Source of the DNA: Candidatus Palauibacter sp.
Lineage (GTDB): Bacteria; Gemmatimonadota; Gemmatimonadetes; Palauibacterales; Palauibacteraceae
Reading direction: 5' to 3'
Assembly: GCF_965216145.1 (NCBI RefSeq)
Contig: NZ_OZ244149.1
Span: 1,013,411 to 1,077,410, forward strand
Length of the DNA: 64,000 nt
The notes under the pieces are model-generated. The model did not search any database. It was not told where the DNA came from and worked only from the letters and a program-made list of their open reading frames with translations. Each line of letters opens with the position of its first letter. The stretch's first letter is position 1. A program made the position numbers and the translations under genes. Below, piece by piece: positions 1 through 64,000 of this stretch.

Positions 1-1296
1 GCCGGGATCGAGTGGCTGAAGGCGCCGTATTTCCCGTCCGGGGTCGAGGCGCGCCCCGAAGGCTGGCCGGAGACACGCGAGGTTCCGTTCACGAGAGTCC
101 TCTACATCGATCGCGGCGACTTCGCCGAGGTACCGGAACCCGGGTTCAGGCGGCTCGCCCCGGGACGGGAAGTGCGCCTGCGGCACGGCTACTTCATCAC
201 CTGCCGAAGCGTGGACAAGGACGAGGCCGGTCGCGTGGTCCGGCTGCACTGCACCTGCGATCCGGAGACGAGAAGCGGCACGGCCCCTGACGGACGCCGG
301 CCGGCGGCGACGATCCACTGGGTTTCGGCGCCCCGCTCGTTGCCGATCGAGGTTCGTCTGTACGACCGGTTGTTCCGGACCCCGGACCCGACCGCTCGCG
401 CGGACAGGATGCGGGAGCGACTGAACCCGGACTCGCTTCAGATACTCTCGGAAGCGCGGGCCGAACCCAGCCTGGCGGCGGACCCGCGCGAGACGACGTA
501 TCAGTTCGAGCGGCTGGGCTACTTCATCCGGGACCGCGCGACGCGGGCCGTGGCGACCGTCGTGGGCGCGGACGGCGCGGTTCGTCCCGGCGCGCCGCTC
601 GTGTTCAACCGAACGGTCACGCTGCGCGACGCGTGGGTGAGGCGGGCGGTGGCGGACGCCGGCGGCGCGGACGCGTCCCCGACGACCGACGCCACGTCCG
701 GGCCGGCGACGCCGGGCGTCGACACGGGCCGCGAAGCCCGTGACGCCGTTCGGGGGGCCGACCCGGCGCTTCAGGCCGCCTTCCACCGTCTTCGGGAGCA
801 ACTGGGGTTGCCCGACGACCTCGCCGATCTGATCAGCGGTTCCGGGGCATCCGTCCGCTATTATGATCAGGCCATTCGCGACGGGACCGACCCGGTCGCC
901 GTAGCGAACTGGCTCGTGCACGAGGTCCGGGGGGCCGGCGCCAGCGGCGGCGATGCAGGCGCACTCGATCCGGAGGCGCTGGCTGCGCTCGTCGGGCTGG
1001 TGCAGAATGAGGAGATCTCCCGCTCCGTGGCGAAGTCCCTCCTCGCGCGACTCGTCGAGAGCGGAGGCGACCCGCGCGAGATCGTCGAACGGGAAGGGCT
1101 CGGTCGCATCGGTGACGTGGGGCGGATTCGCCACATCGTCGATCGGGTCCTGGCGTCGCACCCGGCCGAGGTGGAGCGTTATGCGGCCGGCCAGATGGGA
1201 CTGATCGGATTCTTCGTCGGCCAGGTGATGCGCGCGACGGACGGGCGCGCGGACCCGACCATGGTCAAGCAACTCCTCGAGGAGAGCCTGAAATGA
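1..1296 (+). CDS. glnS: Glutamine--tRNA ligase with C-terminal YqeY/GatB-like domain (5' part outside window)
   Basis: Frame open from base 1. Anticodon-binding motifs RLAPGREVRLRHGY, ATIHWVS, RLYDRLF and YQFERLGYF, then the GatB/YqeY tail GFFVGQVMRATDGRADP. Confidence 0.93.
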   Translation, partial: AGIEWLKAPYFPSGVEARPEGWPETREVPFTRVLYIDRGDFAEVPEPGFRRLAPGREVRLRHGYFITCRSVDKDEAGRVVRLHCTCDPETRSGTAPDGRRPAATIHWVSAPRSLPIEVRLYDRLFRTPDPTARADRMRERLNPDSLQILSEARAEPSLAADPRETTYQFERLGYFIRDRATRAVATVVGADGAVRPGAPLVFNRTVTLRDAWVRRAVADAGGADASPTTDATSGPATPGVDTGREARDAVRGADPALQAAFHRLREQLGLPDDLADLISGSGASVRYYDQAIRDGTDPVAVANWLVHEVRGAGASGGDAGALDPEALAALVGLVQNEEISRSVAKSLLARLVESGGDPREIVEREGLGRIGDVGRIRHIVDRVLASHPAEVERYAAGQMGLIGFFVGQVMRATDGRADPTMVKQLLEESLK

Positions 1297-3440
1297 CGCT
1301 ACGAGACCCGCGGTCCGGATGGCGGAAGGCACCCCGAGCGGCGCTGTTCCTGCTCGGCTTGTCGACACCCTGGCTCGCTCTCCCACTCGCGGCGCAGGAA
1401 CCGGCGCCGGCCGACAGCGTGGTCTCGCTGGGCGAGCTGATCATCTCGGCGCTCAGGTCGCCGACTTCAGTGGGCGAGGTGCCCGTCAACGTGACGACGG
1501 TGACGCGCGAGGAACTTCGTCTCTCGGCGGCCCAGACGCTGCAGGACGTCCTCCAGGAAGTCCCCGGCCTGAACTTCCGATTCCCGTTCCAGGCCGGAGT
1601 CGCGCACCCTTCCTGGCAGGCCGTGACGCTGCGTGGACTGGGGGGAACCGCCGCCAGCCGGACGCTCGTGCTCGTCGATGGCGTACCCCTGAACGACCCC
1701 TACTTCGGCTGGGTACGCTGGAGCCAGGTCCCGGTGGAGGTGATCGAACGGATCGAGATCGTCCGCGGCGGGGCCACCGTCAGCTGGGGGAGCCAGAGCC
1801 TGGCGGGCGTCGTCCACGTAATCACTCGCTCGGGCGGCGGTGCCGGGTTCTCCGCCGGCGCGCAGGGAGGGAGCCAGTCCACCTTCCGCGGTGATGCGAT
1901 GGCGTCCTTCGGGGACGACCGCATCGGCGGATACGTGGCCGGCGAGTTCTTCGACAGTGGCGGCCACATCCTCACGGAACCCGGCCTGCGAGGTCCGGTG
2001 GACATCCCGTCCGCGTCGAGCCACGGCGCGCTGCGCGCGAAGGTCGAACTCCAGGCCGGGGACCGGCTCCGCATCCACGCCCAGGGGAACTACTTCGATC
2101 AGGACAAGGACAACGCGACGCCGCTCCGGAACAACACCACGGAAGCGGGATTCGGACAGATCGGGGCCACGCTCACGGGGAGCGACGGGTCCGCGCTCAC
2201 CCTGAATGCGTTCATCCAGTCCCAGTCCTACGTGAACTCGTTCTCGAGCGTCGACGGAACGCGCGGCAGCGAGCAACCCTCGATCAGCCAGGACGTCCCA
2301 TCTTCGGGGATCGGGGCGAACCTCGTGTGGCAGAAGCCCGGACTCGGCAGGCACGCCCTGACGCTGGGGGCCGATCTCCTCGGCGCGACCGGCGACGCGA
2401 CCGAGCAGTTCCTCTTCGATGACGGCGCCTTCGCGAGACAGCGGGAGACCGGAGGCGATCAGACGCTGTACGGTTTCTTCGCCCAGGACCGGATCCGGGT
2501 CGGCGACCGCTGGCAGCTGTACGGCGGGCTCCGCCTCGACGTGTGGCGGAACTCCGCGGGCTCCCGGCACATCTTCGGGATCGCGGACGGAAACGTCCTT
2601 ACCGACGACACGTTCGAGGACCGTAGCGGCACCCAACTGAGCCACAACCTCGGTTTCCTGCACGACGTTTCGGACGCCGTCGCGGTGCGTGGCAGCTTCT
2701 ACAGCGGCCTCCGAGTCCCCACCCTCAACGAGCTGTACAAGCCGTTCCGGGCGGCGGGCAACGTCGTCAACGAGTCCAACGAGGCGCTGGACCCGGAGCG
2801 GGTCCTCGGCGCCGAACTGGGCCTCGATCTGCAGCCCGATCCGTCCGTGTTGATTCGCCTCACGGGCTTCTGGGCCCGCGTGAGCGACGCGATCACCGAC
2901 GTGACCATTCAGGAGGCCGAGACCTCCGGGGTCATCCAGCCGTGCGGGTTCGTCCCCGCCGGAGGGGTATGCCGCCGCCGCGACAACGTGGGCACGCTGC
3001 GGAGCCTGGGACTGGAGACCGAAGTCGAGGTACGCCCGGCGCCAGCCTGGCTGCTGGCGGTGAACCACCAGTTCAATCCAACGGAGGTCACCGACGCGCC
3101 GGGGAGACCGGATCTGATCGGCAACGAAGTGCAGGGAAGCCCCACGCACCGCGCCATGCTGCGGGTCGGCCATATCGATCCGACGACGCTCGAAGTGGTC
3201 GTGACGGGCCGATACCTGGGCGCCCGGTTCGACAACGACCTCAACACGGGTGAGATCGACGCGTCGTTCCTCCTCGATCTCCGCGTTCGGCGTCAGCTCA
3301 CGAGCCGGCTGAGTGCGTTCGCGAGTGTGCAGAACATCTTCGACACGATCGCGGAGATGTCGCACGACGCGAACGACTTCGTGCGCGTGGGGGGCCCGCG
3401 CACCTTCGTCGGCGGTATGCGGGTGCGGTTCGGCGGCTGA
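1293..3440 (+). CDS. TonB-dependent receptor
   Basis: Signal peptide, plug motifs (LRGLGG..RTLVLVDGVPLND, IERIEIVRG) and a beta-barrel-like C-terminus. Confidence 0.92.
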   Translation: MTLRDPRSGWRKAPRAALFLLGLSTPWLALPLAAQEPAPADSVVSLGELIISALRSPTSVGEVPVNVTTVTREELRLSAAQTLQDVLQEVPGLNFRFPFQAGVAHPSWQAVTLRGLGGTAASRTLVLVDGVPLNDPYFGWVRWSQVPVEVIERIEIVRGGATVSWGSQSLAGVVHVITRSGGGAGFSAGAQGGSQSTFRGDAMASFGDDRIGGYVAGEFFDSGGHILTEPGLRGPVDIPSASSHGALRAKVELQAGDRLRIHAQGNYFDQDKDNATPLRNNTTEAGFGQIGATLTGSDGSALTLNAFIQSQSYVNSFSSVDGTRGSEQPSISQDVPSSGIGANLVWQKPGLGRHALTLGADLLGATGDATEQFLFDDGAFARQRETGGDQTLYGFFAQDRIRVGDRWQLYGGLRLDVWRNSAGSRHIFGIADGNVLTDDTFEDRSGTQLSHNLGFLHDVSDAVAVRGSFYSGLRVPTLNELYKPFRAAGNVVNESNEALDPERVLGAELGLDLQPDPSVLIRLTGFWARVSDAITDVTIQEAETSGVIQPCGFVPAGGVCRRRDNVGTLRSLGLETEVEVRPAPAWLLAVNHQFNPTEVTDAPGRPDLIGNEVQGSPTHRAMLRVGHIDPTTLEVVVTGRYLGARFDNDLNTGEIDASFLLDLRVRRQLTSRLSAFASVQNIFDTIAEMSHDANDFVRVGGPRTFVGGMRVRFGG

Positions 3441-3455
3441 GCGTCCGGCCGCGCC

Positions 3456-5285
3456 TCAGCCGTCGAGCGTGAGGCGCGCCTGGAGGGCGTCGATCTCGCT
3501 CCGCAGCTCCGCGACGAGGTCTTCCAGCGGGACGATCCGGCTCTCCCTGACGCCCCGGTGGCCGAGTTCGGCCCCGCCCGCCGCCACCGAACGCTCGCCG
3601 ATGACGAGGCGGAGGGGGAAGCCGCGCAGATCGGCGTCGTTGAACTTCACGCCCGCGCGGAGGTCCCGCCGGTCGTCGTAGAGGACCTCGATCCCGGCCG
3701 CGCACAGTTCGTCGAACACCCGGTCCGCGACCGACCAGGTTTCCTCCTCACGCGCCAGCCCCACCAGCGAGACGTGATAGGGGGCGACGGAGATCGGGAG
3801 CCGGAGCCCGTACTCGTCGTGGTGCTCCTCGGCGACGGAGGCGAGCAGGCGGCCGACGCCGATTCCGTAGGAGCCCATCCAGATCGGGCGCTCGACCCCT
3901 TCCTCGTCCGTGAACGTGGCCTCGAGTGCCTCCGAGTAACGGGTGCCGAGCTGGAAGATGTTCCCCACTTCCACGCCGCGAGCCATGCGCAGGCCCTCGC
4001 CGCACCCGCCGCACGGGGCACCCTCGAACGCGGCGGCGACCGGGCCGACGAGTGTGGGCTCGTAGTCGCGGCCACAGCAGACGTTGCGCAGGTGGTGGTC
4101 CGCCTCGTTCGCGCCCATCACGAGGTTGGGAGACGCGGCCACCCAGTGGTCGACGACGAAAATCGCCGCTCCGGGTTCGATGCCCACGGGCGAGGCAAAA
4201 CCCGGCACCATACCGGTTTCCGCGATCTCTTCCTCGTGCGCCGGACGTAGTTCGAGCGCTCCCGTCAGGTTCTGGACCTGTATCGAGTTTGCCTCGAGGT
4301 CCCCGCGCACGATGGCCGCGATCAGCTTCTCCTCGCGGGCGTCGGCCTCCCGTCCGAAGCTGCCGACGTAGAACACCATCTTGGCGGTCTCTCGCGCGGA
4401 AATCCCGAGCAGCGCGGTGAGGTCGGCGATCGTGGCGGTCTCCGGGGTGTGTACGCGCTCCATCCGCGACATCTCCCCGTCCGCGGGCTCGAGCGTGAAC
4501 TCGGCTACTTCCCGGTTCGCCGCATATCCGCAGGCATCGCACAGCGCGAGGCTGTCCTCGCCGATGGGCGTGACGTACATGAACTCGTGGGCGATCTTGC
4601 CGCCCATCATCCCGGTATCACTCTTCACGGCCGTCAGCGGCAGGCCGCAGCGGCGCCCGATGCGCTCGTAGGCCTCGTAGTGCCGGTCGTACTGCGCCTC
4701 GAGTCCCTCCCGATCCCGATCGAGCGAGTAGGAGTCCTTCATGGTGAACTCCCGTACACGGATCAGCCCGCCGCGTGAGCGGAGTTCGTCCCGGAACTTG
4801 GTCTGCATGTGATAGACCATGGCGGGGAGCTGGCGGTAGGACTGGATCTCGGAGGCCGTGTGAAAGGCCACCACTTCCTCGTGCGTCATCGCCAGCAGCA
4901 TGTCGCGCTCGCGCCGGTCCACGAAGCGAGCCATGGTCGCGTCGATGTCGTACCAGCGACCCGTCGCCTGCCACAGCTCCGCCGGATGCACGACCGGCAT
5001 CGACAGTTCCTGCCCGTCGATCCGATCCATCTCCTCGCGCAGGATCTGCTCGATCTTCCGGAGCGATCTCCAGGCGAGGGGAAGGTAGGAGAAGATGCCG
5101 GCGGCCAGCTGGCGCACGTAACCGGCCCTCAGGAGGAGTCTGTGAGATTCGATCTCGGCTTCCCCCGGGGCCTGCCGGAGGGTCACGCCGAAGAGATTGG
5201 AGACTCGCTGTCCAACGCGCTCGGTTCGATTCACGGGTCGATCGTTCAGAGGTGACGCGGGGCCGCCGGATGGGCGGAGAGACAC
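3456..5285 (-). CDS. proS: Proline--tRNA ligase (bacterial type with editing insertion); true start probably slightly downstream
   Basis: SHRLLLRAGYVRQ, THEE, QTKFRDE, REFTMKDSYS, EVGNIFQLG, GSYGIGVGR. Confidence 0.97.
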   Translation of the reverse strand: MSLRPSGGPASPLNDRPVNRTERVGQRVSNLFGVTLRQAPGEAEIESHRLLLRAGYVRQLAAGIFSYLPLAWRSLRKIEQILREEMDRIDGQELSMPVVHPAELWQATGRWYDIDATMARFVDRRERDMLLAMTHEEVVAFHTASEIQSYRQLPAMVYHMQTKFRDELRSRGGLIRVREFTMKDSYSLDRDREGLEAQYDRHYEAYERIGRRCGLPLTAVKSDTGMMGGKIAHEFMYVTPIGEDSLALCDACGYAANREVAEFTLEPADGEMSRMERVHTPETATIADLTALLGISARETAKMVFYVGSFGREADAREEKLIAAIVRGDLEANSIQVQNLTGALELRPAHEEEIAETGMVPGFASPVGIEPGAAIFVVDHWVAASPNLVMGANEADHHLRNVCCGRDYEPTLVGPVAAAFEGAPCGGCGEGLRMARGVEVGNIFQLGTRYSEALEATFTDEEGVERPIWMGSYGIGVGRLLASVAEEHHDEYGLRLPISVAPYHVSLVGLAREEETWSVADRVFDELCAAGIEVLYDDRRDLRAGVKFNDADLRGFPLRLVIGERSVAAGGAELGHRGVRESRIVPLEDLVAELRSEIDALQARLTLDG

Positions 5286-5387
5286 GCGACGCTAACGGAA
5301 CCGCTGTTCACGGGCCAGTTTCGCCATAAGATACGCGCCCCGTTCTCCTGCGAACGAAGCCACGACCTCAGCCCCGAGGAGCTTCCC

Positions 5388-5750
5388 GTGTCTCGAGTAT
5401 CCGCAGCGACCGCCGCGAGGGGACCGGCGACCCTCGCCCTCGTAACCCTGCTGGCGGCACCCGCCGCAGCCCGGTCTCTCGGCGCCCAGGAAGCGAAGGG
5501 TCCGCCCTCGGAACTGGCGGCCGCTGGATCAAGGCGCAGTTCGACGAGATCTCCGCCGCCTGCGGCGGCTGTCTCGAAGTCTCGTACCAGACCTCGTACG
5601 TGGGCGGGACCGAGCGCATCCCCGATACGACCGCGGTCGTCAACGTGCTTGCGATCCAGCGGGGCACGACCCGTCGTCTTTCCGTGGCCGATCGGCGCCT
5701 ATGAGCCGCTGCAGTGGCTGGGTCGCGACCCGGGGCCGGAGGACCACTGA
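5388..5750 (+). pseudogene. Remnant of a secreted M28-type peptidase N-terminus
   Basis: Signal-peptide-like start, then in another frame RWIKAQFDEISAACGGCLEVSYQ...VVNVLAIQRGTT, typical of M28 peptidases. Catalytic part absent. Confidence 0.55.
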
Positions 5751-5769
5751 ACCCTCCCGGCGCCGGGAA

Positions 5770-6441
5770 CTACGCGCGCCGCCAAGCCCAACGGAAGAGG
5801 AAGAAGCAGAACAGGAGAGCGACCGCGATCCACACGCCGCCCCAGACCATCGTCGGCACCCCCGTGAGTTCGGCGAGCATGCGTGCGTCCGAGCGCAGCT
5901 CCGGGCGGTCCAGGATGTCGCTCTTGATGTCGAGCACCGCGTACAGGCAACTGACGAGACCGAGCGTGGTCAGTACCCACCGACTGACTCTCCAGCCGCC
6001 GCGCCACGCGACGACGAGGAGCGCGGCGGCGAACGCCAGTCCGAACGCCGCCGCGAACGGCTCGCGCACGAAGATCAGCGTGACGCTCGCCACGGTCACC
6101 GCGATCGCCGCGGCGAGCCAGGCGCTGAAGGCCGGAAAGCGCTCCGCGCCCCAGATCATGAGTCCGCCCCAGAGGAGGCTCCCCAGGTAGCCTGCGGACA
6201 GCGCCACGAACGCGTTGCCCCCGGGGCACCGGCACGATCCGCCCTCGAGCGGCGTGATCTCGATGGCGAGAATCTCGCCTCCGGTCGCCAGCGTCGCCAA
6301 CCCGTGACTGATCTCGTGGAGCAGGACGACGAACAGCTTGACCGGGTACACGAACGGCGTGTTCCAGAGGAACCAGACCGCGGCGAAGAGCACGCCGGAG
6401 ACGGCCAGGAAGCGGAGTCGTCGTTTCGATCGGTCGTCCAT
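5770..6441 (-). CDS. M50 family (M50B-like) membrane metallopeptidase
   Basis: HEISH motif, SAGYLG, SDA motif and multiple TM helices; start taken at MDDRS. Confidence 0.85.
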   Translation of the reverse strand: MDDRSKRRLRFLAVSGVLFAAVWFLWNTPFVYPVKLFVVLLHEISHGLATLATGGEILAIEITPLEGGSCRCPGGNAFVALSAGYLGSLLWGGLMIWGAERFPAFSAWLAAAIAVTVASVTLIFVREPFAAAFGLAFAAALLVVAWRGGWRVSRWVLTTLGLVSCLYAVLDIKSDILDRPELRSDARMLAELTGVPTMVWGGVWIAVALLFCFFLFRWAWRRA

Positions 6442-6502
6442 GGATCTCCCGTACGGCCCGCGGCCGCCGCGTGTGTCGGTCGCCACGGAGCCCGGCGGTT
6501 CG

Positions 6503-7555
6503 CTAGAGCAGGAAGACGAGCGCGAGCAGCGTCATCCCCACCCCCGCCAGGGCGAAGACCGGCACCTCCCGGTCGAACCAGCAGCGGCTGACGGCAAAGA
6601 TAAGCGAGAAGAGCCCCAGGGTCCCGTACACGGGAAGCAATACCTCCGACCATTCCGCCCGCGAATTGAGGCCGAGTACCGCGAGTCCCGAGGCCAGGGT
6701 GGCGACGAAGAGCGAGCGCTCGTCCAGCAGCGGCGGCTGCGGCCAGCGTGTGGCGGGCAGCCGGCCCGAGAGCGCGAACGGCGCCAGCAGGAGGGCCTCG
6801 CACAGAATCGCCACTTTCCAGATCTGCTGCGCCGGCCCCGCGACCAGGAACGCGTCGCTGAAGGCGGCGAAACCCATCGATGTCGCGGACGCGGCTCCCA
6901 TCACATAGAGGCCGTAGGCGATGATGCGCCCCGAGATGCGCGCGGCGTGAAAGGTCCCCGGGGCATCCCGCCGCAGTCGCAGCGCCGGCACCATTTCCAC
7001 CGGCCAACATCGGACGCCCGCGGGGAGCCACCGGGAGCGTCGCGTCGCCGCGAGCAACCGCCCTCCGAGCGCGCGTACTTCTCCGGCCTCGCGCGCGGAG
7101 AACTCCCCGCGCTCGACCGCCGCGCGCAGTTCCTCCTCATCGAGCAACACACCCCGGCCGTCCGCGGGCACCCACACGTCGAGATAGAGATCCTCGATGA
7201 CCCAGGGCGGCGATTCCATCCGCGGGGGCCGTATGAGGTTGATGTAATAGCCCTGGAACGTCCCTCGCGCGTGGTGGAAGGCACCGATCTCGAACGGCTT
7301 CCCGGGCCACAGATACCACATGAGCAGTGAACCCGGGCGGAGGGTCGTGGAATCGTCGATCCTCACGGGCGGGAACCCGGCGTCGAGAAGTTGAAGCGTG
7401 ATTTTCAGCTCGGGGCCGTCTGCCAGCAGTTCCTGACGGAACCGTTTTATGTCGGCGCCTCGGTGGACCCCCACATCCACGAAGGGCGCCGTGTCGGGGA
7501 TCCGCCGGGCAGCCCGCAGCGCCCGTCGGCGTGCGCCGAAGAGGTCGAAGCCCAC
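6503..7555 (-). CDS. DUF402-like domain fused to a C-terminal multi-TM domain
   Basis: GYYINL...DLYLDVWV...LLDEEEL matches DUF402; hydrophobic helices follow residue ~210. Confidence 0.7.
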   Translation of the reverse strand: MGFDLFGARRRALRAARRIPDTAPFVDVGVHRGADIKRFRQELLADGPELKITLQLLDAGFPPVRIDDSTTLRPGSLLMWYLWPGKPFEIGAFHHARGTFQGYYINLIRPPRMESPPWVIEDLYLDVWVPADGRGVLLDEEELRAAVERGEFSAREAGEVRALGGRLLAATRRSRWLPAGVRCWPVEMVPALRLRRDAPGTFHAARISGRIIAYGLYVMGAASATSMGFAAFSDAFLVAGPAQQIWKVAILCEALLLAPFALSGRLPATRWPQPPLLDERSLFVATLASGLAVLGLNSRAEWSEVLLPVYGTLGLFSLIFAVSRCWFDREVPVFALAGVGMTLLALVFLL

Positions 7556-7561
7556 CCGGGG

Positions 7562-9703
7562 CTAAGCGGCGGTGAGCGAACCGCCCGCGTCCGCAACCCT
7601 GTCCAACGCCGGCGCCGGAGAGAACCGCTCGCCACGGAGGTCGCTCAACTCCCGCAGGCGGTCGCGGACCGAGCGGACGCCCAGCGCTTCGGCCCAGGCC
7701 AGCGGACCGCCCCGGTACGGCGGGAAACCCGTACCCAGGACCATCGCGAGATCCACATCTCCCGCGCGGGCGACGACGCCCTCCGAGAGCGCGTACATGG
7801 CCTCGTTCACGAGGATCAGCAAACAGCGGTCGACGATCTCCGCCGTCTTCACGCCGCGGCGCCTGGAGGCGAACGCGCGGGAAACCTCCCGGTCGACCCT
7901 TTCCTCCCGACCGGAGTACGTGTAGAAGCCGCGGCCGTTCTTCTTCCCCAGCCGGCCCAGATGCGTGAGCGTGTCGAGCGCCGGCGACGGTCTCATGCGG
8001 TCCCCGAACGCGCGAGTCATCTCCTTCGCGACGTGCCCCGCGATATCGAACCCGATCTCGTCCAGCAGTCGGCATGGACCCATCGGCATCCCGAACTCCT
8101 TCAGCGCCCGGTCGATTCCGGCCACGTCGGCTCCATCGGCGAGGAGGTACCCGGCCTCGTTCAGGTAGGTCGCCAGCAGTCGGTTGACGAGAAAGCCGGG
8201 TCGGTCGGCCACTAGCACCGCGGTCTTGCCGAGTCTCTCCGCCAGTCCGAACGCGGTGGCGAGCGCCGCCTCCGAGGAGGACTCGGTGCGGATGATCTCC
8301 ACGAGCGGCATGCGGTGGACCGGATTGAAGAAGTGCAGGCCCACGACGTTCTCCGGCCGGGCGGCTGCACGAGCCAGCTCGGTCACCGACAACGAGGAGG
8401 TGTTCGTTGCGAAGACGGCTCGCGGCGGGAGCACCTTCTCTACTTCCCGCAGGACCTGCTGCTTCACGGGCAGTCGTTCGACGACCGCCTCGACGACCAC
8501 ATCGACCTCGTCGAACTTCTCGTACGTGAGCGTCCCGTGGACGAGGGCGAACTTCAGACCGACTTCCGCGGGAGCGATGATGCCGCGCTTCCCCGCCTTC
8601 TGCAGCAGCTCGCTCGCGTGCCGAAGGCCCACGTCGAGCGCGTCCTGCTCGATATCCTTGAGGATGACGGAGATGTCGTTCGCGGCCGCGAGTTCCGCGA
8701 TCCCTCCGCCCATGACGCCCGCGCCGAGTACGGCGACCCTTTCGATCGCCCCCGCCTGCGCGGCGATCTCGGGGGCCAGGGCCTTCCGGGCCGCCCGACC
8801 CAGTCTGAAGAGCCGCACGAGATTCCGGCCCACGTGGGTCGTCGCCACCTGTCCGAGAGCCTTCGCCTCGATCGCGAGCGCCTCGTCGATCCGCAGGTCC
8901 ATGGTCTCCCGGATCACATCGATCGCCGCCAGCGGGGCTGGATATCGCCCCTCCGTGGCGGCCAGAACCCGCTTTCGGGCACCACGGAACAGGAAGCGCC
9001 GCCCCAGCCCCGTGCCTTCCAGCAGTCGATCCCGCGTGGACAGACCGGGTTGCAGCCGCTCGACCTGGCCGAGCACCGCGTCCAGCGCCACCGTGGCGAT
9101 GGCGGCACGGAATCCCTCCCGCGGGACGACCTGATCCACGAGGCCGTACCGGTGCGCGGTCGTGGCGGACAGGCTCCTCCCGGTGAGGATCATGGTGAGG
9201 GCGCGTTGAATACCGATGAGCCGCGGAAGCCGGACCGACCCTCCGAAGCCGGGAATCAACCCGAGTCGAACTTCCGGCAGTCCGATCCGGGTGCTCGGCG
9301 AGTCCGAGGCGACGCGCCAATCGCAGGCCAGGGCGAGTTCCGTGCCTCCCCCGAGACAAACTCCGTCGATCGCCGCGATCTTCGGCACCCCGAGCCTTTC
9401 CAGCCGCCGGAATATCCGCTGACCCTCGGCGCTCTTCGCGCGGCCGTCCTCCGCATCCTCGATCTCCGCGATCTCGTCCACGTCGGCGCCGGCGATGAAG
9501 GTGCCGGGTTTTCCGCTCCACAGGACCACGGCAATCGGATAGCCGGTCGCGATGCGCGACTCGAGTTCCGCCAGACGTCGGTTGAGGGAGCGCATGAGGC
9601 CGGAGTCGAGCAGATTCACCCGTGAGTCGGGTGTGTCGAAGATCAGCCAGGCGATCTTGTTCGAGTCGATCTCAAGCCTGAGCGGGACAGGCGTCTCGAC
9701 CAT
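7562..9703 (-). CDS. fadJ: Fatty acid oxidation complex alpha subunit (enoyl-CoA hydratase/3-hydroxyacyl-CoA dehydrogenase)
   Basis: FIAGAD, CLGGGTELALACD, GLPEV, GAGVMGGGIA, ATNTSSL, GLHFFNPV. Confidence 0.9.
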   Translation of the reverse strand: MVETPVPLRLEIDSNKIAWLIFDTPDSRVNLLDSGLMRSLNRRLAELESRIATGYPIAVVLWSGKPGTFIAGADVDEIAEIEDAEDGRAKSAEGQRIFRRLERLGVPKIAAIDGVCLGGGTELALACDWRVASDSPSTRIGLPEVRLGLIPGFGGSVRLPRLIGIQRALTMILTGRSLSATTAHRYGLVDQVVPREGFRAAIATVALDAVLGQVERLQPGLSTRDRLLEGTGLGRRFLFRGARKRVLAATEGRYPAPLAAIDVIRETMDLRIDEALAIEAKALGQVATTHVGRNLVRLFRLGRAARKALAPEIAAQAGAIERVAVLGAGVMGGGIAELAAANDISVILKDIEQDALDVGLRHASELLQKAGKRGIIAPAEVGLKFALVHGTLTYEKFDEVDVVVEAVVERLPVKQQVLREVEKVLPPRAVFATNTSSLSVTELARAAARPENVVGLHFFNPVHRMPLVEIIRTESSSEAALATAFGLAERLGKTAVLVADRPGFLVNRLLATYLNEAGYLLADGADVAGIDRALKEFGMPMGPCRLLDEIGFDIAGHVAKEMTRAFGDRMRPSPALDTLTHLGRLGKKNGRGFYTYSGREERVDREVSRAFASRRRGVKTAEIVDRCLLILVNEAMYALSEGVVARAGDVDLAMVLGTGFPPYRGGPLAWAEALGVRSVRDRLRELSDLRGERFSPAPALDRVADAGGSLTAA

Positions 9704-9855
9704 GCGTAACCCGGCGATCTAGCGGGCGGGGCTGCGAGCGCACGAGATGCGCGGCGCCCGATCACGACGGGACCGGCGGGTCGTGACGAACCCCGCCGGC
9801 CACTCGCAGCGGGGCAGCGCGAGCTTCCCCGCCAAGTCTTTGGCCATGTCTCCGG

Positions 9856-10617
9856 CTAGCAGCGCTGACGGACGCCCTGGCGGAGTTCGGCGTTCCCGGA
9901 CCGCAGACGCAGCGTGTCGGGCGAAGCCCCTTCCACCACGACGTTCCAGTAGAGTTCGCCGGCGGCGGTGTTCAGGCGGGCGTGGACCCACCACGGACCA
10001 CCCGACGCCGCGGCGGAGGCCACGCCATCCGCGTCCGTCGTATCCGCCATCACCTCGCGGCCGAGTGCCACGAGCAGGTCGGCTTCCACGTCGCCGTACT
10101 CGGCGAAGGCCACTTCTTCCCAGGAGTCGATGACGATGCAGACGGAATCGATCCGTTGCTGGTTGACCTGCTGCATGTCGTCGAAGTCGTCGAACGCCGC
10201 CTGACGCCGGCGGTTCAGCGCCCGCTCCTCATCTTCCAGGTCCCCGAACTGGCTGAACAGTTCCAGATATTCCCGACTGCGATCATCGAGGTCCTCGAGG
10301 CGCTCCGTGATCGTCCGCATTTCATCGCGGACGTTGTTCCAGTTCATCTCCGCCTCGCTCCACATGTCCCGCAGTTCGCGCTCCGCCGTCGACGCCTCCT
10401 CGAGATCCGCCGGGATCGGGGGCTCGGGCGTCGCGGCCTGCGAGGAGATGACCACGAACAGGGAGTCGCGATCAAAGGGGAGGAACTGGACTTCGAGATC
10501 ATCGACCGGCGCGGCATCGGCGCCTTCCGCCAACACCTGCACGGTGATTCTGCCGCCACATGCGGTCAGCAGAGGGAGAGTCGCCAGCAGAGGGATCGCG
10601 AAACGCAACTTCGACAT
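9856..10617 (-). CDS. Hypothetical lipoprotein with a coiled coil
   Basis: Lipobox LTAC, acidic helical middle region, GC3-biased codons. Confidence 0.7.
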   Translation of the reverse strand: MSKLRFAIPLLATLPLLTACGGRITVQVLAEGADAAPVDDLEVQFLPFDRDSLFVVISSQAATPEPPIPADLEEASTAERELRDMWSEAEMNWNNVRDEMRTITERLEDLDDRSREYLELFSQFGDLEDEERALNRRRQAAFDDFDDMQQVNQQRIDSVCIVIDSWEEVAFAEYGDVEADLLVALGREVMADTTDADGVASAAASGGPWWVHARLNTAAGELYWNVVVEGASPDTLRLRSGNAELRQGVRQRC

Positions 10618-10719
10618 TCGATCAGGCTCCCGGTTCGAGTCTTCCAGAATGGTGACGACCGCGGTTCCCCACCCGCGAACGGATGGGGACCGCAGGGAGA
10701 CGAATGTAAGGAGCTTCCG

Positions 10720-11676
10720 CTAGCGGCGGTAGCTGTCGTCGAGGAAAAAGCGGACGGGATTCAGGGCACGGTCGTGACGCCGCACCTCGTAGTGAAGATT
10801 CGGCCCGGTGGCCTCACCGGTGTCGCTCACCTCGCCGATCACGTCCCCGCGGCGGACCTCGGCGCCCACCCGAACACCGACACGCCCCAGGTGCGCGTAG
10901 CGACTCTGATATCCGTCGCCGTGATCGATCTCCACCAGGCGCCCGTAGCCGCTCCGCGAGCCGGCGAAGGTGACCCGGCCGGCCCCCGTCGCCACGACGA
11001 GGCTGCCGAAATCGGCCGAGATGTCGACGGCGGTGTGCGGCCGGCGAACCCCGAGCAGGGGGTGCAGGCGATTGTGGCTGAACCCCGAGGAAATCCAGGA
11101 GTCCTCCGCGATCACCGGCCAGATGGACGGGATGCGCTGATATCGCTCGCGCATCGCTCCGACCGAGTCCGCCGCCTCGGCCAGACTGGCTCCGAGAAGG
11201 TCGGCTCTCCGCAGCAGCTGCTCGAGGTCGACCGCGACATCTCCCGCGTCGCGCGCGAGGGCGGGCGCGACCTCGAAGAACTCATCTTCCGCCGGGGCGC
11301 CGCCTCCGGGCCCTCCCACGCCCACCGAGTAGACGTCCGGATCGAGCAGCGGAAGGCCGGCCAGGAGCCGGAACCTCTGCTCTCGGGCGGAAAGATCGTC
11401 GAGCGCCCGGCCCAACTGGTCGCTCCGGCGCTCCATGGCCCTGAGGCTGCCGATGAGTTGCTGGTTCTCGGCCCGATAGCGAGCGAGGCTCTCGACGGCA
11501 TCCCTTCGTCCCAGCACACTGATGAAGAGGGCCGAGGCGAGGAATACGAGCGTCGCCCCACCCCACAGGATGGCCTTGGCCGTGCGCTTCCTGAACCTGA
11601 AGGTCCGGGTGCGCCTGCTGCCCGCGGGCAGTATCTGAATCGTCCAGTAAGACGGTTTATTCAATCTTCCAGCCAC
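10720..11676 (-). CDS. M23 family metallopeptidase
   Basis: N-terminal TM plus coiled coil; HTAVD, YGRLVEIDHG, RYAHL, TGPNLHYEV. Confidence 0.9.
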   Translation of the reverse strand: MAGRLNKPSYWTIQILPAGSRRTRTFRFRKRTAKAILWGGATLVFLASALFISVLGRRDAVESLARYRAENQQLIGSLRAMERRSDQLGRALDDLSAREQRFRLLAGLPLLDPDVYSVGVGGPGGGAPAEDEFFEVAPALARDAGDVAVDLEQLLRRADLLGASLAEAADSVGAMRERYQRIPSIWPVIAEDSWISSGFSHNRLHPLLGVRRPHTAVDISADFGSLVVATGAGRVTFAGSRSGYGRLVEIDHGDGYQSRYAHLGRVGVRVGAEVRRGDVIGEVSDTGEATGPNLHYEVRRHDRALNPVRFFLDDSYRR

Positions 11677-11795
11677 AAGTCAAGTGAACGGCGACCCGGC
11701 GCCTCGGTCCCACGGGGGCTCTGCGTCCTGGTCGGGTCGCCGGGAATTCGCCGCGAAACGTAACTGCGCTCATGCAGCCGCAGTACAGACCGATA

Positions 11796-11825
11796 AAGCT
11801 ACTCGCCGACGACACCAAGTGTCAA
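11796..11825 (-). promoter_or_regulatory. Sigma70-like promoter for the M23 gene
   Basis: Minus strand TTGACA-18 nt-TAGCTT. Confidence 0.55.
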
Positions 11826-11877
11826 ACTCGTTACTCCGTGTTACCGCGGATGTGCAAAGGGGGTTCCACCGCACCCG

Positions 11878-13398
11878 CTAGAGACGGGGGAACAGCACCG
11901 GGCCGGGCCGAACCGACTCCAGAAGCCCCACCGCGTGTTCGAGGTCCGCGAACGGAGGTGGCGGCCCGGCTCCCCCCAGGGCACGCCAGAGTTCCGCGGC
12001 CTTGCGTGGGGTGAACGGGGCCAGCATCGAGGCGATGGCGCCCAGCGCCGCCATGAGTTGCGCCAATACGCCGTCGAGCACATCCGGGCTCGCCCCGGCC
12101 CGCTCGGCCTTGGCCAGCGCCCACGGCTTCGTCTCGTCCACGAACCCGTTCGCCGCGCGCACGACGTCGAACGCGGCCCCCAGACCCCGGTGCAGCAGAT
12201 AGCCGTCCATTGCGTTGTGATACTCCGAGAGGGCGAGCGATGCCTTCTCCGCGAGTTCTCCCCCCCGCAGCGGAGGTACGCCGCCTTTCCGGTACCGGGA
12301 GACCATTGAAACGACGCGGTTGAGGAGGTTCCCGAGGTCGTTCGCCAGGTCCGTCGTGTAACGCCGGTCGAACTGTTCGACGAAGGCTTCCGCGGACGGG
12401 AAGTCGCGGTCGCCGTCCCAGGGCACCTCCCGCATCAGGAAGTAGCGCAGCGCGTCCGGACCGTGACGTCCGATGAGTTCGATGAGACCGAGTTCGGTTC
12501 CCGCCGACTTGGAGAGCTTGGCCCCGCCGATCTTCACGAAGCCGTGACCCCAGACGCATCTCGCCGGTTCGACGCCCGCCGCCATCAGCATGGCGGGCCA
12601 GTAGACGCAGTGAAAGCGGGTGATGTCCTTGCCGATGATGTGGAGGTCCGCGGGCCAGGATTTCGCGAACGCCTCGCCGTCCGGATAGCCGATCGCCGTG
12701 ATGTAGTTCGAGAGCGCGTCCAACCATACGTAGACCGTATGGTCCTCGTCCCCCGGGAAGGGGACGCCCCAGCGGATCCGGGAGCGGGAGGCGGAGATAT
12801 CGTCGAGGCCGGCCTCGAGCAGCCGCGTGATCTCGTTACGCCGCGTCCGGGGGCGCACCCAGCCGGGGTCGTCCCGCAGGCGGGCGAGCAGCGCGTCCCG
12901 GTAGGCGGAGAGCCGGAAGAACCAGTTGTCCTCTTCGGTCCATTCCACTTCGCGACCGGGGTGGAGCGGACACCCGCCGTCCTCGAGTTCTTCTTCCTTC
13001 TTGAACGCCTCGCACCCGGCGCAGTAGTAGCCCTCGTACTTCGCGCGCCGGAAATCGCCGTTCGCCGCGATACGCTTCATGAGCGTCGTGAGCCCGCGGT
13101 GGTGGCGCGGCTCCGACGTACGGATGAAGTCATCGTTCGAGAGTCCAAGGCGATCCCAGACCTCGAGAAAGGACTCCGCGATGCGGTCGACCCACGCCTG
13201 CGGGCTCGATCCGTTCTTCTCCGCCTCCTGCTGAACCTTCTGGCCGTGCTCGTCCATCCCGATGAGGAAGTGCACGTCGTCCCCGCGGGCGCGGCGATAC
13301 CGGGCTATGACGTCGGCGCCGATCTTCTCGATCGCGTGCCCCAGATGCGGGTCGCCGTTCGAGTAGTCGATGGCTGTGGTGAGGTAGAACCGGGGCAA
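11878..13398 (-). CDS. metG: Methionine--tRNA ligase (short form)
   Basis: YLTTAIDY, HLGH, GKDITRFH, KLSKS. Confidence 0.96.
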   Translation of the reverse strand: MPRFYLTTAIDYSNGDPHLGHAIEKIGADVIARYRRARGDDVHFLIGMDEHGQKVQQEAEKNGSSPQAWVDRIAESFLEVWDRLGLSNDDFIRTSEPRHHRGLTTLMKRIAANGDFRRAKYEGYYCAGCEAFKKEEELEDGGCPLHPGREVEWTEEDNWFFRLSAYRDALLARLRDDPGWVRPRTRRNEITRLLEAGLDDISASRSRIRWGVPFPGDEDHTVYVWLDALSNYITAIGYPDGEAFAKSWPADLHIIGKDITRFHCVYWPAMLMAAGVEPARCVWGHGFVKIGGAKLSKSAGTELGLIELIGRHGPDALRYFLMREVPWDGDRDFPSAEAFVEQFDRRYTTDLANDLGNLLNRVVSMVSRYRKGGVPPLRGGELAEKASLALSEYHNAMDGYLLHRGLGAAFDVVRAANGFVDETKPWALAKAERAGASPDVLDGVLAQLMAALGAIASMLAPFTPRKAAELWRALGGAGPPPPFADLEHAVGLLESVRPGPVLFPRL

Positions 13399-13400
13399 GG

Positions 13401-14396
13401 TCAGCGGTCCAGTTCGGCGCGGCGGGTGGCCCGCCTCTCCTTCCGGAGCTGGTCGAGAGGAATGGTGCGCACCTCTCCGTCGCCACCCTGAAGCGAGATG
13501 GTCTCACGGAAGATGTCCCAGGACTTCACACTCTCCCGCCCCTTCGCCGTACGGATCGTCCTGCCGACGGGCGGGAAACGCTTCTTCGCCTGCGCGTACA
13601 CCGCGTGTTCGTAGCGCAGACAGTTCATGAGACGCCCGCAGGCGCCCGAAATCTGGCTCGGATTGAGCGAGAGCCCCTGGTCCTTGGCGAGCTGGAGCGT
13701 TACCGGCTCGATCGAGGTGAGCCACGACCGGCAGCACAGTTCGCGGCGACACCGGCCGAGTCCGCCGAGGCGGCGCGCCTCATCGCGAACCCCGATCTGC
13801 CGGAGTTCGATCCTGGTTCGGAAGGAGCGCGCCATGTCCCGCACGAGCGCGCGAAAGTCGACCCTCTTCTCGGCCGTGAAGTACACGGTGAGCTTGTTGC
13901 GGTCCCACTGCCACTCCGCCTCGCTCACCTTCATGCGGAGCCGGTGCTTCACCACGAGTTCCCGCGTGCGCCTCCGCACCTCGAGTTCCTGGTCGCGAAG
14001 CTGCAGGAGTCGCAGCACATCGGCGGGCGCCGCGCGGCGAACGACCCGGCGGGAGGGCGGCGGCACGTGCCGGACCCCCACATGGTCGCAGCCGCCCTCG
14101 CAGGCGAGGTCCTCGGAGGCCGCGGCCCGCTTCACCCGACCGATGTCCTGCCCGCGATCGGCCTCCACGACGACGTATTCCCGCTCCGCCAGCGGTCGAA
14201 CCCCGGTGAAGGAGAAAAAGTCCGAGCGCAGGCCCTTGAACTGCACTTCCAGGATCTGGCCCGGCGCTCCCGCCGGAGGACCCGGCGCGGGGACGGACCC
14301 CGGCGCGGGGCGCGGCGCGGAGGCGGGGGCGGCCGGCGCTCGCGCGGAGTGCGGGGGGCGGGGCCGCGCGGGGCGCGGTCGTCTGTCCTCCCTCAT
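13401..14396 (-). CDS. PSP1-domain protein (RicT/YaaT-like)
   Basis: RVDFRALVRD, RIELRQIGVRDEA, CRRELCC, ISGACGRLMNCLRYE; start taken at MREDR after an RBS. Confidence 0.88.
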   Translation of the reverse strand: MREDRRPRPARPRPPHSARAPAAPASAPRPAPGSVPAPGPPAGAPGQILEVQFKGLRSDFFSFTGVRPLAEREYVVVEADRGQDIGRVKRAAASEDLACEGGCDHVGVRHVPPPSRRVVRRAAPADVLRLLQLRDQELEVRRRTRELVVKHRLRMKVSEAEWQWDRNKLTVYFTAEKRVDFRALVRDMARSFRTRIELRQIGVRDEARRLGGLGRCRRELCCRSWLTSIEPVTLQLAKDQGLSLNPSQISGACGRLMNCLRYEHAVYAQAKKRFPPVGRTIRTAKGRESVKSWDIFRETISLQGGDGEVRTIPLDQLRKERRATRRAELDR

Positions 14397-14406
14397 GTCT
14401 CCCCCC

Positions 14407-15354
14407 TCAGCTCTCTTCCCACACGCCCATGGCGTAGTACTTCTCCCGCCGCGTCTCGACGAGTTCGCGCGCGTCCAGCTTCGAGAGTTCCCGCAGGTGG
14501 CGCCGGATCGCGGCGCCCATCGCTTCCACGGCGGCGGCCGGGTCGTTGTGCGCCCCGCCTCGGGGCTCCGGGATGACCTGATCCACGACATCCAGATCCT
14601 GAAGATCGCTGGCCGTGAGCCTGAGGGCTTCCGCCGCCTGGTCGGCGTGGTCCCGGCTCCGCCACAGGATCGCGGCGCACCCCTCGGGCGAGATCACCGA
14701 GTAGATCGCGTTCTCCATCATCAGCACCCGGTCCGCCACGCCGATCCCCAGCGCGCCGCCCGAGCCGCCCTCGCCGATCACGCAGCTCACGATGGGGACG
14801 CGGAGGCCGGCCATCACGGCCAGGTTCCTCGCGATCGCTTCCGCCTGGCCCCGCTCCTCGGCGCCGATACCGGGATACGCGCCCTGCGTGTCGATGAAGG
14901 TGACGAGGGGGCGGCCGAACTTCTCCGCCAGTTCCATGAGGCGCTTCGCCTTCCGATACCCCTCGGGGTGCGGAGAACCGAAGTTGCGCCGCAGGTTCTC
15001 CTTCATCCCCCGGCCCTTCTGATGGCCGATCACCATCACCGAGCCACCGCCGAGCTTGAGCCAGCCCCCGACGATGGCGGGGTCGTCGCGGAAGGCGCGG
15101 TCCCCTTTCAGCTCGAAGAAATCGGTGCCGATCCCGTCGATGTAGTCGAGGGAGAAGGGCCGGTCCTGGTTGCGGGCGAGCTTGACGCGATCGAAGCGGG
15201 AGAGCCGGGCCATCGCCTCATCATGCGCGGCGGCGAGCTGGGCCTCCAGCGGCTGCAGCTCGGCGCTGACGTCGATGCCGCGCTCCCTGGCCTTGTTCCG
15301 AAGCTCCTCGACGTGGCCGCGGAGTTCTGCCAGCCCTTCCTGTTCTGTCGACAT
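14407..15354 (-). CDS. accA: Acetyl-CoA carboxylase carboxyltransferase alpha subunit
   Basis: GHQKGR, PEGYRKA, IDTQGAYPG, GEGGSGGAL, YSVISPEGCAAILW. Confidence 0.97.
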   Translation of the reverse strand: MSTEQEGLAELRGHVEELRNKARERGIDVSAELQPLEAQLAAAHDEAMARLSRFDRVKLARNQDRPFSLDYIDGIGTDFFELKGDRAFRDDPAIVGGWLKLGGGSVMVIGHQKGRGMKENLRRNFGSPHPEGYRKAKRLMELAEKFGRPLVTFIDTQGAYPGIGAEERGQAEAIARNLAVMAGLRVPIVSCVIGEGGSGGALGIGVADRVLMMENAIYSVISPEGCAAILWRSRDHADQAAEALRLTASDLQDLDVVDQVIPEPRGGAHNDPAAAVEAMGAAIRRHLRELSKLDARELVETRREKYYAMGVWEES

Positions 15355-15417
15355 GCGCGATGGTCCTTCGTCCGGGGCCGGCGCCGTTCGCGGGGGACGC
15401 GGACAAGGTGGCCCCGA

Positions 15418-18400
15418 TCAGCGACTCCGGACCAGCTTCACCCCGCTGCCCAGCAGCGCCCGGAGTCCCTCGACCAGAGCCGGGGTCGGCGAGACACGCA
15501 GCGTTCTGGAAGCAAATCTGGGCGTGCTCGCCTCCTCGCGCACCTCGGCCGGCCCGCCATTGACCGCCCTCCACTCCAGGTACAGGGGGCCGCGTCCCCG
15601 AGAGGCCTCCAGCAGTTCCCGGGCCCTGTCGAACGCACCCGGCTCGGGCGGCTCATCCTCGCGGAGTTCGATCAGGATCCCCACCTGTCCCTCGTCCCGC
15701 ACGTCCGCCAGGGGTCGCACGGAATCGAGGAAGATGGGCGGATCCTCGTCATCTCGCGAGTTGCCCGACACCGTGCCCATGATCAGGACGGGCCGGTCAT
15801 CGGTCAGGAGGTCGCGATTCTGTTGCCAGATGTCCCCGAAGGCGAGGGTCGTCGCCGTGCCGTGGAAATCCTCGATCGTGAGGCGCGCCCATTCGCGTCC
15901 GTCCTTGCGCGCGGTGCGAACCGACGCCTCCGTGATCACGCACGGGATCTCGACGGCGCGGTCGCGGTGCTCGGGCAGACTCGTCGTCCTGGCCTCGACG
16001 GCGTAGAGGTCGACGAGATCCCGGTAGCGTTCCAGCGGGTGTCCGGAAATGTAGAACCCGAGGCGCTCCTTCTCCTCCCGAAGCCGGTCCGACTCGCTCC
16101 ATGCGGGGACGGCGGGAAGATCCACCGGCGGGCGCGCCACCTCGGCCGCGTCGCCGAAGAGACTGGTCTGGCCGCTCTCGGTCTCCTGCCGCCGGAGTTG
16201 CGCCTCGTTCATCATGACGTCCAGCCCCTCGACGAGCGCCGCCCGGTCGCCGAGGTCGTCCACCGCGCCCGCTCCGATCAGGGCCTGGATCACGCGCGAG
16301 TTGTTGAGGCGGAGGTCGATCCGCTCGAGAAAGTCCAGGAAGTTCTCGAACGGGGCCTCCTCGCGCGCGGCCGCGATCGACTGGATCGCGGAGTGCCCCA
16401 CACCCTTGATCGCCCCCAGCCCGAAGCGAATCGCCGATTTCCCGGAGTCGTCGGGGTCGTCGACCACGGTGAAGCGATAGCCGGACTCCTTCACCGATGG
16501 GGGAAGGACACGGATACCGAGCAGTCGGGACGCGCCGATGTAGGAGACGACCGCGTCCGTGCTTCCGATCTCCGACGAGAGCAGGCCGGCCATGAACTCG
16601 GCCGGGTAATGCGCCTTCAGCCATGCGGTCCGGTAGGAGAGGAGCGCGTATGCGACGCTGTGCGCCTTGTTGAAGCCGTAGCGGCCGAAGGTCCGGATGA
16701 GTTCGGCGATCTCGCGGGCCTTCGCCTTCGCCACGCCCCGCTCGACCGCGCGCGCGACGAACTCGCCCAGCACGCGGTCCGTCAGTTCCGCGTCCTTCTT
16801 TCCCACCGCCTTCCTGAGGACATCGGCTTCGGCGAGCGTGAAGCCGGCAAGCAGGTTGGCGGCGCGCATCACCTGCTCCTGATAGGTGATGACCCCGTAC
16901 GTCGGCTCGAGGATTTCCGCGAGGTCCGGGTGAGGGTATTCGACGGGCTTGAAGCCGCGCTTGCGGGCGATGTAGACGTCCGTCATCCCCGAATCGAGCG
17001 GACCGGGACGGATGAGTGCGTTGACCGCGACGAGGTCGTCGAACCGGTCGCAGCGCATGGCGCGCAGCTTGTCCGTCGCGAGGCTGGACTCGAACTGGAA
17101 CACGCCGCTCGTACGGCCGGCGGCGAGCATCCCGTACACCGCGGGGTCATCGAGCCCGATCTCCTCCCAGTCGACCCGGATGCCGTGCCGCTCCTCGACG
17201 TTCCGCGCCGCGTCGGCGATCACGGTCAGCGTGCGCAGGCCCAGGAAGTCCATCTTGAGCATGCCCGCCTTCTCGAGCGCGTTCATGTCGAACTGCGTGA
17301 TCACCGTGTCCGCGCTGGTGCGGGTGTCCGAGTAGACCGGCACGTAGTCGTCGAGCGGCCCGGGCGCGATCACGACGCCGGCCGCGTGCACCGAACTGTG
17401 ACGCGACAGTCCCTCCATCCGCTCGGCGTAGTCGAGCAGCTTCGTGACCTGCGGATCCTCCCGGTCGAGTTCGGCGAGTTCCCCCACCTTCTTCCTCGCC
17501 TGGGACACGGTGAGCGAGAAGCCCGGACTCGACGGGACGAGCTTCGCGAGCTTGTCCGTGTCGGAGGGTGAGAAGCCGAGCACGCGGCCCACGTCCCGGA
17601 TCACCGCCCGCGCCTTCATGGTTCCGAAGGTGATGATCTGGCCTACGGAGGCCTGGCCGTACTTCTGGCGCACGTAGTCGATGACCTCGCCGCGCCGCTC
17701 GTAGCAGAAGTCGATGTCGATGTCCGGCATCGAGATGCGCTCGGGATTGAGAAACCGCTCGAACAGGAGGTCGAATTCGAGCGGATCCACGTCGGTGATC
17801 CCGAGCGTGTAGCAGATGATCGAGCCCGCCGCGGACCCTCGGCCGGGTCCGACCGGAATCCCCCGCTCGCGCGCCGCGACGATGAAGTCCCAGACGATGA
17901 GCAGGTATCCCGCGTACCCCGTGTTCTCGATCACCTCCAGTTCGTACCCGAGACGGGCGCGGACCGGATCGGGTAGCGGGTCGCCGTACTTCGCCCGCGC
18001 CCCCTGCGTCGCTTCGTGACGCAGCATCTCCATCGGATCGGAGAAGCGGTCGGGGAGGGGGAAGGTCGGCAACTGGTACTGCTTCTCGACCTTCACCTCG
18101 CAGCGTTCCGCGATGCGGACCGTCTCGGCGAGCAGGCCCGGCATGTCGGGGAACAGTTCGGCCATCTCCTCGGCCGTCTTGAAGTAGCTCTCCTCGCCGT
18201 GGAAGCGCAGCCGGTCGGGATCGTCCTTGTCCTTCCCCGTCCCGATGCAGAGGAGGGTGTCGTGGACGTCCGCGTCCTCGCGCCGCATGTAGTGCGCGTC
18301 GTTCGTCAGCACGAGGGGGAGCCCGAGTTCCTCGGAGAGCTGGATGATGCCCCGGTTCACCTGGTCCTGCTGCGGGATCCCGTGGTCCTGCAGTTCGAGC

Positions 18401-18915
18401 CAGTACCGGTCGCTGAACACGCGGGCGTGCCACTCCGCGGTGCGTTTCGCGTCGTCGTAGCGCTCGTGCTGGAGGTAGCGGGCGACCTCGCCGGCGAGAC
18501 ACGCGGACAGACAGATGAGGCCCTCGGCGTACTCCTCGAGGACCGCGTGATCGATCCGCGGCCGCCGGTAGAAGCCCTCCGTGTAGCCGATCGAGGAGAG
18601 CTTGATGAGGTTCGAGTAACCGGTCCGGTTCGCGGCGAGCAGGACGAGGTGCGCGTAGTTGGCGGGGGCACCCGGCTCCATCTTGCGGGCGCGCCGGTCG
18701 CCGTACGCGACGTAGGCTTCGCAGCCGATGATCGGCGTGATGCCCTTCGCGCGGGCCTTCTCCTGGAACTCCCAGGCGCCGAACAGGTTGCCGTGGTCGG
18801 TGAGGGCGAGCGCGGGCATGCCGAGCGCGACCGCCCGGTCGACCAGATCGTCGATCCGGTTCGCGCCGTCGAGCAGCGAGTACTCGCTGTGCGTGTGAAG
18901 ATGAACGAACTGCAT
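15418..18915 (-). CDS. dnaE: DNA polymerase III alpha subunit
   Basis: FVHLHTHSEYSLLDG, GPGRGSAAGS, MPDIDIDF, KMDFLGL, YGFNKAH. Confidence 0.98.
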   Translation of the reverse strand: MQFVHLHTHSEYSLLDGANRIDDLVDRAVALGMPALALTDHGNLFGAWEFQEKARAKGITPIIGCEAYVAYGDRRARKMEPGAPANYAHLVLLAANRTGYSNLIKLSSIGYTEGFYRRPRIDHAVLEEYAEGLICLSACLAGEVARYLQHERYDDAKRTAEWHARVFSDRYWLELQDHGIPQQDQVNRGIIQLSEELGLPLVLTNDAHYMRREDADVHDTLLCIGTGKDKDDPDRLRFHGEESYFKTAEEMAELFPDMPGLLAETVRIAERCEVKVEKQYQLPTFPLPDRFSDPMEMLRHEATQGARAKYGDPLPDPVRARLGYELEVIENTGYAGYLLIVWDFIVAARERGIPVGPGRGSAAGSIICYTLGITDVDPLEFDLLFERFLNPERISMPDIDIDFCYERRGEVIDYVRQKYGQASVGQIITFGTMKARAVIRDVGRVLGFSPSDTDKLAKLVPSSPGFSLTVSQARKKVGELAELDREDPQVTKLLDYAERMEGLSRHSSVHAAGVVIAPGPLDDYVPVYSDTRTSADTVITQFDMNALEKAGMLKMDFLGLRTLTVIADAARNVEERHGIRVDWEEIGLDDPAVYGMLAAGRTSGVFQFESSLATDKLRAMRCDRFDDLVAVNALIRPGPLDSGMTDVYIARKRGFKPVEYPHPDLAEILEPTYGVITYQEQVMRAANLLAGFTLAEADVLRKAVGKKDAELTDRVLGEFVARAVERGVAKAKAREIAELIRTFGRYGFNKAHSVAYALLSYRTAWLKAHYPAEFMAGLLSSEIGSTDAVVSYIGASRLLGIRVLPPSVKESGYRFTVVDDPDDSGKSAIRFGLGAIKGVGHSAIQSIAAAREEAPFENFLDFLERIDLRLNNSRVIQALIGAGAVDDLGDRAALVEGLDVMMNEAQLRRQETESGQTSLFGDAAEVARPPVDLPAVPAWSESDRLREEKERLGFYISGHPLERYRDLVDLYAVEARTTSLPEHRDRAVEIPCVITEASVRTARKDGREWARLTIEDFHGTATTLAFGDIWQQNRDLLTDDRPVLIMGTVSGNSRDDEDPPIFLDSVRPLADVRDEGQVGILIELREDEPPEPGAFDRARELLEASRGRGPLYLEWRAVNGGPAEVREEASTPRFASRTLRVSPTPALVEGLRALLGSGVKLVRSR

Positions 18916-18937
18916 TATGCGGTCTGCGGCGTCCCGG

Positions 18938-20002
18938 CTATCCGCCGGTCACGCAGCGGAACGACCCGAGGATTTGCTGCAACTGCAGCATGTACTCGTA
19001 TTTGGGCCGGTTCGGCGAGTAGAGCCAGGCATCGACGACGTACGTGCGCGCCGGGCAGTCGACCAGCCAGACGATGAACGGTCCGGCCGCGGGGAAGTCG
19101 CCGGCTTCATCCTGCCAGATGCCGGTCACTTCCAGAGCCGGGTGGCCCTCCCACAGGAAGCTGACCACGCTCGAACTCGTGTCGTCGATCCGCTGCGGGA
19201 CGTTGTAGTGCGTGCCATCGAACTCGGCGCGCCATTCGAGCGCCAGTTCCTTCGTCAGCGAGTCGACGCCGGGGCGCCACGCGACGAGGATCGAACGGAT
19301 GAGCTCGCTGGGCTCGGGGTTGTCGTTGCGGAGGATGACGAGGCTGTCCCCGCCGCCCAGGTCCCGCGCGACCCGGTCGTACACCTCGGGCACCTGGATG
19401 GAGAACCCGAACCTGCGTCCGAGATCGGCGGCGAGGGCGGTATCCGGCGGCGTCGCGAACATCCTGCGCAGCACGTATTGGCGGTAGCTCGTGTCCACCG
19501 CGTTGAGCACCGAGGGCAGCGCCGCGATCCAGGACTCGGCCTCGCGCCCGCCGCGGAGCAGCACCGCGGTCACGGTCTGGCCCAGCGCCCACACGTTCCG
19601 CGTCTGGAAGACCCGGCCCGGTTCCAGCGCCGCGAGATCCTGGTCCGCGGCGGACGCCGCCTCCATGAGGAGCGGATCGTCCTCCGTCCCGAACACCAGC
19701 ACGTTGCGGAAGAGGATCAGATCGATCGCGCTCGGGTGCCCGGGATCGACCGAACTGACCTCGTACTGCCTCTCGTCACGGGTCGTGAAGATCGTCGGCT
19801 CGAGGACCGCCCGCGTCTCCTCCTCCACCTGTTGCCAGAGCGACTCGGAGCCGAAGATGATGAGGCTGTTCGCCTCCCCGAAGGCCGTCTGCTTGCTGCA
19901 GCCGGAGAGGCCGAGGAGAGTGGCCGAGAGAAGCGCCGCGCGGGTGCCGAGGGGATGAATTCGCATGCGGTGGAAGCTAGACCGCGGCGCGGGGGTCGGC
20001 AA
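18938..20002 (-). CDS. Lipoprotein, DUF4837-like
   Basis: Lipobox LSGC; VWALGQ and GIWQ...AGPF segments resemble DUF4837. Confidence 0.65.
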   Translation of the reverse strand: MPTPAPRSSFHRMRIHPLGTRAALLSATLLGLSGCSKQTAFGEANSLIIFGSESLWQQVEEETRAVLEPTIFTTRDERQYEVSSVDPGHPSAIDLILFRNVLVFGTEDDPLLMEAASAADQDLAALEPGRVFQTRNVWALGQTVTAVLLRGGREAESWIAALPSVLNAVDTSYRQYVLRRMFATPPDTALAADLGRRFGFSIQVPEVYDRVARDLGGGDSLVILRNDNPEPSELIRSILVAWRPGVDSLTKELALEWRAEFDGTHYNVPQRIDDTSSSVVSFLWEGHPALEVTGIWQDEAGDFPAAGPFIVWLVDCPARTYVVDAWLYSPNRPKYEYMLQLQQILGSFRCVTGG

Positions 20003-20048
20003 ACGGAGTCGGCGCGTCTTGACACCCGGTGCCCGGGCCGCCTAAGCA

Positions 20049-21659
20049 GTGCCTGCAATGGCAGAACGAACGTTCGATTCCGGGATGAACACGCGGCGCG
20101 ACTTCGTCGCCGCCTGGTCGCGCGCGGCGGCCCTCTGCGCGCTGGCGCCGGTTCCCTTCGGGCAGTTCGGCCCGGGTGCCCGCGCGGGCGGTGACCGCAT
20201 CGTCACGCGCTCCGGCCGCTCCGCTTCGGCGGACCGCTTTCCGTTCGGGCTCGGCGTCGCGTCGGGCGAGCCCGCGGCCGATGGGGTCGTACTCTGGACG
20301 CGCCTGCTCGACCTGCCCGGCGACCCCGGGGACGCACTCCCCGTCCGCTGGGAGATCGCGGCGGACGAGGCCTTCCGCACGGTGGTGCGACGCGGAGAAG
20401 CCGCAGCGCTGGCGCAACTCGGCCACTCCGTGCATGTGGAGGCCGCCGGCCTCGAGCCCGCGCGCGACTACTGGTACCGCTTCCACGCCGCGGGCGTGAC
20501 GAGTCAGGTCGGCCGCACCCGCACCGCCCCCGCCCGCGGCGTTCTGCCCGGGAGCTTCGACTTCGTCTTCGTCTCCTGCCAGCACTACGAGCGAGGGTGG
20601 TACACGGGCTATCGGCACATGGCTGCGGAGTCGCCGGCGCTCATCGTCCACCTCGGCGACTACATCTATGAAGACGGACCCGGGGACCGGCCCGACCTCG
20701 TCCGACGGCATGACGCGGCGGAACCGCGGACGCTCGAGGGCTACCGGGCCCGCTACGCCCTGTACAAGCGCGACCCGGACCTTCAGGCGGCGCACGCGGC
20801 GTCCCCATGGGTCTTCACGCCGGATGACCACGAGGTCGACAACGACTGGGCGGGCAAGAACAACACGGAGGGGATGCCCCTGCGCGCCTTCCTCCAGCGC
20901 CGGGCGGCGGCCTTCCAGGCCATGTACGAACACCTCCCCCTGCGGGGGACCTCCATGCCCGCCGGGCCCGATGCGCGCCTGTACCGTCGGCTCGACTTCG
21001 GCTCCCTGCTGCGACTTCACGTTCTGGACACCCGGCAATACCGCACGCTGCAGCCCTGCGGGGGCCGGCGGCGGGCGCCATGCGACGGGCAGCATGCGGA
21101 AGGCGCCACGATCCTCGGAAGCGAACAGGCCGACTGGCTGCTCGACGGACTCGACCGGTCACCCGCCCGCTACAACGTCCTCGCCAACCAGGTCTTCATG
21201 GCCCGGCTCCTCGAGGGCGAAGAGGAACTCACCCTCCCCATGGACAAGTGGGACGGCTACCCCGCCGACCGCGACCGCCTCATGACCTTCCTCCACGAGC
21301 GCCGCCCCGCGAACCCCGTCGTCCTGACCGGCGACCTCCACACAAACTGGGTCAACGACCTCAAACTCGACTTCGAGCGCGCCGACTCCCCCACCGTCGG
21401 AACCGAATTCGCCGGCACATCCATCAGCTCGAGCGGAGACGGCGTCGACACGGCCCCCCAGGGCGAAAACGCCCTCGGCCATAACCCCCACATCAAGTTC
21501 TTCAACGCCCAACGCGGCTACGTCCGCTGCCGGGTGACGCCCGAGCGGCTCCAAGCCGACTTCCGGGTCATGCCCTACGTCACGCGCCCCGACGCTCCCA
21601 TCGCGACGCGCGCGAGCTACATAGTAGAAAACGGAATCCCCGGCGCCCAGGAAACTTGA
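20049..21659 (+). CDS. phoD: Alkaline phosphatase D family protein, Tat-exported
   Basis: TRRDFV Tat motif; FGLGVASGEP, HLGDYIYE, DDHEVDND, LDTRQYR, WDGY, LTGDLH. Confidence 0.93.
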   Translation: MPAMAERTFDSGMNTRRDFVAAWSRAAALCALAPVPFGQFGPGARAGGDRIVTRSGRSASADRFPFGLGVASGEPAADGVVLWTRLLDLPGDPGDALPVRWEIAADEAFRTVVRRGEAAALAQLGHSVHVEAAGLEPARDYWYRFHAAGVTSQVGRTRTAPARGVLPGSFDFVFVSCQHYERGWYTGYRHMAAESPALIVHLGDYIYEDGPGDRPDLVRRHDAAEPRTLEGYRARYALYKRDPDLQAAHAASPWVFTPDDHEVDNDWAGKNNTEGMPLRAFLQRRAAAFQAMYEHLPLRGTSMPAGPDARLYRRLDFGSLLRLHVLDTRQYRTLQPCGGRRRAPCDGQHAEGATILGSEQADWLLDGLDRSPARYNVLANQVFMARLLEGEEELTLPMDKWDGYPADRDRLMTFLHERRPANPVVLTGDLHTNWVNDLKLDFERADSPTVGTEFAGTSISSSGDGVDTAPQGENALGHNPHIKFFNAQRGYVRCRVTPERLQADFRVMPYVTRPDAPIATRASYIVENGIPGAQET

Positions 21660-21684
21660 ACGCGCCGCGCCGTGTCCTTAGGAT
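21656..21684 (+). promoter_or_regulatory. Sigma70-like promoter of tRNA-Ile
   Basis: TTGAAC-17 nt-TAGGAT, about 60 nt upstream of the tRNA. Confidence 0.6.
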
Positions 21685-21746
21685 GAACCCCGCCCGGCGC
21701 CCGACCCTCCGTCACGAACGGAACGGTCGCGCGCCGGTCTTCTTCG

Positions 21747-21821
<75 letters not shown>

Positions 21822-21970
21822 CTCAAGTTCCCACCGAATCCAAGCTTCGCCCCAGCCCCGATCTCGAGCGACCTCACGGACGATCGAGTCGCCCCAGGTG
21901 GTTCAACCGAGCGCCCGTCTCGGGCGCGAGCTCGGTGAAGCAGCGGCCTCGGCAGAGGACGGTGCTTCAC

Positions 21971-21989
21971 CAACTCTACCCGGGCCCAC
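21971..21989 (+). repeat. Duplicate of the tRNA-Ile 3' end (att-like site)
   Basis: CAACTCTACCCGGGCCCAC versus CAAATCTACCCGGGCCCAC at 21804-21822 (18/19 identical). Confidence 0.75.
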
Positions 21990-22228
21990 GCTCCCCGGTC
22001 ACCGGTGTCCGCCTCTTGGCAGCCGCGTCTCTTGTTGGGTGTTTCGGACCTAGCTAGATCACGCCCGAAACTGGGCTTTCGAGCGCAGTTCAGTTAAGCT
22101 GTGTACGCACCGGTAGGCAGCGTCGGCGATCTGTGTCTCGCGTCGGAACCCATGGCGGTTGGAGGTCGCGCTAACCTGCCCGTAAACGGCAACGGTACTG
22201 CGGGTTGCGACGTAACAGGAGAGATTTC

Positions 22229-23581
22229 GTGCAAGAAGATGTGTTGCTGCGGTTCCTGGGCAGAGGACTGATCGATGTAGGCGGGGATGACGACAAGCTC
22301 GGGCATTTGAGGCAAACAGCGGTCGATCTATCCGAAGTTCTCAGAGAGACGCCGGCGAAAGCTACTCCGTTCGCGCTTGTGGCCTTCGATCCTGATGTCC
22401 CAAACACCGATCCGACCATCATACAAGTGAAGGACACGCTCCGGAGCCGTTGGGAGACCTACGTCAACACATTCTCCGGCACGCCAGTGACCGTGTTGCG
22501 AGCGATCCTGCTGGAAGCGTTGGTCAGAGCCTGTGAGCAAGATGATGTGGTGGCGGTTGCGTTTGTTGCTACGGCCCGCAACGTGCTTCCGTTCACGGAG
22601 GCTGACGGAGAACAGGAAATATGGACTGAGACCCTCCTCGAAATCGAACGGAGGGTTGAGGAGCGTGCCCAGCGGGAGTGGGCGACTCCTGCTTCGATTT
22701 CCATCCCCGACCACGAGTTCGATCCACCTTCTGCGGTTGAAATTCGTATTCGATCGAAGAAGACAAGCGACACCACCCTCCGGCCGAAGTTCGAAGCCGC
22801 TGCCGGGCCTCACTCAACTGATCCAAACGGATCGCAAACAGATACCAGTGGAAACCCTCACTGGCCGAACAACAATGGGGACTGGGTCCACGAATTCGGA
22901 ACGCGAACGGCTCAAGCCGTTGCGGAAGCAATCAACCGTGCAATAGGAGGCCTGTCCGTCGAGGGTGGCGACCTGCCCGGTATCGCCCGAGAGATGATGG
23001 CGGTGATGTCTGAGCATCTGACCGCTACTCTGCGTGCTGTCAGCGACGCCAGTGCCGGGCTTCAAAGGCGCACTACTCTGCTCTGGTGGAAGGAGGCACT
23101 GTTCTCCACGAGCGCTGGCGTGAGCTATCGCGAAATGTCGACATCCGACGCGGCAGCGCTGATGGCTTTCGACATGTACCGACACATCCCCACGTTCTCA
23201 CCCGCGAGCGTGGCCGCTTTCCTGCGGGAGACGGTCATCGCCCTGCCAACGATGGACCAGGAACAGGAGATACCGATCCGCGAACTCGTTGAGATGACCT
23301 ACGATGCCGGGGTCTTGGACGAGCTGAGAACTGAAGCGAGCAGACTCGTCGCCGCCCCGGAGGGTCGCGGCTCAATTCTCGGTTTGATCGGCCACCCTGA
23401 AGCTGTGGCGCAGATCAACCACGGGAGGTTCCGAAACCTCGTCGGGGTCCAGTCGGACACCATGCTCACCTTGCCGCATTGGTCAGTTTGGATCCTGCGC
23501 GAACTGCAAGCTGCCCGGGCCATTGCAGAGTCCTCCGCCCCAAAACGCCGGACTTCTAACGACCAGACATCGAGCGAGTAG
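22229..23581 (+). CDS. GTPase-associated system all-helical (GASH-like) protein
   Basis: All-helical 450 aa protein with RRTTLLWWKEALFS directly upstream of two GTPases; GTG start after AGGAGA. Confidence 0.75.
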   Translation: MQEDVLLRFLGRGLIDVGGDDDKLGHLRQTAVDLSEVLRETPAKATPFALVAFDPDVPNTDPTIIQVKDTLRSRWETYVNTFSGTPVTVLRAILLEALVRACEQDDVVAVAFVATARNVLPFTEADGEQEIWTETLLEIERRVEERAQREWATPASISIPDHEFDPPSAVEIRIRSKKTSDTTLRPKFEAAAGPHSTDPNGSQTDTSGNPHWPNNNGDWVHEFGTRTAQAVAEAINRAIGGLSVEGGDLPGIAREMMAVMSEHLTATLRAVSDASAGLQRRTTLLWWKEALFSTSAGVSYREMSTSDAAALMAFDMYRHIPTFSPASVAAFLRETVIALPTMDQEQEIPIRELVEMTYDAGVLDELRTEASRLVAAPEGRGSILGLIGHPEAVAQINHGRFRNLVGVQSDTMLTLPHWSVWILRELQAARAIAESSAPKRRTSNDQTSSE

Positions 23582-24538
23582 ATGTCATTGCGAGCATGCC
23601 CGACGGAGACGTGCTTCTGGCCCGATACGGCATGCAATCAGGGCCACCTCGACCATTCGGCATGCCCGGTGCTGACAGCGGATTCCACAGCGAAGGAGGA
23701 CGACCGACCGCCGCCGGAAGCGGTGGCCATGCCCTGGTCGGGAGGCGTTCTCGGGCTTGCGGACCTTGGTTTTGTCGCAGGTCGCAAGAAGCCGACGGTG
23801 CTCGCCATCATGGGACCTCAGAACGCGGGCAAGACGACGCTTCTAGGCGCTTGGTACCTGTTGCTCGGACGTGGTGCCATACCGGATGACCTGCGGTTCT
23901 CCGGCTCCTGTTCACTTGCCGGATGGGAAGCTGTGGCAAGCTCTCTGCGGTGGGAACCGGGTTCGATACGGCCGAGCTTCCCGCCGCACACGTCCAGCCG
24001 CAGTACACGAGTGCCGGGGTTGCTTCACCTAGCCTTCAAGCGGGGAGTGGACCATCGCAGGGACTACGTGATGACCGATGCGCCCGGCGAATGGTTTCGC
24101 AATTGGGCGGTCAATCGCGATGCGCCTGCTGCCGAAGGTGCCAGATGGGCTGCCGAACATGCCGATGTCTTTCTTCTGGTCGCAGACCGCGAAGCCTTGG
24201 CTGGGCCCGAGAAGGGTGCAGCACGCACCGATATTCAACTCCTCGCCCGCCGCTTGGCGGACGATCTGCGAGGACGACCCGTCGCCCTCGTCTGGACCAA
24301 GGCAGACACACCGATCCCAGAAGATACGGAAGAGGCGGTCCGAAGCGCCGTTCTCCGGGCGGTTCCGCGTGCCACAGAGTTCGCCGTCAGCATCATGTCG
24401 GAGTCAGATGGAACGGGAACTGGGCAGGGGCTCGTGGACCTTCTCCGCTGGGTTCTGTACGCTAGGCGACCGGCTCTCCGACTTCCGGAACCGGCAGGCG
24501 ATAACCTCGATCCCCTCTTCATCTTCGGCGTGAGATAG
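23582..24538 (+). CDS. TRAFAC-class GTPase 1 with Cys-rich N-terminus
   Basis: G1 GPQNAGKTT, G3 DAPGE, G4 TKAD; N-terminal CPTETC..C....H....C. Confidence 0.85.
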   Translation: MSLRACPTETCFWPDTACNQGHLDHSACPVLTADSTAKEDDRPPPEAVAMPWSGGVLGLADLGFVAGRKKPTVLAIMGPQNAGKTTLLGAWYLLLGRGAIPDDLRFSGSCSLAGWEAVASSLRWEPGSIRPSFPPHTSSRSTRVPGLLHLAFKRGVDHRRDYVMTDAPGEWFRNWAVNRDAPAAEGARWAAEHADVFLLVADREALAGPEKGAARTDIQLLARRLADDLRGRPVALVWTKADTPIPEDTEEAVRSAVLRAVPRATEFAVSIMSESDGTGTGQGLVDLLRWVLYARRPALRLPEPAGDNLDPLFIFGVR

Positions 24539-24542
24539 GGCA

Positions 24543-25376
24543 ATGGTACCCCCCGACAAATCCATTCTGCTGATCGGCGAATCTGACGTCGGCAAGTCCC
24601 ACTACGGCGGTCAGCTATTGAAGCGGCTTATGCAAGAAGACGGGCAACTCCGTATGGATGGAGCAGCCACCAATCTTGAGCCCTTCCAAGCAGTGATGGC
24701 CTGTCTAGATGCGGGTCGTTCGGCTGATCATACGCCCACTACGGCCTACCACGAAAGCCGCTGGCCGATCGTCGATAACGAGGAACAAGAGGCGGATCTG
24801 ATCTGGCCCGATTATGGCGGCGAACAGATCAAGAACATCATCGACGACAGACAGCTTCCCCAAGTCTGGTTGCACCGTATTACCCAGTCCTCGGCATGGC
24901 TTATGTTGATTCGTTTACAAAAGATCCGAACGGACGATGACGTCTTCTCCCGTCCTCTCACATCTTTGAAGGGAAGAGTTACAAAATCCTGGGACTCTGG
25001 CTTGTCGGATCAAGCTCGCTTAATTGAGCTCATGCAAGTGCTGATCTATATTTGGTCGACAGCGAATGAGCGTTCCGGCGGATTTCCTCCACTGGTTGTG
25101 CTCCTGACGTGCTGGGATGAGATGGACAGCCCGGGGAAACCCATCGACGAGTTGTGCAGTCGCCTACCAATGTTCGCCGACTTCGTCGCCAGCAACTGGG
25201 AAGAATCTTCGGTTCTCGGACTTTCTGCGCTTGGGCAAGCGCTCGACAAGAACACACCTAACAAGGATTACATCGCAAAAGGTTCTGAGCAATTTGGCTA
25301 TGTGGTTCTGGAGGACGGTAGGCACTCCCCCGATTTGACGTATCCGATTCGCAGACTAATCGCTGGCCCTCCGTGA
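24543..25376 (+). CDS. TRAFAC-class GTPase 2
   Basis: G1 GESDVGKSH, G3 DYGGE, G4-like TCWD, G5-like SAL. Confidence 0.82.
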   Translation: MVPPDKSILLIGESDVGKSHYGGQLLKRLMQEDGQLRMDGAATNLEPFQAVMACLDAGRSADHTPTTAYHESRWPIVDNEEQEADLIWPDYGGEQIKNIIDDRQLPQVWLHRITQSSAWLMLIRLQKIRTDDDVFSRPLTSLKGRVTKSWDSGLSDQARLIELMQVLIYIWSTANERSGGFPPLVVLLTCWDEMDSPGKPIDELCSRLPMFADFVASNWEESSVLGLSALGQALDKNTPNKDYIAKGSEQFGYVVLEDGRHSPDLTYPIRRLIAGPP

Positions 25377-25396
25377 CGGGGGGCGGCTAGCGAGCG

Positions 25397-27880
25397 ATGC
25401 GAATCGAGCAAGCCTTATACGGCGAACATCGCCGCGGACACTCGCTGCTGGCGTCGAGCGGAGACGACGAGGTATCGGCCGCGATCGTCCCCCGCCTCGA
25501 TCTACCAGACGCGGCACCGCAGGGTGCCGAGTGGTCCCCGTTCCTCGGGGGCTTCCCTTACCAAGGCCGATATGTGCTTTCGCGGACGTTTCGCGACACT
25601 GGTGCGTCACGAAGCGGAATGGTCTTTTCTCACGCGCTCCTCGCTTGCCTGGATGAGATCGTTGAAACTTCGGACTTGAGACCTCTTTTGAAGCTGTTCG
25701 CTACCTCGGACCGGCAACGCCCCGATGTCGCAGCGGTTGAACTCGCCCCTACCCTAACGCCGCCTCCGCATTCCGACGAGTTGATAAGTGCAGCCGAGGC
25801 TCTTGTAATGAACGGAGGATTGCCGGCCGTGCGGCTCGGCCACATCGGATTCGACGATCTTGTGGTCGCATTGTGGGCGCGTCTGTTGCCCGAGTTCCGC
25901 AGAGGCTTCGCATTCCGCTTGAGCTTCGACCCGCGCGATCTCGTCGAGACCCCTAGACCGGCGCTGGTATGCACGCCAAGCGCGCTGGCGGCGCGGTGGT
26001 CCGACCACCCGATTGTTCAGTCGGCTGCGCCTCGCGAACCAGCCTCGCTCGCCGCGGCGATCCTAAGCGGTCATGAGAAGGCGACCCCGCTTCTTGAATT
26101 CATGCAGGAAATCGGATCGCATCCGACGACGTTTCGTGACCTACGTTGGGCCGAACAAGCTTACGCACTCAACATTGGCGAGTCGACGGTGGAGCGACGG
26201 GTCGGGGCCTTGAGACTCATCGAAGAGTTGTCGCCACATCCGGATGCCGGCGAAGACAGAAAGAATGTTCTTGTCCGAGAGCTGTGCGAGCTTGTGCCAG
26301 CAGCCAGACCCCAAGGCATCCTTCTGTTGCGGAACTTGCAGCTCTCCGCAGTCTCCACGCCGACCTCAGTTTGGAAGGCGATCGAGACGTGGGCGGCCAA
26401 GAACGGCTATCGTCAAGATCAGGATGTGGAAATGCTCTCCGTCCTGGAGGACGCGACGAACAGTACTGCTGCCGTGGAGGAATGGCGGAGCGCGGTTCTG
26501 AACGGCTTCGCGAGTGCGGCTCGCGCGCGCAAGTCTGGCTTCTTCGCCGCCTTCTGGCGGTGGCTTCAGATCCGCCCCGATATCGTGGGTACCTTGTTCC
26601 AATATGTACCCGCCGCGCCCAGGGTTGAAGAACAACTCGTGGGCACGGTGCCGCCCAAGCTCCACGAAACAGCCGCCATCACCCTCCTTGCACACGCTCG
26701 GTCCCGTGGATGGTTCCGCCTGCACGGCACCGTCTTGTCAGCCAGTTGCTCTCCTTTCGATGCCGCGCGCCAGCAAGCTGCCGTCGATACCGATCCATCA
26801 GTCCTCGCAGGTCTACGGTCGGCTCTACGCAATGCCCATGCAGCGGAAGTCGTCGAGTGCGGGCTCGAGATCGACGACCCCCGTATGCGGCAGCTTGCCG
26901 GAGAAGCGGTCGCCAAGAGGCCCACGTTATTGGTCGACGTGGACATTTCATGCCCCAAGGCACAGGCGGTGTGGCGTGAAGCTCTTGCCATCGACCCTAA
27001 GTCTTGGCAAGGACCCGCCGATCCAGAGGCCGCGTTTCATCTGATACTCGACCGCATGCTGGACGGGGACGAAGCAGATACATCGCTCATCGCGCTACTG
27101 TCGAACACTCCGCTCGGCGACCTTGGGATCTATCCCCGCAGGCCGGAGGTATGGTCGCGCATTAGTGGAGTCCCGTTCAACAATCTTGTCGCCGCGACCA
27201 CGAGCGGGTGGCTCCGGGAGGCGTCCAGAACCGGCGCGCCGTTTGTCCCTGAAGGTACGATACAATCTGCGATCCTTGAGAGCGACAGCTTCGATCCAAC
27301 CGTGGATGCGCTGATCCCTGATCGCATTGGCGCGATCGTCGGAATTGTCACTGCGCTTTATGGGTACGACGAGCACCGATTCCTCGGATTGATCGGCAAC
27401 GTGATGCAGCGCACAAGAGCCCTGACGGCCTCCGATGCCGAAGCAATCGGCCGGCTAATACTAGAACGTGAATGGCGGCAAGCGGCGGCAGATATGGCCG
27501 AGCGATATAGATCCGGCCGACAAGACCTAAGACCCACGCTCCGCGCGTGTTATGACATAGTCGGTTTTTGGAACCGACTTGCCCTCGGTTTGACACCAGT
27601 CTCGGATTCGGAGAAATGGCAGGCCCTAGAGTCATTGGCTGCCACCCTCTACCCTAGCGGTCCGGACCATCACGGATTGTGGGAGCGTGCAGGCGGGAAC
27701 GACGCTGATCTCCCGTCGGCCCTCTCCGGGCGGATGCGATGGAGGCAAGGAATGCGGGACATGCAGAATGGGAAGCAGCCCACCCCTTCCGCTCTCTTGG
27801 CTGAAATGAGGGAGGATTTTCCCAACAACCAGCAGCTCCTCCATCTGGCCAGAAATTCTCTCTTCCGTGGGAAGGCCTAA
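25397..27880 (+). CDS. GAP1-N1-like protein with C-terminal effector-associated domain (EAD1-like)
   Basis: N-terminal EQALYG..GHSLLASS...RSGMVFSHAL; the C-terminal LYPSGP..LWERAGG domain is shared with the next gene. Confidence 0.75.
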   Translation: MRIEQALYGEHRRGHSLLASSGDDEVSAAIVPRLDLPDAAPQGAEWSPFLGGFPYQGRYVLSRTFRDTGASRSGMVFSHALLACLDEIVETSDLRPLLKLFATSDRQRPDVAAVELAPTLTPPPHSDELISAAEALVMNGGLPAVRLGHIGFDDLVVALWARLLPEFRRGFAFRLSFDPRDLVETPRPALVCTPSALAARWSDHPIVQSAAPREPASLAAAILSGHEKATPLLEFMQEIGSHPTTFRDLRWAEQAYALNIGESTVERRVGALRLIEELSPHPDAGEDRKNVLVRELCELVPAARPQGILLLRNLQLSAVSTPTSVWKAIETWAAKNGYRQDQDVEMLSVLEDATNSTAAVEEWRSAVLNGFASAARARKSGFFAAFWRWLQIRPDIVGTLFQYVPAAPRVEEQLVGTVPPKLHETAAITLLAHARSRGWFRLHGTVLSASCSPFDAARQQAAVDTDPSVLAGLRSALRNAHAAEVVECGLEIDDPRMRQLAGEAVAKRPTLLVDVDISCPKAQAVWREALAIDPKSWQGPADPEAAFHLILDRMLDGDEADTSLIALLSNTPLGDLGIYPRRPEVWSRISGVPFNNLVAATTSGWLREASRTGAPFVPEGTIQSAILESDSFDPTVDALIPDRIGAIVGIVTALYGYDEHRFLGLIGNVMQRTRALTASDAEAIGRLILEREWRQAAADMAERYRSGRQDLRPTLRACYDIVGFWNRLALGLTPVSDSEKWQALESLAATLYPSGPDHHGLWERAGGNDADLPSALSGRMRWRQGMRDMQNGKQPTPSALLAEMREDFPNNQQLLHLARNSLFRGKA

Positions 27881-27927
27881 CTGGATCTCACAGTGAATGA
27901 CCTATACAAACCTGGAAGGAAAAGGGC

Positions 27928-29037
27928 ATGAAGGACATTTCTTCCACGCTGCTAACGGCAGAGAGAGGTTTCACAGCGGGACATGCCGTTGTCATCGGAG
28001 TTGCGCGTTACAAGAACGCGTATCCATTACCAGATGCGGTTACGAATGACGCCCGCGATGTCGCAGAGATTCTGACATCCGATGCCTACTGCGGATATCG
28101 GGCAAATAACGTACACTTGCTTCTCGACGGGGACGCAACGCTAGCGCGCATCAGGACTGCACTGGATTCCGTAGCTAAGGCTAGTGGACCGAATGACTCC
28201 GTAGTCATCTTTTTCTCTGGTCACGGCACACGCCTTGGGGATCCTGCCGACCCTCAAAGCGCCTTGTTGCCAGTGGAATTCGACATGCGAGCGCCAGATA
28301 CGACGAGCCTGTCAGAAACAGAGTTCTCTTTGGCGCTTCGGCGAATCTCGGCGGAACGTCTACTCGTCCTGATAGATGCGTGCAATTCCGGAGGTGCGGG
28401 CAGGCTCAAGGATAGTGAACGAACGGAATCATTGGTGGTTGGCTACAGCGAGAAATCACTGATCCGGCTGGCGGAGGGCACCGGTCGAGTTTTATTTGCG
28501 TCATGCCGAGCGGACGAAGTCTCCCACGTATTCGATAGCGCTCGAAACAGCGTGTTTACGTCTAAACTCCTTGAGGCGTTGCGCGGCGAGGGACGGACGA
28601 GCGGGGACGGTGTGATTCGGGTCTTTGAGATATTCAACCACGTCGCCGAGATGGTGAAACGCGCTTTGCCGGGACGCCAGCATCCGATTTTTAAGGCAAG
28701 TGGCTTGGAAGATAATTTCCCTGTTGCACTCGACAGAGGTGGAATCAAAGCGATCTCGACCGACGCAACGTCGAGTGCTGTGCTTGGAATCTGGGAGCAA
28801 CTCGAACGTCTGATGCCGGATCTTTATCCATCGGGACCGATGGATCAGGAGGTTTGGGCACGAGCAGGCGGCGATCCGTCTCGTTTGCACCTGAGCGACA
28901 CGGGGCGGGCGGTCTGGTTCAAGGCTTTACGCACACTCCGTCGCGGCGGTGGCGGCGCAAGCATTTCCAGAGAGAGCTTAGTCAGAACGGCACTTCAGGA
29001 CTACCCCCACCATCCGGCTTTGGCAGCACTGGTGTAG
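27928..29037 (+). CDS. Caspase-family (C14) peptidase with C-terminal EAD1-like domain
   Basis: HAVVIGV, catalytic His in FSGHG, catalytic Cys in IDACNSG, SVFTSKLLEAL, QHP; C-terminal LYPSGP..WARAGG. Confidence 0.9.
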   Translation: MKDISSTLLTAERGFTAGHAVVIGVARYKNAYPLPDAVTNDARDVAEILTSDAYCGYRANNVHLLLDGDATLARIRTALDSVAKASGPNDSVVIFFSGHGTRLGDPADPQSALLPVEFDMRAPDTTSLSETEFSLALRRISAERLLVLIDACNSGGAGRLKDSERTESLVVGYSEKSLIRLAEGTGRVLFASCRADEVSHVFDSARNSVFTSKLLEALRGEGRTSGDGVIRVFEIFNHVAEMVKRALPGRQHPIFKASGLEDNFPVALDRGGIKAISTDATSSAVLGIWEQLERLMPDLYPSGPMDQEVWARAGGDPSRLHLSDTGRAVWFKALRTLRRGGGGASISRESLVRTALQDYPHHPALAALV

Positions 29038-29293
29038 TGTGAATTGTGGTCATTCAGCCGTTCCATCGAGTGCGCCGACAACCTTCACGTGTGTCCTTCG
29101 GGTCCTTCCGCTAATCCGTGGAACACGGAGTGATTGAGACGGTACTCCGCACAGCTGAGATCGGGAACGCGCATCATGATCTCGACGCCATCGGTTCCGG
29201 GGAACATTCTGACAGGAAGCACGGGGCTGTCGTGCAGTTCTGCTGTGAGCGTGGACGATTCTTTTGCCGTGGATCACGGTGCCCTAAGATCGG

Positions 29294-32200
29294 CTAAGCA
29301 ACCAGTCCTGAATTGACCTGCCGGAGCACCTCGAAAACACCCTCGATTACCTCCACGTTGCCGTCAAAGAGCGCGTCCGGCCCCTCCGCGTGCAGGTTGC
29401 TGAACGGTGGCTCGTAGAGCGCCGAGGCTTCGATGACCCCTCGGGCGCTGAGCTGGTCAATCACCATTTCGATAAAGCGGATCTGGGAAGATGTGAGGCT
29501 CCGGTCGGCCAGAAAACCCGAGAAGGCGGCCTGCGCGGCCGTTCGATCCAACCCCACCAAACTCCTTACGAAATGAGCGAGCGATGGCGACTCGCTGCGC
29601 GCAAGAAGCCCGGAAAACAGCGTTTCCCCATCCTCTTCGCCGATCTCGACCAAGGTTGATTCCAGCCCTTTCAGGTCGGCATCCGTGAGCGGTTGGTTGG
29701 TTCTCAGCCGGCGGATGACCAAATGATCGAGATGATTGCGGAGGTATTCCTCGACCTTCTTCTCGTACTGAGCCCCGGTCATCTTCGGCATGTAGAACGC
29801 CCGCTTTTCTCGGACCTCCACAACCTCGTCCTGGAAGTCCGTGTAGACGATCTTGCGCTTCTTCTTGTCGAGGAAGGGGACAATCCCCCGCAGCCGTAGC
29901 CGCAGGTCCTCGATGCCACCGAGAACGATGCCTTCCCAGAAATCGGTGTCCTGTACGGCAGCCAGATAGCCGAGCTGAGTCTTCACCGCGGGAATCGTGC
30001 TCTTCTCTTCGAGCAGCATGGCGATCTCGACGACCCGTCGCCGATGACTCTCGAAGACGGTCTCGTTGCCCTCGGCCAGGGCAAGCTGCATACGAAGCGC
30101 GGTGAGATCGAACATCCGTGACTCGATGTCGTCCGTCTCGATCTCGTTCGGAAGTCCAGCGATCTCCAGCTCCAGTGTCTGAGCGTCGGAGTCGCTGAGT
30201 CGCTCCCACGCCTTCCGGTCACGGAAGTGGTTCACCGCCTCAAGGTGCATCCTCACGATGAAGTTCTCGCGGTTCATCGCGGCCACTTGGCCGTGAAGTT
30301 CATCGGTCAGCGAGCCCGCGATCTTCATGTCCGGGTCGAGGGCAGGCGTCGTTTGGACATGGGACAGGAGCTGGACGCGAGAGCGGAAGAGCCGGGTGCC
30401 GAGCGGCACTCCGGCACCCGCCTCGATCCCATCCGGGTTCTCGCGGAAGAAGTCGAAGTTGAAACAGAAATCGAATACGCGAAAATCCTGCTTGTCCTCA
30501 TCCGGTCCGAAGAAGTCGGGGCAGAGCCGCGTTCCACGTCCGATCATCTGCCAGAACTTGATCTTCGAGTAGACCGGCTTGAAGAAGACCAGGTTCGCCA
30601 CCTCGGGCACGTCGATACCGGTGTCGAGCATGTCCACCGAGATTGCGAGATGCGGAGCCTTGTTCTTCTGCGAGAAGTCGTCGATAAGGCTCTGCGCGTA
30701 CTTCGCGTAATGGTCGATGACGCGGGCGAAGTGTCCCGCGTGCTGCGGGTAGTGCCGGTCGAACCGTTTCTCGACGAACTCTGCGTGTTCGTGATTGCGA
30801 GCGAACAGGATGGTCTTGGCCAGCCGGTCACCGCCATCGACCTTGTGGCCATGCTGCATTAGGTGCCGTAGCGCCTTGTCCACCGTGTCCTCGTTGAAGA
30901 GCCAGTTGTTGATCGCGGACGCGTTGACCCTGTCCGGAAGAGCGTCGGGGTCCACGTCATCGCCCCAGTCGAGGCTCTCCCACTGCTCTTTCTCCTCCTC
31001 GCTCAGGGCGTCGTAGTCGATGCCCTCACGTGGAAACCTCAGATCCACCTGCTGTACGCGCGGCGGCACGAGGAAGCCATCCGCCACAGCAGTCTCCAGT
31101 TCATAGGCGTCCGTGGGAACGCCCGGCTCCAGATCGAAGAGTGCGTAGGTGTTCCGATCCACCTGCTCTCGTGGTGTCGCGGTCAGCCCGACGAGCAGCG
31201 AGTCGAAGTAGCGAAAGATCGCTCCGTATTTCTGGTAGACCGAGCGGTGCGCCTCATCGATGATTACGAGGTCGAAATGCCCGACGCTGAACCGGGCCTC
31301 GTTGCCCTCCGCTTCGTCGATCAGTCCCATCATCGTCGGATACGTGGAGACGTAGACCCGACCGACCCTGTCCTTCTCGGTCACCAGGTTCACCGGGCTC
31401 GATTCCGGCAGATGCGCTTTGAACGCGCTTACCGACTGGTTCACCAGCGACACCCGGTCGGCCAGGAACAGCGTTCGCTTCACCCACCCCGCCCGCTGCA
31501 AGAGATCCACCAGCGCGATCGCCGTCCGGGTCTTGCCGCTGCCGGTGGCCATCACCAGGAGCGCCTTGCGCCGCGCATTTGCGAACTGCTCCGCGATGCT
31601 GCCGATCGCCCGCTTCTGGTAATAGCGATCTACTATCCGGCCCCTTACCTGCGCCACGTCCAATGCCTCTCGCTGGGCTCGGCGCACGATCAGAGATGCC
31701 AGTTCGTCCTTCTTGTAGAACCCGGCGACGGTGCGTGGTGGATAGAACAGGTCGTCCCAGAGGCGGGTCTTGTAGCCGTTGGTGTAGAAGATAACCGGCC
31801 GTTGCCCGTGCATTGCCTCCAGGCAGTCTGCGTAGAGCTTCGCCTGTTGCTGCCCCTCCTCCGGATCCACCGTAGTCTTCTTCGCCTCGACCACGGCTAG
31901 TGGCTTGCCATCGTCTCCCCACAGGACGTAGTCCGCGTAGCCGATCCGCGACTCGTTCGGCATCCCAGTGACTTCGTACTCGCGGTCGTGTTTCGAGTCG
32001 AGCCGCCAGCCCGCCCGGTGGAGCGCTAAGTCGATCAGCAGGCGCCGGGTCTTCTCCTCGTTCCAGTCATGGGTCTCGGGGACGGCCTCGTTTTCCGCCT
32101 TGATAGCCGCGAGCCGTTCGCGCAAGACTTCCACCTCACCTTCCAGGTCCGCACGTGCGTCCTCGGCCACGTCTCGCTGTGCCGTGACGGCCTCCAGTTC

Positions 32201-32671
32201 GGCGAGGCTGGCCCGAGCCTCCGGGGCGTCCGGTTTGGGAATGAGGGACTCGTCTAAGGTCCTTCCCTGGAGGTTCTCAGCTCCCTTTCGCAGGTAGGTG
32301 CGACCCGTCCAGTAGAGAACGTGATAAAGCTCGCGCAGGACATCCATCGCCTTCTCAGGTGCCGGCGACTTGTTACCGTGGACCGCCACGTTACCCGCCT
32401 GCCGGATGAATTCGGCCTTCTGCCACACCACGTTCGGCACGAGTTCGCGGAAGGCAGGATCGCTGATGTAGCCGTCCAGGTTCGTGACCTTCGGTGGCTT
32501 CAAAGCCTTCTCGACCCTGCAGATGCGCTTGAGCAGGCGCTCAAGTGCATGCCGGGCGTGGAAGCAAGAGGCCCGAGGGTCACCGTAGACGTGCCGCTCA
32601 GCGTAGGTCGCACTCTCCGCGACATGAAGGAATTCCTGCCTCAGGAAGTCGAAGTTCGCGGAGATCTCCAT
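29294..32671 (-). CDS. hsdR: Type I restriction endonuclease subunit R (EcoEI-like)
   Basis: ADYVL..VEAKK nuclease motif, MATGSGKT, DEAHRS, LTATP, QMIGRGTR; follows hsdM and hsdS. Confidence 0.93.
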   Translation of the reverse strand: MEISANFDFLRQEFLHVAESATYAERHVYGDPRASCFHARHALERLLKRICRVEKALKPPKVTNLDGYISDPAFRELVPNVVWQKAEFIRQAGNVAVHGNKSPAPEKAMDVLRELYHVLYWTGRTYLRKGAENLQGRTLDESLIPKPDAPEARASLAELEAVTAQRDVAEDARADLEGEVEVLRERLAAIKAENEAVPETHDWNEEKTRRLLIDLALHRAGWRLDSKHDREYEVTGMPNESRIGYADYVLWGDDGKPLAVVEAKKTTVDPEEGQQQAKLYADCLEAMHGQRPVIFYTNGYKTRLWDDLFYPPRTVAGFYKKDELASLIVRRAQREALDVAQVRGRIVDRYYQKRAIGSIAEQFANARRKALLVMATGSGKTRTAIALVDLLQRAGWVKRTLFLADRVSLVNQSVSAFKAHLPESSPVNLVTEKDRVGRVYVSTYPTMMGLIDEAEGNEARFSVGHFDLVIIDEAHRSVYQKYGAIFRYFDSLLVGLTATPREQVDRNTYALFDLEPGVPTDAYELETAVADGFLVPPRVQQVDLRFPREGIDYDALSEEEKEQWESLDWGDDVDPDALPDRVNASAINNWLFNEDTVDKALRHLMQHGHKVDGGDRLAKTILFARNHEHAEFVEKRFDRHYPQHAGHFARVIDHYAKYAQSLIDDFSQKNKAPHLAISVDMLDTGIDVPEVANLVFFKPVYSKIKFWQMIGRGTRLCPDFFGPDEDKQDFRVFDFCFNFDFFRENPDGIEAGAGVPLGTRLFRSRVQLLSHVQTTPALDPDMKIAGSLTDELHGQVAAMNRENFIVRMHLEAVNHFRDRKAWERLSDSDAQTLELEIAGLPNEIETDDIESRMFDLTALRMQLALAEGNETVFESHRRRVVEIAMLLEEKSTIPAVKTQLGYLAAVQDTDFWEGIVLGGIEDLRLRLRGIVPFLDKKKRKIVYTDFQDEVVEVREKRAFYMPKMTGAQYEKKVEEYLRNHLDHLVIRRLRTNQPLTDADLKGLESTLVEIGEEDGETLFSGLLARSESPSLAHFVRSLVGLDRTAAQAAFSGFLADRSLTSSQIRFIEMVIDQLSARGVIEASALYEPPFSNLHAEGPDALFDGNVEVIEGVFEVLRQVNSGLVA

Positions 32672-32677
32672 CGTGGC

Positions 32678-33871
32678 TCAGAGATCGCCTCTGAAGGCGC
32701 GGGACTGAAGAGATGCGAAAAGGGTGTTGAGCTCAGCGAGGTGGGCTTGTTGCCGGACCTTCTGTTGCTCGACGGACTCGACGATGGTGGCGAACCGGCG
32801 TTGCAGATCTGAGGGTGGGACCAGGATCGGAAGCGTCTGTAGGGATTTCCAATAGACGGCGAATACGCTTGTCGTGCCTGCTTTCCGTTTCTCTAGTTCG
32901 CGCTGCACCCGTCCAAAGCGAAACTGCATCGCGATCACCGTGGGCTCGACCTCTACGCAGAATCGGATCCGCATGAGGTTGTTGTTGAAGAGCCAGCCTT
33001 CAGGTCCCGGAAAGACACACACCTTCCCAACCAACTGCTTCGAGTTCCGAGTGTTGAAGAGGAAGTCCCCGGGCTTCAAACGATAGTCCTTCAACTCCCG
33101 CTCATCCGCTTCCGTACGTTGCACCTTATCGGGCAGAAACTCCCCAGTGGCCGTCACGGCATCCATTCGAACATAGGGGATCGTGAAATCCCAGCCGAAC
33201 TCTTTCGATGACCGCACCAATCCGAGCTTCTTGGCCGCGGTGATGTCTCCAAAGGCCCTACTCTCCCACCTCATCGGATTCGTGTCCGGGTCGCCGAACA
33301 TGTCGAGGAAGGTGGATTGGAGCAGAGTATCGAACTCGGAGAGGGCCTCGCGGCGCTTGGCCCGCAGCGCGTCCGCCGCATCCAGAATCTCCGCGATCCG
33401 CTTCTGCTCGGCAAGGGGCGGGAGTGGGATTTGGAGGTTGTCCAGGTGCTCGTTTCTCAGGTTGTTGATATTGACCCCAGCAGCCAGTCTGGAAATGACG
33501 TGCCGGTAGAGGGAGGTCCTGAAGTAGTGGCCGAAGTAGTGGGGGTCGACATCAGGCCCCGGGCGCAGCACTTTACAGAATGCGCCAAACCCGCCCTCGA
33601 ATCCTATCCGCGCTTGCGCCGTCTTTCCTACGACGGAGATACTGCCACTTGATGCTGCCACAACGATGTCATTCGGGACAATTCGTTGCTTCTGAGAGAT
33701 CTTGGTGTTCGGTACGAAAATCAAGTCTTCAAGAAGCAGTCCGTGTTCTCCAATGTTGTTGGCCCGCAATATGGGCGAGTAGCCACTTCTTGGGACTGCG
33801 CTGGCGTCACTCTTGGCATATGTCACGCCACGAACCTGCTTGCTGATGTCGCGGACGGCTACGACCTTCAT
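32678..33871 (-). CDS. hsdS: Type I R-M specificity subunit
   Basis: Two TRDs with conserved repeats IPLPPLAEQKRI and LVPPSDLQRRF, ending AFRGDL. Confidence 0.92.
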   Translation of the reverse strand: MKVVAVRDISKQVRGVTYAKSDASAVPRSGYSPILRANNIGEHGLLLEDLIFVPNTKISQKQRIVPNDIVVAASSGSISVVGKTAQARIGFEGGFGAFCKVLRPGPDVDPHYFGHYFRTSLYRHVISRLAAGVNINNLRNEHLDNLQIPLPPLAEQKRIAEILDAADALRAKRREALSEFDTLLQSTFLDMFGDPDTNPMRWESRAFGDITAAKKLGLVRSSKEFGWDFTIPYVRMDAVTATGEFLPDKVQRTEADERELKDYRLKPGDFLFNTRNSKQLVGKVCVFPGPEGWLFNNNLMRIRFCVEVEPTVIAMQFRFGRVQRELEKRKAGTTSVFAVYWKSLQTLPILVPPSDLQRRFATIVESVEQQKVRQQAHLAELNTLFASLQSRAFRGDL

Positions 33872-35352
33872 CCTAGCATCCCCTCCAACTCCTTACGTCC
33901 CTTCGCAATGTCCTCCTCCAACGCCGCTAGCCGCCCAAGGATCACCTTCGGCGGGTTGTACTCCACCGCCTCGTATACCACCTCCTTGTAGCGGTTGATG
34001 GAGAGGTCGTAGTCGTTGCCCGCGATCTCGGCCTTGGGCACGAGGAAACTCTGATCCGTCCGCGCCCGCTTGAGCTCCGCCTCGCGGTTCTGCCAGCGGG
34101 CGAGAATGTCGGAAAGGTCGCTCTTCTCCGGTCGCGGCGTGCGCTTGTCGTCCAGCGAGTAGCCGTCCGCCTGCATGTCGTAGAACCAGACGTGGTCTGT
34201 GCCGCCGGAGTTGGTCTTGGTGAAGAGCAGGATGGCGGTGGAGACCCCGGCGTAGGGTTTGAAGACGCCAGAGGGCATGGAGACGATGGCGTCGAGCTTC
34301 TGCTCCTCGACCAGAATCCTGCGCAGGGTCCTGTGCGCCTTGCTCGATCCGAAAAGCACGCCGTCGGGCACGATGACGGCGGCGCGGCCGCCTGTCTGGA
34401 GAAGGCGGAGGAAGAGGGCGAGGAACAGCAACTCGGTCTTCTTCGTCTTGACAATCTGCTGTAGATCCTTGGCGGTGGACTCGTAGTCGAGGCTTCCCGC
34501 AAACGGCGGATTGGCGAGAATGAGCGAGTACTTCTCCGCATCGTCATCGTCGGCCTGCGCCAGCGAGTCCCGGTAGCGGACGTCCGGATTCTCCGCGCCG
34601 TGAAGCAGCACGTTCATGCTGCCGATGCGCAGCATGGTGCTGTCAAAGTCGTAGCCGTGGAACGTGCCTTCGTTGAAGCGGCGGCGGGCGGCAGCGTCCT
34701 TGTAGATGGTCCCGCTATCGTGCTCGACCAGATACTCGGCAGCGGCGATAAGGAAGCCCGCCGTGCCGCAGGCCGGGTCGCAGATGACGTCCTTAGGCGT
34801 CGGCGCGGCCATGTCCACCATCAGCTTGATAATATGACGCGGGGTGCGGAACTGCCCGTTCTGCCCGGCGCTCGCTATCTTGCCGAGCATGTACTCGTAT
34901 AGGTCGCCCTTGGTGTCGCTGTCGGCCATGTCGATGCCATCGAGCTGATCCACCACGTTCGCCAGCACGCGGGGCGCGGGCATCATGAAGAGGGCGTCCC
35001 TCATGTGGTGTGCGTACGTCGAGCTTCTCTCGGCATCGGCTTCCCCGCTCTGCCCCAGGGCCTTCATGAAGGGGAACACCTCGTCGCGCACGGTCTCGAA
35101 CATCGTCTCGGGAGCGGTCTCCTTGAAGCGAGACCAGCGAATGGCGTCCTGATCGGGAGTGAAGATTGGCTCTTCGATGGGCTTGCCGGTGCGTGCGGCC
35201 TTGCTCTCCTTCAGCGTGTGCAGCTCGTCAAGCCGTTTGATGAAGAGGAGGTAGGTCAGCTGCTCGATGACGGAGAGTGGGTTCGAAATGCCCCCGGACC
35301 ACATCGTGTTCCAGATGTTGTCAACCTTGGCCTTGAGTTCGCCTGTGATCAT
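33868..35352 (-). CDS. hsdM: Type I R-M N6-adenine methyltransferase
   Basis: GQFRTPRHI, DPACGTAGFL, NPPF. Confidence 0.95.
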   Translation of the reverse strand: MITGELKAKVDNIWNTMWSGGISNPLSVIEQLTYLLFIKRLDELHTLKESKAARTGKPIEEPIFTPDQDAIRWSRFKETAPETMFETVRDEVFPFMKALGQSGEADAERSSTYAHHMRDALFMMPAPRVLANVVDQLDGIDMADSDTKGDLYEYMLGKIASAGQNGQFRTPRHIIKLMVDMAAPTPKDVICDPACGTAGFLIAAAEYLVEHDSGTIYKDAAARRRFNEGTFHGYDFDSTMLRIGSMNVLLHGAENPDVRYRDSLAQADDDDAEKYSLILANPPFAGSLDYESTAKDLQQIVKTKKTELLFLALFLRLLQTGGRAAVIVPDGVLFGSSKAHRTLRRILVEEQKLDAIVSMPSGVFKPYAGVSTAILLFTKTNSGGTDHVWFYDMQADGYSLDDKRTPRPEKSDLSDILARWQNREAELKRARTDQSFLVPKAEIAGNDYDLSINRYKEVVYEAVEYNPPKVILGRLAALEEDIAKGRKELEGMLG

Positions 35353-35689
35353 AGCCTTGGATGCCTTGGCGGTGGATCGGCCTCGCCGGGCTTCGGGTCA
35401 GCCCCGTCGGCAGTATACAGCAAACGTCGCGACCGGCGAACCCCGGGACGCCGTGACTCGAGCCTCCCCTTTTGCGCCCCCCCCGGGAGCCGGAGTTGGA
35501 TCCGGCGCCTCACGGTCTGGAGTCGCCGCCGTGAATTCAAGCTCGGCGGTTCCCCGGATTGTTCCGCCCCTATCCCTTTCCCGGTTCTTTAATGGCTGTG
35601 CGTCGCGCCGTTATGGCACCACCCGCGTCACCTCGAAACATGTGGCTTTGGCAAGAGAAGGCGGCGGGGGGCATCCGAGCTACCCCGCC

Positions 35690-37779
35690 CAGGGCGTGGG
35701 CAAGGTTTACATCCAGACGGTGCTGGACTGCTTCAGCCTCTACGTGTGGGCGCGGCTCTACACCTCGAAGAGGCCGGTGACCGCCGTCCAGATCCTGAAC
35801 AGCCACGTACTGCCCCTCTTCGAGGAACACGGGGTGAAGATCCAGACGGTGCTGAGCGACAACGGGCGGGAGTACTGCGGGCGCGAGGACCGGCACCCCT
35901 ATCAGGCCGTGGCAAAAGCGCGCTGCGGGCCACGGAATATGACCTCGGCAAAGTGTCGGCGGACTGTTGCGCCGACGCGGCCGGGGCGTCGTCGGAGTGA
36001 TATCCGGGCCTCGACGGGTCCCGGGTGGCCGAAAACGCGCGATTTCGGCCGGAAAAGGGCCGAAAAAGCGACCCGGAGGCCTCCCGTTTGAAGCGTGGAC
36101 GCACGTCTGCCCTGAAGACTCCTCGGCGTGCCGTAGCCGTACCGGTGCCGCATCAGGAGCCCGAGGTTGAACCCGGTCGCGTGCACCAGCATCCGCTTGC
36201 GGATGTTCTCGTGCCCGCGCAGGTGCGTCCGGCGCATGCCGCCGGTGGTGAGCATGTGGGCGAAGGCGCGCTCCAGCTTCTCGCCCCGCGCCCTCAGCAG
36301 GCGCTTGCCACGAGCGCCTCGGATCCGGCGCCGGTTGGCGTAGGTGGGCTTCTGCGCGGCCCGGTCCCGCTTCCAGCTCCGACGACCCCGGTTCGGCTCG
36401 CTCACGTAGCTCCGCACTCCGAGCCCCGCCAGGCGCTTCATCGTCGCGTTCGAGTGGTAGCCCTTGTCGCACACCAGCTCCCGAACCTCCGCCCCCACCC
36501 GCTCCAGCTGCCCGCGCGCCTCCCCCAGCGTCTTCGGCAGCGAGGCGCAGTCGCCACCCGTCGTCGGCTGCACCGTCAGCCCGCACACCGCCCCCGAGCT
36601 CATGTCCACCGCATGCTCCAGCTTATGGCCCATGCGCGTCCGCCCGTCCTTCATCTTCGTGATCCGCGCGTCCGGGTCGTGCGGGTGCTCCCAGTCCTCG
36701 TTGCTCCCCTTCCTCGGCCGCTTCCGGTCCAGCTTCGCCAGGTCCGCCCTCGTCGGCGTCTCGATCCCCGACGCCTCCGCCAGACCCTCCAGGAACAGCT
36801 GGTATCCCTCCCCCGTGTCCCGCCGCACGATCGACCGCATCGCCGCGTTCCCCTCCAGCGTCGTCGAGTCGATCCCCAGCGTCTTGCCGCTCAACAGCCC
36901 GCTCTCCTCCAGGAGCTCCAGCACCCGGGCGAACACTGCCTCGTGCGCCTCCGCCGACAGGCGCCGCCGCGTCCGCGACACCGTCGAGTGGTCCGGCGGG
37001 TTCTCGTCCAGCTCGTAGCCAAGGAACTCCCGCAGCGACAGAGACTCCGCGCACCGCCACGCGATCCCCCGCTCAGATCCGATCCCCTCCAGATACCCCA
37101 CCACAAGCATCCGGAAGTACACCCCCGGCGCCACGCTCGGACGGCCCAGCCGCTCCGCGTAGTACGCCGCGCACGTCTCCTCGCACAACCCGTCGAAGCC
37201 CGCCTCCGCCAGCATCCCGTCCAGCGCCCGGTAGAACGGGTGCCCCGGAGCCCGGATCCCCGCCGCAGCCACGAACAGCGCCTTCTGCCGCCCGCCCCTC
37301 CGCCGCCCCATCGCCATCGCCCACCTCCGACTGACTGGCCACTCCTGTCCCGGCCACAATCTAACCATCAATGCCGGCGCGGAACATCCCGACTTTTACC
37401 ACGGACTGCTATGAGCTGTTCCTCCAGCTCGAGAAGATCGACACCGGAAGACGAAGGTGGGCCGGCCGCAGTCGAACGGGTACATCGGGCGCTTCCACCG
37501 CACGCTCCTGGACGAGCACCTGAGGGTGTAGGGACGAACGACCTGGTACGAGTCCGTCGACGAGATGCAGGCCGATCTCGACGCCTACATCGAGACCTAC
37601 AACCGGAACCATCCGCACTGCGGCCGCGGCATGGAGGGGCGGACGCCCTACCAGGTGTTCAAGAAGGGGACCCGGCAGCCCCGCACCCGGAAGAAGTCAG
37701 CCAAGAATGAGGTGCAGACCGCAGCCTGAAGCGCTGACCTCGGCGAGGCCGGGTGTCAGGCGACTACCGTACCTGTACA
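35690..37779 (+). mobile_element. IS481-family remnant: 5'-truncated, decayed transposase interrupted by IS1182
   Basis: GVGKVYIQT..LSDNGREYCGREDRHPY resumes after the IS as ELFLQLE..PQSNG..RFHRTLLDEH with a frameshift and a stop; right end finishes TGTACA. Confidence 0.85.
35903..37408 (-). mobile_element. IS1182-family insertion sequence, copy 1 (1506 bp; transposase 35902-37371)
   Basis: DUF772-like GRPS..FRML..SER motif plus DDE motifs (IDST, DKGY); terminal IRs CAGGCCGTGGCAAAAG/CAGTCCGTGGTAAAAG; 4-bp TSD CTAT. Confidence 0.92.
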
Positions 37780-37839
37780 AGCCGCCCGAGATAACCGACG
37801 CCCTACCAGTACTCCTCGAAGATGGGGACGCCGAAGGCT

Positions 37840-38037
37840 TCAGTAAGCCTGGATGGTAAACCGCCGTTCCGCCTCCGCAATCTCCTCCTTGGTGCGTCGA
37901 TGTATCTGCACGCGAGGATCGCCGGCACGAAACTCGAATGACTCAGCTCCAGACGTATCGTATCGTATCGTCTGCGTCGCCGAGTCTCCCTCACTCTTCC
38001 CGCCTTCATCCTTCTTCCTGCGCTTCTTCGTACTCAT
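37840..38037 (-). CDS. Small hypothetical protein (65 aa)
   Basis: ATG preceded by a strong RBS (GGAGG), downstream of the protease. Confidence 0.5.
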   Translation of the reverse strand: MSTKKRRKKDEGGKSEGDSATQTIRYDTSGAESFEFRAGDPRVQIHRRTKEEIAEAERRFTIQAY

Positions 38038-38074
38038 GCCTTCCTCCTTCTGCCAGTCCCACGGGGAACCCCTT

Positions 38075-38803
38075 TTATTCTTCCCCATCGCCGGCGATCT
38101 TGGCAACGCCTCGCGCAAATTGGATAGACTGCGCCTTCGTAAGACCCGTGACGTACTCATTCGCAGAGATCTTCGCCTCTACTACACCGAAGACCACACC
38201 TGTATTGAGGATGAACACGGGACCCCCGCTGTTTCCTTGGGTTGCGGGCATCTGCAGGATGTACCCGGTACGAGCATGAGCCGGAGCTTCCGGTAACGGT
38301 AGTACACCGCTGATGGGGCCCATCAGAAACGTACTCGCAGGGCCGATCTCATCCGGGCGGAACCCGTGAGGCCATCCGCAGGTACCCGCCATGACCCCTT
38401 CCCGGGGCTCCAGATTGTATCCCAGCCGCAAACAGGTCGGAGGGACCGGCTGTTCCCCGATCCTGAGTGCAGCCACGTCATGGCCCGGATTCCTGGCGTC
38501 CTGAAGAACAGGGGTGAACGAGAGATCGAACTGGGTACCGTCCCCCGGTCGGTAGATCAACACACCGAGCGTGTATCCGGCCCATTTCGCCGCCTCCTCG
38601 GTCGTCTTCTGCTCGATGGCGTCGAGGACATGCCGTGCCGTCAATACCACCCCGGAAGGGTCATCTATGAAGAACCCGGTACCTTCAAGAGTCAAGCTAA
38701 CTTGATCGCCTTCACGCTTGGATAGCGCCACTCCGACGGTAGCTCTTCTGACACGTTCGAGAACCCGCTGCTCACGTGCTTTCGGGGGTTTCTTCTTACC
38801 CAT
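38075..38803 (-). CDS. Trypsin-like serine protease (no signal peptide)
   Basis: GTGF, catalytic LTARHV, HDVA and GNSGGP; strong RBS. Confidence 0.9.
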   Translation of the reverse strand: MGKKKPPKAREQRVLERVRRATVGVALSKREGDQVSLTLEGTGFFIDDPSGVVLTARHVLDAIEQKTTEEAAKWAGYTLGVLIYRPGDGTQFDLSFTPVLQDARNPGHDVAALRIGEQPVPPTCLRLGYNLEPREGVMAGTCGWPHGFRPDEIGPASTFLMGPISGVLPLPEAPAHARTGYILQMPATQGNSGGPVFILNTGVVFGVVEAKISANEYVTGLTKAQSIQFARGVAKIAGDGEE

Positions 38804-38879
38804 CGCACCTCCTCCTCCTGCCGAACACGAATCGAGCCGGAGATCCTAGCCGAGAGGCCACGATGACGCTACTCCCTCC

Positions 38880-39240
38880 CTACGCCTCCGCCTTCCCCGT
38901 CAACACTCGGAACAGCAGCCGCCGCCCGACGAGCCGGACCACGACGACTTCTATCTGCCGGATCGTGTCGGCATTCCGAATCGAGTAGCGTCCCGCGAAC
39001 TCGTCGACGTACCGCTGGAGGTGCTTGACGCTCATGTCGTGGTAGACGCCGTGGTACCCTCGCTTCAGCAGGGCCCAGAAGCTCTCCACCCCGTTCGTGT
39101 GCGCCTGCTCCCGGACGTACTCCCCGACTGAGTGTCGGACGGTCTCGTGGCTCGGGAGACCGCAGTAGCCTCCGTGCTCGCTGGTGTAGACGGTTGCCCC
39201 GTCCTTCGTGCGGGACAGGACGAAGCCCTGTGGCGTCTCG
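38880..39240 (-). pseudogene. IS1595-family transposase, C-terminal fragment
   Basis: VRHSVGEYV..HTNGVESFWALLKRGYHGVYH..KHLQRYVDEF; N-terminus replaced by IS21 sequence. Confidence 0.85.
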
Positions 39241-39254
39241 GTATCGGTACGAGT

Positions 39255-39622
39255 AGCGGTGCTGGAAAACCTGCTGTAGCGCCCCCCTCTTCCCCTCTCG
39301 GCGGAGGTCCTCCGAGACGAGGAGGGAGAGGTGTCGCAGAAGAGGTTGTCCATGCGCAAGGTCCGAGAACTGATGCGCTGAAGTACGAGCTCGGGCGCAG
39401 CCACCGCAAGATCGCCGCCTCGCTGAGCATCGCCAACAGCACGGTGTGCGACTACGCGGGCCGGGCAAGGGCGGCCGGGCTTTCGTGGCCGCTGCCGGAG
39501 GGGCTGGACGACACTCGCGCTGGAGGCGGCGCTGTTCCCTCCGCTTCCGCCCTCGCGGGTTCCCCAGCCCGAGCCGGACTGGGAACGAGGTGCACCGGGA
39601 GCTTCAGCGCCACAAGGGCGTC
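39255..39622 (+). pseudogene. IS21-family istA N-terminal fragment, frameshifted
   Basis: RLSMRKVRELMR/LKYELGRSHRKIAASL..GLSWPLP; homologous to 44595-45157. Confidence 0.8.
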
Positions 39623-39902
39623 AGGAGACTCTACGACTCGACGAAGACCGGTACAAGCCGGTAGACTCAGACCCTAACCCCGACACCCCGGCCCCGCTAT
39701 GGACCTCCGCTCCTCCAAGGTGATCGGAGTCACCGATCAGCTTGTCGGAACCGGGGGTCGGCTTCGTCGGAATACGCAGTTGCGGGAGCGAACGTCATAA
39801 TTCCATCTCCTCGAGAATGTCCGGCGGAAGAAGCATCCATGAAGGGAGACATCCTTACAGCGTGAAACGGATGTCGGCCAAAGGAGAGGGAGACGAAAGA
39901 CG

Positions 39903-40199
39903 GTGGAGGACATTCTTGTCAAAGGCGTCCTGAAGACGTTGAGAACGCGAGGCGAAGGTGACACATACGGAACCCGAACGCTCCGCAGGTTTGTCAACGA
40001 CACGATCGACAGCAACAAGTGGGATGTACCCGGATGGGTGCGAGGGGCCGTGACCAAGGCCGTCTGTGTCCGATTCGACGAGGTGTGGCAGGCGTTTGGA
40101 CGTGTCCGGCGCGGAGCTCCCGGATATGAAGAGGCCCAACAGGATCTCCTACACGTCCGCGATGTGCTGGATTCCATCTCTTCGAGGAAATCAAGCTAA
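39903..40199 (+). CDS. Hypothetical protein or fragment
   Basis: 98-aa ORF with plausible composition; no motif recognised. Confidence 0.35.
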   Translation: MEDILVKGVLKTLRTRGEGDTYGTRTLRRFVNDTIDSNKWDVPGWVRGAVTKAVCVRFDEVWQAFGRVRRGAPGYEEAQQDLLHVRDVLDSISSRKSS

Positions 40200-40239
40200 G
40201 TATATAATTCCCTAACGATGGCTTGACGGCCGCCGGACG

Positions 40240-40569
40240 TTAGGCCACGCCGTCGGTCGGCCTCAGTGCCGTCCGGATCGCGGCGGAGGCATCCTCACAC
40301 CATCCGCCAAACTCGGGATGCCCCCGGTAGTAGTCGGCCATCCCGTCAATCTTGGACGCCACCCGCCGCCAAAGCGTCGCGATCGGCGTCAGCCGCATCA
40401 CCTCCGGCGGCGTCAGGTGCCGCGCCACGTCGCCAAGTCCGGCGGCGACGTGGACGCCGTACCACCTGTCCTGTGCGGCAATCCGCGCCAACGCCCGGAG
40501 ATGCAGGCGCGGGAAGTCGGTCACTTGCTCCAGATTGGCTAGCTCGCGCAACCCAACAACGGTCCTCAT
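40240..40569 (-). CDS. Hypothetical protein (109 aa)
   Basis: ATG after a GGAGGAGG RBS, immediately downstream of IS1182 copy 2. Confidence 0.5.
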   Translation of the reverse strand: MRTVVGLRELANLEQVTDFPRLHLRALARIAAQDRWYGVHVAAGLGDVARHLTPPEVMRLTPIATLWRRVASKIDGMADYYRGHPEFGGWCEDASAAIRTALRPTDGVA

Positions 40570-40586
40570 CGTCGCCTCCTCCTTAG

Positions 40587-42092
40587 CAGGCCGTGGCAAA
40601 AGCGCGCTGCGGGCCACGGAATATGACCTCGGCAAAGTGTCGGCGGACTGTTGCGCCGACGCGGCCGGGGCGTCGTCGGAGTGATATCCGGGCCTCGACG
40701 GGTCCCGGGTGGCCGAAAACGCGCGATTTCGGCCGGAAAAGGGCCGAAAAAGCGACCCGGAGGCCTCCCGTTTGAAGCGTGGACGCACGTCTGCCCTGAA
40801 GACTCCTCGGCGTGCCGTAGCCGTACCGGTGCCGCATCAGGAGCCCGAGGTTGAACCCGGTCGCGTGCACCAGCATCCGCTTGCGGATGTTCTCGTGCCC
40901 GCGCAGGTGCGTCCGGCGCATGCCGCCGGTGGTGAGCATGTGGGCGAAGGCGCGCTCCAGCTTCTCGCCCCGCGCCCTCAGCAGGCGCTTGCCACGAGCG
41001 CCTCGGATCCGGCGCCGGTTGGCGTAGGTGGGCTTCTGCGCGGCCCGGTCCCGCTTCCAGCTCCGACGACCCCGGTTCGGCTCGCTCACGTAGCTCCGCA
41101 CTCCGAGCCCCGCCAGGCGCTTCATCGTCGCGTTCGAGTGGTAGCCCTTGTCGCACACCAGCTCCCGAACCTCCGCCCCCACCCGCTCCAGCTGCCCGCG
41201 CGCCTCCCCCAGCGTCTTCGGCAGCGAGGCGCAGTCGCCACCCGTCGTCGGCTGCACCGTCAGCCCGCACACCGCCCCCGAGCTCATGTCCACCGCATGC
41301 TCCAGCTTATGGCCCATGCGCGTCCGCCCGTCCTTCATCTTCGTGATCCGCGCGTCCGGGTCGTGCGGGTGCTCCCAGTCCTCGTTGCTCCCCTTCCTCG
41401 GCCGCTTCCGGTCCAGCTTCGCCAGGTCCGCCCTCGTCGGCGTCTCGATCCCCGACGCCTCCGCCAGACCCTCCAGGAACAGCTGGTATCCCTCCCCCGT
41501 GTCCCGCCGCACGATCGACCGCAGCGCCGCGTTCCCCTCCAGCGTCGTCGAGTCGATCCCCAGCGTCTTGCCGCTCAACAGCCCGCTCTCCTCCAGGAGC
41601 TCCAGCACCCGGGCGAACACTGCCTCGTGCGCCTCCGCCGACAGGCGCCGCCGCGTCCGCGACACCGTCGAGTGGTCCGGCGGGTTCTCGTCCAGCTCGT
41701 AGCCAAGGAACTCCCGCAGCGACAGAGACTCCGCGCACCGCCACGCGATCCCCCGCTCAGATCCGATCCCCTCCAGATACCCCACCACAAGCATCCGGAA
41801 GTACACCCCCGGCGCCACGCTCGGACGGCCCAGCCGCTCCGCGTAGTACGCCGCGCACGTCTCCTCGCACAACCCGTCGAAGCCCGCCTCCGCCAGCATC
41901 CCGTCCAGCGCCCGGTAGAACGGGTGCCCCGGAGCCCGGATCCCCGCCGCAGCCACGAACAGCGCCTTCTGCCGCCCGCCCCTCCGCCGCCCCATCGCCA
42001 TCGCCCACCTCCGACTGACTGGCCACTCCTGTCCCGGCCACAATCTAACCATCAATGCCGGCGCGGAACATCCCGACTTTTACCACGGACTG
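40587..42092 (-). mobile_element. IS1182-family insertion sequence, copy 2 (1506 bp; transposase 40583-42055)
   Basis: Near-identical to copy 1 (NAAMRS versus NAALRS); same IRs; 4-bp TSD TTAG. Confidence 0.92.
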
Positions 42093-42230
42093 TTAGCTGT
42101 TTGGTATTCCCGACGCTAACGCCGCCCGGACCCGCCGCACAAACAACGGCCCGCAACCGACGCGGTCCGCCGTGAGCGTAATCGCTCGCGGCGGAGGCGG
42201 AGGAGTGCTGCGGGGCAACGACGAGGTCGC

Positions 42231-43073
42231 TTACGTTATCCCATCCTCCCGCAGAGCCGATATCCGCTCACTCAGTTCGTCGAGGAACTCCGACAGCGTC
42301 AGTTCGAACGCATCCGCAAACTTGTTCGCCGCCTCGACCGTGAGACGTACTTCCTCCTTCTCCAACCGCCGAACGTGCCTCTCCGACAGCCCCGGTATCT
42401 CCGTCTGCTTCAGCTGCCGCTCATGCCTCATGTCACGGAGAGCCCGCGACACATTCTCCATCTCGTACCGGCGGATTTCCACATCGGCCAGATGCATGGG
42501 ATCCACGGCCTGCAACATCTGAGACGGACCCATGTGCACATCCCGATCGGGCCAATGCAGGTAGGAACCGGGTGAATCGATCACGAACCGGCTGACCACG
42601 GCCGGCTCGAACCGCCTGACCTTGGGAAGCCTTCCGACCGGGAACTTCCATACGCTCATGTCCCCCAGGACCACCACCAGAGAGTCCTTGAGGACATAAG
42701 CGTCAAGGATGCCCTCCCACGCGGCCGGTCGCTTGAGCGCGATGACCAGACGCTTCACGACGGAAGGATCCCGGCACACTTGCAACCGCTGATCCGGCTT
42801 GTGGAGTCGAAGCGTCGAGGCGAGACGAAGCACCGCCTGCTCCGGCACGTCCAGCACAACCAGGTAGCGTGTATCCGTATCCACCCAGTTCGGAAGCCGG
42901 AGCCGGTCTTGGCCCAGCAACTCACTCGCCAGAGCCACGACGAGGCTCGGAGACGGTCCAGCCTGACCGGCGCCGGATAGCTGTTCCGCCAGAGAACGAA
43001 ACCCGTCGTCCGGCAAGCAATCCGTCACCGTCCCGCAGAAAGCAATGTGGCTGAACGGTCGTGTGTCACTCAT
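42231..43073 (-). CDS. DUF2442-like domain plus C-terminal XRE HTH protein
   Basis: GSYLHWPDRDVHMG resembles DUF2442; LRDMRHERQLKQ..LSERHVRRLEK is an HTH. Confidence 0.65.
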   Translation of the reverse strand: MSDTRPFSHIAFCGTVTDCLPDDGFRSLAEQLSGAGQAGPSPSLVVALASELLGQDRLRLPNWVDTDTRYLVVLDVPEQAVLRLASTLRLHKPDQRLQVCRDPSVVKRLVIALKRPAAWEGILDAYVLKDSLVVVLGDMSVWKFPVGRLPKVRRFEPAVVSRFVIDSPGSYLHWPDRDVHMGPSQMLQAVDPMHLADVEIRRYEMENVSRALRDMRHERQLKQTEIPGLSERHVRRLEKEEVRLTVEAANKFADAFELTLSEFLDELSERISALREDGIT

Positions 43074-43230
43074 CGGCTGACCGCTTCACCGCTGCGGCGG
43101 GTAGGGATCCCGGCCATATGTGTCCATCCCGTTGCGTGTCGAACACCTTCGTTGCCTTCGGGCTACCCGCGGGCTTGACTGCCCAACCGTCCTTTGTAGG
43201 GACAACGTGCTGGTTACGCTTCCTCGTCAT
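43066..43230 (-). pseudogene. DUF2188-like small protein, C-terminally truncated
   Basis: NQHVVPTKDGWAVK...FDTQ, then loses similarity. Confidence 0.6.
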
Positions 43231-43301
43231 GGTTTGCACCACCTCCACCCGCGATTACCGGACATGATCGTATCGTAATCTAGCTTATTTGTCCGGCCAA
43301 G

Positions 43302-44468
43302 GTGTCGTTATCGTGCCTCGAACGGCCCCATCGCCGCGGAGGGACCGATGTGAGCGTGTCAGGTTACATTTCTGGGCCCGCGAGAAGGCAGATGCCTTCT
43401 GGTGCCCTCAGATATCTCGGCGAAACCATCGATTGGAGGAGTAATCTGGCAACGCGATCCATACCATTGCTGATTCGTCGGCTCCGTCAGGCAGGCTTCG
43501 GAAGCGAGTTCGTCTCTGCCGCGATGCTACCCGATTGGTGGGATCAGAGCTGTGTGAACCAACCCGAGCTCCTCCCCGAAATCGAGATCCGGGTAGGCCG
43601 CTTCTTGGCAGTCCCGCTGTCGACCGTGAGCGACCCCGAAACAACGCTGGAGCCCTTTGGATACCCCGAGGCCCGACTTCGGTGCGTCCGGGACATCGGC
43701 CGCGACCGTCTGGCGCCAGCAATCCACGCTGCGATGAGGATCGCCGGCGCCGTGGTGCGCAACCTGAAGGAGCCGGTGCCGGCACCTACGGCCCCCCCTT
43801 CCGACGGACTCGCGTGGCGCCAAGAGATCCGGGGTCTCGACGGTAGCTCAGTCTTGGACGCCATCGTCGAAGACCTGTGGACGCGAGGGATTCCCGTTGT
43901 TCCAGCCCACCTGCTGCCGACGCCTGGTTTCCAGGGACTTGCCGCGGTGGTCGAGGACAGGCCCGTCGTCGTCTTGGGTCACAGGCATGACGAACCGGGC
44001 CGGGTCGCTTTCCGCATCGCCCATGAGGCTGGGCACATCGCAAAGGGGGATTGCACGCCTGATGCTCCGGTGGTCGATGAGGATGAGGAGATTCTGCAGG
44101 ACGACGAAATGGAGGCACTGGCAGACGAGTATGCGATCCGAGCGCTCGTTGGCGAAGCCGCGATTCCTGTGCCGAGCCCCAGCGCTCCTGGCAACTTCAG
44201 GGACCTGGCCACTCAGGCCGCAGCGGCGGCGCGGGAAACAGGCGTCGACGCGGGATCGATCATCTTCTCATGGGTGCGTACGGCGGGCGACTACGCGACT
44301 GCCACCAGGGCCACGAAAGCCCTGTACCTCGCAACCGGAGCCACCCGAATCCTACGGCAGTACTTCGAGAGGTTCGTAGACGTGGAGGGCGCGTCTCTGA
44401 GTGACCAGGAACTCATGAGGGTGATTGTCCCTGGGTCGCCTCCCAGCGCCGATGCGTCTTCTCGTTGA
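43302..44468 (+). CDS. ImmA/IrrE-family Zn metallopeptidase (start uncertain)
   Basis: RVAFRIAHEAGH...EALADEYA. Confidence 0.8.
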   Translation: MSLSCLERPHRRGGTDVSVSGYISGPARRQMPSGALRYLGETIDWRSNLATRSIPLLIRRLRQAGFGSEFVSAAMLPDWWDQSCVNQPELLPEIEIRVGRFLAVPLSTVSDPETTLEPFGYPEARLRCVRDIGRDRLAPAIHAAMRIAGAVVRNLKEPVPAPTAPPSDGLAWRQEIRGLDGSSVLDAIVEDLWTRGIPVVPAHLLPTPGFQGLAAVVEDRPVVVLGHRHDEPGRVAFRIAHEAGHIAKGDCTPDAPVVDEDEEILQDDEMEALADEYAIRALVGEAAIPVPSPSAPGNFRDLATQAAAAARETGVDAGSIIFSWVRTAGDYATATRATKALYLATGATRILRQYFERFVDVEGASLSDQELMRVIVPGSPPSADASSR

Positions 44469-44592
44469 CAGCGACGCGTTCTGCAACCTGGCGGCGTCCG
44501 GTCTCCTATCGGATGCCGCTGCGCTCTTTAACGCCGAGCTCGGCGAGTGCGGTCGACTGCCGGCGCTTCCCCACATGCTGCGGCGTGGACGA
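44452..44592 (+). pseudogene. PIN-like partner gene of the ImmA peptidase, truncated by IS21
   Basis: Overlapping start MRLLVDSDAFCNL (PIN-like first strand with DxD); fused to the IS21 fragment. Confidence 0.5.
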
Positions 44593-44594
44593 CT

Positions 44595-45157
44595 GCTGTA
44601 CCGGTAGCCGTCCGGATGCACCGTCCGGTACTCCCGCCACAACAGTCTGAGCGTGACGCCCTTGTGGCGCTGAAGCTCCCGGTGCACCCGGTCCCAGTCC
44701 GGCTCGGGGCGGGGAACCCGCGAGGGCGGAAGCGAGGGGAACAGCGCCGCCTCCAGAGCGGTGTCGTCCAGCCCCTCAGGCAGCGGCCAGGAGAGCCCCG
44801 CCGCGCTCGCCCGGCCCGCGTAGTCGCTCACCGTGCTGTTGGCGACGCCCAGCGAGGCGGCGATCTCGCGGTGGCTGCGCCCGAGCTCGTACTTCAGGCG
44901 CATCAGTTCTCTGAACTTGCGCATGGACAACCTCTTCCGCGACACCCTCTCCCTCCTCCGTCTCAAGGACCTCGTCGAGAAGGGAAAGAGGGGGGCGCTA
45001 CAGCAGGTTCTCCAGCACCGCTACTCGCTCACTCCAGGGTGATCGGCATGCCTCGGAATCACTGATCGGCATGCCTCGGAATCACTGATCGGCATGCCTC
45101 GGAATCACCGATCGGCATGCACTGGAATCGGTGATCGGCATGCGTCGGGAATCCGCA
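44595..45157 (-). mobile_element. IS21-family left-end remnant with truncated istA
   Basis: istA N-terminus (RLSMRKFRELMRL..GVTLRLLWREY..GYRYS); end starts TGCGGATTCC and carries tandem repeats. Confidence 0.85.
45039..45157. repeat. Five tandem ~23-bp repeats (GATCGGCATGCCTCGGAATCA core), IS21 terminal binding sites
   Basis: Contiguous repeats without spacers at the IS21 end. Confidence 0.85.
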
Positions 45158-45257
45158 TTCACGGCACACGCGATGGTCTGGAAATGCCGGCGCGCGGATC
45201 CACATCAAAACTCAATCTTGACCGCCACCGGAGGGGACCCCCTTTTCCTAGACTCAC

Positions 45258-46070
45258 ATGTCCCATTTGCCTTCAGAAGAGAGGCTGCCATTGTTCGTCT
45301 ACATCGATGAATCCGGCCACCCACATCCGAACGACCACCCACGACCGGTGGATGTTGGCGTATGCCTTAAACGAGAGGATGTGAGGCACATTGCAGGAGC
45401 CCTCCATCGTTTCAGTGAAGACTTCCGTGCCAGTATTGGCGGTTCGGCGACGCTCCGACGCGACGAGCGCGAAGGAAAAGCCACCGCCTTCCTAAGTCGG
45501 AAGGCGATATTGGGGCGCTGGCCCGCAAAACGTGTGTACGCGGACTCCGTGATGGATCTCATCCGGAACCTTGATGTTACGATCTTCGCTATGGTGATGG
45601 AGCGCCCGGACAGACCAATCTACCGCGGAGATGACTTCCTCCAGACCCAACACCGATGGATCCTGGAGAGGGTCGACACCCTGATCGAGAGGAAGGAGAC
45701 CGGACGTATGGCGACGGTGGTCTTCGACGGGCGCTCTCCCTCCGAGAACATCAGACTCGACAAGTGCTTCTCCAGCTTCTTTTTCCGTACGGCAGAAGGC
45801 CGCGCGATGACGCGGATCGTGCCTGGGGTGTTGTTTGTGGATTCGGAGATCACGCCGGGTATCAAACTAGCAGACTTCTGCGCCTACATTCTCAGAGTCT
45901 ACTACGAGCAGGGGCTTGATCGGCAGGAGCCGAGCGGTGACCCCTACCTTGCGACGATCAAGCGATATGCGGACATCATCCGACAGAAGACCTTCGATTG
46001 GGATGAGGATGGCGTGAGATTTTGGGGAATCCGTACGATGGGGAAAGATCATTTCCGTTATGCGGAGTAA
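45258..46070 (+). CDS. DUF3800 family protein (RNase H-like acidic motifs)
   Basis: N-terminal VYIDESG, central VVFD, and FVDSE..GIKLADFCAY. Confidence 0.85.
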   Translation: MSHLPSEERLPLFVYIDESGHPHPNDHPRPVDVGVCLKREDVRHIAGALHRFSEDFRASIGGSATLRRDEREGKATAFLSRKAILGRWPAKRVYADSVMDLIRNLDVTIFAMVMERPDRPIYRGDDFLQTQHRWILERVDTLIERKETGRMATVVFDGRSPSENIRLDKCFSSFFFRTAEGRAMTRIVPGVLFVDSEITPGIKLADFCAYILRVYYEQGLDRQEPSGDPYLATIKRYADIIRQKTFDWDEDGVRFWGIRTMGKDHFRYAE

Positions 46071-46083
46071 CCTACCCTTCCTT

Positions 46084-46157
46084 AAAAAACGGGAGCCAGT
46101 TGCGGCACCAAGGATCAAGAAGACCCTCTCCGGGCACCGCTCCCGGCTCCAGTTTTG
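46084..46157 (-). ncRNA. Putative DUF3800-associated structured small RNA, convergent with the gene
   Basis: Three stacked helices that pair fully only on the minus strand (G-U pairs), followed by a U6 tract; TTGACA upstream at 46182-46187. Confidence 0.65.
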
Positions 46158-46390
46158 GAACTTCTAAGGGTTCGAGGTTGTTGTCAACCCCTCTCCTCTT
46201 GGCGCGGCTTGGTGTACGAGATAAGGCCGTGGTGGTGTTCTCGGTCTCGTGCTCTTCGATTGAGTCCTGAGGCGAATCGGGGACAGCCGGCTGTGGGCGA
46301 TTCATGCCGGCCTGAGTCTTAGGGTTGAGAAGATCCCCGAACCGGGCCTAGCGAACGCGAAGCAGCCTTCCCAAACGGAGAAGCTGGGGG

Positions 46391-46873
46391 ATGTCACCCA
46401 TGACCGAGAAGATGCCTAGGTTCGACGCCCTCGCGCGACTCGAGCCCGTGGACCTGCGCGACTGCTGGAAGAACGAGGCTACGGACTTCACGCGCTGGCT
46501 CGCACGCGAGGAAAACACCCAACTCCTGGGCGACACGATCGGCGACGAGGCGAACGACGGTCCCGAATACCTGCACATCTCCTTCGACATCGACGTCATG
46601 GATCCGGCTTACACCTCGGGCACGGGGACGCCGGTTCCGGGAGGGCTGACGCCCCGGGAAGTGTTCTACATCGTCCGCGGGCTCTGCTCCGAGAACAACG
46701 TGGTGGGCTTCGACCTCGTCGAACTCAACGCGCTGGTCGACCCGGACTACACGACCGTGCTCAACGCCAAGCAGGTGGTGGACGAGTGCATGACGGGGAT
46801 CGCGCTCAGGAAACTGGGGCTCGGAAACCGGGACTACCTGAGCCCGCTGACGCGCGGGGACGGTCGGCGGTAG
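46391..46873 (+). pseudogene. In-frame chimera: DUF4268-type nuclease N-terminus plus agmatinase C-terminus
   Basis: LEPVDLRDCWKNEATDFTRWLA..LLGDTIG joined to HISFDIDVMDP..GTGTPVPGGLT..GFDLVE. Confidence 0.7.
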
Positions 46874-46936
46874 TCTCCCATCGCGCGCCAGCCTCGGGAG
46901 GACGCCGGTTTTCTCTCGAGAGAGGCATTTCACCGG

Positions 46937-47004
46937 TACGCTGAAAACGCCATATGGGTGAAATTCACTTGATGTTTTTCACCGTAGGCGCTATTTTCAG
47001 CGTA
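46937..47004 (+). promoter_or_regulatory. Inverted-repeat operator overlapping the promoter of the AbiE-like operon
   Basis: TACGCTGAAAA..GGTGAAA / TTTCACC..TTTTCAGCGTA; TTGATG-17 nt-TATTTT ends 6 nt before the ATG. Confidence 0.7.
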
Positions 47005-48110
47005 TGATGAAAACCCATGATTCAGTAAACGACCCAGGAATCGCCGCCTTGCACGCGGCCCGCGACCTGCTCGGACACGTGCCGCACCTGGAGGCCGGTG
47101 CGGTCCGCCAGGAGCACCTGCTCGGAAGGCACGCTCGCATAGACGGATGTATCGAGTTCGAGCACGGCGATGAGGCCTATGCCCTCCTCATCGAGGTCAA
47201 GCGGAGCGGTGCTCCTCGTTTCGTCCGTTCCGCAGTCTATCAGCTCAAGGGATACCTGGCGCATGCTCGCGAGTCCGCCCCCGGGGACCCCGGCCAACGA
47301 TGGATCCCCATGCTCGTGAGCCCATACTTGTCGCCCGAGTCCCGGTCGATCTGCATGGATCACGACGTCGCTTACCTGGACCTGGTCGGGAACGCACATC
47401 TCGCTTTCGATAACGTCTATATCGATCGGACCGTCGCTGACAGGCCCAAGTCCGCAACCCGCGCTCTAAGATCGATGTTCACGCCGAAGGCGGCCGCGAT
47501 TCTCCGGGTGCTCCTTCGCGATACTGCCCGGGCATGGCGCGTAACGGAACTGGCGGAAGCGGCCGACGCGAGCCTCGGCCACGTGAGTAACGTTCGCAAA
47601 GCTCTGCTGGCGCGGGAATGGATCGAGACGCAGAAGGACGGTGTCATCCTCGTCCAGCCGGATGCGCTACTGAAGACGTGGCGCGAGGAATACCGCAGGC
47701 CGACTGGCCGCCGCATCAGCGGGTACACGCTCTTCCATGGCAAGCAACTCCACGAGCGGCTGTCGGGAAAGCTCAATTCGGAACCACAGCGTCCGCGCGC
47801 AATCTACTCGTCGAATTCAGCCGCCCAATGGCTGGCGCCCTTCCTCCGTGGTGGCACGCACAACTTCTACGCCGACGAACCGGGCGCTCGGGTGTTGAAG
47901 GAGGTGTTGAAGCTGACCCGTGCCGAGAAAGGAGCAAATGTTACCGTGTGCATTCCGAAAGATGAGAGTCTACTCAAGGACGCTGTTGAGCCGGCGCCAA
48001 GCGTCTTCTGCACATGCCCGATCGTCACGTACCTCGATCTCTGGAACGGCAACGATCGGGATCGTGAAGCGGCCGACCACTTGGCTTCGAGGTGCTTTCC
48101 GTGGCTGTGA
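47004..48110 (+). CDS. Type IV TA antitoxin-like protein (AbiEi/DUF2186-like)
   Basis: IEVK, PYLS..YLDLVGNAHL, central wHTH, C-terminal PIVTYLDL..RDREAA. Confidence 0.75.
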   Translation: MMKTHDSVNDPGIAALHAARDLLGHVPHLEAGAVRQEHLLGRHARIDGCIEFEHGDEAYALLIEVKRSGAPRFVRSAVYQLKGYLAHARESAPGDPGQRWIPMLVSPYLSPESRSICMDHDVAYLDLVGNAHLAFDNVYIDRTVADRPKSATRALRSMFTPKAAAILRVLLRDTARAWRVTELAEAADASLGHVSNVRKALLAREWIETQKDGVILVQPDALLKTWREEYRRPTGRRISGYTLFHGKQLHERLSGKLNSEPQRPRAIYSSNSAAQWLAPFLRGGTHNFYADEPGARVLKEVLKLTRAEKGANVTVCIPKDESLLKDAVEPAPSVFCTCPIVTYLDLWNGNDRDREAADHLASRCFPWL

Positions 48111-48872
48111 CGGAGCCTCAATCCGCCGGCGACTACGATGACCGGACGACGGCGGCGGTCAAGTCCGTGTTGGTCGAGATCGGCCAGATCCTCGGCAGAC
48201 CTCGGTCTCGACGCCTCCGCCCTGGGCGACGGCGAATACGTTCGACTTGTCGAAGCCCCGCAGACACACGGCTACCAGCAACGGGAGAGTCTGCGGCGTT
48301 TCCAGCTCGTCCGCACCGTACCCTCCACGGACGGCGAACCCGACATCGACGTAGTCGTCGACTTCCTGATGCCGCGCGACGTGAAGATCGCAAAGAATAG
48401 GCCGCCGCTCATCAGCCAGTTCGCCGTCCAGCGTGCCGATGGGGCCGAACTGGCGCTCAGATTCTATCAGATGGTCGCCATCGAAGGAGATATGCCCGAT
48501 GGGGGCAGGAATCTCGTTCGTATCGCCGTTGCGTCGATTCCAGCCCTCCTGGCCATGAAAGGCTACGCCATCGCCAATCGGTTCAAACGCAAGGACGCCT
48601 ATGACATCTACTATTCGATCCGGAATTTTCCGGATGGGATGGACGCACTTGTAGAAGCAACCAGACCTCTTCTTGACGTACCATCGGCACGGCGAGGCTA
48701 CTGTTTGATCGCCGACAAGTTCCGTGACGTCGAAGACTTTGGACCGACGAGCGCCAGGCGGTTCGTGGAGGAAGCCGACCTGCTCGGCGACCGCACCGCG
48801 GATCAATGGCAGCAAGACGCCTTCGGACAGGTTGACGCATGGCTCAGAGAACTGGGCCTGAGGGTTACATGA
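48107..48872 (+). pseudogene. AbiEii-like nucleotidyltransferase toxin with internal deletion/frameshift
   Basis: MTEPQSA..EIGQILG (overlapping start) shifts frame to DLGLD..; the IGG..H.GT.D segment is missing; ALLAMKG..KDAYDI retained. Confidence 0.7.
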
Positions 48873-49156
48873 ACGCCATCAAGACGTTCTGCGACCGTTG
48901 GCAGGTGGAGGAACTGGCGCTGTTCGGGTCGGTGCTGCGCAATGACTTCGGGCCGGACAGCGACATCGACGTACTCGTCCGCTTCCGGGCGGAGCGAACG
49001 CCGGGTCTGTTCGGGATCGCCGGGATGGAGCGGGAACTGGCCGAGTTGCTCGCCCGCAGAGTCGATCTGGTGAACCGCGCCGCGATCGATGGGAGTCGAA
49101 ACTACATTCGCCGGAAGGCGATCCTGGAATCCACGCGGGTCGTTTATGCCCCGTGA
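48869..49156 (+). CDS. Minimal nucleotidyltransferase (MNT antitoxin), copy 1, N-terminally shorter
   Basis: LFGSVLRNDFGPDSDIDVLV, RVDLV. Confidence 0.85.
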   Translation: MNAIKTFCDRWQVEELALFGSVLRNDFGPDSDIDVLVRFRAERTPGLFGIAGMERELAELLARRVDLVNRAAIDGSRNYIRRKAILESTRVVYAP

Positions 49157-49158
49157 CC

Positions 49159-49285
49159 GTTTCTCGAACTAAGAAAATAACCCCGCCCGAGGCCTTTCGG
49201 CGTGTCGGGCGGGGAGCAAGTTTCCTAGTCAGGCGCGTATGCCGGACGTGTACCGAAGGATACAAACTCCCTGCACGGCCATCAA
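49159..49285 (-). ncRNA. Putative small RNA A, copy 1, with promoter
   Basis: TTGATG-17 nt-TATCCT; UACG-loop hairpin; 10-bp stem with GAAA-capped inner helix and U tract; repeated at 55553-55679. Confidence 0.6.
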
Positions 49286-49390
49286 CTCGAATCCCTCGAC
49301 GTGGTCGAGCGGCAGATCGCCGGTCCGGCCATCCATTGAGTCCCTGCTGATCGAGGCCGGGCGCGACTCCGGCAGCCCGGGAATGGACTG

Positions 49391-49822
49391 CTACGCGCGC
49401 AACTTTCTCGATCCGAACCAGACGCCCACGGCCCCGATCAGCGGGTTGAGCCAGTTGAACCATGCCGGGTGGAGGGCGCCCGCGGTCGCCTCCATCATCG
49501 ACACGTCATCGGGGCGCGGTCCCGCCGCCATCTCCACCGGCATCAGGGCCCTCACCACCCCGAGTACGATCACGATGGCGATCAGTATCGTGGCGGCCCT
49601 GGCATCGTGCGCCACCCTGGCACAGACTCGTCCGCCGATGTACGCCGCCACGAGCCCGAGCACGCCCGAGCCGAGTGCCCAGCCGCCGGGTACCTCCCAC
49701 GAACCCGGCTGGAAGGCGCGCGAGGGCCCCACCGTCAGCCACAGAAGCGAGAAGAGTGCGAAGAGCACGGCGGCCATGGCAATGTAGCCGACGATGGCGG
49801 CGAGGATGTTCCTGAGCATCAT
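49391..49822 (-). CDS. Small four-TM membrane protein
   Basis: Four hydrophobic helices; start overlaps the VOC gene stop. Confidence 0.75.
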   Translation of the reverse strand: MMLRNILAAIVGYIAMAAVLFALFSLLWLTVGPSRAFQPGSWEVPGGWALGSGVLGLVAAYIGGRVCARVAHDARAATILIAIVIVLGVVRALMPVEMAAGPRPDDVSMMEATAGALHPAWFNWLNPLIGAVGVWFGSRKLRA

Positions 49823-50220
49823 GTTCCTCCCTGAAGGTTCTCCTCTGAAATCTGGATCAGGTTGCCGCACGAATCGTCGAAAACTGCGACAGTAACACTC
49901 CCGAGGTCTGTTGGCGGCTGCACGAATCACACGCCTTTTGCCGTGAGACGCTCGTGCTCGGCTTCGATGTCATCGACTGCGAAGGAGGCACTGGGGATCC
50001 CGTCCTCCACAAGCGCAGCTTTGAACGGACGGACTGCGGGGTGGCCATCGGGCTCGAGCAGCAACTCCGTCCCCTCGGGAGCTTCCTCGGATACCACGGT
50101 GATCCAGGCGTGCTCTCCCATGGGGATGTTGTGCTTTACCCGAAAGCCGAGCGTCTCTGTGTAGAAACGAAGCGCCTTCTGTTGGTCGTCCACTAAGACG
50201 CTGGTCAGGTGGATTCTCAT
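49819..50220 (-). pseudogene. VOC/glyoxalase family protein with premature TGA
   Basis: VDDQQKALRFYTETLGF..ELLLEP..KGV*FVQPPTDLG..AVFDDSCGNLIQ; the frame continues past the stop at 49927. Confidence 0.8.
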
Positions 50221-50293
50221 TTCCCTACGTCCTCATCCGTTGAGTGTGAAGTGTCCTCGTCTGTCGAGGTGGGCCACCGTTCCCCGATTGCCT

Positions 50294-50629
50294 TCAGCGG
50301 GGCGCCCTCGAACCAGTGGAGCTTCGACCTACCGCATGCCGAGGTGTGACTTGCTCGGCGATCTCGCGACCCGCCTCGATCTCGGCCCGGCGAAGCTGCC
50401 AGGTCTTCTGAAGGTTCAACCAGAGTCGCGGCGTCGTCCCAAAGTACCTGCCCAACCGCAACGCCGTATCGGCGCTCACGCCGCGCTGGCCGTTGAGGAT
50501 CATGGTTACCCGGTTCACCGGCACGCCGAGCGCCTTGGACAGCGCGTTGGCCGACAGCCCGAGTTCGTCGAGTTCCTCGCGCAGGATTTCGCCCGGGTGC
50601 ACCGGCCTCATGCCGTTCCTCGCGTTCAT
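50294..50629 (-). CDS. higA: HigA family antitoxin
   Basis: PVHPGEILREE..LSANALSKAL..TALRLGRYFGTTPRLWLNLQ. Confidence 0.92.
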   Translation of the reverse strand: MNARNGMRPVHPGEILREELDELGLSANALSKALGVPVNRVTMILNGQRGVSADTALRLGRYFGTTPRLWLNLQKTWQLRRAEIEAGREIAEQVTPRHAVGRSSTGSRAPR

Positions 50630-50641
50630 GTCACACGCCTC

Positions 50642-50667
50642 TCAATGGTAAATCCACGATCTCGACC
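50642..50667 (-). pseudogene. 3' stub of higB toxin
   Basis: GTCGAGATCGTGGAT(T)TACCATTGA encodes VEIVDYH* with one extra base, the usual HigB C-terminus just upstream of higA. Confidence 0.65.
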
Positions 50668-50707
50668 GCTGAAAGCGCACTTCGAAGGCTTCCGATGGAT
50701 AGCATAA

Positions 50708-50903
50708 CTCCGCAAGTTGCGTTTTGGGTGAGATTTGACGATGCTCCGAACGTAATTCCTCAGGTCGTCCTCTACTGCACATGGCCTTCGGGCGCAGCAA
50801 GACGCTGAGGTAGGAGCCCCGGGGCCGTTTCGTCCTCGGGGCTCTTGCGTTTAGACGGCCCCGGACCCGAACGCCAGACCCTGCCGCGGGTGACCACCGA
50901 GAC
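50708..50903 (+). ncRNA. Putative small RNA B, copy 1, with promoter and terminator-like hairpin
   Basis: TTGCGT-17 nt-GATGCT; CTCAG/CTGAG-closed hairpin with cUUCGg loop; second long GC stem; repeated at 55672-55866. Confidence 0.6.
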
Positions 50904-51040
50904 GATACCTGCTCATCCCCGTCCGCCATCGTGTCCGCCCGCTTGATGCCTCGCCCGAAACGACCGAGCTTTGGTGTCGACCTCGGCGAGTACGGGCGCT
51001 CGGCGGTCAAGATCGTAGATCTGGCGTAGCGGAGGCTTCA

Positions 51041-51391
51041 GTGCAACCTGGGACAGAAACCGTCGAAGACCAGGAACGGCTGGCGGCGCGGATAGGCGTC
51101 CCCATGAACGTCATCAAGGCGTTCTGCGACCGTTGGCAGGTGGAGGAACTGGCGCTGTTCGGGTCGGTGCTGCGCAATGACTTCGGGCCGGAGAGCGACA
51201 TCGACGTACTGGTCCGCTTCCGGACGGAGCGAACGCCGGGTCTGTTCGGAATCGCCGGGATGGAGCGGGAACTAGCCGAGTTGCTCGCCCGCAGAGTCGA
51301 TCTGGTGAACCGCGCCGGGATCGAGGAAAGCCGAAACTACATTCGCCGGAGGGCGATCCTGGCATCCGCGCGGGTCGTTTATGCCCCGTGA
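51041..51391 (+). CDS. Minimal nucleotidyltransferase (MNT antitoxin), copy 2
   Basis: GSVLRNDFGPESDID; close paralog of 48869-49156. Confidence 0.87.
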   Translation: MQPGTETVEDQERLAARIGVPMNVIKAFCDRWQVEELALFGSVLRNDFGPESDIDVLVRFRTERTPGLFGIAGMERELAELLARRVDLVNRAGIEESRNYIRRRAILASARVVYAP

Positions 51392-51404
51392 GGGCAGGAC
51401 CGCT

Positions 51405-51624
51405 TTCGAAATGCTGGCGGACCAGCGGTTTCGGGAAGCACGTGCAGCCCTTGGGCGAGGCCGCACGCGCCTCGTCCCGGCGCTGACCCCGCTCAGTGAA
51501 GCGGCCCAGACGGCGCGTAAGCCCCTCCCGCCCCACGAACTCTACGACGCGAAGAGCGACCGTGTACACCGGGAACCGGGGCGTGGACGCGCCGCTCGAA
51601 CCGCAAGGGGCCAGCGGTAGGGCT
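51405..51624 (+). pseudogene. Duplicated 3' end of the HTH gene at 58322-59023
   Basis: Near-identical DNA to 58808-59027 (FEMLADQ...ARGQR*). Confidence 0.85.
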
Positions 51625-51667
51625 TGAGTGTGATCCTGCGGGCGTTGTTGAGGAGGCGGCCGGAAGC

Positions 51668-52534
51668 CTAAGCCGAATGCCAGCGAATCGACGCCGAGCC
51701 GGTGTCGGTGGGGAGGATCATCCAACGAGGGGCGATCAAGAGTTCTCCTCCACGCCTGCGGTTGGAGGCCGAGTAGCGGAGAGAATAGGACCTGACCGTC
51801 GCCCACTCCTCGTAGAGCGCTCGCACCTCCGGGCAGTCATCGTACGTCAGGACCCACGGGCTGTCTTTCAGCGTTCGCAGAACCTCGGCGAGCGCCGCGT
51901 GATACGGGGGATCGAGGGCATTCAGGTACAACGTCGGCCCCTTCCCGAAGTACGGCGGATCGATGAAGAAGAACACGCCGTCGCTCGCGAGTCTCTGAAC
52001 GAATTCGATCCCGTCCTGCGCGGACAAACGGATCCGCGCCCCGTGCCGAGCGACTCGTTGGCACCGCTCCACCAGCCCCTTCCGGTTGAACCGGGCATCG
52101 AGACGCCATTTCCCGGCTTGCTCGATCCCGCCGATCGGTCCCCCGTTACGGATGATTCCAGAGCGATTGCAGCGGTTCAGATAGAACGCGGCGAACGCCC
52201 GTTCCAGCCGTGACGCCGACCCCGGATCGCGATAGATCGCACGCTGACGGCGCCACTCGTCCACGGTGAGCGGTACCGTGTGGATCATCTCGGAGAACTG
52301 GTCGGTCTGCTCCAGAACCGCCCACCAGATGTCCGAAACAGCCTCATCGATATCGTTGATGTGGATTGCGGGCGCCTCCTCGCGGAACAACAGAGTCAGC
52401 GCGGCCCCGGCTCCACCCGCGTACGGCTCCGCGAAATCTCGGTCTCGCAATCGATTGGCGACCCGCACGCGATTGAAAAGCCTCGCCATCGCGGACTTCC
52501 CGCCCGGATAACGGAGAGGGCTAGCAGTCCCCAT
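51668..52534 (-). CDS. DNA adenine methylase (D12/Dam-like class)
   Basis: SPLRYPGGK, EPYAGGAG, INDID, YLNR, IDPPY. Confidence 0.92.
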   Translation of the reverse strand: MGTASPLRYPGGKSAMARLFNRVRVANRLRDRDFAEPYAGGAGAALTLLFREEAPAIHINDIDEAVSDIWWAVLEQTDQFSEMIHTVPLTVDEWRRQRAIYRDPGSASRLERAFAAFYLNRCNRSGIIRNGGPIGGIEQAGKWRLDARFNRKGLVERCQRVARHGARIRLSAQDGIEFVQRLASDGVFFFIDPPYFGKGPTLYLNALDPPYHAALAEVLRTLKDSPWVLTYDDCPEVRALYEEWATVRSYSLRYSASNRRRGGELLIAPRWMILPTDTGSASIRWHSA

Positions 52535-53462
52535 GACGCCCCGACTTCAGGGAGGTTTCGATCCAGTCCTGGAGACGCTGTTCAAGCGGATCATCCAACG
52601 TTCGCCCACACAGTGAGGAGATGCGGCAACGGTCGAGCAGGAGTTGATCGACCCTGGCATCGTCCGCGTCGTCTTCCGACAAGGCCCTTGGCACGAAGAA
52701 AGCCGGAATCGGGTCCACGGCGATCGTTCCGGCGATATTCCTCTTGCACCAGCTTTTCGGCCGCAGTTCGTGCGCCTTCTCCTTCCATCGCCGACCGACC
52801 GCACACTGGCCAAACAGTATCAGCTTCGAGGGTCGCCGATCGGGGAAATCCCTCCACGCCAAAACATCCAGGCCATCATCGTTGGACTGATTCAAGTTCT
52901 TCCGATTCTTGCAGGCCTCTCCTTCGCGCAGGAGATCGACCAGGTGCGTGACAGCGTCACGGAATCCCGCCGGGAGGTCCTGCCGAGGCCATCCGAATAC
53001 CGCAGTCGACTTGCCGTCACCGAGATACCGGCCGGCCGCCGCCGCACTCAATTCCTCGAACAGCTTGTAGACCGGGGTTCCATCGTCGTGGTCGTCCGTG
53101 ATGCCGAGAGATACGAGGAGCTGGAACAGATATGCGGCGGAAGGCTCGTCACGAAGCTGAAGCCCGTCCTGCGTGATTTCAAACGGGTACGAATCGTCGG
53201 GTCCGCAAGCCTGGTCCCGGTGCGAAAGAACTTCCACCCACTCATCGAGACGCCTCTCGAAGGGCTCGATGTCTCGCCACCCCTCCTCCGGCACCCCCTC
53301 TCCGGGCTCCGGGTAGGTCGCAACTGCTTCATCCTCGGACATCGTGAGCCGGAGCTGACGGATCACGTCGGCCCACGCAATGTAGCCGTTGGAAGCCGCC
53401 GCGCAGGCCCATTCGAGAAGGTCGGCGTTCTCCTCGGCCGCCAGGCTTGAGTCTACGATCAA
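52521..53462 (-). CDS. Restriction-endonuclease-like (PD-(D/E)XK) hypothetical protein
   Basis: LFEELS...DDGLDVLAW...FGQCA, an Mrr-like D..QxK variant. Confidence 0.55.
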   Translation of the reverse strand: MIVDSSLAAEENADLLEWACAAASNGYIAWADVIRQLRLTMSEDEAVATYPEPGEGVPEEGWRDIEPFERRLDEWVEVLSHRDQACGPDDSYPFEITQDGLQLRDEPSAAYLFQLLVSLGITDDHDDGTPVYKLFEELSAAAAGRYLGDGKSTAVFGWPRQDLPAGFRDAVTHLVDLLREGEACKNRKNLNQSNDDGLDVLAWRDFPDRRPSKLILFGQCAVGRRWKEKAHELRPKSWCKRNIAGTIAVDPIPAFFVPRALSEDDADDARVDQLLLDRCRISSLCGRTLDDPLEQRLQDWIETSLKSGRHGDC

Positions 53463-54553
53463 GACTCGTCGGACGTCATGAGGGCGTTGAGTGACTCCGC
53501 TTGTCGAAGGAGACTACGCCCCGTCTCCATCAGATCCTCCTCGCCCCTAAACCCGGTCGAAACAAAACGCATGGCTTCCCTGGCGCTTGTTTCGGCCTTC
53601 GTGAGCGCGGTGCGGAACAGGTGAGCGTCGCCGAGCGAAGCGTCCAGCGCCACGGAAAGCGAGTTTCCGCCCTCCAGCAAGTCCACGCCTTTCTGAACCT
53701 CAAGGGCGCGCGCAAGGTGACGAAGGTCCGGGTTCTGGCGACGAACCACTGCCTCGATGCCCTGAGACTGGCTTCCGAAGAGCCACGCCATGAGGTACTG
53801 CAATCTCCGCAGTCGGTCGCCAGGAACGGGGTTCTCGTTTTCCAGCGCCGCGGGGTCAACTCCCAGGTAGTCCCGGATGGACACGTAGCCCAATGCGGTC
53901 CAGAGATGGGAAAAGGGAAATCGTCGGTGCCTGGTGTCGGTCGTATCGAAATCGAACTCGTTCTGCGCCTGTCGAAGGACGACGTATCCTCGGTACAGGC
54001 GCGCGACGGTCTCGTGACGATCTCCAATCCCGGACGCGATTTCGGCGAGACTCAGACCGAAGTTGCGCCGTACATGGAATACGTACTCCGCTTTGGCGAT
54101 GGAGTCCCAAACCTGTGGTCCGTTCACATGTTTGAACCCGACGAAACTCCACAGCTCCTCCCGCGTCGCGTAGATCACAGGGAGTTCCCGGATTGATTCG
54201 AGAACTTCCTCGGACAGTTTCTCGGTAAGCTGGATCCCGAGTCGCTCCCGAAGGCCGGGATCCAGGAGGATCTTGACGGCCGCGAGCCGTCGGTTGCCCT
54301 CGACTACAACCCAACGGTCTCCTTCCTCGGTCGCGAATAGCTCCTCATGGTCCCAAAAGCCGTTCGCGAGGATGGAGTCCACCAACTCGTTGACCGACTT
54401 GTTGCGCCAGAGCCAGCGGAGGATGCCTTCCTGCTGGTCGACAGAAAACGACTCGCCCGCAAGCCGTGGGTTTTCGGGGTCGAAGTACAAGTCGGCCGGA
54501 GCGTGACGAATGACCTCCAAGGCGATCATCCTTTCAAGGAAGGGCCGTGACAC
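53459..54553 (-). CDS. ParB/Srx N-terminal domain protein
   Basis: FDPENPRL, LVDSILANGF, VVVEGNRRLAAVK. Confidence 0.8.
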   Translation of the reverse strand: MSRPFLERMIALEVIRHAPADLYFDPENPRLAGESFSVDQQEGILRWLWRNKSVNELVDSILANGFWDHEELFATEEGDRWVVVEGNRRLAAVKILLDPGLRERLGIQLTEKLSEEVLESIRELPVIYATREELWSFVGFKHVNGPQVWDSIAKAEYVFHVRRNFGLSLAEIASGIGDRHETVARLYRGYVVLRQAQNEFDFDTTDTRHRRFPFSHLWTALGYVSIRDYLGVDPAALENENPVPGDRLRRLQYLMAWLFGSQSQGIEAVVRRQNPDLRHLARALEVQKGVDLLEGGNSLSVALDASLGDAHLFRTALTKAETSAREAMRFVSTGFRGEEDLMETGRSLLRQAESLNALMTSDES

Positions 54554-54941
54554 CAGATGGTGTGTTCAAGATGGACCCTGACATGCTGGTTGCAAAGGTA
54601 TCGGCCCCGGCACCGGGGATGAACGTCCTCGGAGCCTGAGCGGCTGTAACTCAACGGTCCGCCGCGATCTCAACCGTTCGTCATCAAGCTGGGGCCGAGT
54701 GCCGTCACGGGCGTATGGGTTACGGTTCATGTTGCGGTGCCGTCGGCTTCTGGATTCGGGAGGGGATTCGTCCCTCATCTTCGGCAGGCAGCGCAAGAAG
54801 CACGGCTCCGCTTCGGGGGCCCCCATCACCCCCATCGCGGCTCCGGTGATCCGGCTGCCGTGCCGTTGGAGGATCGCCTCGATCGAATCGCTGGCGACGA
54901 AGTCGGAGTTGTGCTGCGGGGCAACCACGGTGTCGCTTTCG

Positions 54942-55551
54942 TCATCCCATCCTCCCGCAGAGCCGTTATCCGTTCACTCAGCTCGTCCAAGAACTCCGAC
55001 AGCGTCAGCTCGAGCGCACTCGCGAACTTGCTCGCCGCATCGACCGTGAGGCGTGTCTCCTCCTTCTCCAATCGCCGGACGTGCCTCTCCGACAGCCCCG
55101 GGATCTCCGTCTGCTTCAGCTGCCGATCATGCCTCATGTCACGGAGGGCCCGCGACACGTTCTCCATCTCATACCGACGGATTTCCACGTCAGCCAGATG
55201 CATGGGATCCGCGGCCTGCAACATCTGAGAACGGACCCATGTGCACATCCCGATCGGGCCAATGCAGGTAGGAACCGGATGAATCGATCACGAACCGGCG
55301 GACCACGGCCGACTCGAACCGCCTGACCTTGGGAAGCCTTCCGACCGGGAACGTCCCCCAGGACCACCACCAGAGAGTCCTTGAGGACATATGCGTCGAG
55401 GATGCCCTCCCACGGGGCCGGTCGCTTGAGCGCGATGACCAGCCGCTTCACAACGGAAGGGTCCCGGCACACCTGCAGCCGCTGATCCGGCTTGTGGAAG
55501 TCGAAGCATCGAGGCGAGGCGAAGCACCGCCTGCTCCGGCACGTCCAGCAC
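54942..55551 (-). pseudogene. Degenerate second copy of the DUF2442-HTH gene (42231-43073)
   Basis: Same sequence from VLDVPEQAVL onward, with indels and the 5' end missing. Confidence 0.85.
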
Positions 55552-55552
55552 G

Positions 55553-55679
55553 GTTTCTCGAATTAAAAAAATAACCCCGCCCGAGGCCTCTCGGCGTGTC
55601 GGGCGGGGAGCAAGTTTCTTGGTCAAGCGCGTACGCCGGACGTATGCTGAAAGTATTCCAACTTCCCTGTGCTCCACAA
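55553..55679 (-). ncRNA. Putative small RNA A, copy 2
   Basis: TTGTGG-18 nt-TACTTT; UACG hairpin; GAGA-capped long stem and U7 tract. Confidence 0.6.
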
Positions 55680-55680
55680 G

Positions 55681-55866
55681 TTGCGTTATGGGTGGGCCCT
55701 GACGACACTTCATGTGTACGTCTCAGGTCGTCCTCTACTGCACAGAACCTTCGGGCGCAGCAAGACGCTGAGATAGGAGCCCCGGGGCCGTTTCGTCCTC
55801 GGGGCTCTTGGGTTAAGAGGGCCCCGGACCCGAACACCAGACCCTGCCACGGGTGACCACCGAGAC
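55681..55866 (+). ncRNA. Putative small RNA B, copy 2
   Basis: TTGCGT-17 nt-GACACT; same two hairpins as 50759-50844. Confidence 0.6.
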
Positions 55867-55911
55867 TCCGGTCGACATGGGGGTGGAGTTCCGCAGGGCG
55901 GGTCGATCGAG

Positions 55912-56000
55912 TTGGCCAACGTGGCGGGACTCGCGGATGTTTCCGGCAAGGAGAACGTCGGTGTCATCCGTTTCGACGCGTACTACGATGCGGAAGGACG
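55912..56000 (+). pseudogene. Agmatinase/ureohydrolase internal fragment
   Basis: NVAGLADVSGKENVGVIRFDAYYD resembles the degenerate VGVIHFDAHxD metal-binding motif. Confidence 0.55.
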
Positions 56001-56213
56001 CCCGGCGGTAGCAGCCGTGACGACCTCACGGCATCGACATGGCAGTTCGCGAGTGAGAATACCACAGCCCGGCCCGATCTCGACGACCAGATCGCTTCGT
56101 TTGACGGGAGCCTGAGCGATCAGGATAGCCGCCAGCGGACAACCCGTAGTTGATATTTGGGAGATAATTCACGCATGTTGTCAACCATTGTTTACGCGAA
56201 AGGAGGGGACGGC

Positions 56214-57293
56214 ATGTTTGGACGACGGCTACGGCTGGCCCGTAAACGCGCCGGCCTTTCCATGCGGGCGCTGGCCGAACGGATGGATCCGAAGATCACC
56301 GCTCAGGCCATCAGCAAGTACGAGGTGGGGAAGATGATGCCGTCTTCGGCCGTCCTGGTCGGTCTCGGGCAGGCTCTCGACGTCTCGCTGGACTTCCTCA
56401 TGAGTTCCCAGGTCGAGGTCCTCGACGGCCTCGAGTTCCGGAAGCACTCCAGCACCTCAGCCCGGGATCGCGCCAAGGCCGAAGCCGTGCTGATCGACAA
56501 CCTCGAACGATATCTGACCATCGAGGAAGTCCTCGGCATTCCACCTGCGAGCGACCGTTTTGAAGGCCGCCGGTATGACAGCGTTGCCGATGTCGAAGAG
56601 ATCGACGACAGAGCCGATGAACTTCGCAACGCGTGGGACCTCGGCCTGGATCCGGTGTCCAGCCTGTGCGCCCTCCTCGAGGAGAAGGGCATTAAGGTGA
56701 TCGAAGACGATCTCCCCGAGCGCATCAACGGGCTGGCCTGCCGAGTCCTGCGAGAGGGCAAGCCGGTCGCCGACGCCGTCCTCGTATCGAGTCGCACCAA
56801 CGTCGAGCGGAAACGATCCACCCTGGCCCACGAACTCGCGCACAGGATCATCCGTTCCACCGGCAACCCGGCCATCAAGCTGGAAGCGGCCATGAACCGT
56901 TTCGCAGGCGCCTTCCTTGTCCCGGGCCGACATCTCATTGAGGAAGCTGGGGAAGGCCGCCGCCGCGTCACCTATTTTGAGATCGTCCGCCTCAAACACA
57001 TGTACGGCGTGTCAGCGGCGGCCATGCTGGTACGCCTCGGTCAAGTCGGCGTGCTGCCTCGTGCCGCGGTCCAGCGCGCGTTTAGAACCTTCGCCCGCTC
57101 CTGGCGCAAGTCGGAACCAGAACCCATTGATGGCAACCAGGGGTTCGCGGCGTTCGAGAAGCCCCAGCGTTTCACGGGCCTTGTCTGGCGCGCCGTCGGC
57201 GAAGAGCTGATCTCGCCGGTCCGGGCGGCCACTCTCCTCAATGAATCCCTCGACGCGGTCGAGCAACAGATCACCGGTCCGATCCAGCAGTGA
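56214..57293 (+). CDS. XRE HTH plus ImmA/IrrE metallopeptidase
   Basis: FGRRLRLARKRAGLS HTH; ERKRSTLAHELAH..EAAMNRFAGAFLVP; RBS AGGAGG. Confidence 0.9.
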   Translation: MFGRRLRLARKRAGLSMRALAERMDPKITAQAISKYEVGKMMPSSAVLVGLGQALDVSLDFLMSSQVEVLDGLEFRKHSSTSARDRAKAEAVLIDNLERYLTIEEVLGIPPASDRFEGRRYDSVADVEEIDDRADELRNAWDLGLDPVSSLCALLEEKGIKVIEDDLPERINGLACRVLREGKPVADAVLVSSRTNVERKRSTLAHELAHRIIRSTGNPAIKLEAAMNRFAGAFLVPGRHLIEEAGEGRRRVTYFEIVRLKHMYGVSAAAMLVRLGQVGVLPRAAVQRAFRTFARSWRKSEPEPIDGNQGFAAFEKPQRFTGLVWRAVGEELISPVRAATLLNESLDAVEQQITGPIQQ

Positions 57294-57345
57294 CACGTGA
57301 CATCGTCAACGACGCTTCCTGCCTGATCGACCTCCGCAAATTGGC
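57290..57345 (+). pseudogene. 5' stub of PIN-domain partner gene
   Basis: Overlapping GTGA start, IVNDASCLIDLRK, then unrelated sequence. Confidence 0.55.
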
Positions 57346-57430
57346 TCGCCGTTCTACGAGCTGCTTGAACCCGCTCGCGCCGGAACACAAGGTCATCCAG
57401 GCAACCCTTCGAGCCCATTTCACACTCTAC

Positions 57431-57459
57431 TTCACAAATGGGACACCGTGCAGTATGAT
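57431..57459 (+). promoter_or_regulatory. Sigma70-like promoter of the TIGR04255 module
   Basis: TTCACA-17 nt-TATGAT. Confidence 0.6.
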
Positions 57460-57512
57460 TCTCCAGCGAGCCACCGCATAGCCACGCCGTTCATCGACAA
57501 ACGAGCCATCAT

Positions 57513-58325
57513 GTGAATGCTGCCGACACGCCTCTGACCGGGCCACCCCCGCCGGAGGTACCGCTGACTGATCCGCCGCTCGTGCGGGTCATCGCCCAGG
57601 TGCGCTTTCCGCTCATCGCGTCGTTGGAGAAGCGGGACTTCATCGCGTCGTTTCAGGAGGCCATTCGGGAGTTCTACCCGGTGCTGCGTCCAGAGGAGGA
57701 ACGCAGCGTCGTCCTGGGCCCACAGGGAGCGGTGGACACCACACGCTCAAACACCCTATGGCGCTTCAACGAAGCGAGAGGGGCATGGCGTGTCACGTTG
57801 GCACCCGGCTTCCTCGCGCTGGAGACCACGAAATACACGAGCCGTGAAGACTTCATGGAGCGCTTGAGGCTGGTCCTGGAAGCACTCAAGGAGCACGTCG
57901 ATCCGAAGGTACTGGATCGCCTCGGCGTACGTTACATCGATCGCGTGTCCGGGCAAAACCTGAGCGCTCTTCCCCAGCTCGTTCGACCGGAAGTGGCGGG
58001 CATCCTAGGATCCCCACTCGCCGCACGTGCTCAGCACGCCGTCTCGCAAAACATGTTCATTCTGCCCGGGGACGCGGGTCAGATTACCGCCCGCTGGGGA
58101 CTGCTGGCACCGCGAAGCACGATTGACCCTGGGGCGCTGGACGCTATCGACGAGGCCAGCTGGATCCTTGATACCGACGCCTTCCAGTCATTTCAGACAG
58201 GCAGCCGGCGGCTCGATGTCGACTCTGCGGTCGAGCAGGCGCGAGGCTTCGCCGAACGCATCTATAGCATCTTCCGCTGGGCGGTAACGAATGAGTTTCT
58301 GCGACGGTACGGAGGTGACCCATGA
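57513..58325 (+). CDS. TIGR04255 family protein
   Basis: PPLVRVIAQVRF, LETTKY, RLGVRYIDR, ILDTD, IFRWAVT. Confidence 0.82.
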   Translation: MNAADTPLTGPPPPEVPLTDPPLVRVIAQVRFPLIASLEKRDFIASFQEAIREFYPVLRPEEERSVVLGPQGAVDTTRSNTLWRFNEARGAWRVTLAPGFLALETTKYTSREDFMERLRLVLEALKEHVDPKVLDRLGVRYIDRVSGQNLSALPQLVRPEVAGILGSPLAARAQHAVSQNMFILPGDAGQITARWGLLAPRSTIDPGALDAIDEASWILDTDAFQSFQTGSRRLDVDSAVEQARGFAERIYSIFRWAVTNEFLRRYGGDP

Positions 58326-59023
58326 ACCTTGAATCCCTGCTAGGCGAGTCGGCGGTCAGTGCCAGAACGACATCCTTTTCCGGTCGCGCTGGCATCCGGG
58401 ATCGCGCCTCGCTGTCGGTGATCATGGTAAGCGGCGCGTTGTCGATCGCCGGCACGTCGTCCGCAGAGCCCACGACAATCTGGGGGCCACCGTACGTACA
58501 CGATTCCGATACGACCGCTGGCGGGCCAAGCCGCGACGCGGTGGCGACACAGATGGAGATCGAGACTGAGGCCACCCGTAAGGCCGTCTCCGAGCTGCGT
58601 CGAATCTCTGGTCTGACTTGGCAGCAGCTCGCCGGGCTGTTCGGCGTGTCGCGTCGCAGCGTCCACTTCTGGGCCAGCGGGAAACCGCTGAACGCCAGCA
58701 ACCACCAGCGGCTCATGCGTGTGCTGGATGTTGTCCGGGATGCCGACCGTGGCACGGCACGCGGCACGCGTGCGGCTCTGCTCGATGCCCGTGCGGGTAC
58801 GACCCCGTTCGAAATGTTGGCGGATCAGCAGTTTCGGGAAGCACGTGCAGCCCTTGGGCGAGGCCGCACGCGCCTCGTCCCGGCGCTGACCCCGCTCAGT
58901 GCAGCGGCGCAGACGGCGCGTAAGCCCCTCCCGCCCGACGAGCTCTACGACGCGAAGAGCGACCGTGTACACCAGGAACCGGGGCGTGCACGCGCCGCTC
59001 GAACCGCAAGGGGCCAGCGGTAG
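58322..59023 (+). CDS. HTH (XRE-like) protein
   Basis: ELRRISGLTWQQLAGLFGVSRRSVHFWASG; start overlaps the previous stop. Confidence 0.8.
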   Translation: MNLESLLGESAVSARTTSFSGRAGIRDRASLSVIMVSGALSIAGTSSAEPTTIWGPPYVHDSDTTAGGPSRDAVATQMEIETEATRKAVSELRRISGLTWQQLAGLFGVSRRSVHFWASGKPLNASNHQRLMRVLDVVRDADRGTARGTRAALLDARAGTTPFEMLADQQFREARAALGRGRTRLVPALTPLSAAAQTARKPLPPDELYDAKSDRVHQEPGRARAARTARGQR

Positions 59024-59030
59024 GGCGCGG

Positions 59031-59869
59031 TTGAAAGTGCCGGCGGTGAGCAGGTCGACGAGAGAATCGCGACTTGGCGTCAGGGCGACTGCGTCGTCGA
59101 GGACGACTGGTTTCTGTATCGGACAAGCGCGGAAAACCCGCTGACCGACGCCGGCAAAGCGGCGGTCGTCGAAGGAGCCGAGAACGCCGAGTCGTCCGTG
59201 CGCGGCTTCGCGGTCCTCACGCAGACTTGCGACCTCGTCCGGCACTGTGCGGATCGCCCCTTCGTCGAGGTTGGCCCGCTGGTCGAGGTGGATGATCAGG
59301 TGCTCCGCGAGATCGAGCGGGGGCGAAGGCCAAACTACGGCTTTATCCCGGGAGTGGCCGACCGCCGCCTCGTGGCCGACCTCGACCGAGTGATGACGGT
59401 CGAGAAGGCGGTCGCGGCAGTTTGGGAGCGGATCGAGGGATGCCGGACGGACGATGAGACGCGTCGGTTCTCCCTCGCACTGGCCCGGAAGCGAGCGAGG
59501 ACGGCGTTCCCCGACGACTTTGTCGCGTTCGCCAGGCCGTTGATGGACCGGATGTCGGAGAGACACGACAGGCAGAGCGATGAGGGGCGTGTCCTCCGCT
59601 CGCTCCGCGAAGTCCGAGTTAGAGCGGCCCCATCCTGGGATGCCGACGCCGTGGAATTGATGTTCTGGTTCATCCGGAATGACGACGAGCCAGCATTCGA
59701 AACCGAAGACTGGGAGCACTGCCTGACGGCTTTGCCCCAGCCGCGGTCGACATCCGGACGCTTCGTCCGTGTGGATGGCGTGGTCCTGACTCTGTATGAC
59801 CTGACCGCCCGCGACTACGTCGAGAGCGACCCGCTCGATCTGGACCACCTGTCGACGCGGCGACAGTAA
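59031..59869 (+). pseudogene. Third gene of the TIGR04255 module (RQGD/TQTCD protein), apparent frameshift near the 5' end
   Basis: TTG-KVPAV is one base out of frame with EQVDERIATWRQGD..VLTQTCDLV..ARKRARTAFPDDF. Confidence 0.6.
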
Positions 59870-59941
59870 GGGACGGATCGGGTACCGCAGCCCCATGACG
59901 CGATCCTAACGCGCTTATCACGGAATCACCGGCAACTCGAT

Positions 59942-60917
59942 ATGGGAAGGGTAGCGCGTGATGCCTACGCACGGGTACCCAGCCGAAGAGAAACTCACGA
60001 CGAGATCATGACCACGAGACGACCTGCACGTGTAATGGCTGCCCTGCTGCACGAAGTGCTGCAAGCTTCGTCGATGTTGCTGTTCCTGCTATCGGGCATC
60101 GCAACGAGTCGGCGGAGACAATACGTCCAGCCAGGTGTGGCACGCCCCTTAGACCTCCCTGGACTACCCGACCTCTGCATCTCGCCGTCCATCGTCAACG
60201 TGCCCGATGACGATCTGTATGGGGCGGGCGGGGCTGCGGCTCAGATGGCGTACAAGGGGTGGATTGCCGAGCTGTACGGGCTCTGGGAACACCGCTACCG
60301 CCCGGAGCTGCAGGCCTCGCTTGGCGAGGACGCGATTCCCCCGGAAATGGACGCTCTCGGCGACTTGCGCGAAATCCGGAACGACCTTCTTCACAGCGGC
60401 ACGGCAAGCGCGGCGCGATGCCAGAAGTGCTCGACTCTCAAGTGGTTCAAACCCGGCGAACGCATGGTTTTCGACACCACCCATGTACTCGATTTTCTCA
60501 ACCATCGGTGTCTTGGCCTGGCGCTTCGCTCACGACGACAGCGGGTCATGCTCGCTCGAAACATACCGAGACCGCAACGAACTCCTGGCGTGGTCCCCAC
60601 CACCAAGGCTCGTATCGGTGCGAACACACAACGACGGCAAGGAGGCCGACCCCACGTACAAGGCCGTAACGGTCGTTTTTGGCAACGGGGTGTTCGCCAA
60701 TGTGCCGCTCCAGCTAGATGAGCAGCGTCGATGGACTGCCCTTGGCGACGCGCAAATCAGCAAGGATGGTCGCCTGCTGCTGTTTCAAGACGGCACTACC
60801 CTTGATTGTGACCGGTTATACAGGTCGGCTGTTATCGCGCAGGAGCCACGCAGACCCCACGATGGTCGCCCGCGCCTGCCTGTTGCTGGTCCTTCCATCA
60901 GGTTTAGACGCCGGTAG
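59942..60917 (+). pseudogene. Frameshifted hypothetical protein with HEPN-like RxxxxH motif
   Basis: DLREIRNDLLH; the plausible protein switches frame at about 60503. Confidence 0.5.
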
Positions 60918-61187
60918 CCCCCTCGCAAGGTCGGCGAGTGCTCGACGGACGTGGCCTCGGAGGTCAGGTTTCTACGCCCGGCGAGCCTAACAGCGCTTGA
61001 CGCGGAACCTTACGGGTGGGCCGGTCGATCGCCACAGAAGCCAACCCGCCAGGTGCCGGCGATAGCGCTGCGATAGCGTGGAGTCCATCGTCCGACTGCA
61101 CGATGGGTCTGCAAGGAGCGTCGTGCCGGCGGATCGACGGCGTGCGTCGGCCTCATGGTCGGGCCGCTCCCTACCTGTATGCGCCGA

Positions 61188-62600
61188 TCAACGCTGGTGG
61201 ACCTCGAACTTCTTCAGCCAGAGTTCACCGGTGCCACTCCTCGCCTCATTACCCAGCTCTATGGCGGTAAAATAGTGGTGGGCCGGCACATATCCCTTGT
61301 CCACCAAGTACTGGAAGAAGGTCAGTACGTTGACTGAACCGATGTACTGATCTTCGTGCCTCAGGAATGCGATAAAATCGGCGACGTATCTCGTCCCTCC
61401 TGCGGAGTCGTGCCAAACTCGATCCGGCCAGACGTACAGATCCCACAGGGCGCCGTCGAGTCTCACGGGTCCGATATAGAACTCCGGCCTGGCGGGTCTG
61501 GAGTCGTGATCCATCCAGATCATTATCTCGTGCGAGATGCCTGATTCGCTGGGTGGGTTGTTTCGAGTGATCCAGAAGTCGAACGACAGGTTGTATCGTC
61601 CCTCAGCCGCGAGATACGCCTCGTAGTCGACTTCAAGACGCTCAACGGCGCCAATCTGCCTCGGCATCTCCGAGGTCGTAGAGGTGCGACTCCAAGGCTT
61701 GCGGCCGTAGACTACCTCTGGGTAGCCCTTCACGCGGCCCTCTCTTACCGGCCAGCGCCATCGCCAACCGTACTCCTCCTTCCCGCCCGACCCGGGAAGT
61801 GTTCGTTTCATGATACACTGTTCGTAATCCGTCGTGTTCTGTCTGTTCCAGACATTGTTGGAGTAGCGGTAGTCTCCCACAAACCACTCTTCCCAGCCCC
61901 TGCAAGCCTCGGCGTCCGGCGATACCGGTGTCGGATCCGAGGGCGGAGGCGTCGGATCGAACGGGGCGGGGCCGGGAATCGTCACTTGAGCTGTGCCCGG
62001 CACGGAATTCGCGACCGCCGTGATGGTGGCGCTCCCCACGCCGGCGGCCCGCACAACACCGACGGAGTCGACGCTCGCGATCATCGTGTCATTCGACTCC
62101 CACGTGAAAGTGACATCCGGTACCCGGTGCTGGTTCGCGTCGATCGCTGTCGCCGACAACCGTAGCGTGTCTTCCAGAGCGACGAGCGTGTCCGCCGCCG
62201 GCGAGACCGTTACCTCTGCAACCCGCTGCTGGACTGTGATTGCCGCGCTCGCGCGGGCTTCCGCCACGGATGCCGTGACCATCGCCGTCCCGTTCCCGGC
62301 CGCCGTCACGAGACCCGACGCATCCACCGTGGCGACCGAGGCGCTGTCACTCGACCAAGTGACCGAGGCGCCCGGCATCGCCTGTCCATTCTGGTCGCGC
62401 ACCGCAGCCCGCAGCCGGACGGTCTCGCCGAAGGCCGTCAACGCCGCTGTGGCTGGCGTCACCGTCACGGTCGTCGGGCGGGGCACGTCGGGTGTGGGTG
62501 TCGGCTCCGTGGCCTCACCCCCGCAGGCCTGGACTCCAAGCGCCGCCGCCAACCACGTCGCTCCAAGGATCCAGATGCGGTCTGTTCGACACCCTACCAC
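61188..62600 (-). CDS. Lipoprotein with two Ig-like (Big_2) domains and a C-terminal GH12-like glycoside hydrolase
   Basis: Lipobox VQAC; two WxS....A.VD..G.V.A repeats; NNVWN, GYPE, HEIMIW, ELGNE. Confidence 0.8.
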   Translation of the reverse strand: MVGCRTDRIWILGATWLAAALGVQACGGEATEPTPTPDVPRPTTVTVTPATAALTAFGETVRLRAAVRDQNGQAMPGASVTWSSDSASVATVDASGLVTAAGNGTAMVTASVAEARASAAITVQQRVAEVTVSPAADTLVALEDTLRLSATAIDANQHRVPDVTFTWESNDTMIASVDSVGVVRAAGVGSATITAVANSVPGTAQVTIPGPAPFDPTPPPSDPTPVSPDAEACRGWEEWFVGDYRYSNNVWNRQNTTDYEQCIMKRTLPGSGGKEEYGWRWRWPVREGRVKGYPEVVYGRKPWSRTSTTSEMPRQIGAVERLEVDYEAYLAAEGRYNLSFDFWITRNNPPSESGISHEIMIWMDHDSRPARPEFYIGPVRLDGALWDLYVWPDRVWHDSAGGTRYVADFIAFLRHEDQYIGSVNVLTFFQYLVDKGYVPAHHYFTAIELGNEARSGTGELWLKKFEVHQR

Positions 62601-62779
62601 AACCGTACCTCCCTCCCTCGTGGTAATTGGCTCCGGTTGCGCTGGCCATGCGTGACGGTCGGAGCTCGACGTCCGGCCGATCTCGACGCCCGTCACCGAC
62701 CGAGCCGTCTCATGCCGCGCACAGCGACCATGGATCCACCTTGGCAGTGCCCATGACGCTGATGACTCAGATCGGGGGG

Positions 62780-64000
62780 TCACGTATTCCACGGTGACGC
62801 CGTCAGCAGCAGGCGGCCGCGGAAGCCCGGCCGGGGCGGGTTCTTGAGGCCCTTCTCGAAGCCGAGCGGGATCTCGAAGCGCATCCGGCCTTGCTCGTCC
62901 GGACCGGCGAGCGCGACGCGCTTGGCGGCGTGGCCGCTGCCGACGCGGGTTCGGAGACCGGACCGGACCGTGGTCTTGCCGCCGTGACGCCAGCGGAGGT
63001 GCAGGGTGACCGTCTCGTTCAGGAGCGTCTCGCCCTCGAAGTGCTCGTCTAACCAGAACTTCTCGTCGACCTCGAAGAGCGGGACCTCAATCGCGATCTC
63101 GATCGCGAAGGCGAGTGCCGTGTCGCTCGTGCTCGTCTTGGCGCTCTGGAGGAGGAAACCGGAGAAGAGGTAGGCGGGCTTCCTCTCCTCGACGAGGTCC
63201 TCGTACCGCTTGCGGATGGCCGATTCATTCCGGACTCGGCGTTCGCTCAGGTAGCACCCGCCGCCGCGCACCTTGGCGCACGTATCGATGTTGTACCGGG
63301 CCCGGATCTTCTTGCCCTCAGCCTTCTTATTCCGGACCGCCCGCGGCAGCGTGATCTCGTCCACGGCCAGAAGGGCGTCGATCCGCACCTGCCCGAAAAG
63401 GAACCGGCGGAGGTTCTGGTATCCCTCCTCGGAGTTGACGATCCCGAACGGCCCGCTGTGGCTCCGGTGGGCGAATGCGCGCGGCGCCTCGTCAACGACC
63501 GCATTCTTCATCATCACGAGCCCGTCGCTGGTGGGGCCGGCGGCGCGCTTCGACAGGCCGAGAAACGCGCCGTAATCCTTGTAGTCCGTTCCTACGAAGC
63601 AGAAGAAGCGGTTCGGAGAGAAGGCGTCGTCGAGGGAGGTAACGCGGGCGCCCGGCGGCAGCTTGAGGTACTTCCGCATGTAGGCGCGGTTGAAGTTGCG
63701 GACGTGCATCTTGTCGAGCGCGCCCAGGTCCGGCGCGTTCACGCCCATCATCTCGATACCGCCGTGCGGCGTGGCATACGTGAAGACCTTGTCCACGTAG
63801 TGTTCCTCGCCGCGTGCCACGTTCTGCAGATACGTGCGGCAGATCAGCCCGCCCATGGAGTGCGCCACGAGATAGACCTTGAACTTCTCAAGTTCCTCGT
63901 CGTCTCCCAGGCACACCTGCTCACGGACGCGGAGGATGAACTTAGCGAGGTCCTCGGCGTAGCTCTCGATCGGGTCCTTCTCGCCGTCGCCGAAAGACTT
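62780..64000 (-). CDS. Alpha/beta hydrolase (PGAP1/lipase-like); 5' end outside window
   Basis: LVAHSMGGL nucleophile elbow, ATPHGG, SDGLV, RSH; frame open to the window end. Confidence 0.8.
   Translation of the reverse strand, partial: KSFGDGEKDPIESYAEDLAKFILRVREQVCLGDDEELEKFKVYLVAHSMGGLICRTYLQNVARGEEHYVDKVFTYATPHGGIEMMGVNAPDLGALDKMHVRNFNRAYMRKYLKLPPGARVTSLDDAFSPNRFFCFVGTDYKDYGAFLGLSKRAAGPTSDGLVMMKNAVVDEAPRAFAHRSHSGPFGIVNSEEGYQNLRRFLFGQVRIDALLAVDEITLPRAVRNKKAEGKKIRARYNIDTCAKVRGGGCYLSERRVRNESAIRKRYEDLVEERKPAYLFSGFLLQSAKTSTSDTALAFAIEIAIEVPLFEVDEKFWLDEHFEGETLLNETVTLHLRWRHGGKTTVRSGLRTRVGSGHAAKRVALAGPDEQGRMRFEIPLGFEKGLKNPPRPGFRGRLLLTASPWNT

Follow-up and report, generated by a model that had tools for sequence, protein, structure and literature searches.

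The closest described systems to the locus reported here are AbiF proteins paired with non-coding RNAs, which have recently been proposed as ancestors of CRISPR-Cas13 (PMC12373285, PMC12737573). In C. difficile phage phi027, the RNA RCd22 neutralises AbiFCd in cis as well as in trans and binds it directly (PMC12373285). In the PbAbiF complex, each monomer holds one AbiFr, and a single-stranded bulge of this RNA blocks the RNase (PMC12737573). As these two reports present them, the RNAs described so far are only co-transcribed leader RNAs with the abiF motif (PMC12373285, PMC12737573), which share a promoter with the toxin gene and end in a leaky terminator (PMC12373285). Moreover, a plasmid-borne distant relative of AbiF and AbiD, PD-T4-5 of E. 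coli, is an Abi-type defence (Vassallo et al. 2022; PMC9519451); the account given there is of a single protein gene and mentions no RNA partner. Type III toxin-antitoxin systems (ToxIN, CptIN and TenpIN) also join an RNase toxin to an RNA antitoxin and are thought to be activated after transcription shut-off. In these systems the antitoxin consists of tandem repeats that are co-transcribed with the toxin, which also processes them.

Here we analysed a 64,000-nt stretch of a Candidatus Palauibacter genome (the window) that carries two back-to-back non-coding units, A and B. We consider it fairly probable (about 0.65), judging from sequence comparison and from analogy with the systems above, that RNA B is a dedicated, antitoxin-type RNA partner of an AbiF-like HEPN ribonuclease, orphaned in this genome, and that unit A is a cassette that replaced the toxin gene. 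The partner protein encoded in relatives is, like AbiFCd and PbAbiF, an Abi_2-fold HEPN protein with an R-x4-H motif. RNA B in turn resembles the published AbiF RNAs in being a dedicated RNA of about 100 nt with an intrinsic terminator, located directly upstream of the toxin gene and stably linked to it. However, RNA B lies on the opposite strand with a putative promoter of its own, it shows no abiF motif (RF03085) even at E <= 10 over 341 nt, and it forms one composite hairpin where the published RNAs have two repeated motifs. This divergent layout, with the RNA back-to-back with the toxin gene, under its own promoter and without the abiF motif, is what is new here. The toxin is also shorter than PbAbiF (237 aa against a chain of 297–300 residues in 8vz6), shares 14% identity with it in structural alignment and, unlike the toxins of the AbiF-ncRNA systems, is missing from the genome that carries the RNA. 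Among profiles, the partner protein matches PD-T4-5 best (E ~1e-15). Compared with the type III antitoxins, B is a single unit without internal repeats, and its toxin belongs to an unrelated family.

Two non-coding units in a mosaic defence island

The two units occupy positions 55550–55866 of the window DNA, A on the minus strand and B on the plus strand. The initial annotation of this DNA had claimed that each unit recurs. When the entire genome (4,317,876 bp) was searched with blastn, this was borne out by one further copy of each: 55550–55669 (unit A) matches 49156–49273 with 86.7% identity over 120 nt, and 55672–55866 (unit B) matches 50708–50903 with 87.2% identity over 196 nt. No third copy of either unit was found in that genome-wide search. 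These two pairs also appear as repeat families D9 and D6 in the repeat list of the window. Below, the copies at 49–51 kb are called copy 1 and those at 55 kb copy 2.

The stretch had been described as holding no credible ORF, and we agree. Mechanically called ORFs do overlap 55550–55866, and related copies differ there by 1–2-nt indels. Neither the ORF at 55288–55713 on the minus strand, which overlaps the units, nor the one at 55853–56011 on the plus strand, which begins at the right-hand end of the stretch, had a Pfam match. A coding reading was dropped, as six-frame translations of units A and B contained no conserved ORF.

The surrounding 15 kb, here referred to as the island, is a mosaic of defence and toxin-antitoxin genes with several duplicated segments and with transposases. 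It includes an AbiE pair, two MNT nucleotidyltransferase genes matching PADLOC PDC-S09, a PD-Lambda-5-like pair, an RmrA-like Xre-M78 gene and a higA-VOC-membrane operon. At its left border (55551/55552), unit A meets the breakpoint of a DUF2442/HTH-like gene copy truncated at its 5' end (54886..55551, minus strand), which was identified by repeat families D2, D8, D5 and D10 and by Pfam; the full gene lies at 42231–43073.

A cmscan search of 20 kb (44000–64000) gave no Rfam match at E <= 1. At E <= 10 over the 341 nt around the units, five weak matches appeared, the best with 17.8 bits against a threshold of 45. No family was thus reached, which is consistent with the initial claim of something undescribed, although unit B is not wholly so, being a variant of the published AbiF-ncRNA kind. 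Three other ideas were also discarded: an integron attC site, as no R'/R'' boxes were seen in the sequence; a retron, as there was no reverse transcriptase among the ORFs scanned; and a degenerate higB upstream of higA, which was tested and dropped.

Structure, strand and putative promoter of RNA B

RNA B is a structured RNA of about 100 nt. Copy 2 lies at 55713..55816 on the plus strand (covariance model 116.5 bits, E 5e-23), and copy 1 lies at 50749..50853 on the same strand (125 bits, E 6e-25; fold z-score -4.26). The RNA folds into a two-part helix P1 around an invariant internal loop, together with a hairpin P2 that has a UUCG loop, and in copy 2 its 3' end is a 14-bp GC-rich terminator hairpin (55777–55807) followed by a U-rich tail. 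The conserved core ends at about 55814, and the remaining part (55815–55866) is common to a subset of copies only. By MFE z-score, the two copies of B reach -2.2 and -4.3 and those of A -3.7 and -4.2, and the folds of both units show the two hairpins and the terminator-like end that had been noticed at first.

For comparison we pooled 59 copies of B from Candidatus Palauibacter and other Gemmatimonadota, 41 of them distinct. RNAalifold on the 41-copy alignment gave -41.2 kcal/mol for the plus strand versus -22.7 for the minus strand. Over the 30 pairs in these 41 copies, 1219 of 1230 cells were canonical on the plus strand versus 1122 of 1230 on the minus strand, and G-U cells numbered 103 versus 6. 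The asymmetry in both G-U pairs and folding favours the plus strand for RNA B, which is therefore opposite in strand to the toxin gene.

The initial annotation had suggested a covariation check, and for unit B it turned out positive. Within the genus, double changes occurred in 4 pairs, and 99.1% of the cells were paired versus 37–47% in slid controls. We further aligned 18 sequences with MAFFT, chosen from about 53 (10 from Palauibacter, 3 from another family and all 5 diverged ones). In this alignment 13 of 27 pairs had changed on both sides, compared with 4.6 +/- 1.4 in shuffles (0 of 500 reached the observed value) and 4–10 in slid controls. B hardly varies inside the genus, and this signal comes mainly from the five diverged sequences.

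The putative promoter of copy 2 (55681..55709, plus strand) consists of TTGCGT (55681–55686), a 17-nt spacer and GACACT (55704–55709); the candidate boxes of copy 1 are TTGCGT at 50717–50722 and GATGCT at 50740–50745 on the same strand. Divergent sigma70-like promoters had been claimed at this place. The motif CCACAA-G-TTGCGT is indeed present at 55674–55686, but the boxes are weak, and a scan with the strict sigma70 consensus gave 0 promoter-like sites on either strand. With relaxed scoring, all 15 loci that have an intact neighbouring gene showed the pair of TTGCGT/G and a GATACT-like box at a 17-nt spacing among their top three plus-strand sites, and in 10 of them this pair came first. The four sequencing runs found to contain this stretch belong to a single study, and none of them is recorded as RNA. 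Mean identity among the 41 distinct copies is 88% in the RNA body and 64% from the -35 box to the first helix, in line with the first impression that spacers diverge while stems are kept. Overall, both units bear out the picture of compact non-coding modules, each with a promoter at one end and a terminator at the other.

Copies and distribution of RNA B

A DNA search of 61 related genomes recovered the B core (query positions 120–262) from many members of the same genus, frequently in more than one copy, and a scan with a 20-nt motif, using one genome per species, yielded 38 B loci. The covariance model, which was built on the 41-copy alignment, detected B in 14 of 35 other genomes of the genus in addition to that of the window, with 22 full-length matches in these 15 genomes. 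Elsewhere in the order, the model with strict filters gave nothing convincing and one marginal match (E 0.0096).

Relatives in other families were found only when the search started from the toxin, and not by the covariance search with strict filters. The toxin family is present in 23 of 401 genomes of the phylum. At the toxin-homologue loci in other Gemmatimonadota families, the covariance model with filters off found B or a B-like RNA (E <= 3e-4) in 12 of 21 cases. All 12 adjoin the start of the toxin gene in divergent orientation, and five of them are clearly diverged (26–78 bits). The upstream regions of distant toxin paralogues could not be aligned to B. In a rough scan of 15 toxin-homologue loci, including B-bearing ones, a hairpin with dG <= -23 and a T-rich tail occurred on the divergent strand in 11 and on the gene strand in 3, two of the latter being the mirror image of a divergent-strand hairpin.

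The B pattern had 0 matches in viral contigs. Seven loci of metagenome contigs matched it, of which only two (L166 and L167) are real B copies by sequence, and the retrieved flanking DNA of these loci contained no toxin match. The genes downstream of B vary, including arginase, beta-propeller-like and CitMHS transporter genes in relatives and MNT and RmrA-like genes here. B is thus not the leader of a fixed gene.

An AbiF-like gene head-to-head with RNA B

In relatives, a gene of 236–237 aa lies head-to-head with B, its start codon about 55–56 nt from the first helix of the RNA, and this arrangement was seen in every locus examined. Comparison of coordinates in 36 genomes of the genus showed that all full-length toxin genes (8 of 8) adjoin B, while 14 of the 22 full-length B matches in 15 genomes have no intact toxin gene. 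Beside the 41 distinct B copies, the toxin gene is full-length in 16, truncated in 9 and undetected by tblastn in 16, one of the last being copy 1 of the window, which still has the first 13 codons. Loss of the toxin with retention of B is the asymmetry typical of a toxin-antitoxin pair. The units had been regarded as protein-independent, which does not hold for the origin of B given the AbiF-like gene head-to-head with it in relatives.

Several lines of comparison identify the partner, on sequence and structural modelling, as an AbiF-like HEPN protein of the Abi_2 or PD-T4-5 type. The PADLOC model PD-T4-5 matched three of three proteins tested, with E values from 1e-15 to 4e-15. A phmmer search with the toxin collected 3050 cluster representatives at E <= 0.001. 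In an alignment of 62 toxin sequences, of which 47 match Pfam Abi_2, six residues are invariant (E52, R56, N57, R175, N176 and H180), and R175, N176 and H180 form the HEPN R-x4-H motif. Searched against the PDB by phmmer, the single toxin protein gave only noise; the best PDB match of the family profile was 8vz6_A, named 'Abi family protein' (E 0.0026), which is the PbAbiF dimer bound to its ncRNA. The AlphaFold2 model of the toxin (pLDDT 96.3, pTM 0.91) could be aligned to the same entry by VIA-align with a Z of 12.3 and an rmsd of 3.5 over 202 residues, the next entry having a Z of 4.0. Foldseek alone also ranked 8vz6_A first, at E 0.54, with no match at E <= 0.001.

Loss of the toxin gene and orphan copies of RNA B

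The genome of the window has no toxin gene, as found by protein search and by the PD-T4-5 model; the latter does match 2 of 14 control genomes. Traces of the gene are left at both B copies. Next to copy 1, a 24-codon ORF (50631..50705, minus strand) is a remnant of the AbiF-like gene whose first 13 residues match the toxin N-terminus. The stop of this ORF is 1 nt ahead of the higA start at 50629, and the higA-VOC-membrane operon therefore sits at the former toxin site. Next to copy 2, the 41-copy alignment and the breakpoints relative to two other genomes, G010 and G013, mark 55672..55680 (minus strand) as a remnant of the 5' UTR of the lost gene, with its GGAG. Accordingly, the CCACAA first read as the left -35 box is the complement of the ribosome-binding region of the lost toxin gene (TTGTGGAG); the remnant doubles as the TTGTGG box of unit A copy 2. 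The orthologous copy in G013 keeps 24 toxin codons, so that the remnants across orthologous copies run from 24 codons there to 13 in copy 1 of the window and none in copy 2.

At the corresponding locus in G010, a segment of 567 nt takes the position that is occupied here by the 121-nt unit A. Only one further A+B twin was found, in G011 and G020; it is 78% identical to that of the window, and its A-B junction differs by 8 nt. The G011 locus resembles an intact toxin-B-CitMHS locus in G008, with 95% identity from the toxin start region rightwards, and relative to G008 it is rearranged to the left of that region. From these sequence comparisons, it looks as though an A+B twin arises when unit A takes the place of the toxin gene, and this replacement has probably happened more than once. 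The twin had been read as a cassette of two paired units; judged from G011 and G008, it looks like the result of toxin gene replacement or deletion and not like a designed pair.

The same history also offers the strongest alternative, namely that both units are functionless scars, left when the toxin gene was lost and the island rearranged, and not yet decayed. This is possible, although we hold it to be clearly less likely than the proposed RNA partner. The genome lacks the toxin gene, its remnants shrink from 24 to 13 to 0 codons over orthologous copies, the island is a mosaic of duplicated pieces, and three of the 15 copies without a toxin trace (L053, L042 and L055) have lost their promoter or terminator. 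Against it, the RNA bodies have diverged little more in copies without a toxin trace than beside an intact toxin (mean identity 85.9% versus 89.1%), while the promoter interval of the former is far less conserved (56.9%, versus 69.3% beside an intact toxin). In addition, both B copies of the window keep promoter boxes and terminator, and their scores of 125 and 116.5 bits are as high as those of copies beside intact toxins (105–123 bits).

Proposed role of RNA B

By analogy with the AbiF RNAs, RNA B would bind the toxin dimer and block its RNase site, and the invariant internal loop, with CCUCUA opposite CAA, is the likely protein contact. Transcription from its own promoter would keep the RNA in excess. 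When infection stops host transcription, RNA B would decay and the toxin would be freed, and the infection would be aborted. Given that its strand is opposite to the published layout, the antitoxin function suggested for B draws on linkage and on this analogy. In the present genome, copy 1 retains 13 toxin codons fused ahead of the higA-VOC-membrane operon and copy 2 only the toxin 5' UTR fused to unit A, and the two orphan copies may be without effect here, the toxin being absent. The early suggestion of stand-alone RNA antitoxins fits unit B well, as the orphan of an RNA-toxin pair. Its extension to unit A, the larger part of which is a reused terminator module, is doubtful.

RNA B might instead regulate the transcription or the mRNA of the toxin, either by promoter competition or as a type I-like antisense RNA to the 5' UTR, and not bind the protein. 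We regard this as unlikely, though the arrangement of the two genes lends itself to it. The promoter boxes of B lie inside the 55 nt that separate B from the toxin start codon, about 15 nt from that codon in relatives, and the GGAG ribosome-binding site of the toxin is inside a short palindrome that overlaps the -35 box of B. No consistent minus-strand site for a separate toxin promoter was found in the loci with an intact neighbouring gene, and the toxin mRNA may overlap B in antisense. However, conservation is far higher in the RNA body, loop nucleotides included, than in the promoter region, and a protein contact explains this better than simple interference; orphan B copies persist without any toxin mRNA; and the relatives of the toxin that have been tested or solved bind their ncRNA directly, as far as these two reports describe them (PMC12373285, PMC12737573).

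A broader scenario can be drawn for the orphans, which we offer as speculative and rather doubtful. Orphan B, and perhaps A, might be kept in the defence island as solo trans-acting RNA antitoxins, either to neutralise AbiF-like (and NYN) toxins brought in by mobile elements, a form of anti-addiction immunity, or to buffer toxins that pass between members of a dense community of sponge symbionts. More broadly, Gemmatimonadota might then possess an AbiF-like clade with a divergent antitoxin RNA and fully overlapping back-to-back promoters. To our knowledge, a divergent control circuit with overlapping promoters has not been described for RNA-antitoxin systems.

Unit A and the remaining alternatives

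Unit A copy 2 is predicted to specify an RNA of about 85 nt (55562..55645, minus strand), based on its fold, a terminator-like site and a 7-copy alignment. A small hairpin with a UACG loop is followed by a 10-bp GC stem with a GNRA-capped inner hairpin (55575–55608) and a U-run, and a consensus scanner called a terminator-like site there on the minus strand. The putative promoter, 55652..55679 on the minus strand, comprises TTGTGG (complement of 55674–55679), a 16-nt spacer and AATACT (complement of 55652–55657). Copy 1 (49166..49285, minus strand) has the same order of elements: TTGATG (complement of 49280–49285), TATCCT (complement of 49257–49262), the small hairpin, the terminator hairpin (49181–49214) and a U-run. 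The promoter form TTGATG-17-TATCCT is shared by copy 1 and the G013 copy of unit A, and G011 and G020 have TTGACG-17-TAGCCT.

Seven copies of A could be aligned. Their small hairpin is capped by UACG or UUCG and has one covarying pair (GC in 4 copies, GU in 1 and AU in 2), and the terminator hairpin is invariant, without covariation. Taken alone, this terminator hairpin occurs 16 times in the genus, in 12 of 36 genomes. The 3' two-thirds of A also end other genes, one for a TonB-dependent receptor (G011 and G024) and one for a membrane protein (G017). Unit A had been taken for an RNA unit of its own, which is at odds with this use of its larger part as an ordinary terminator module of other genes in relatives. 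Unit A is thus a portable promoter-plus-terminator cassette of about 125 bp with a widely reused two-hairpin terminator module. Its role could be that of a small RNA gene, of an orphan partner of an NYN RNase or of a scar.

The second of these roles would make the twin a stock of two RNA antitoxins. In G032 and G003, the A hairpin lies between a good sigma70-type promoter and an NYN gene (205–208 aa, Pfam PF01936, E 1e-12), and in G013 and G033 NYN remnants follow the hairpin, so that all four NYN matches in 36 genomes follow it. On the other hand, only two intact NYN genes were found, a leader hairpin with a U-run may be a plain attenuator, and the same module serves as the ordinary terminator of the receptor and membrane-protein genes. 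The invariant hairpin yields no covariation, and the small 5' hairpin adds only one covarying pair in seven copies. We consider an NYN partnership for A improbable.

Finally, that the units are MITE or IS ends, or the 5' leader or riboswitch of a downstream gene, is very improbable: they are repeated within a transposase-carrying island and have sharp borders, but each has only two copies in the 4.32-Mb genome, their edges fall at the promoter and the terminator, no direct repeat of >= 10 nt lies inside 55530–55890, the inverted repeats are internal hairpins plus one internal 14-nt pair (79% match) with none at the unit ends, and the genes downstream of B differ between loci.

Implications

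If RNA B is indeed the partner of the AbiF-like protein, a second, sequence-unrelated class of RNA would widen the RNA solutions known for toxins of the AbiF fold. Systems like PD-T4-5 that count as 'single-gene' would likewise gain a candidate for a hidden RNA component. Moreover, the series of toxin loss represented by these loci, from an intact gene through 24 and 13 codons to 0, would allow the persistence of solo RNA antitoxins in defence islands to be studied.

Gene context of the two units

The back-to-back units, A (a putative promoter with a reused terminator hairpin) and B (a structured RNA gene of about 100 nt), are flanked by defence genes, namely a PD-Lambda-5-like pair on the minus strand at 51668-52534 and 53459-54553 (E-values of 1e-96 for the methyltransferase and 2e-19 for its partner) and an RmrA-like Xre-M78 gene on the plus strand at 56157-57293 (E-value 2e-41). 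The ORF at 57513-58325 is without any family match and could be the RosmerTA toxin. Two MNT nucleotidyltransferase genes, both on the plus strand (48839-49156 and 51041-51391), are 95% identical over 289 nt; after the second comes a short ORF (51381-51620), which has a duplicate at 58788-59026.

Copies of the unit A terminator hairpin are present at related loci L073-L088. In two genomes, this hairpin stands after a sigma70-like promoter and is followed on the 3' side by an NYN-domain gene (PF01936; L080 856-1482, minus strand, and L076 1562-2179, plus strand), and two further genomes have NYN remnants behind the hairpin. The hairpin and NYN gene may form a second RNA-RNase pair, or the hairpin may be a simple attenuator ahead of the gene. 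In other Gemmatimonadota, a strong hairpin followed by a T-rich tail likewise lies upstream of more distant AbiF-like paralogues (L138, L144, L157 and L158), on the divergent strand and at most 230 nt from the start codon, and these hairpins are not alignable to B.

Remnants and possible origin of the island

A 24-codon ORF at 50631-50705 (minus strand), whose opening 13 codons derive from the start of the lost AbiF-like toxin gene, ends 1 nt short of the start codon of higA (50294-50629, minus strand), and the old toxin promoter may now drive the higA-VOC-membrane operon. Two features of the island point to IS activity: long inverted arms (39250-39623 and 44654-45027, 87-94% complementary), enclosing about 5 kb with a DDE transposase gene (40583-42055), and a 300-nt direct repeat (35897-36196 and 40581-40880, 99% identity). 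At 45040-45154, a 23-bp unit occurs in at least five tandem copies, of which the later are degenerate.

The C-terminal part of an arginase-family gene, 160 aa long, also lies in the window at 46391-46873 (plus strand), and in relatives (L010, L007) the full-length gene lies immediately downstream of B; thus, the original toxin-B-arginase locus may be the site where the island grew.
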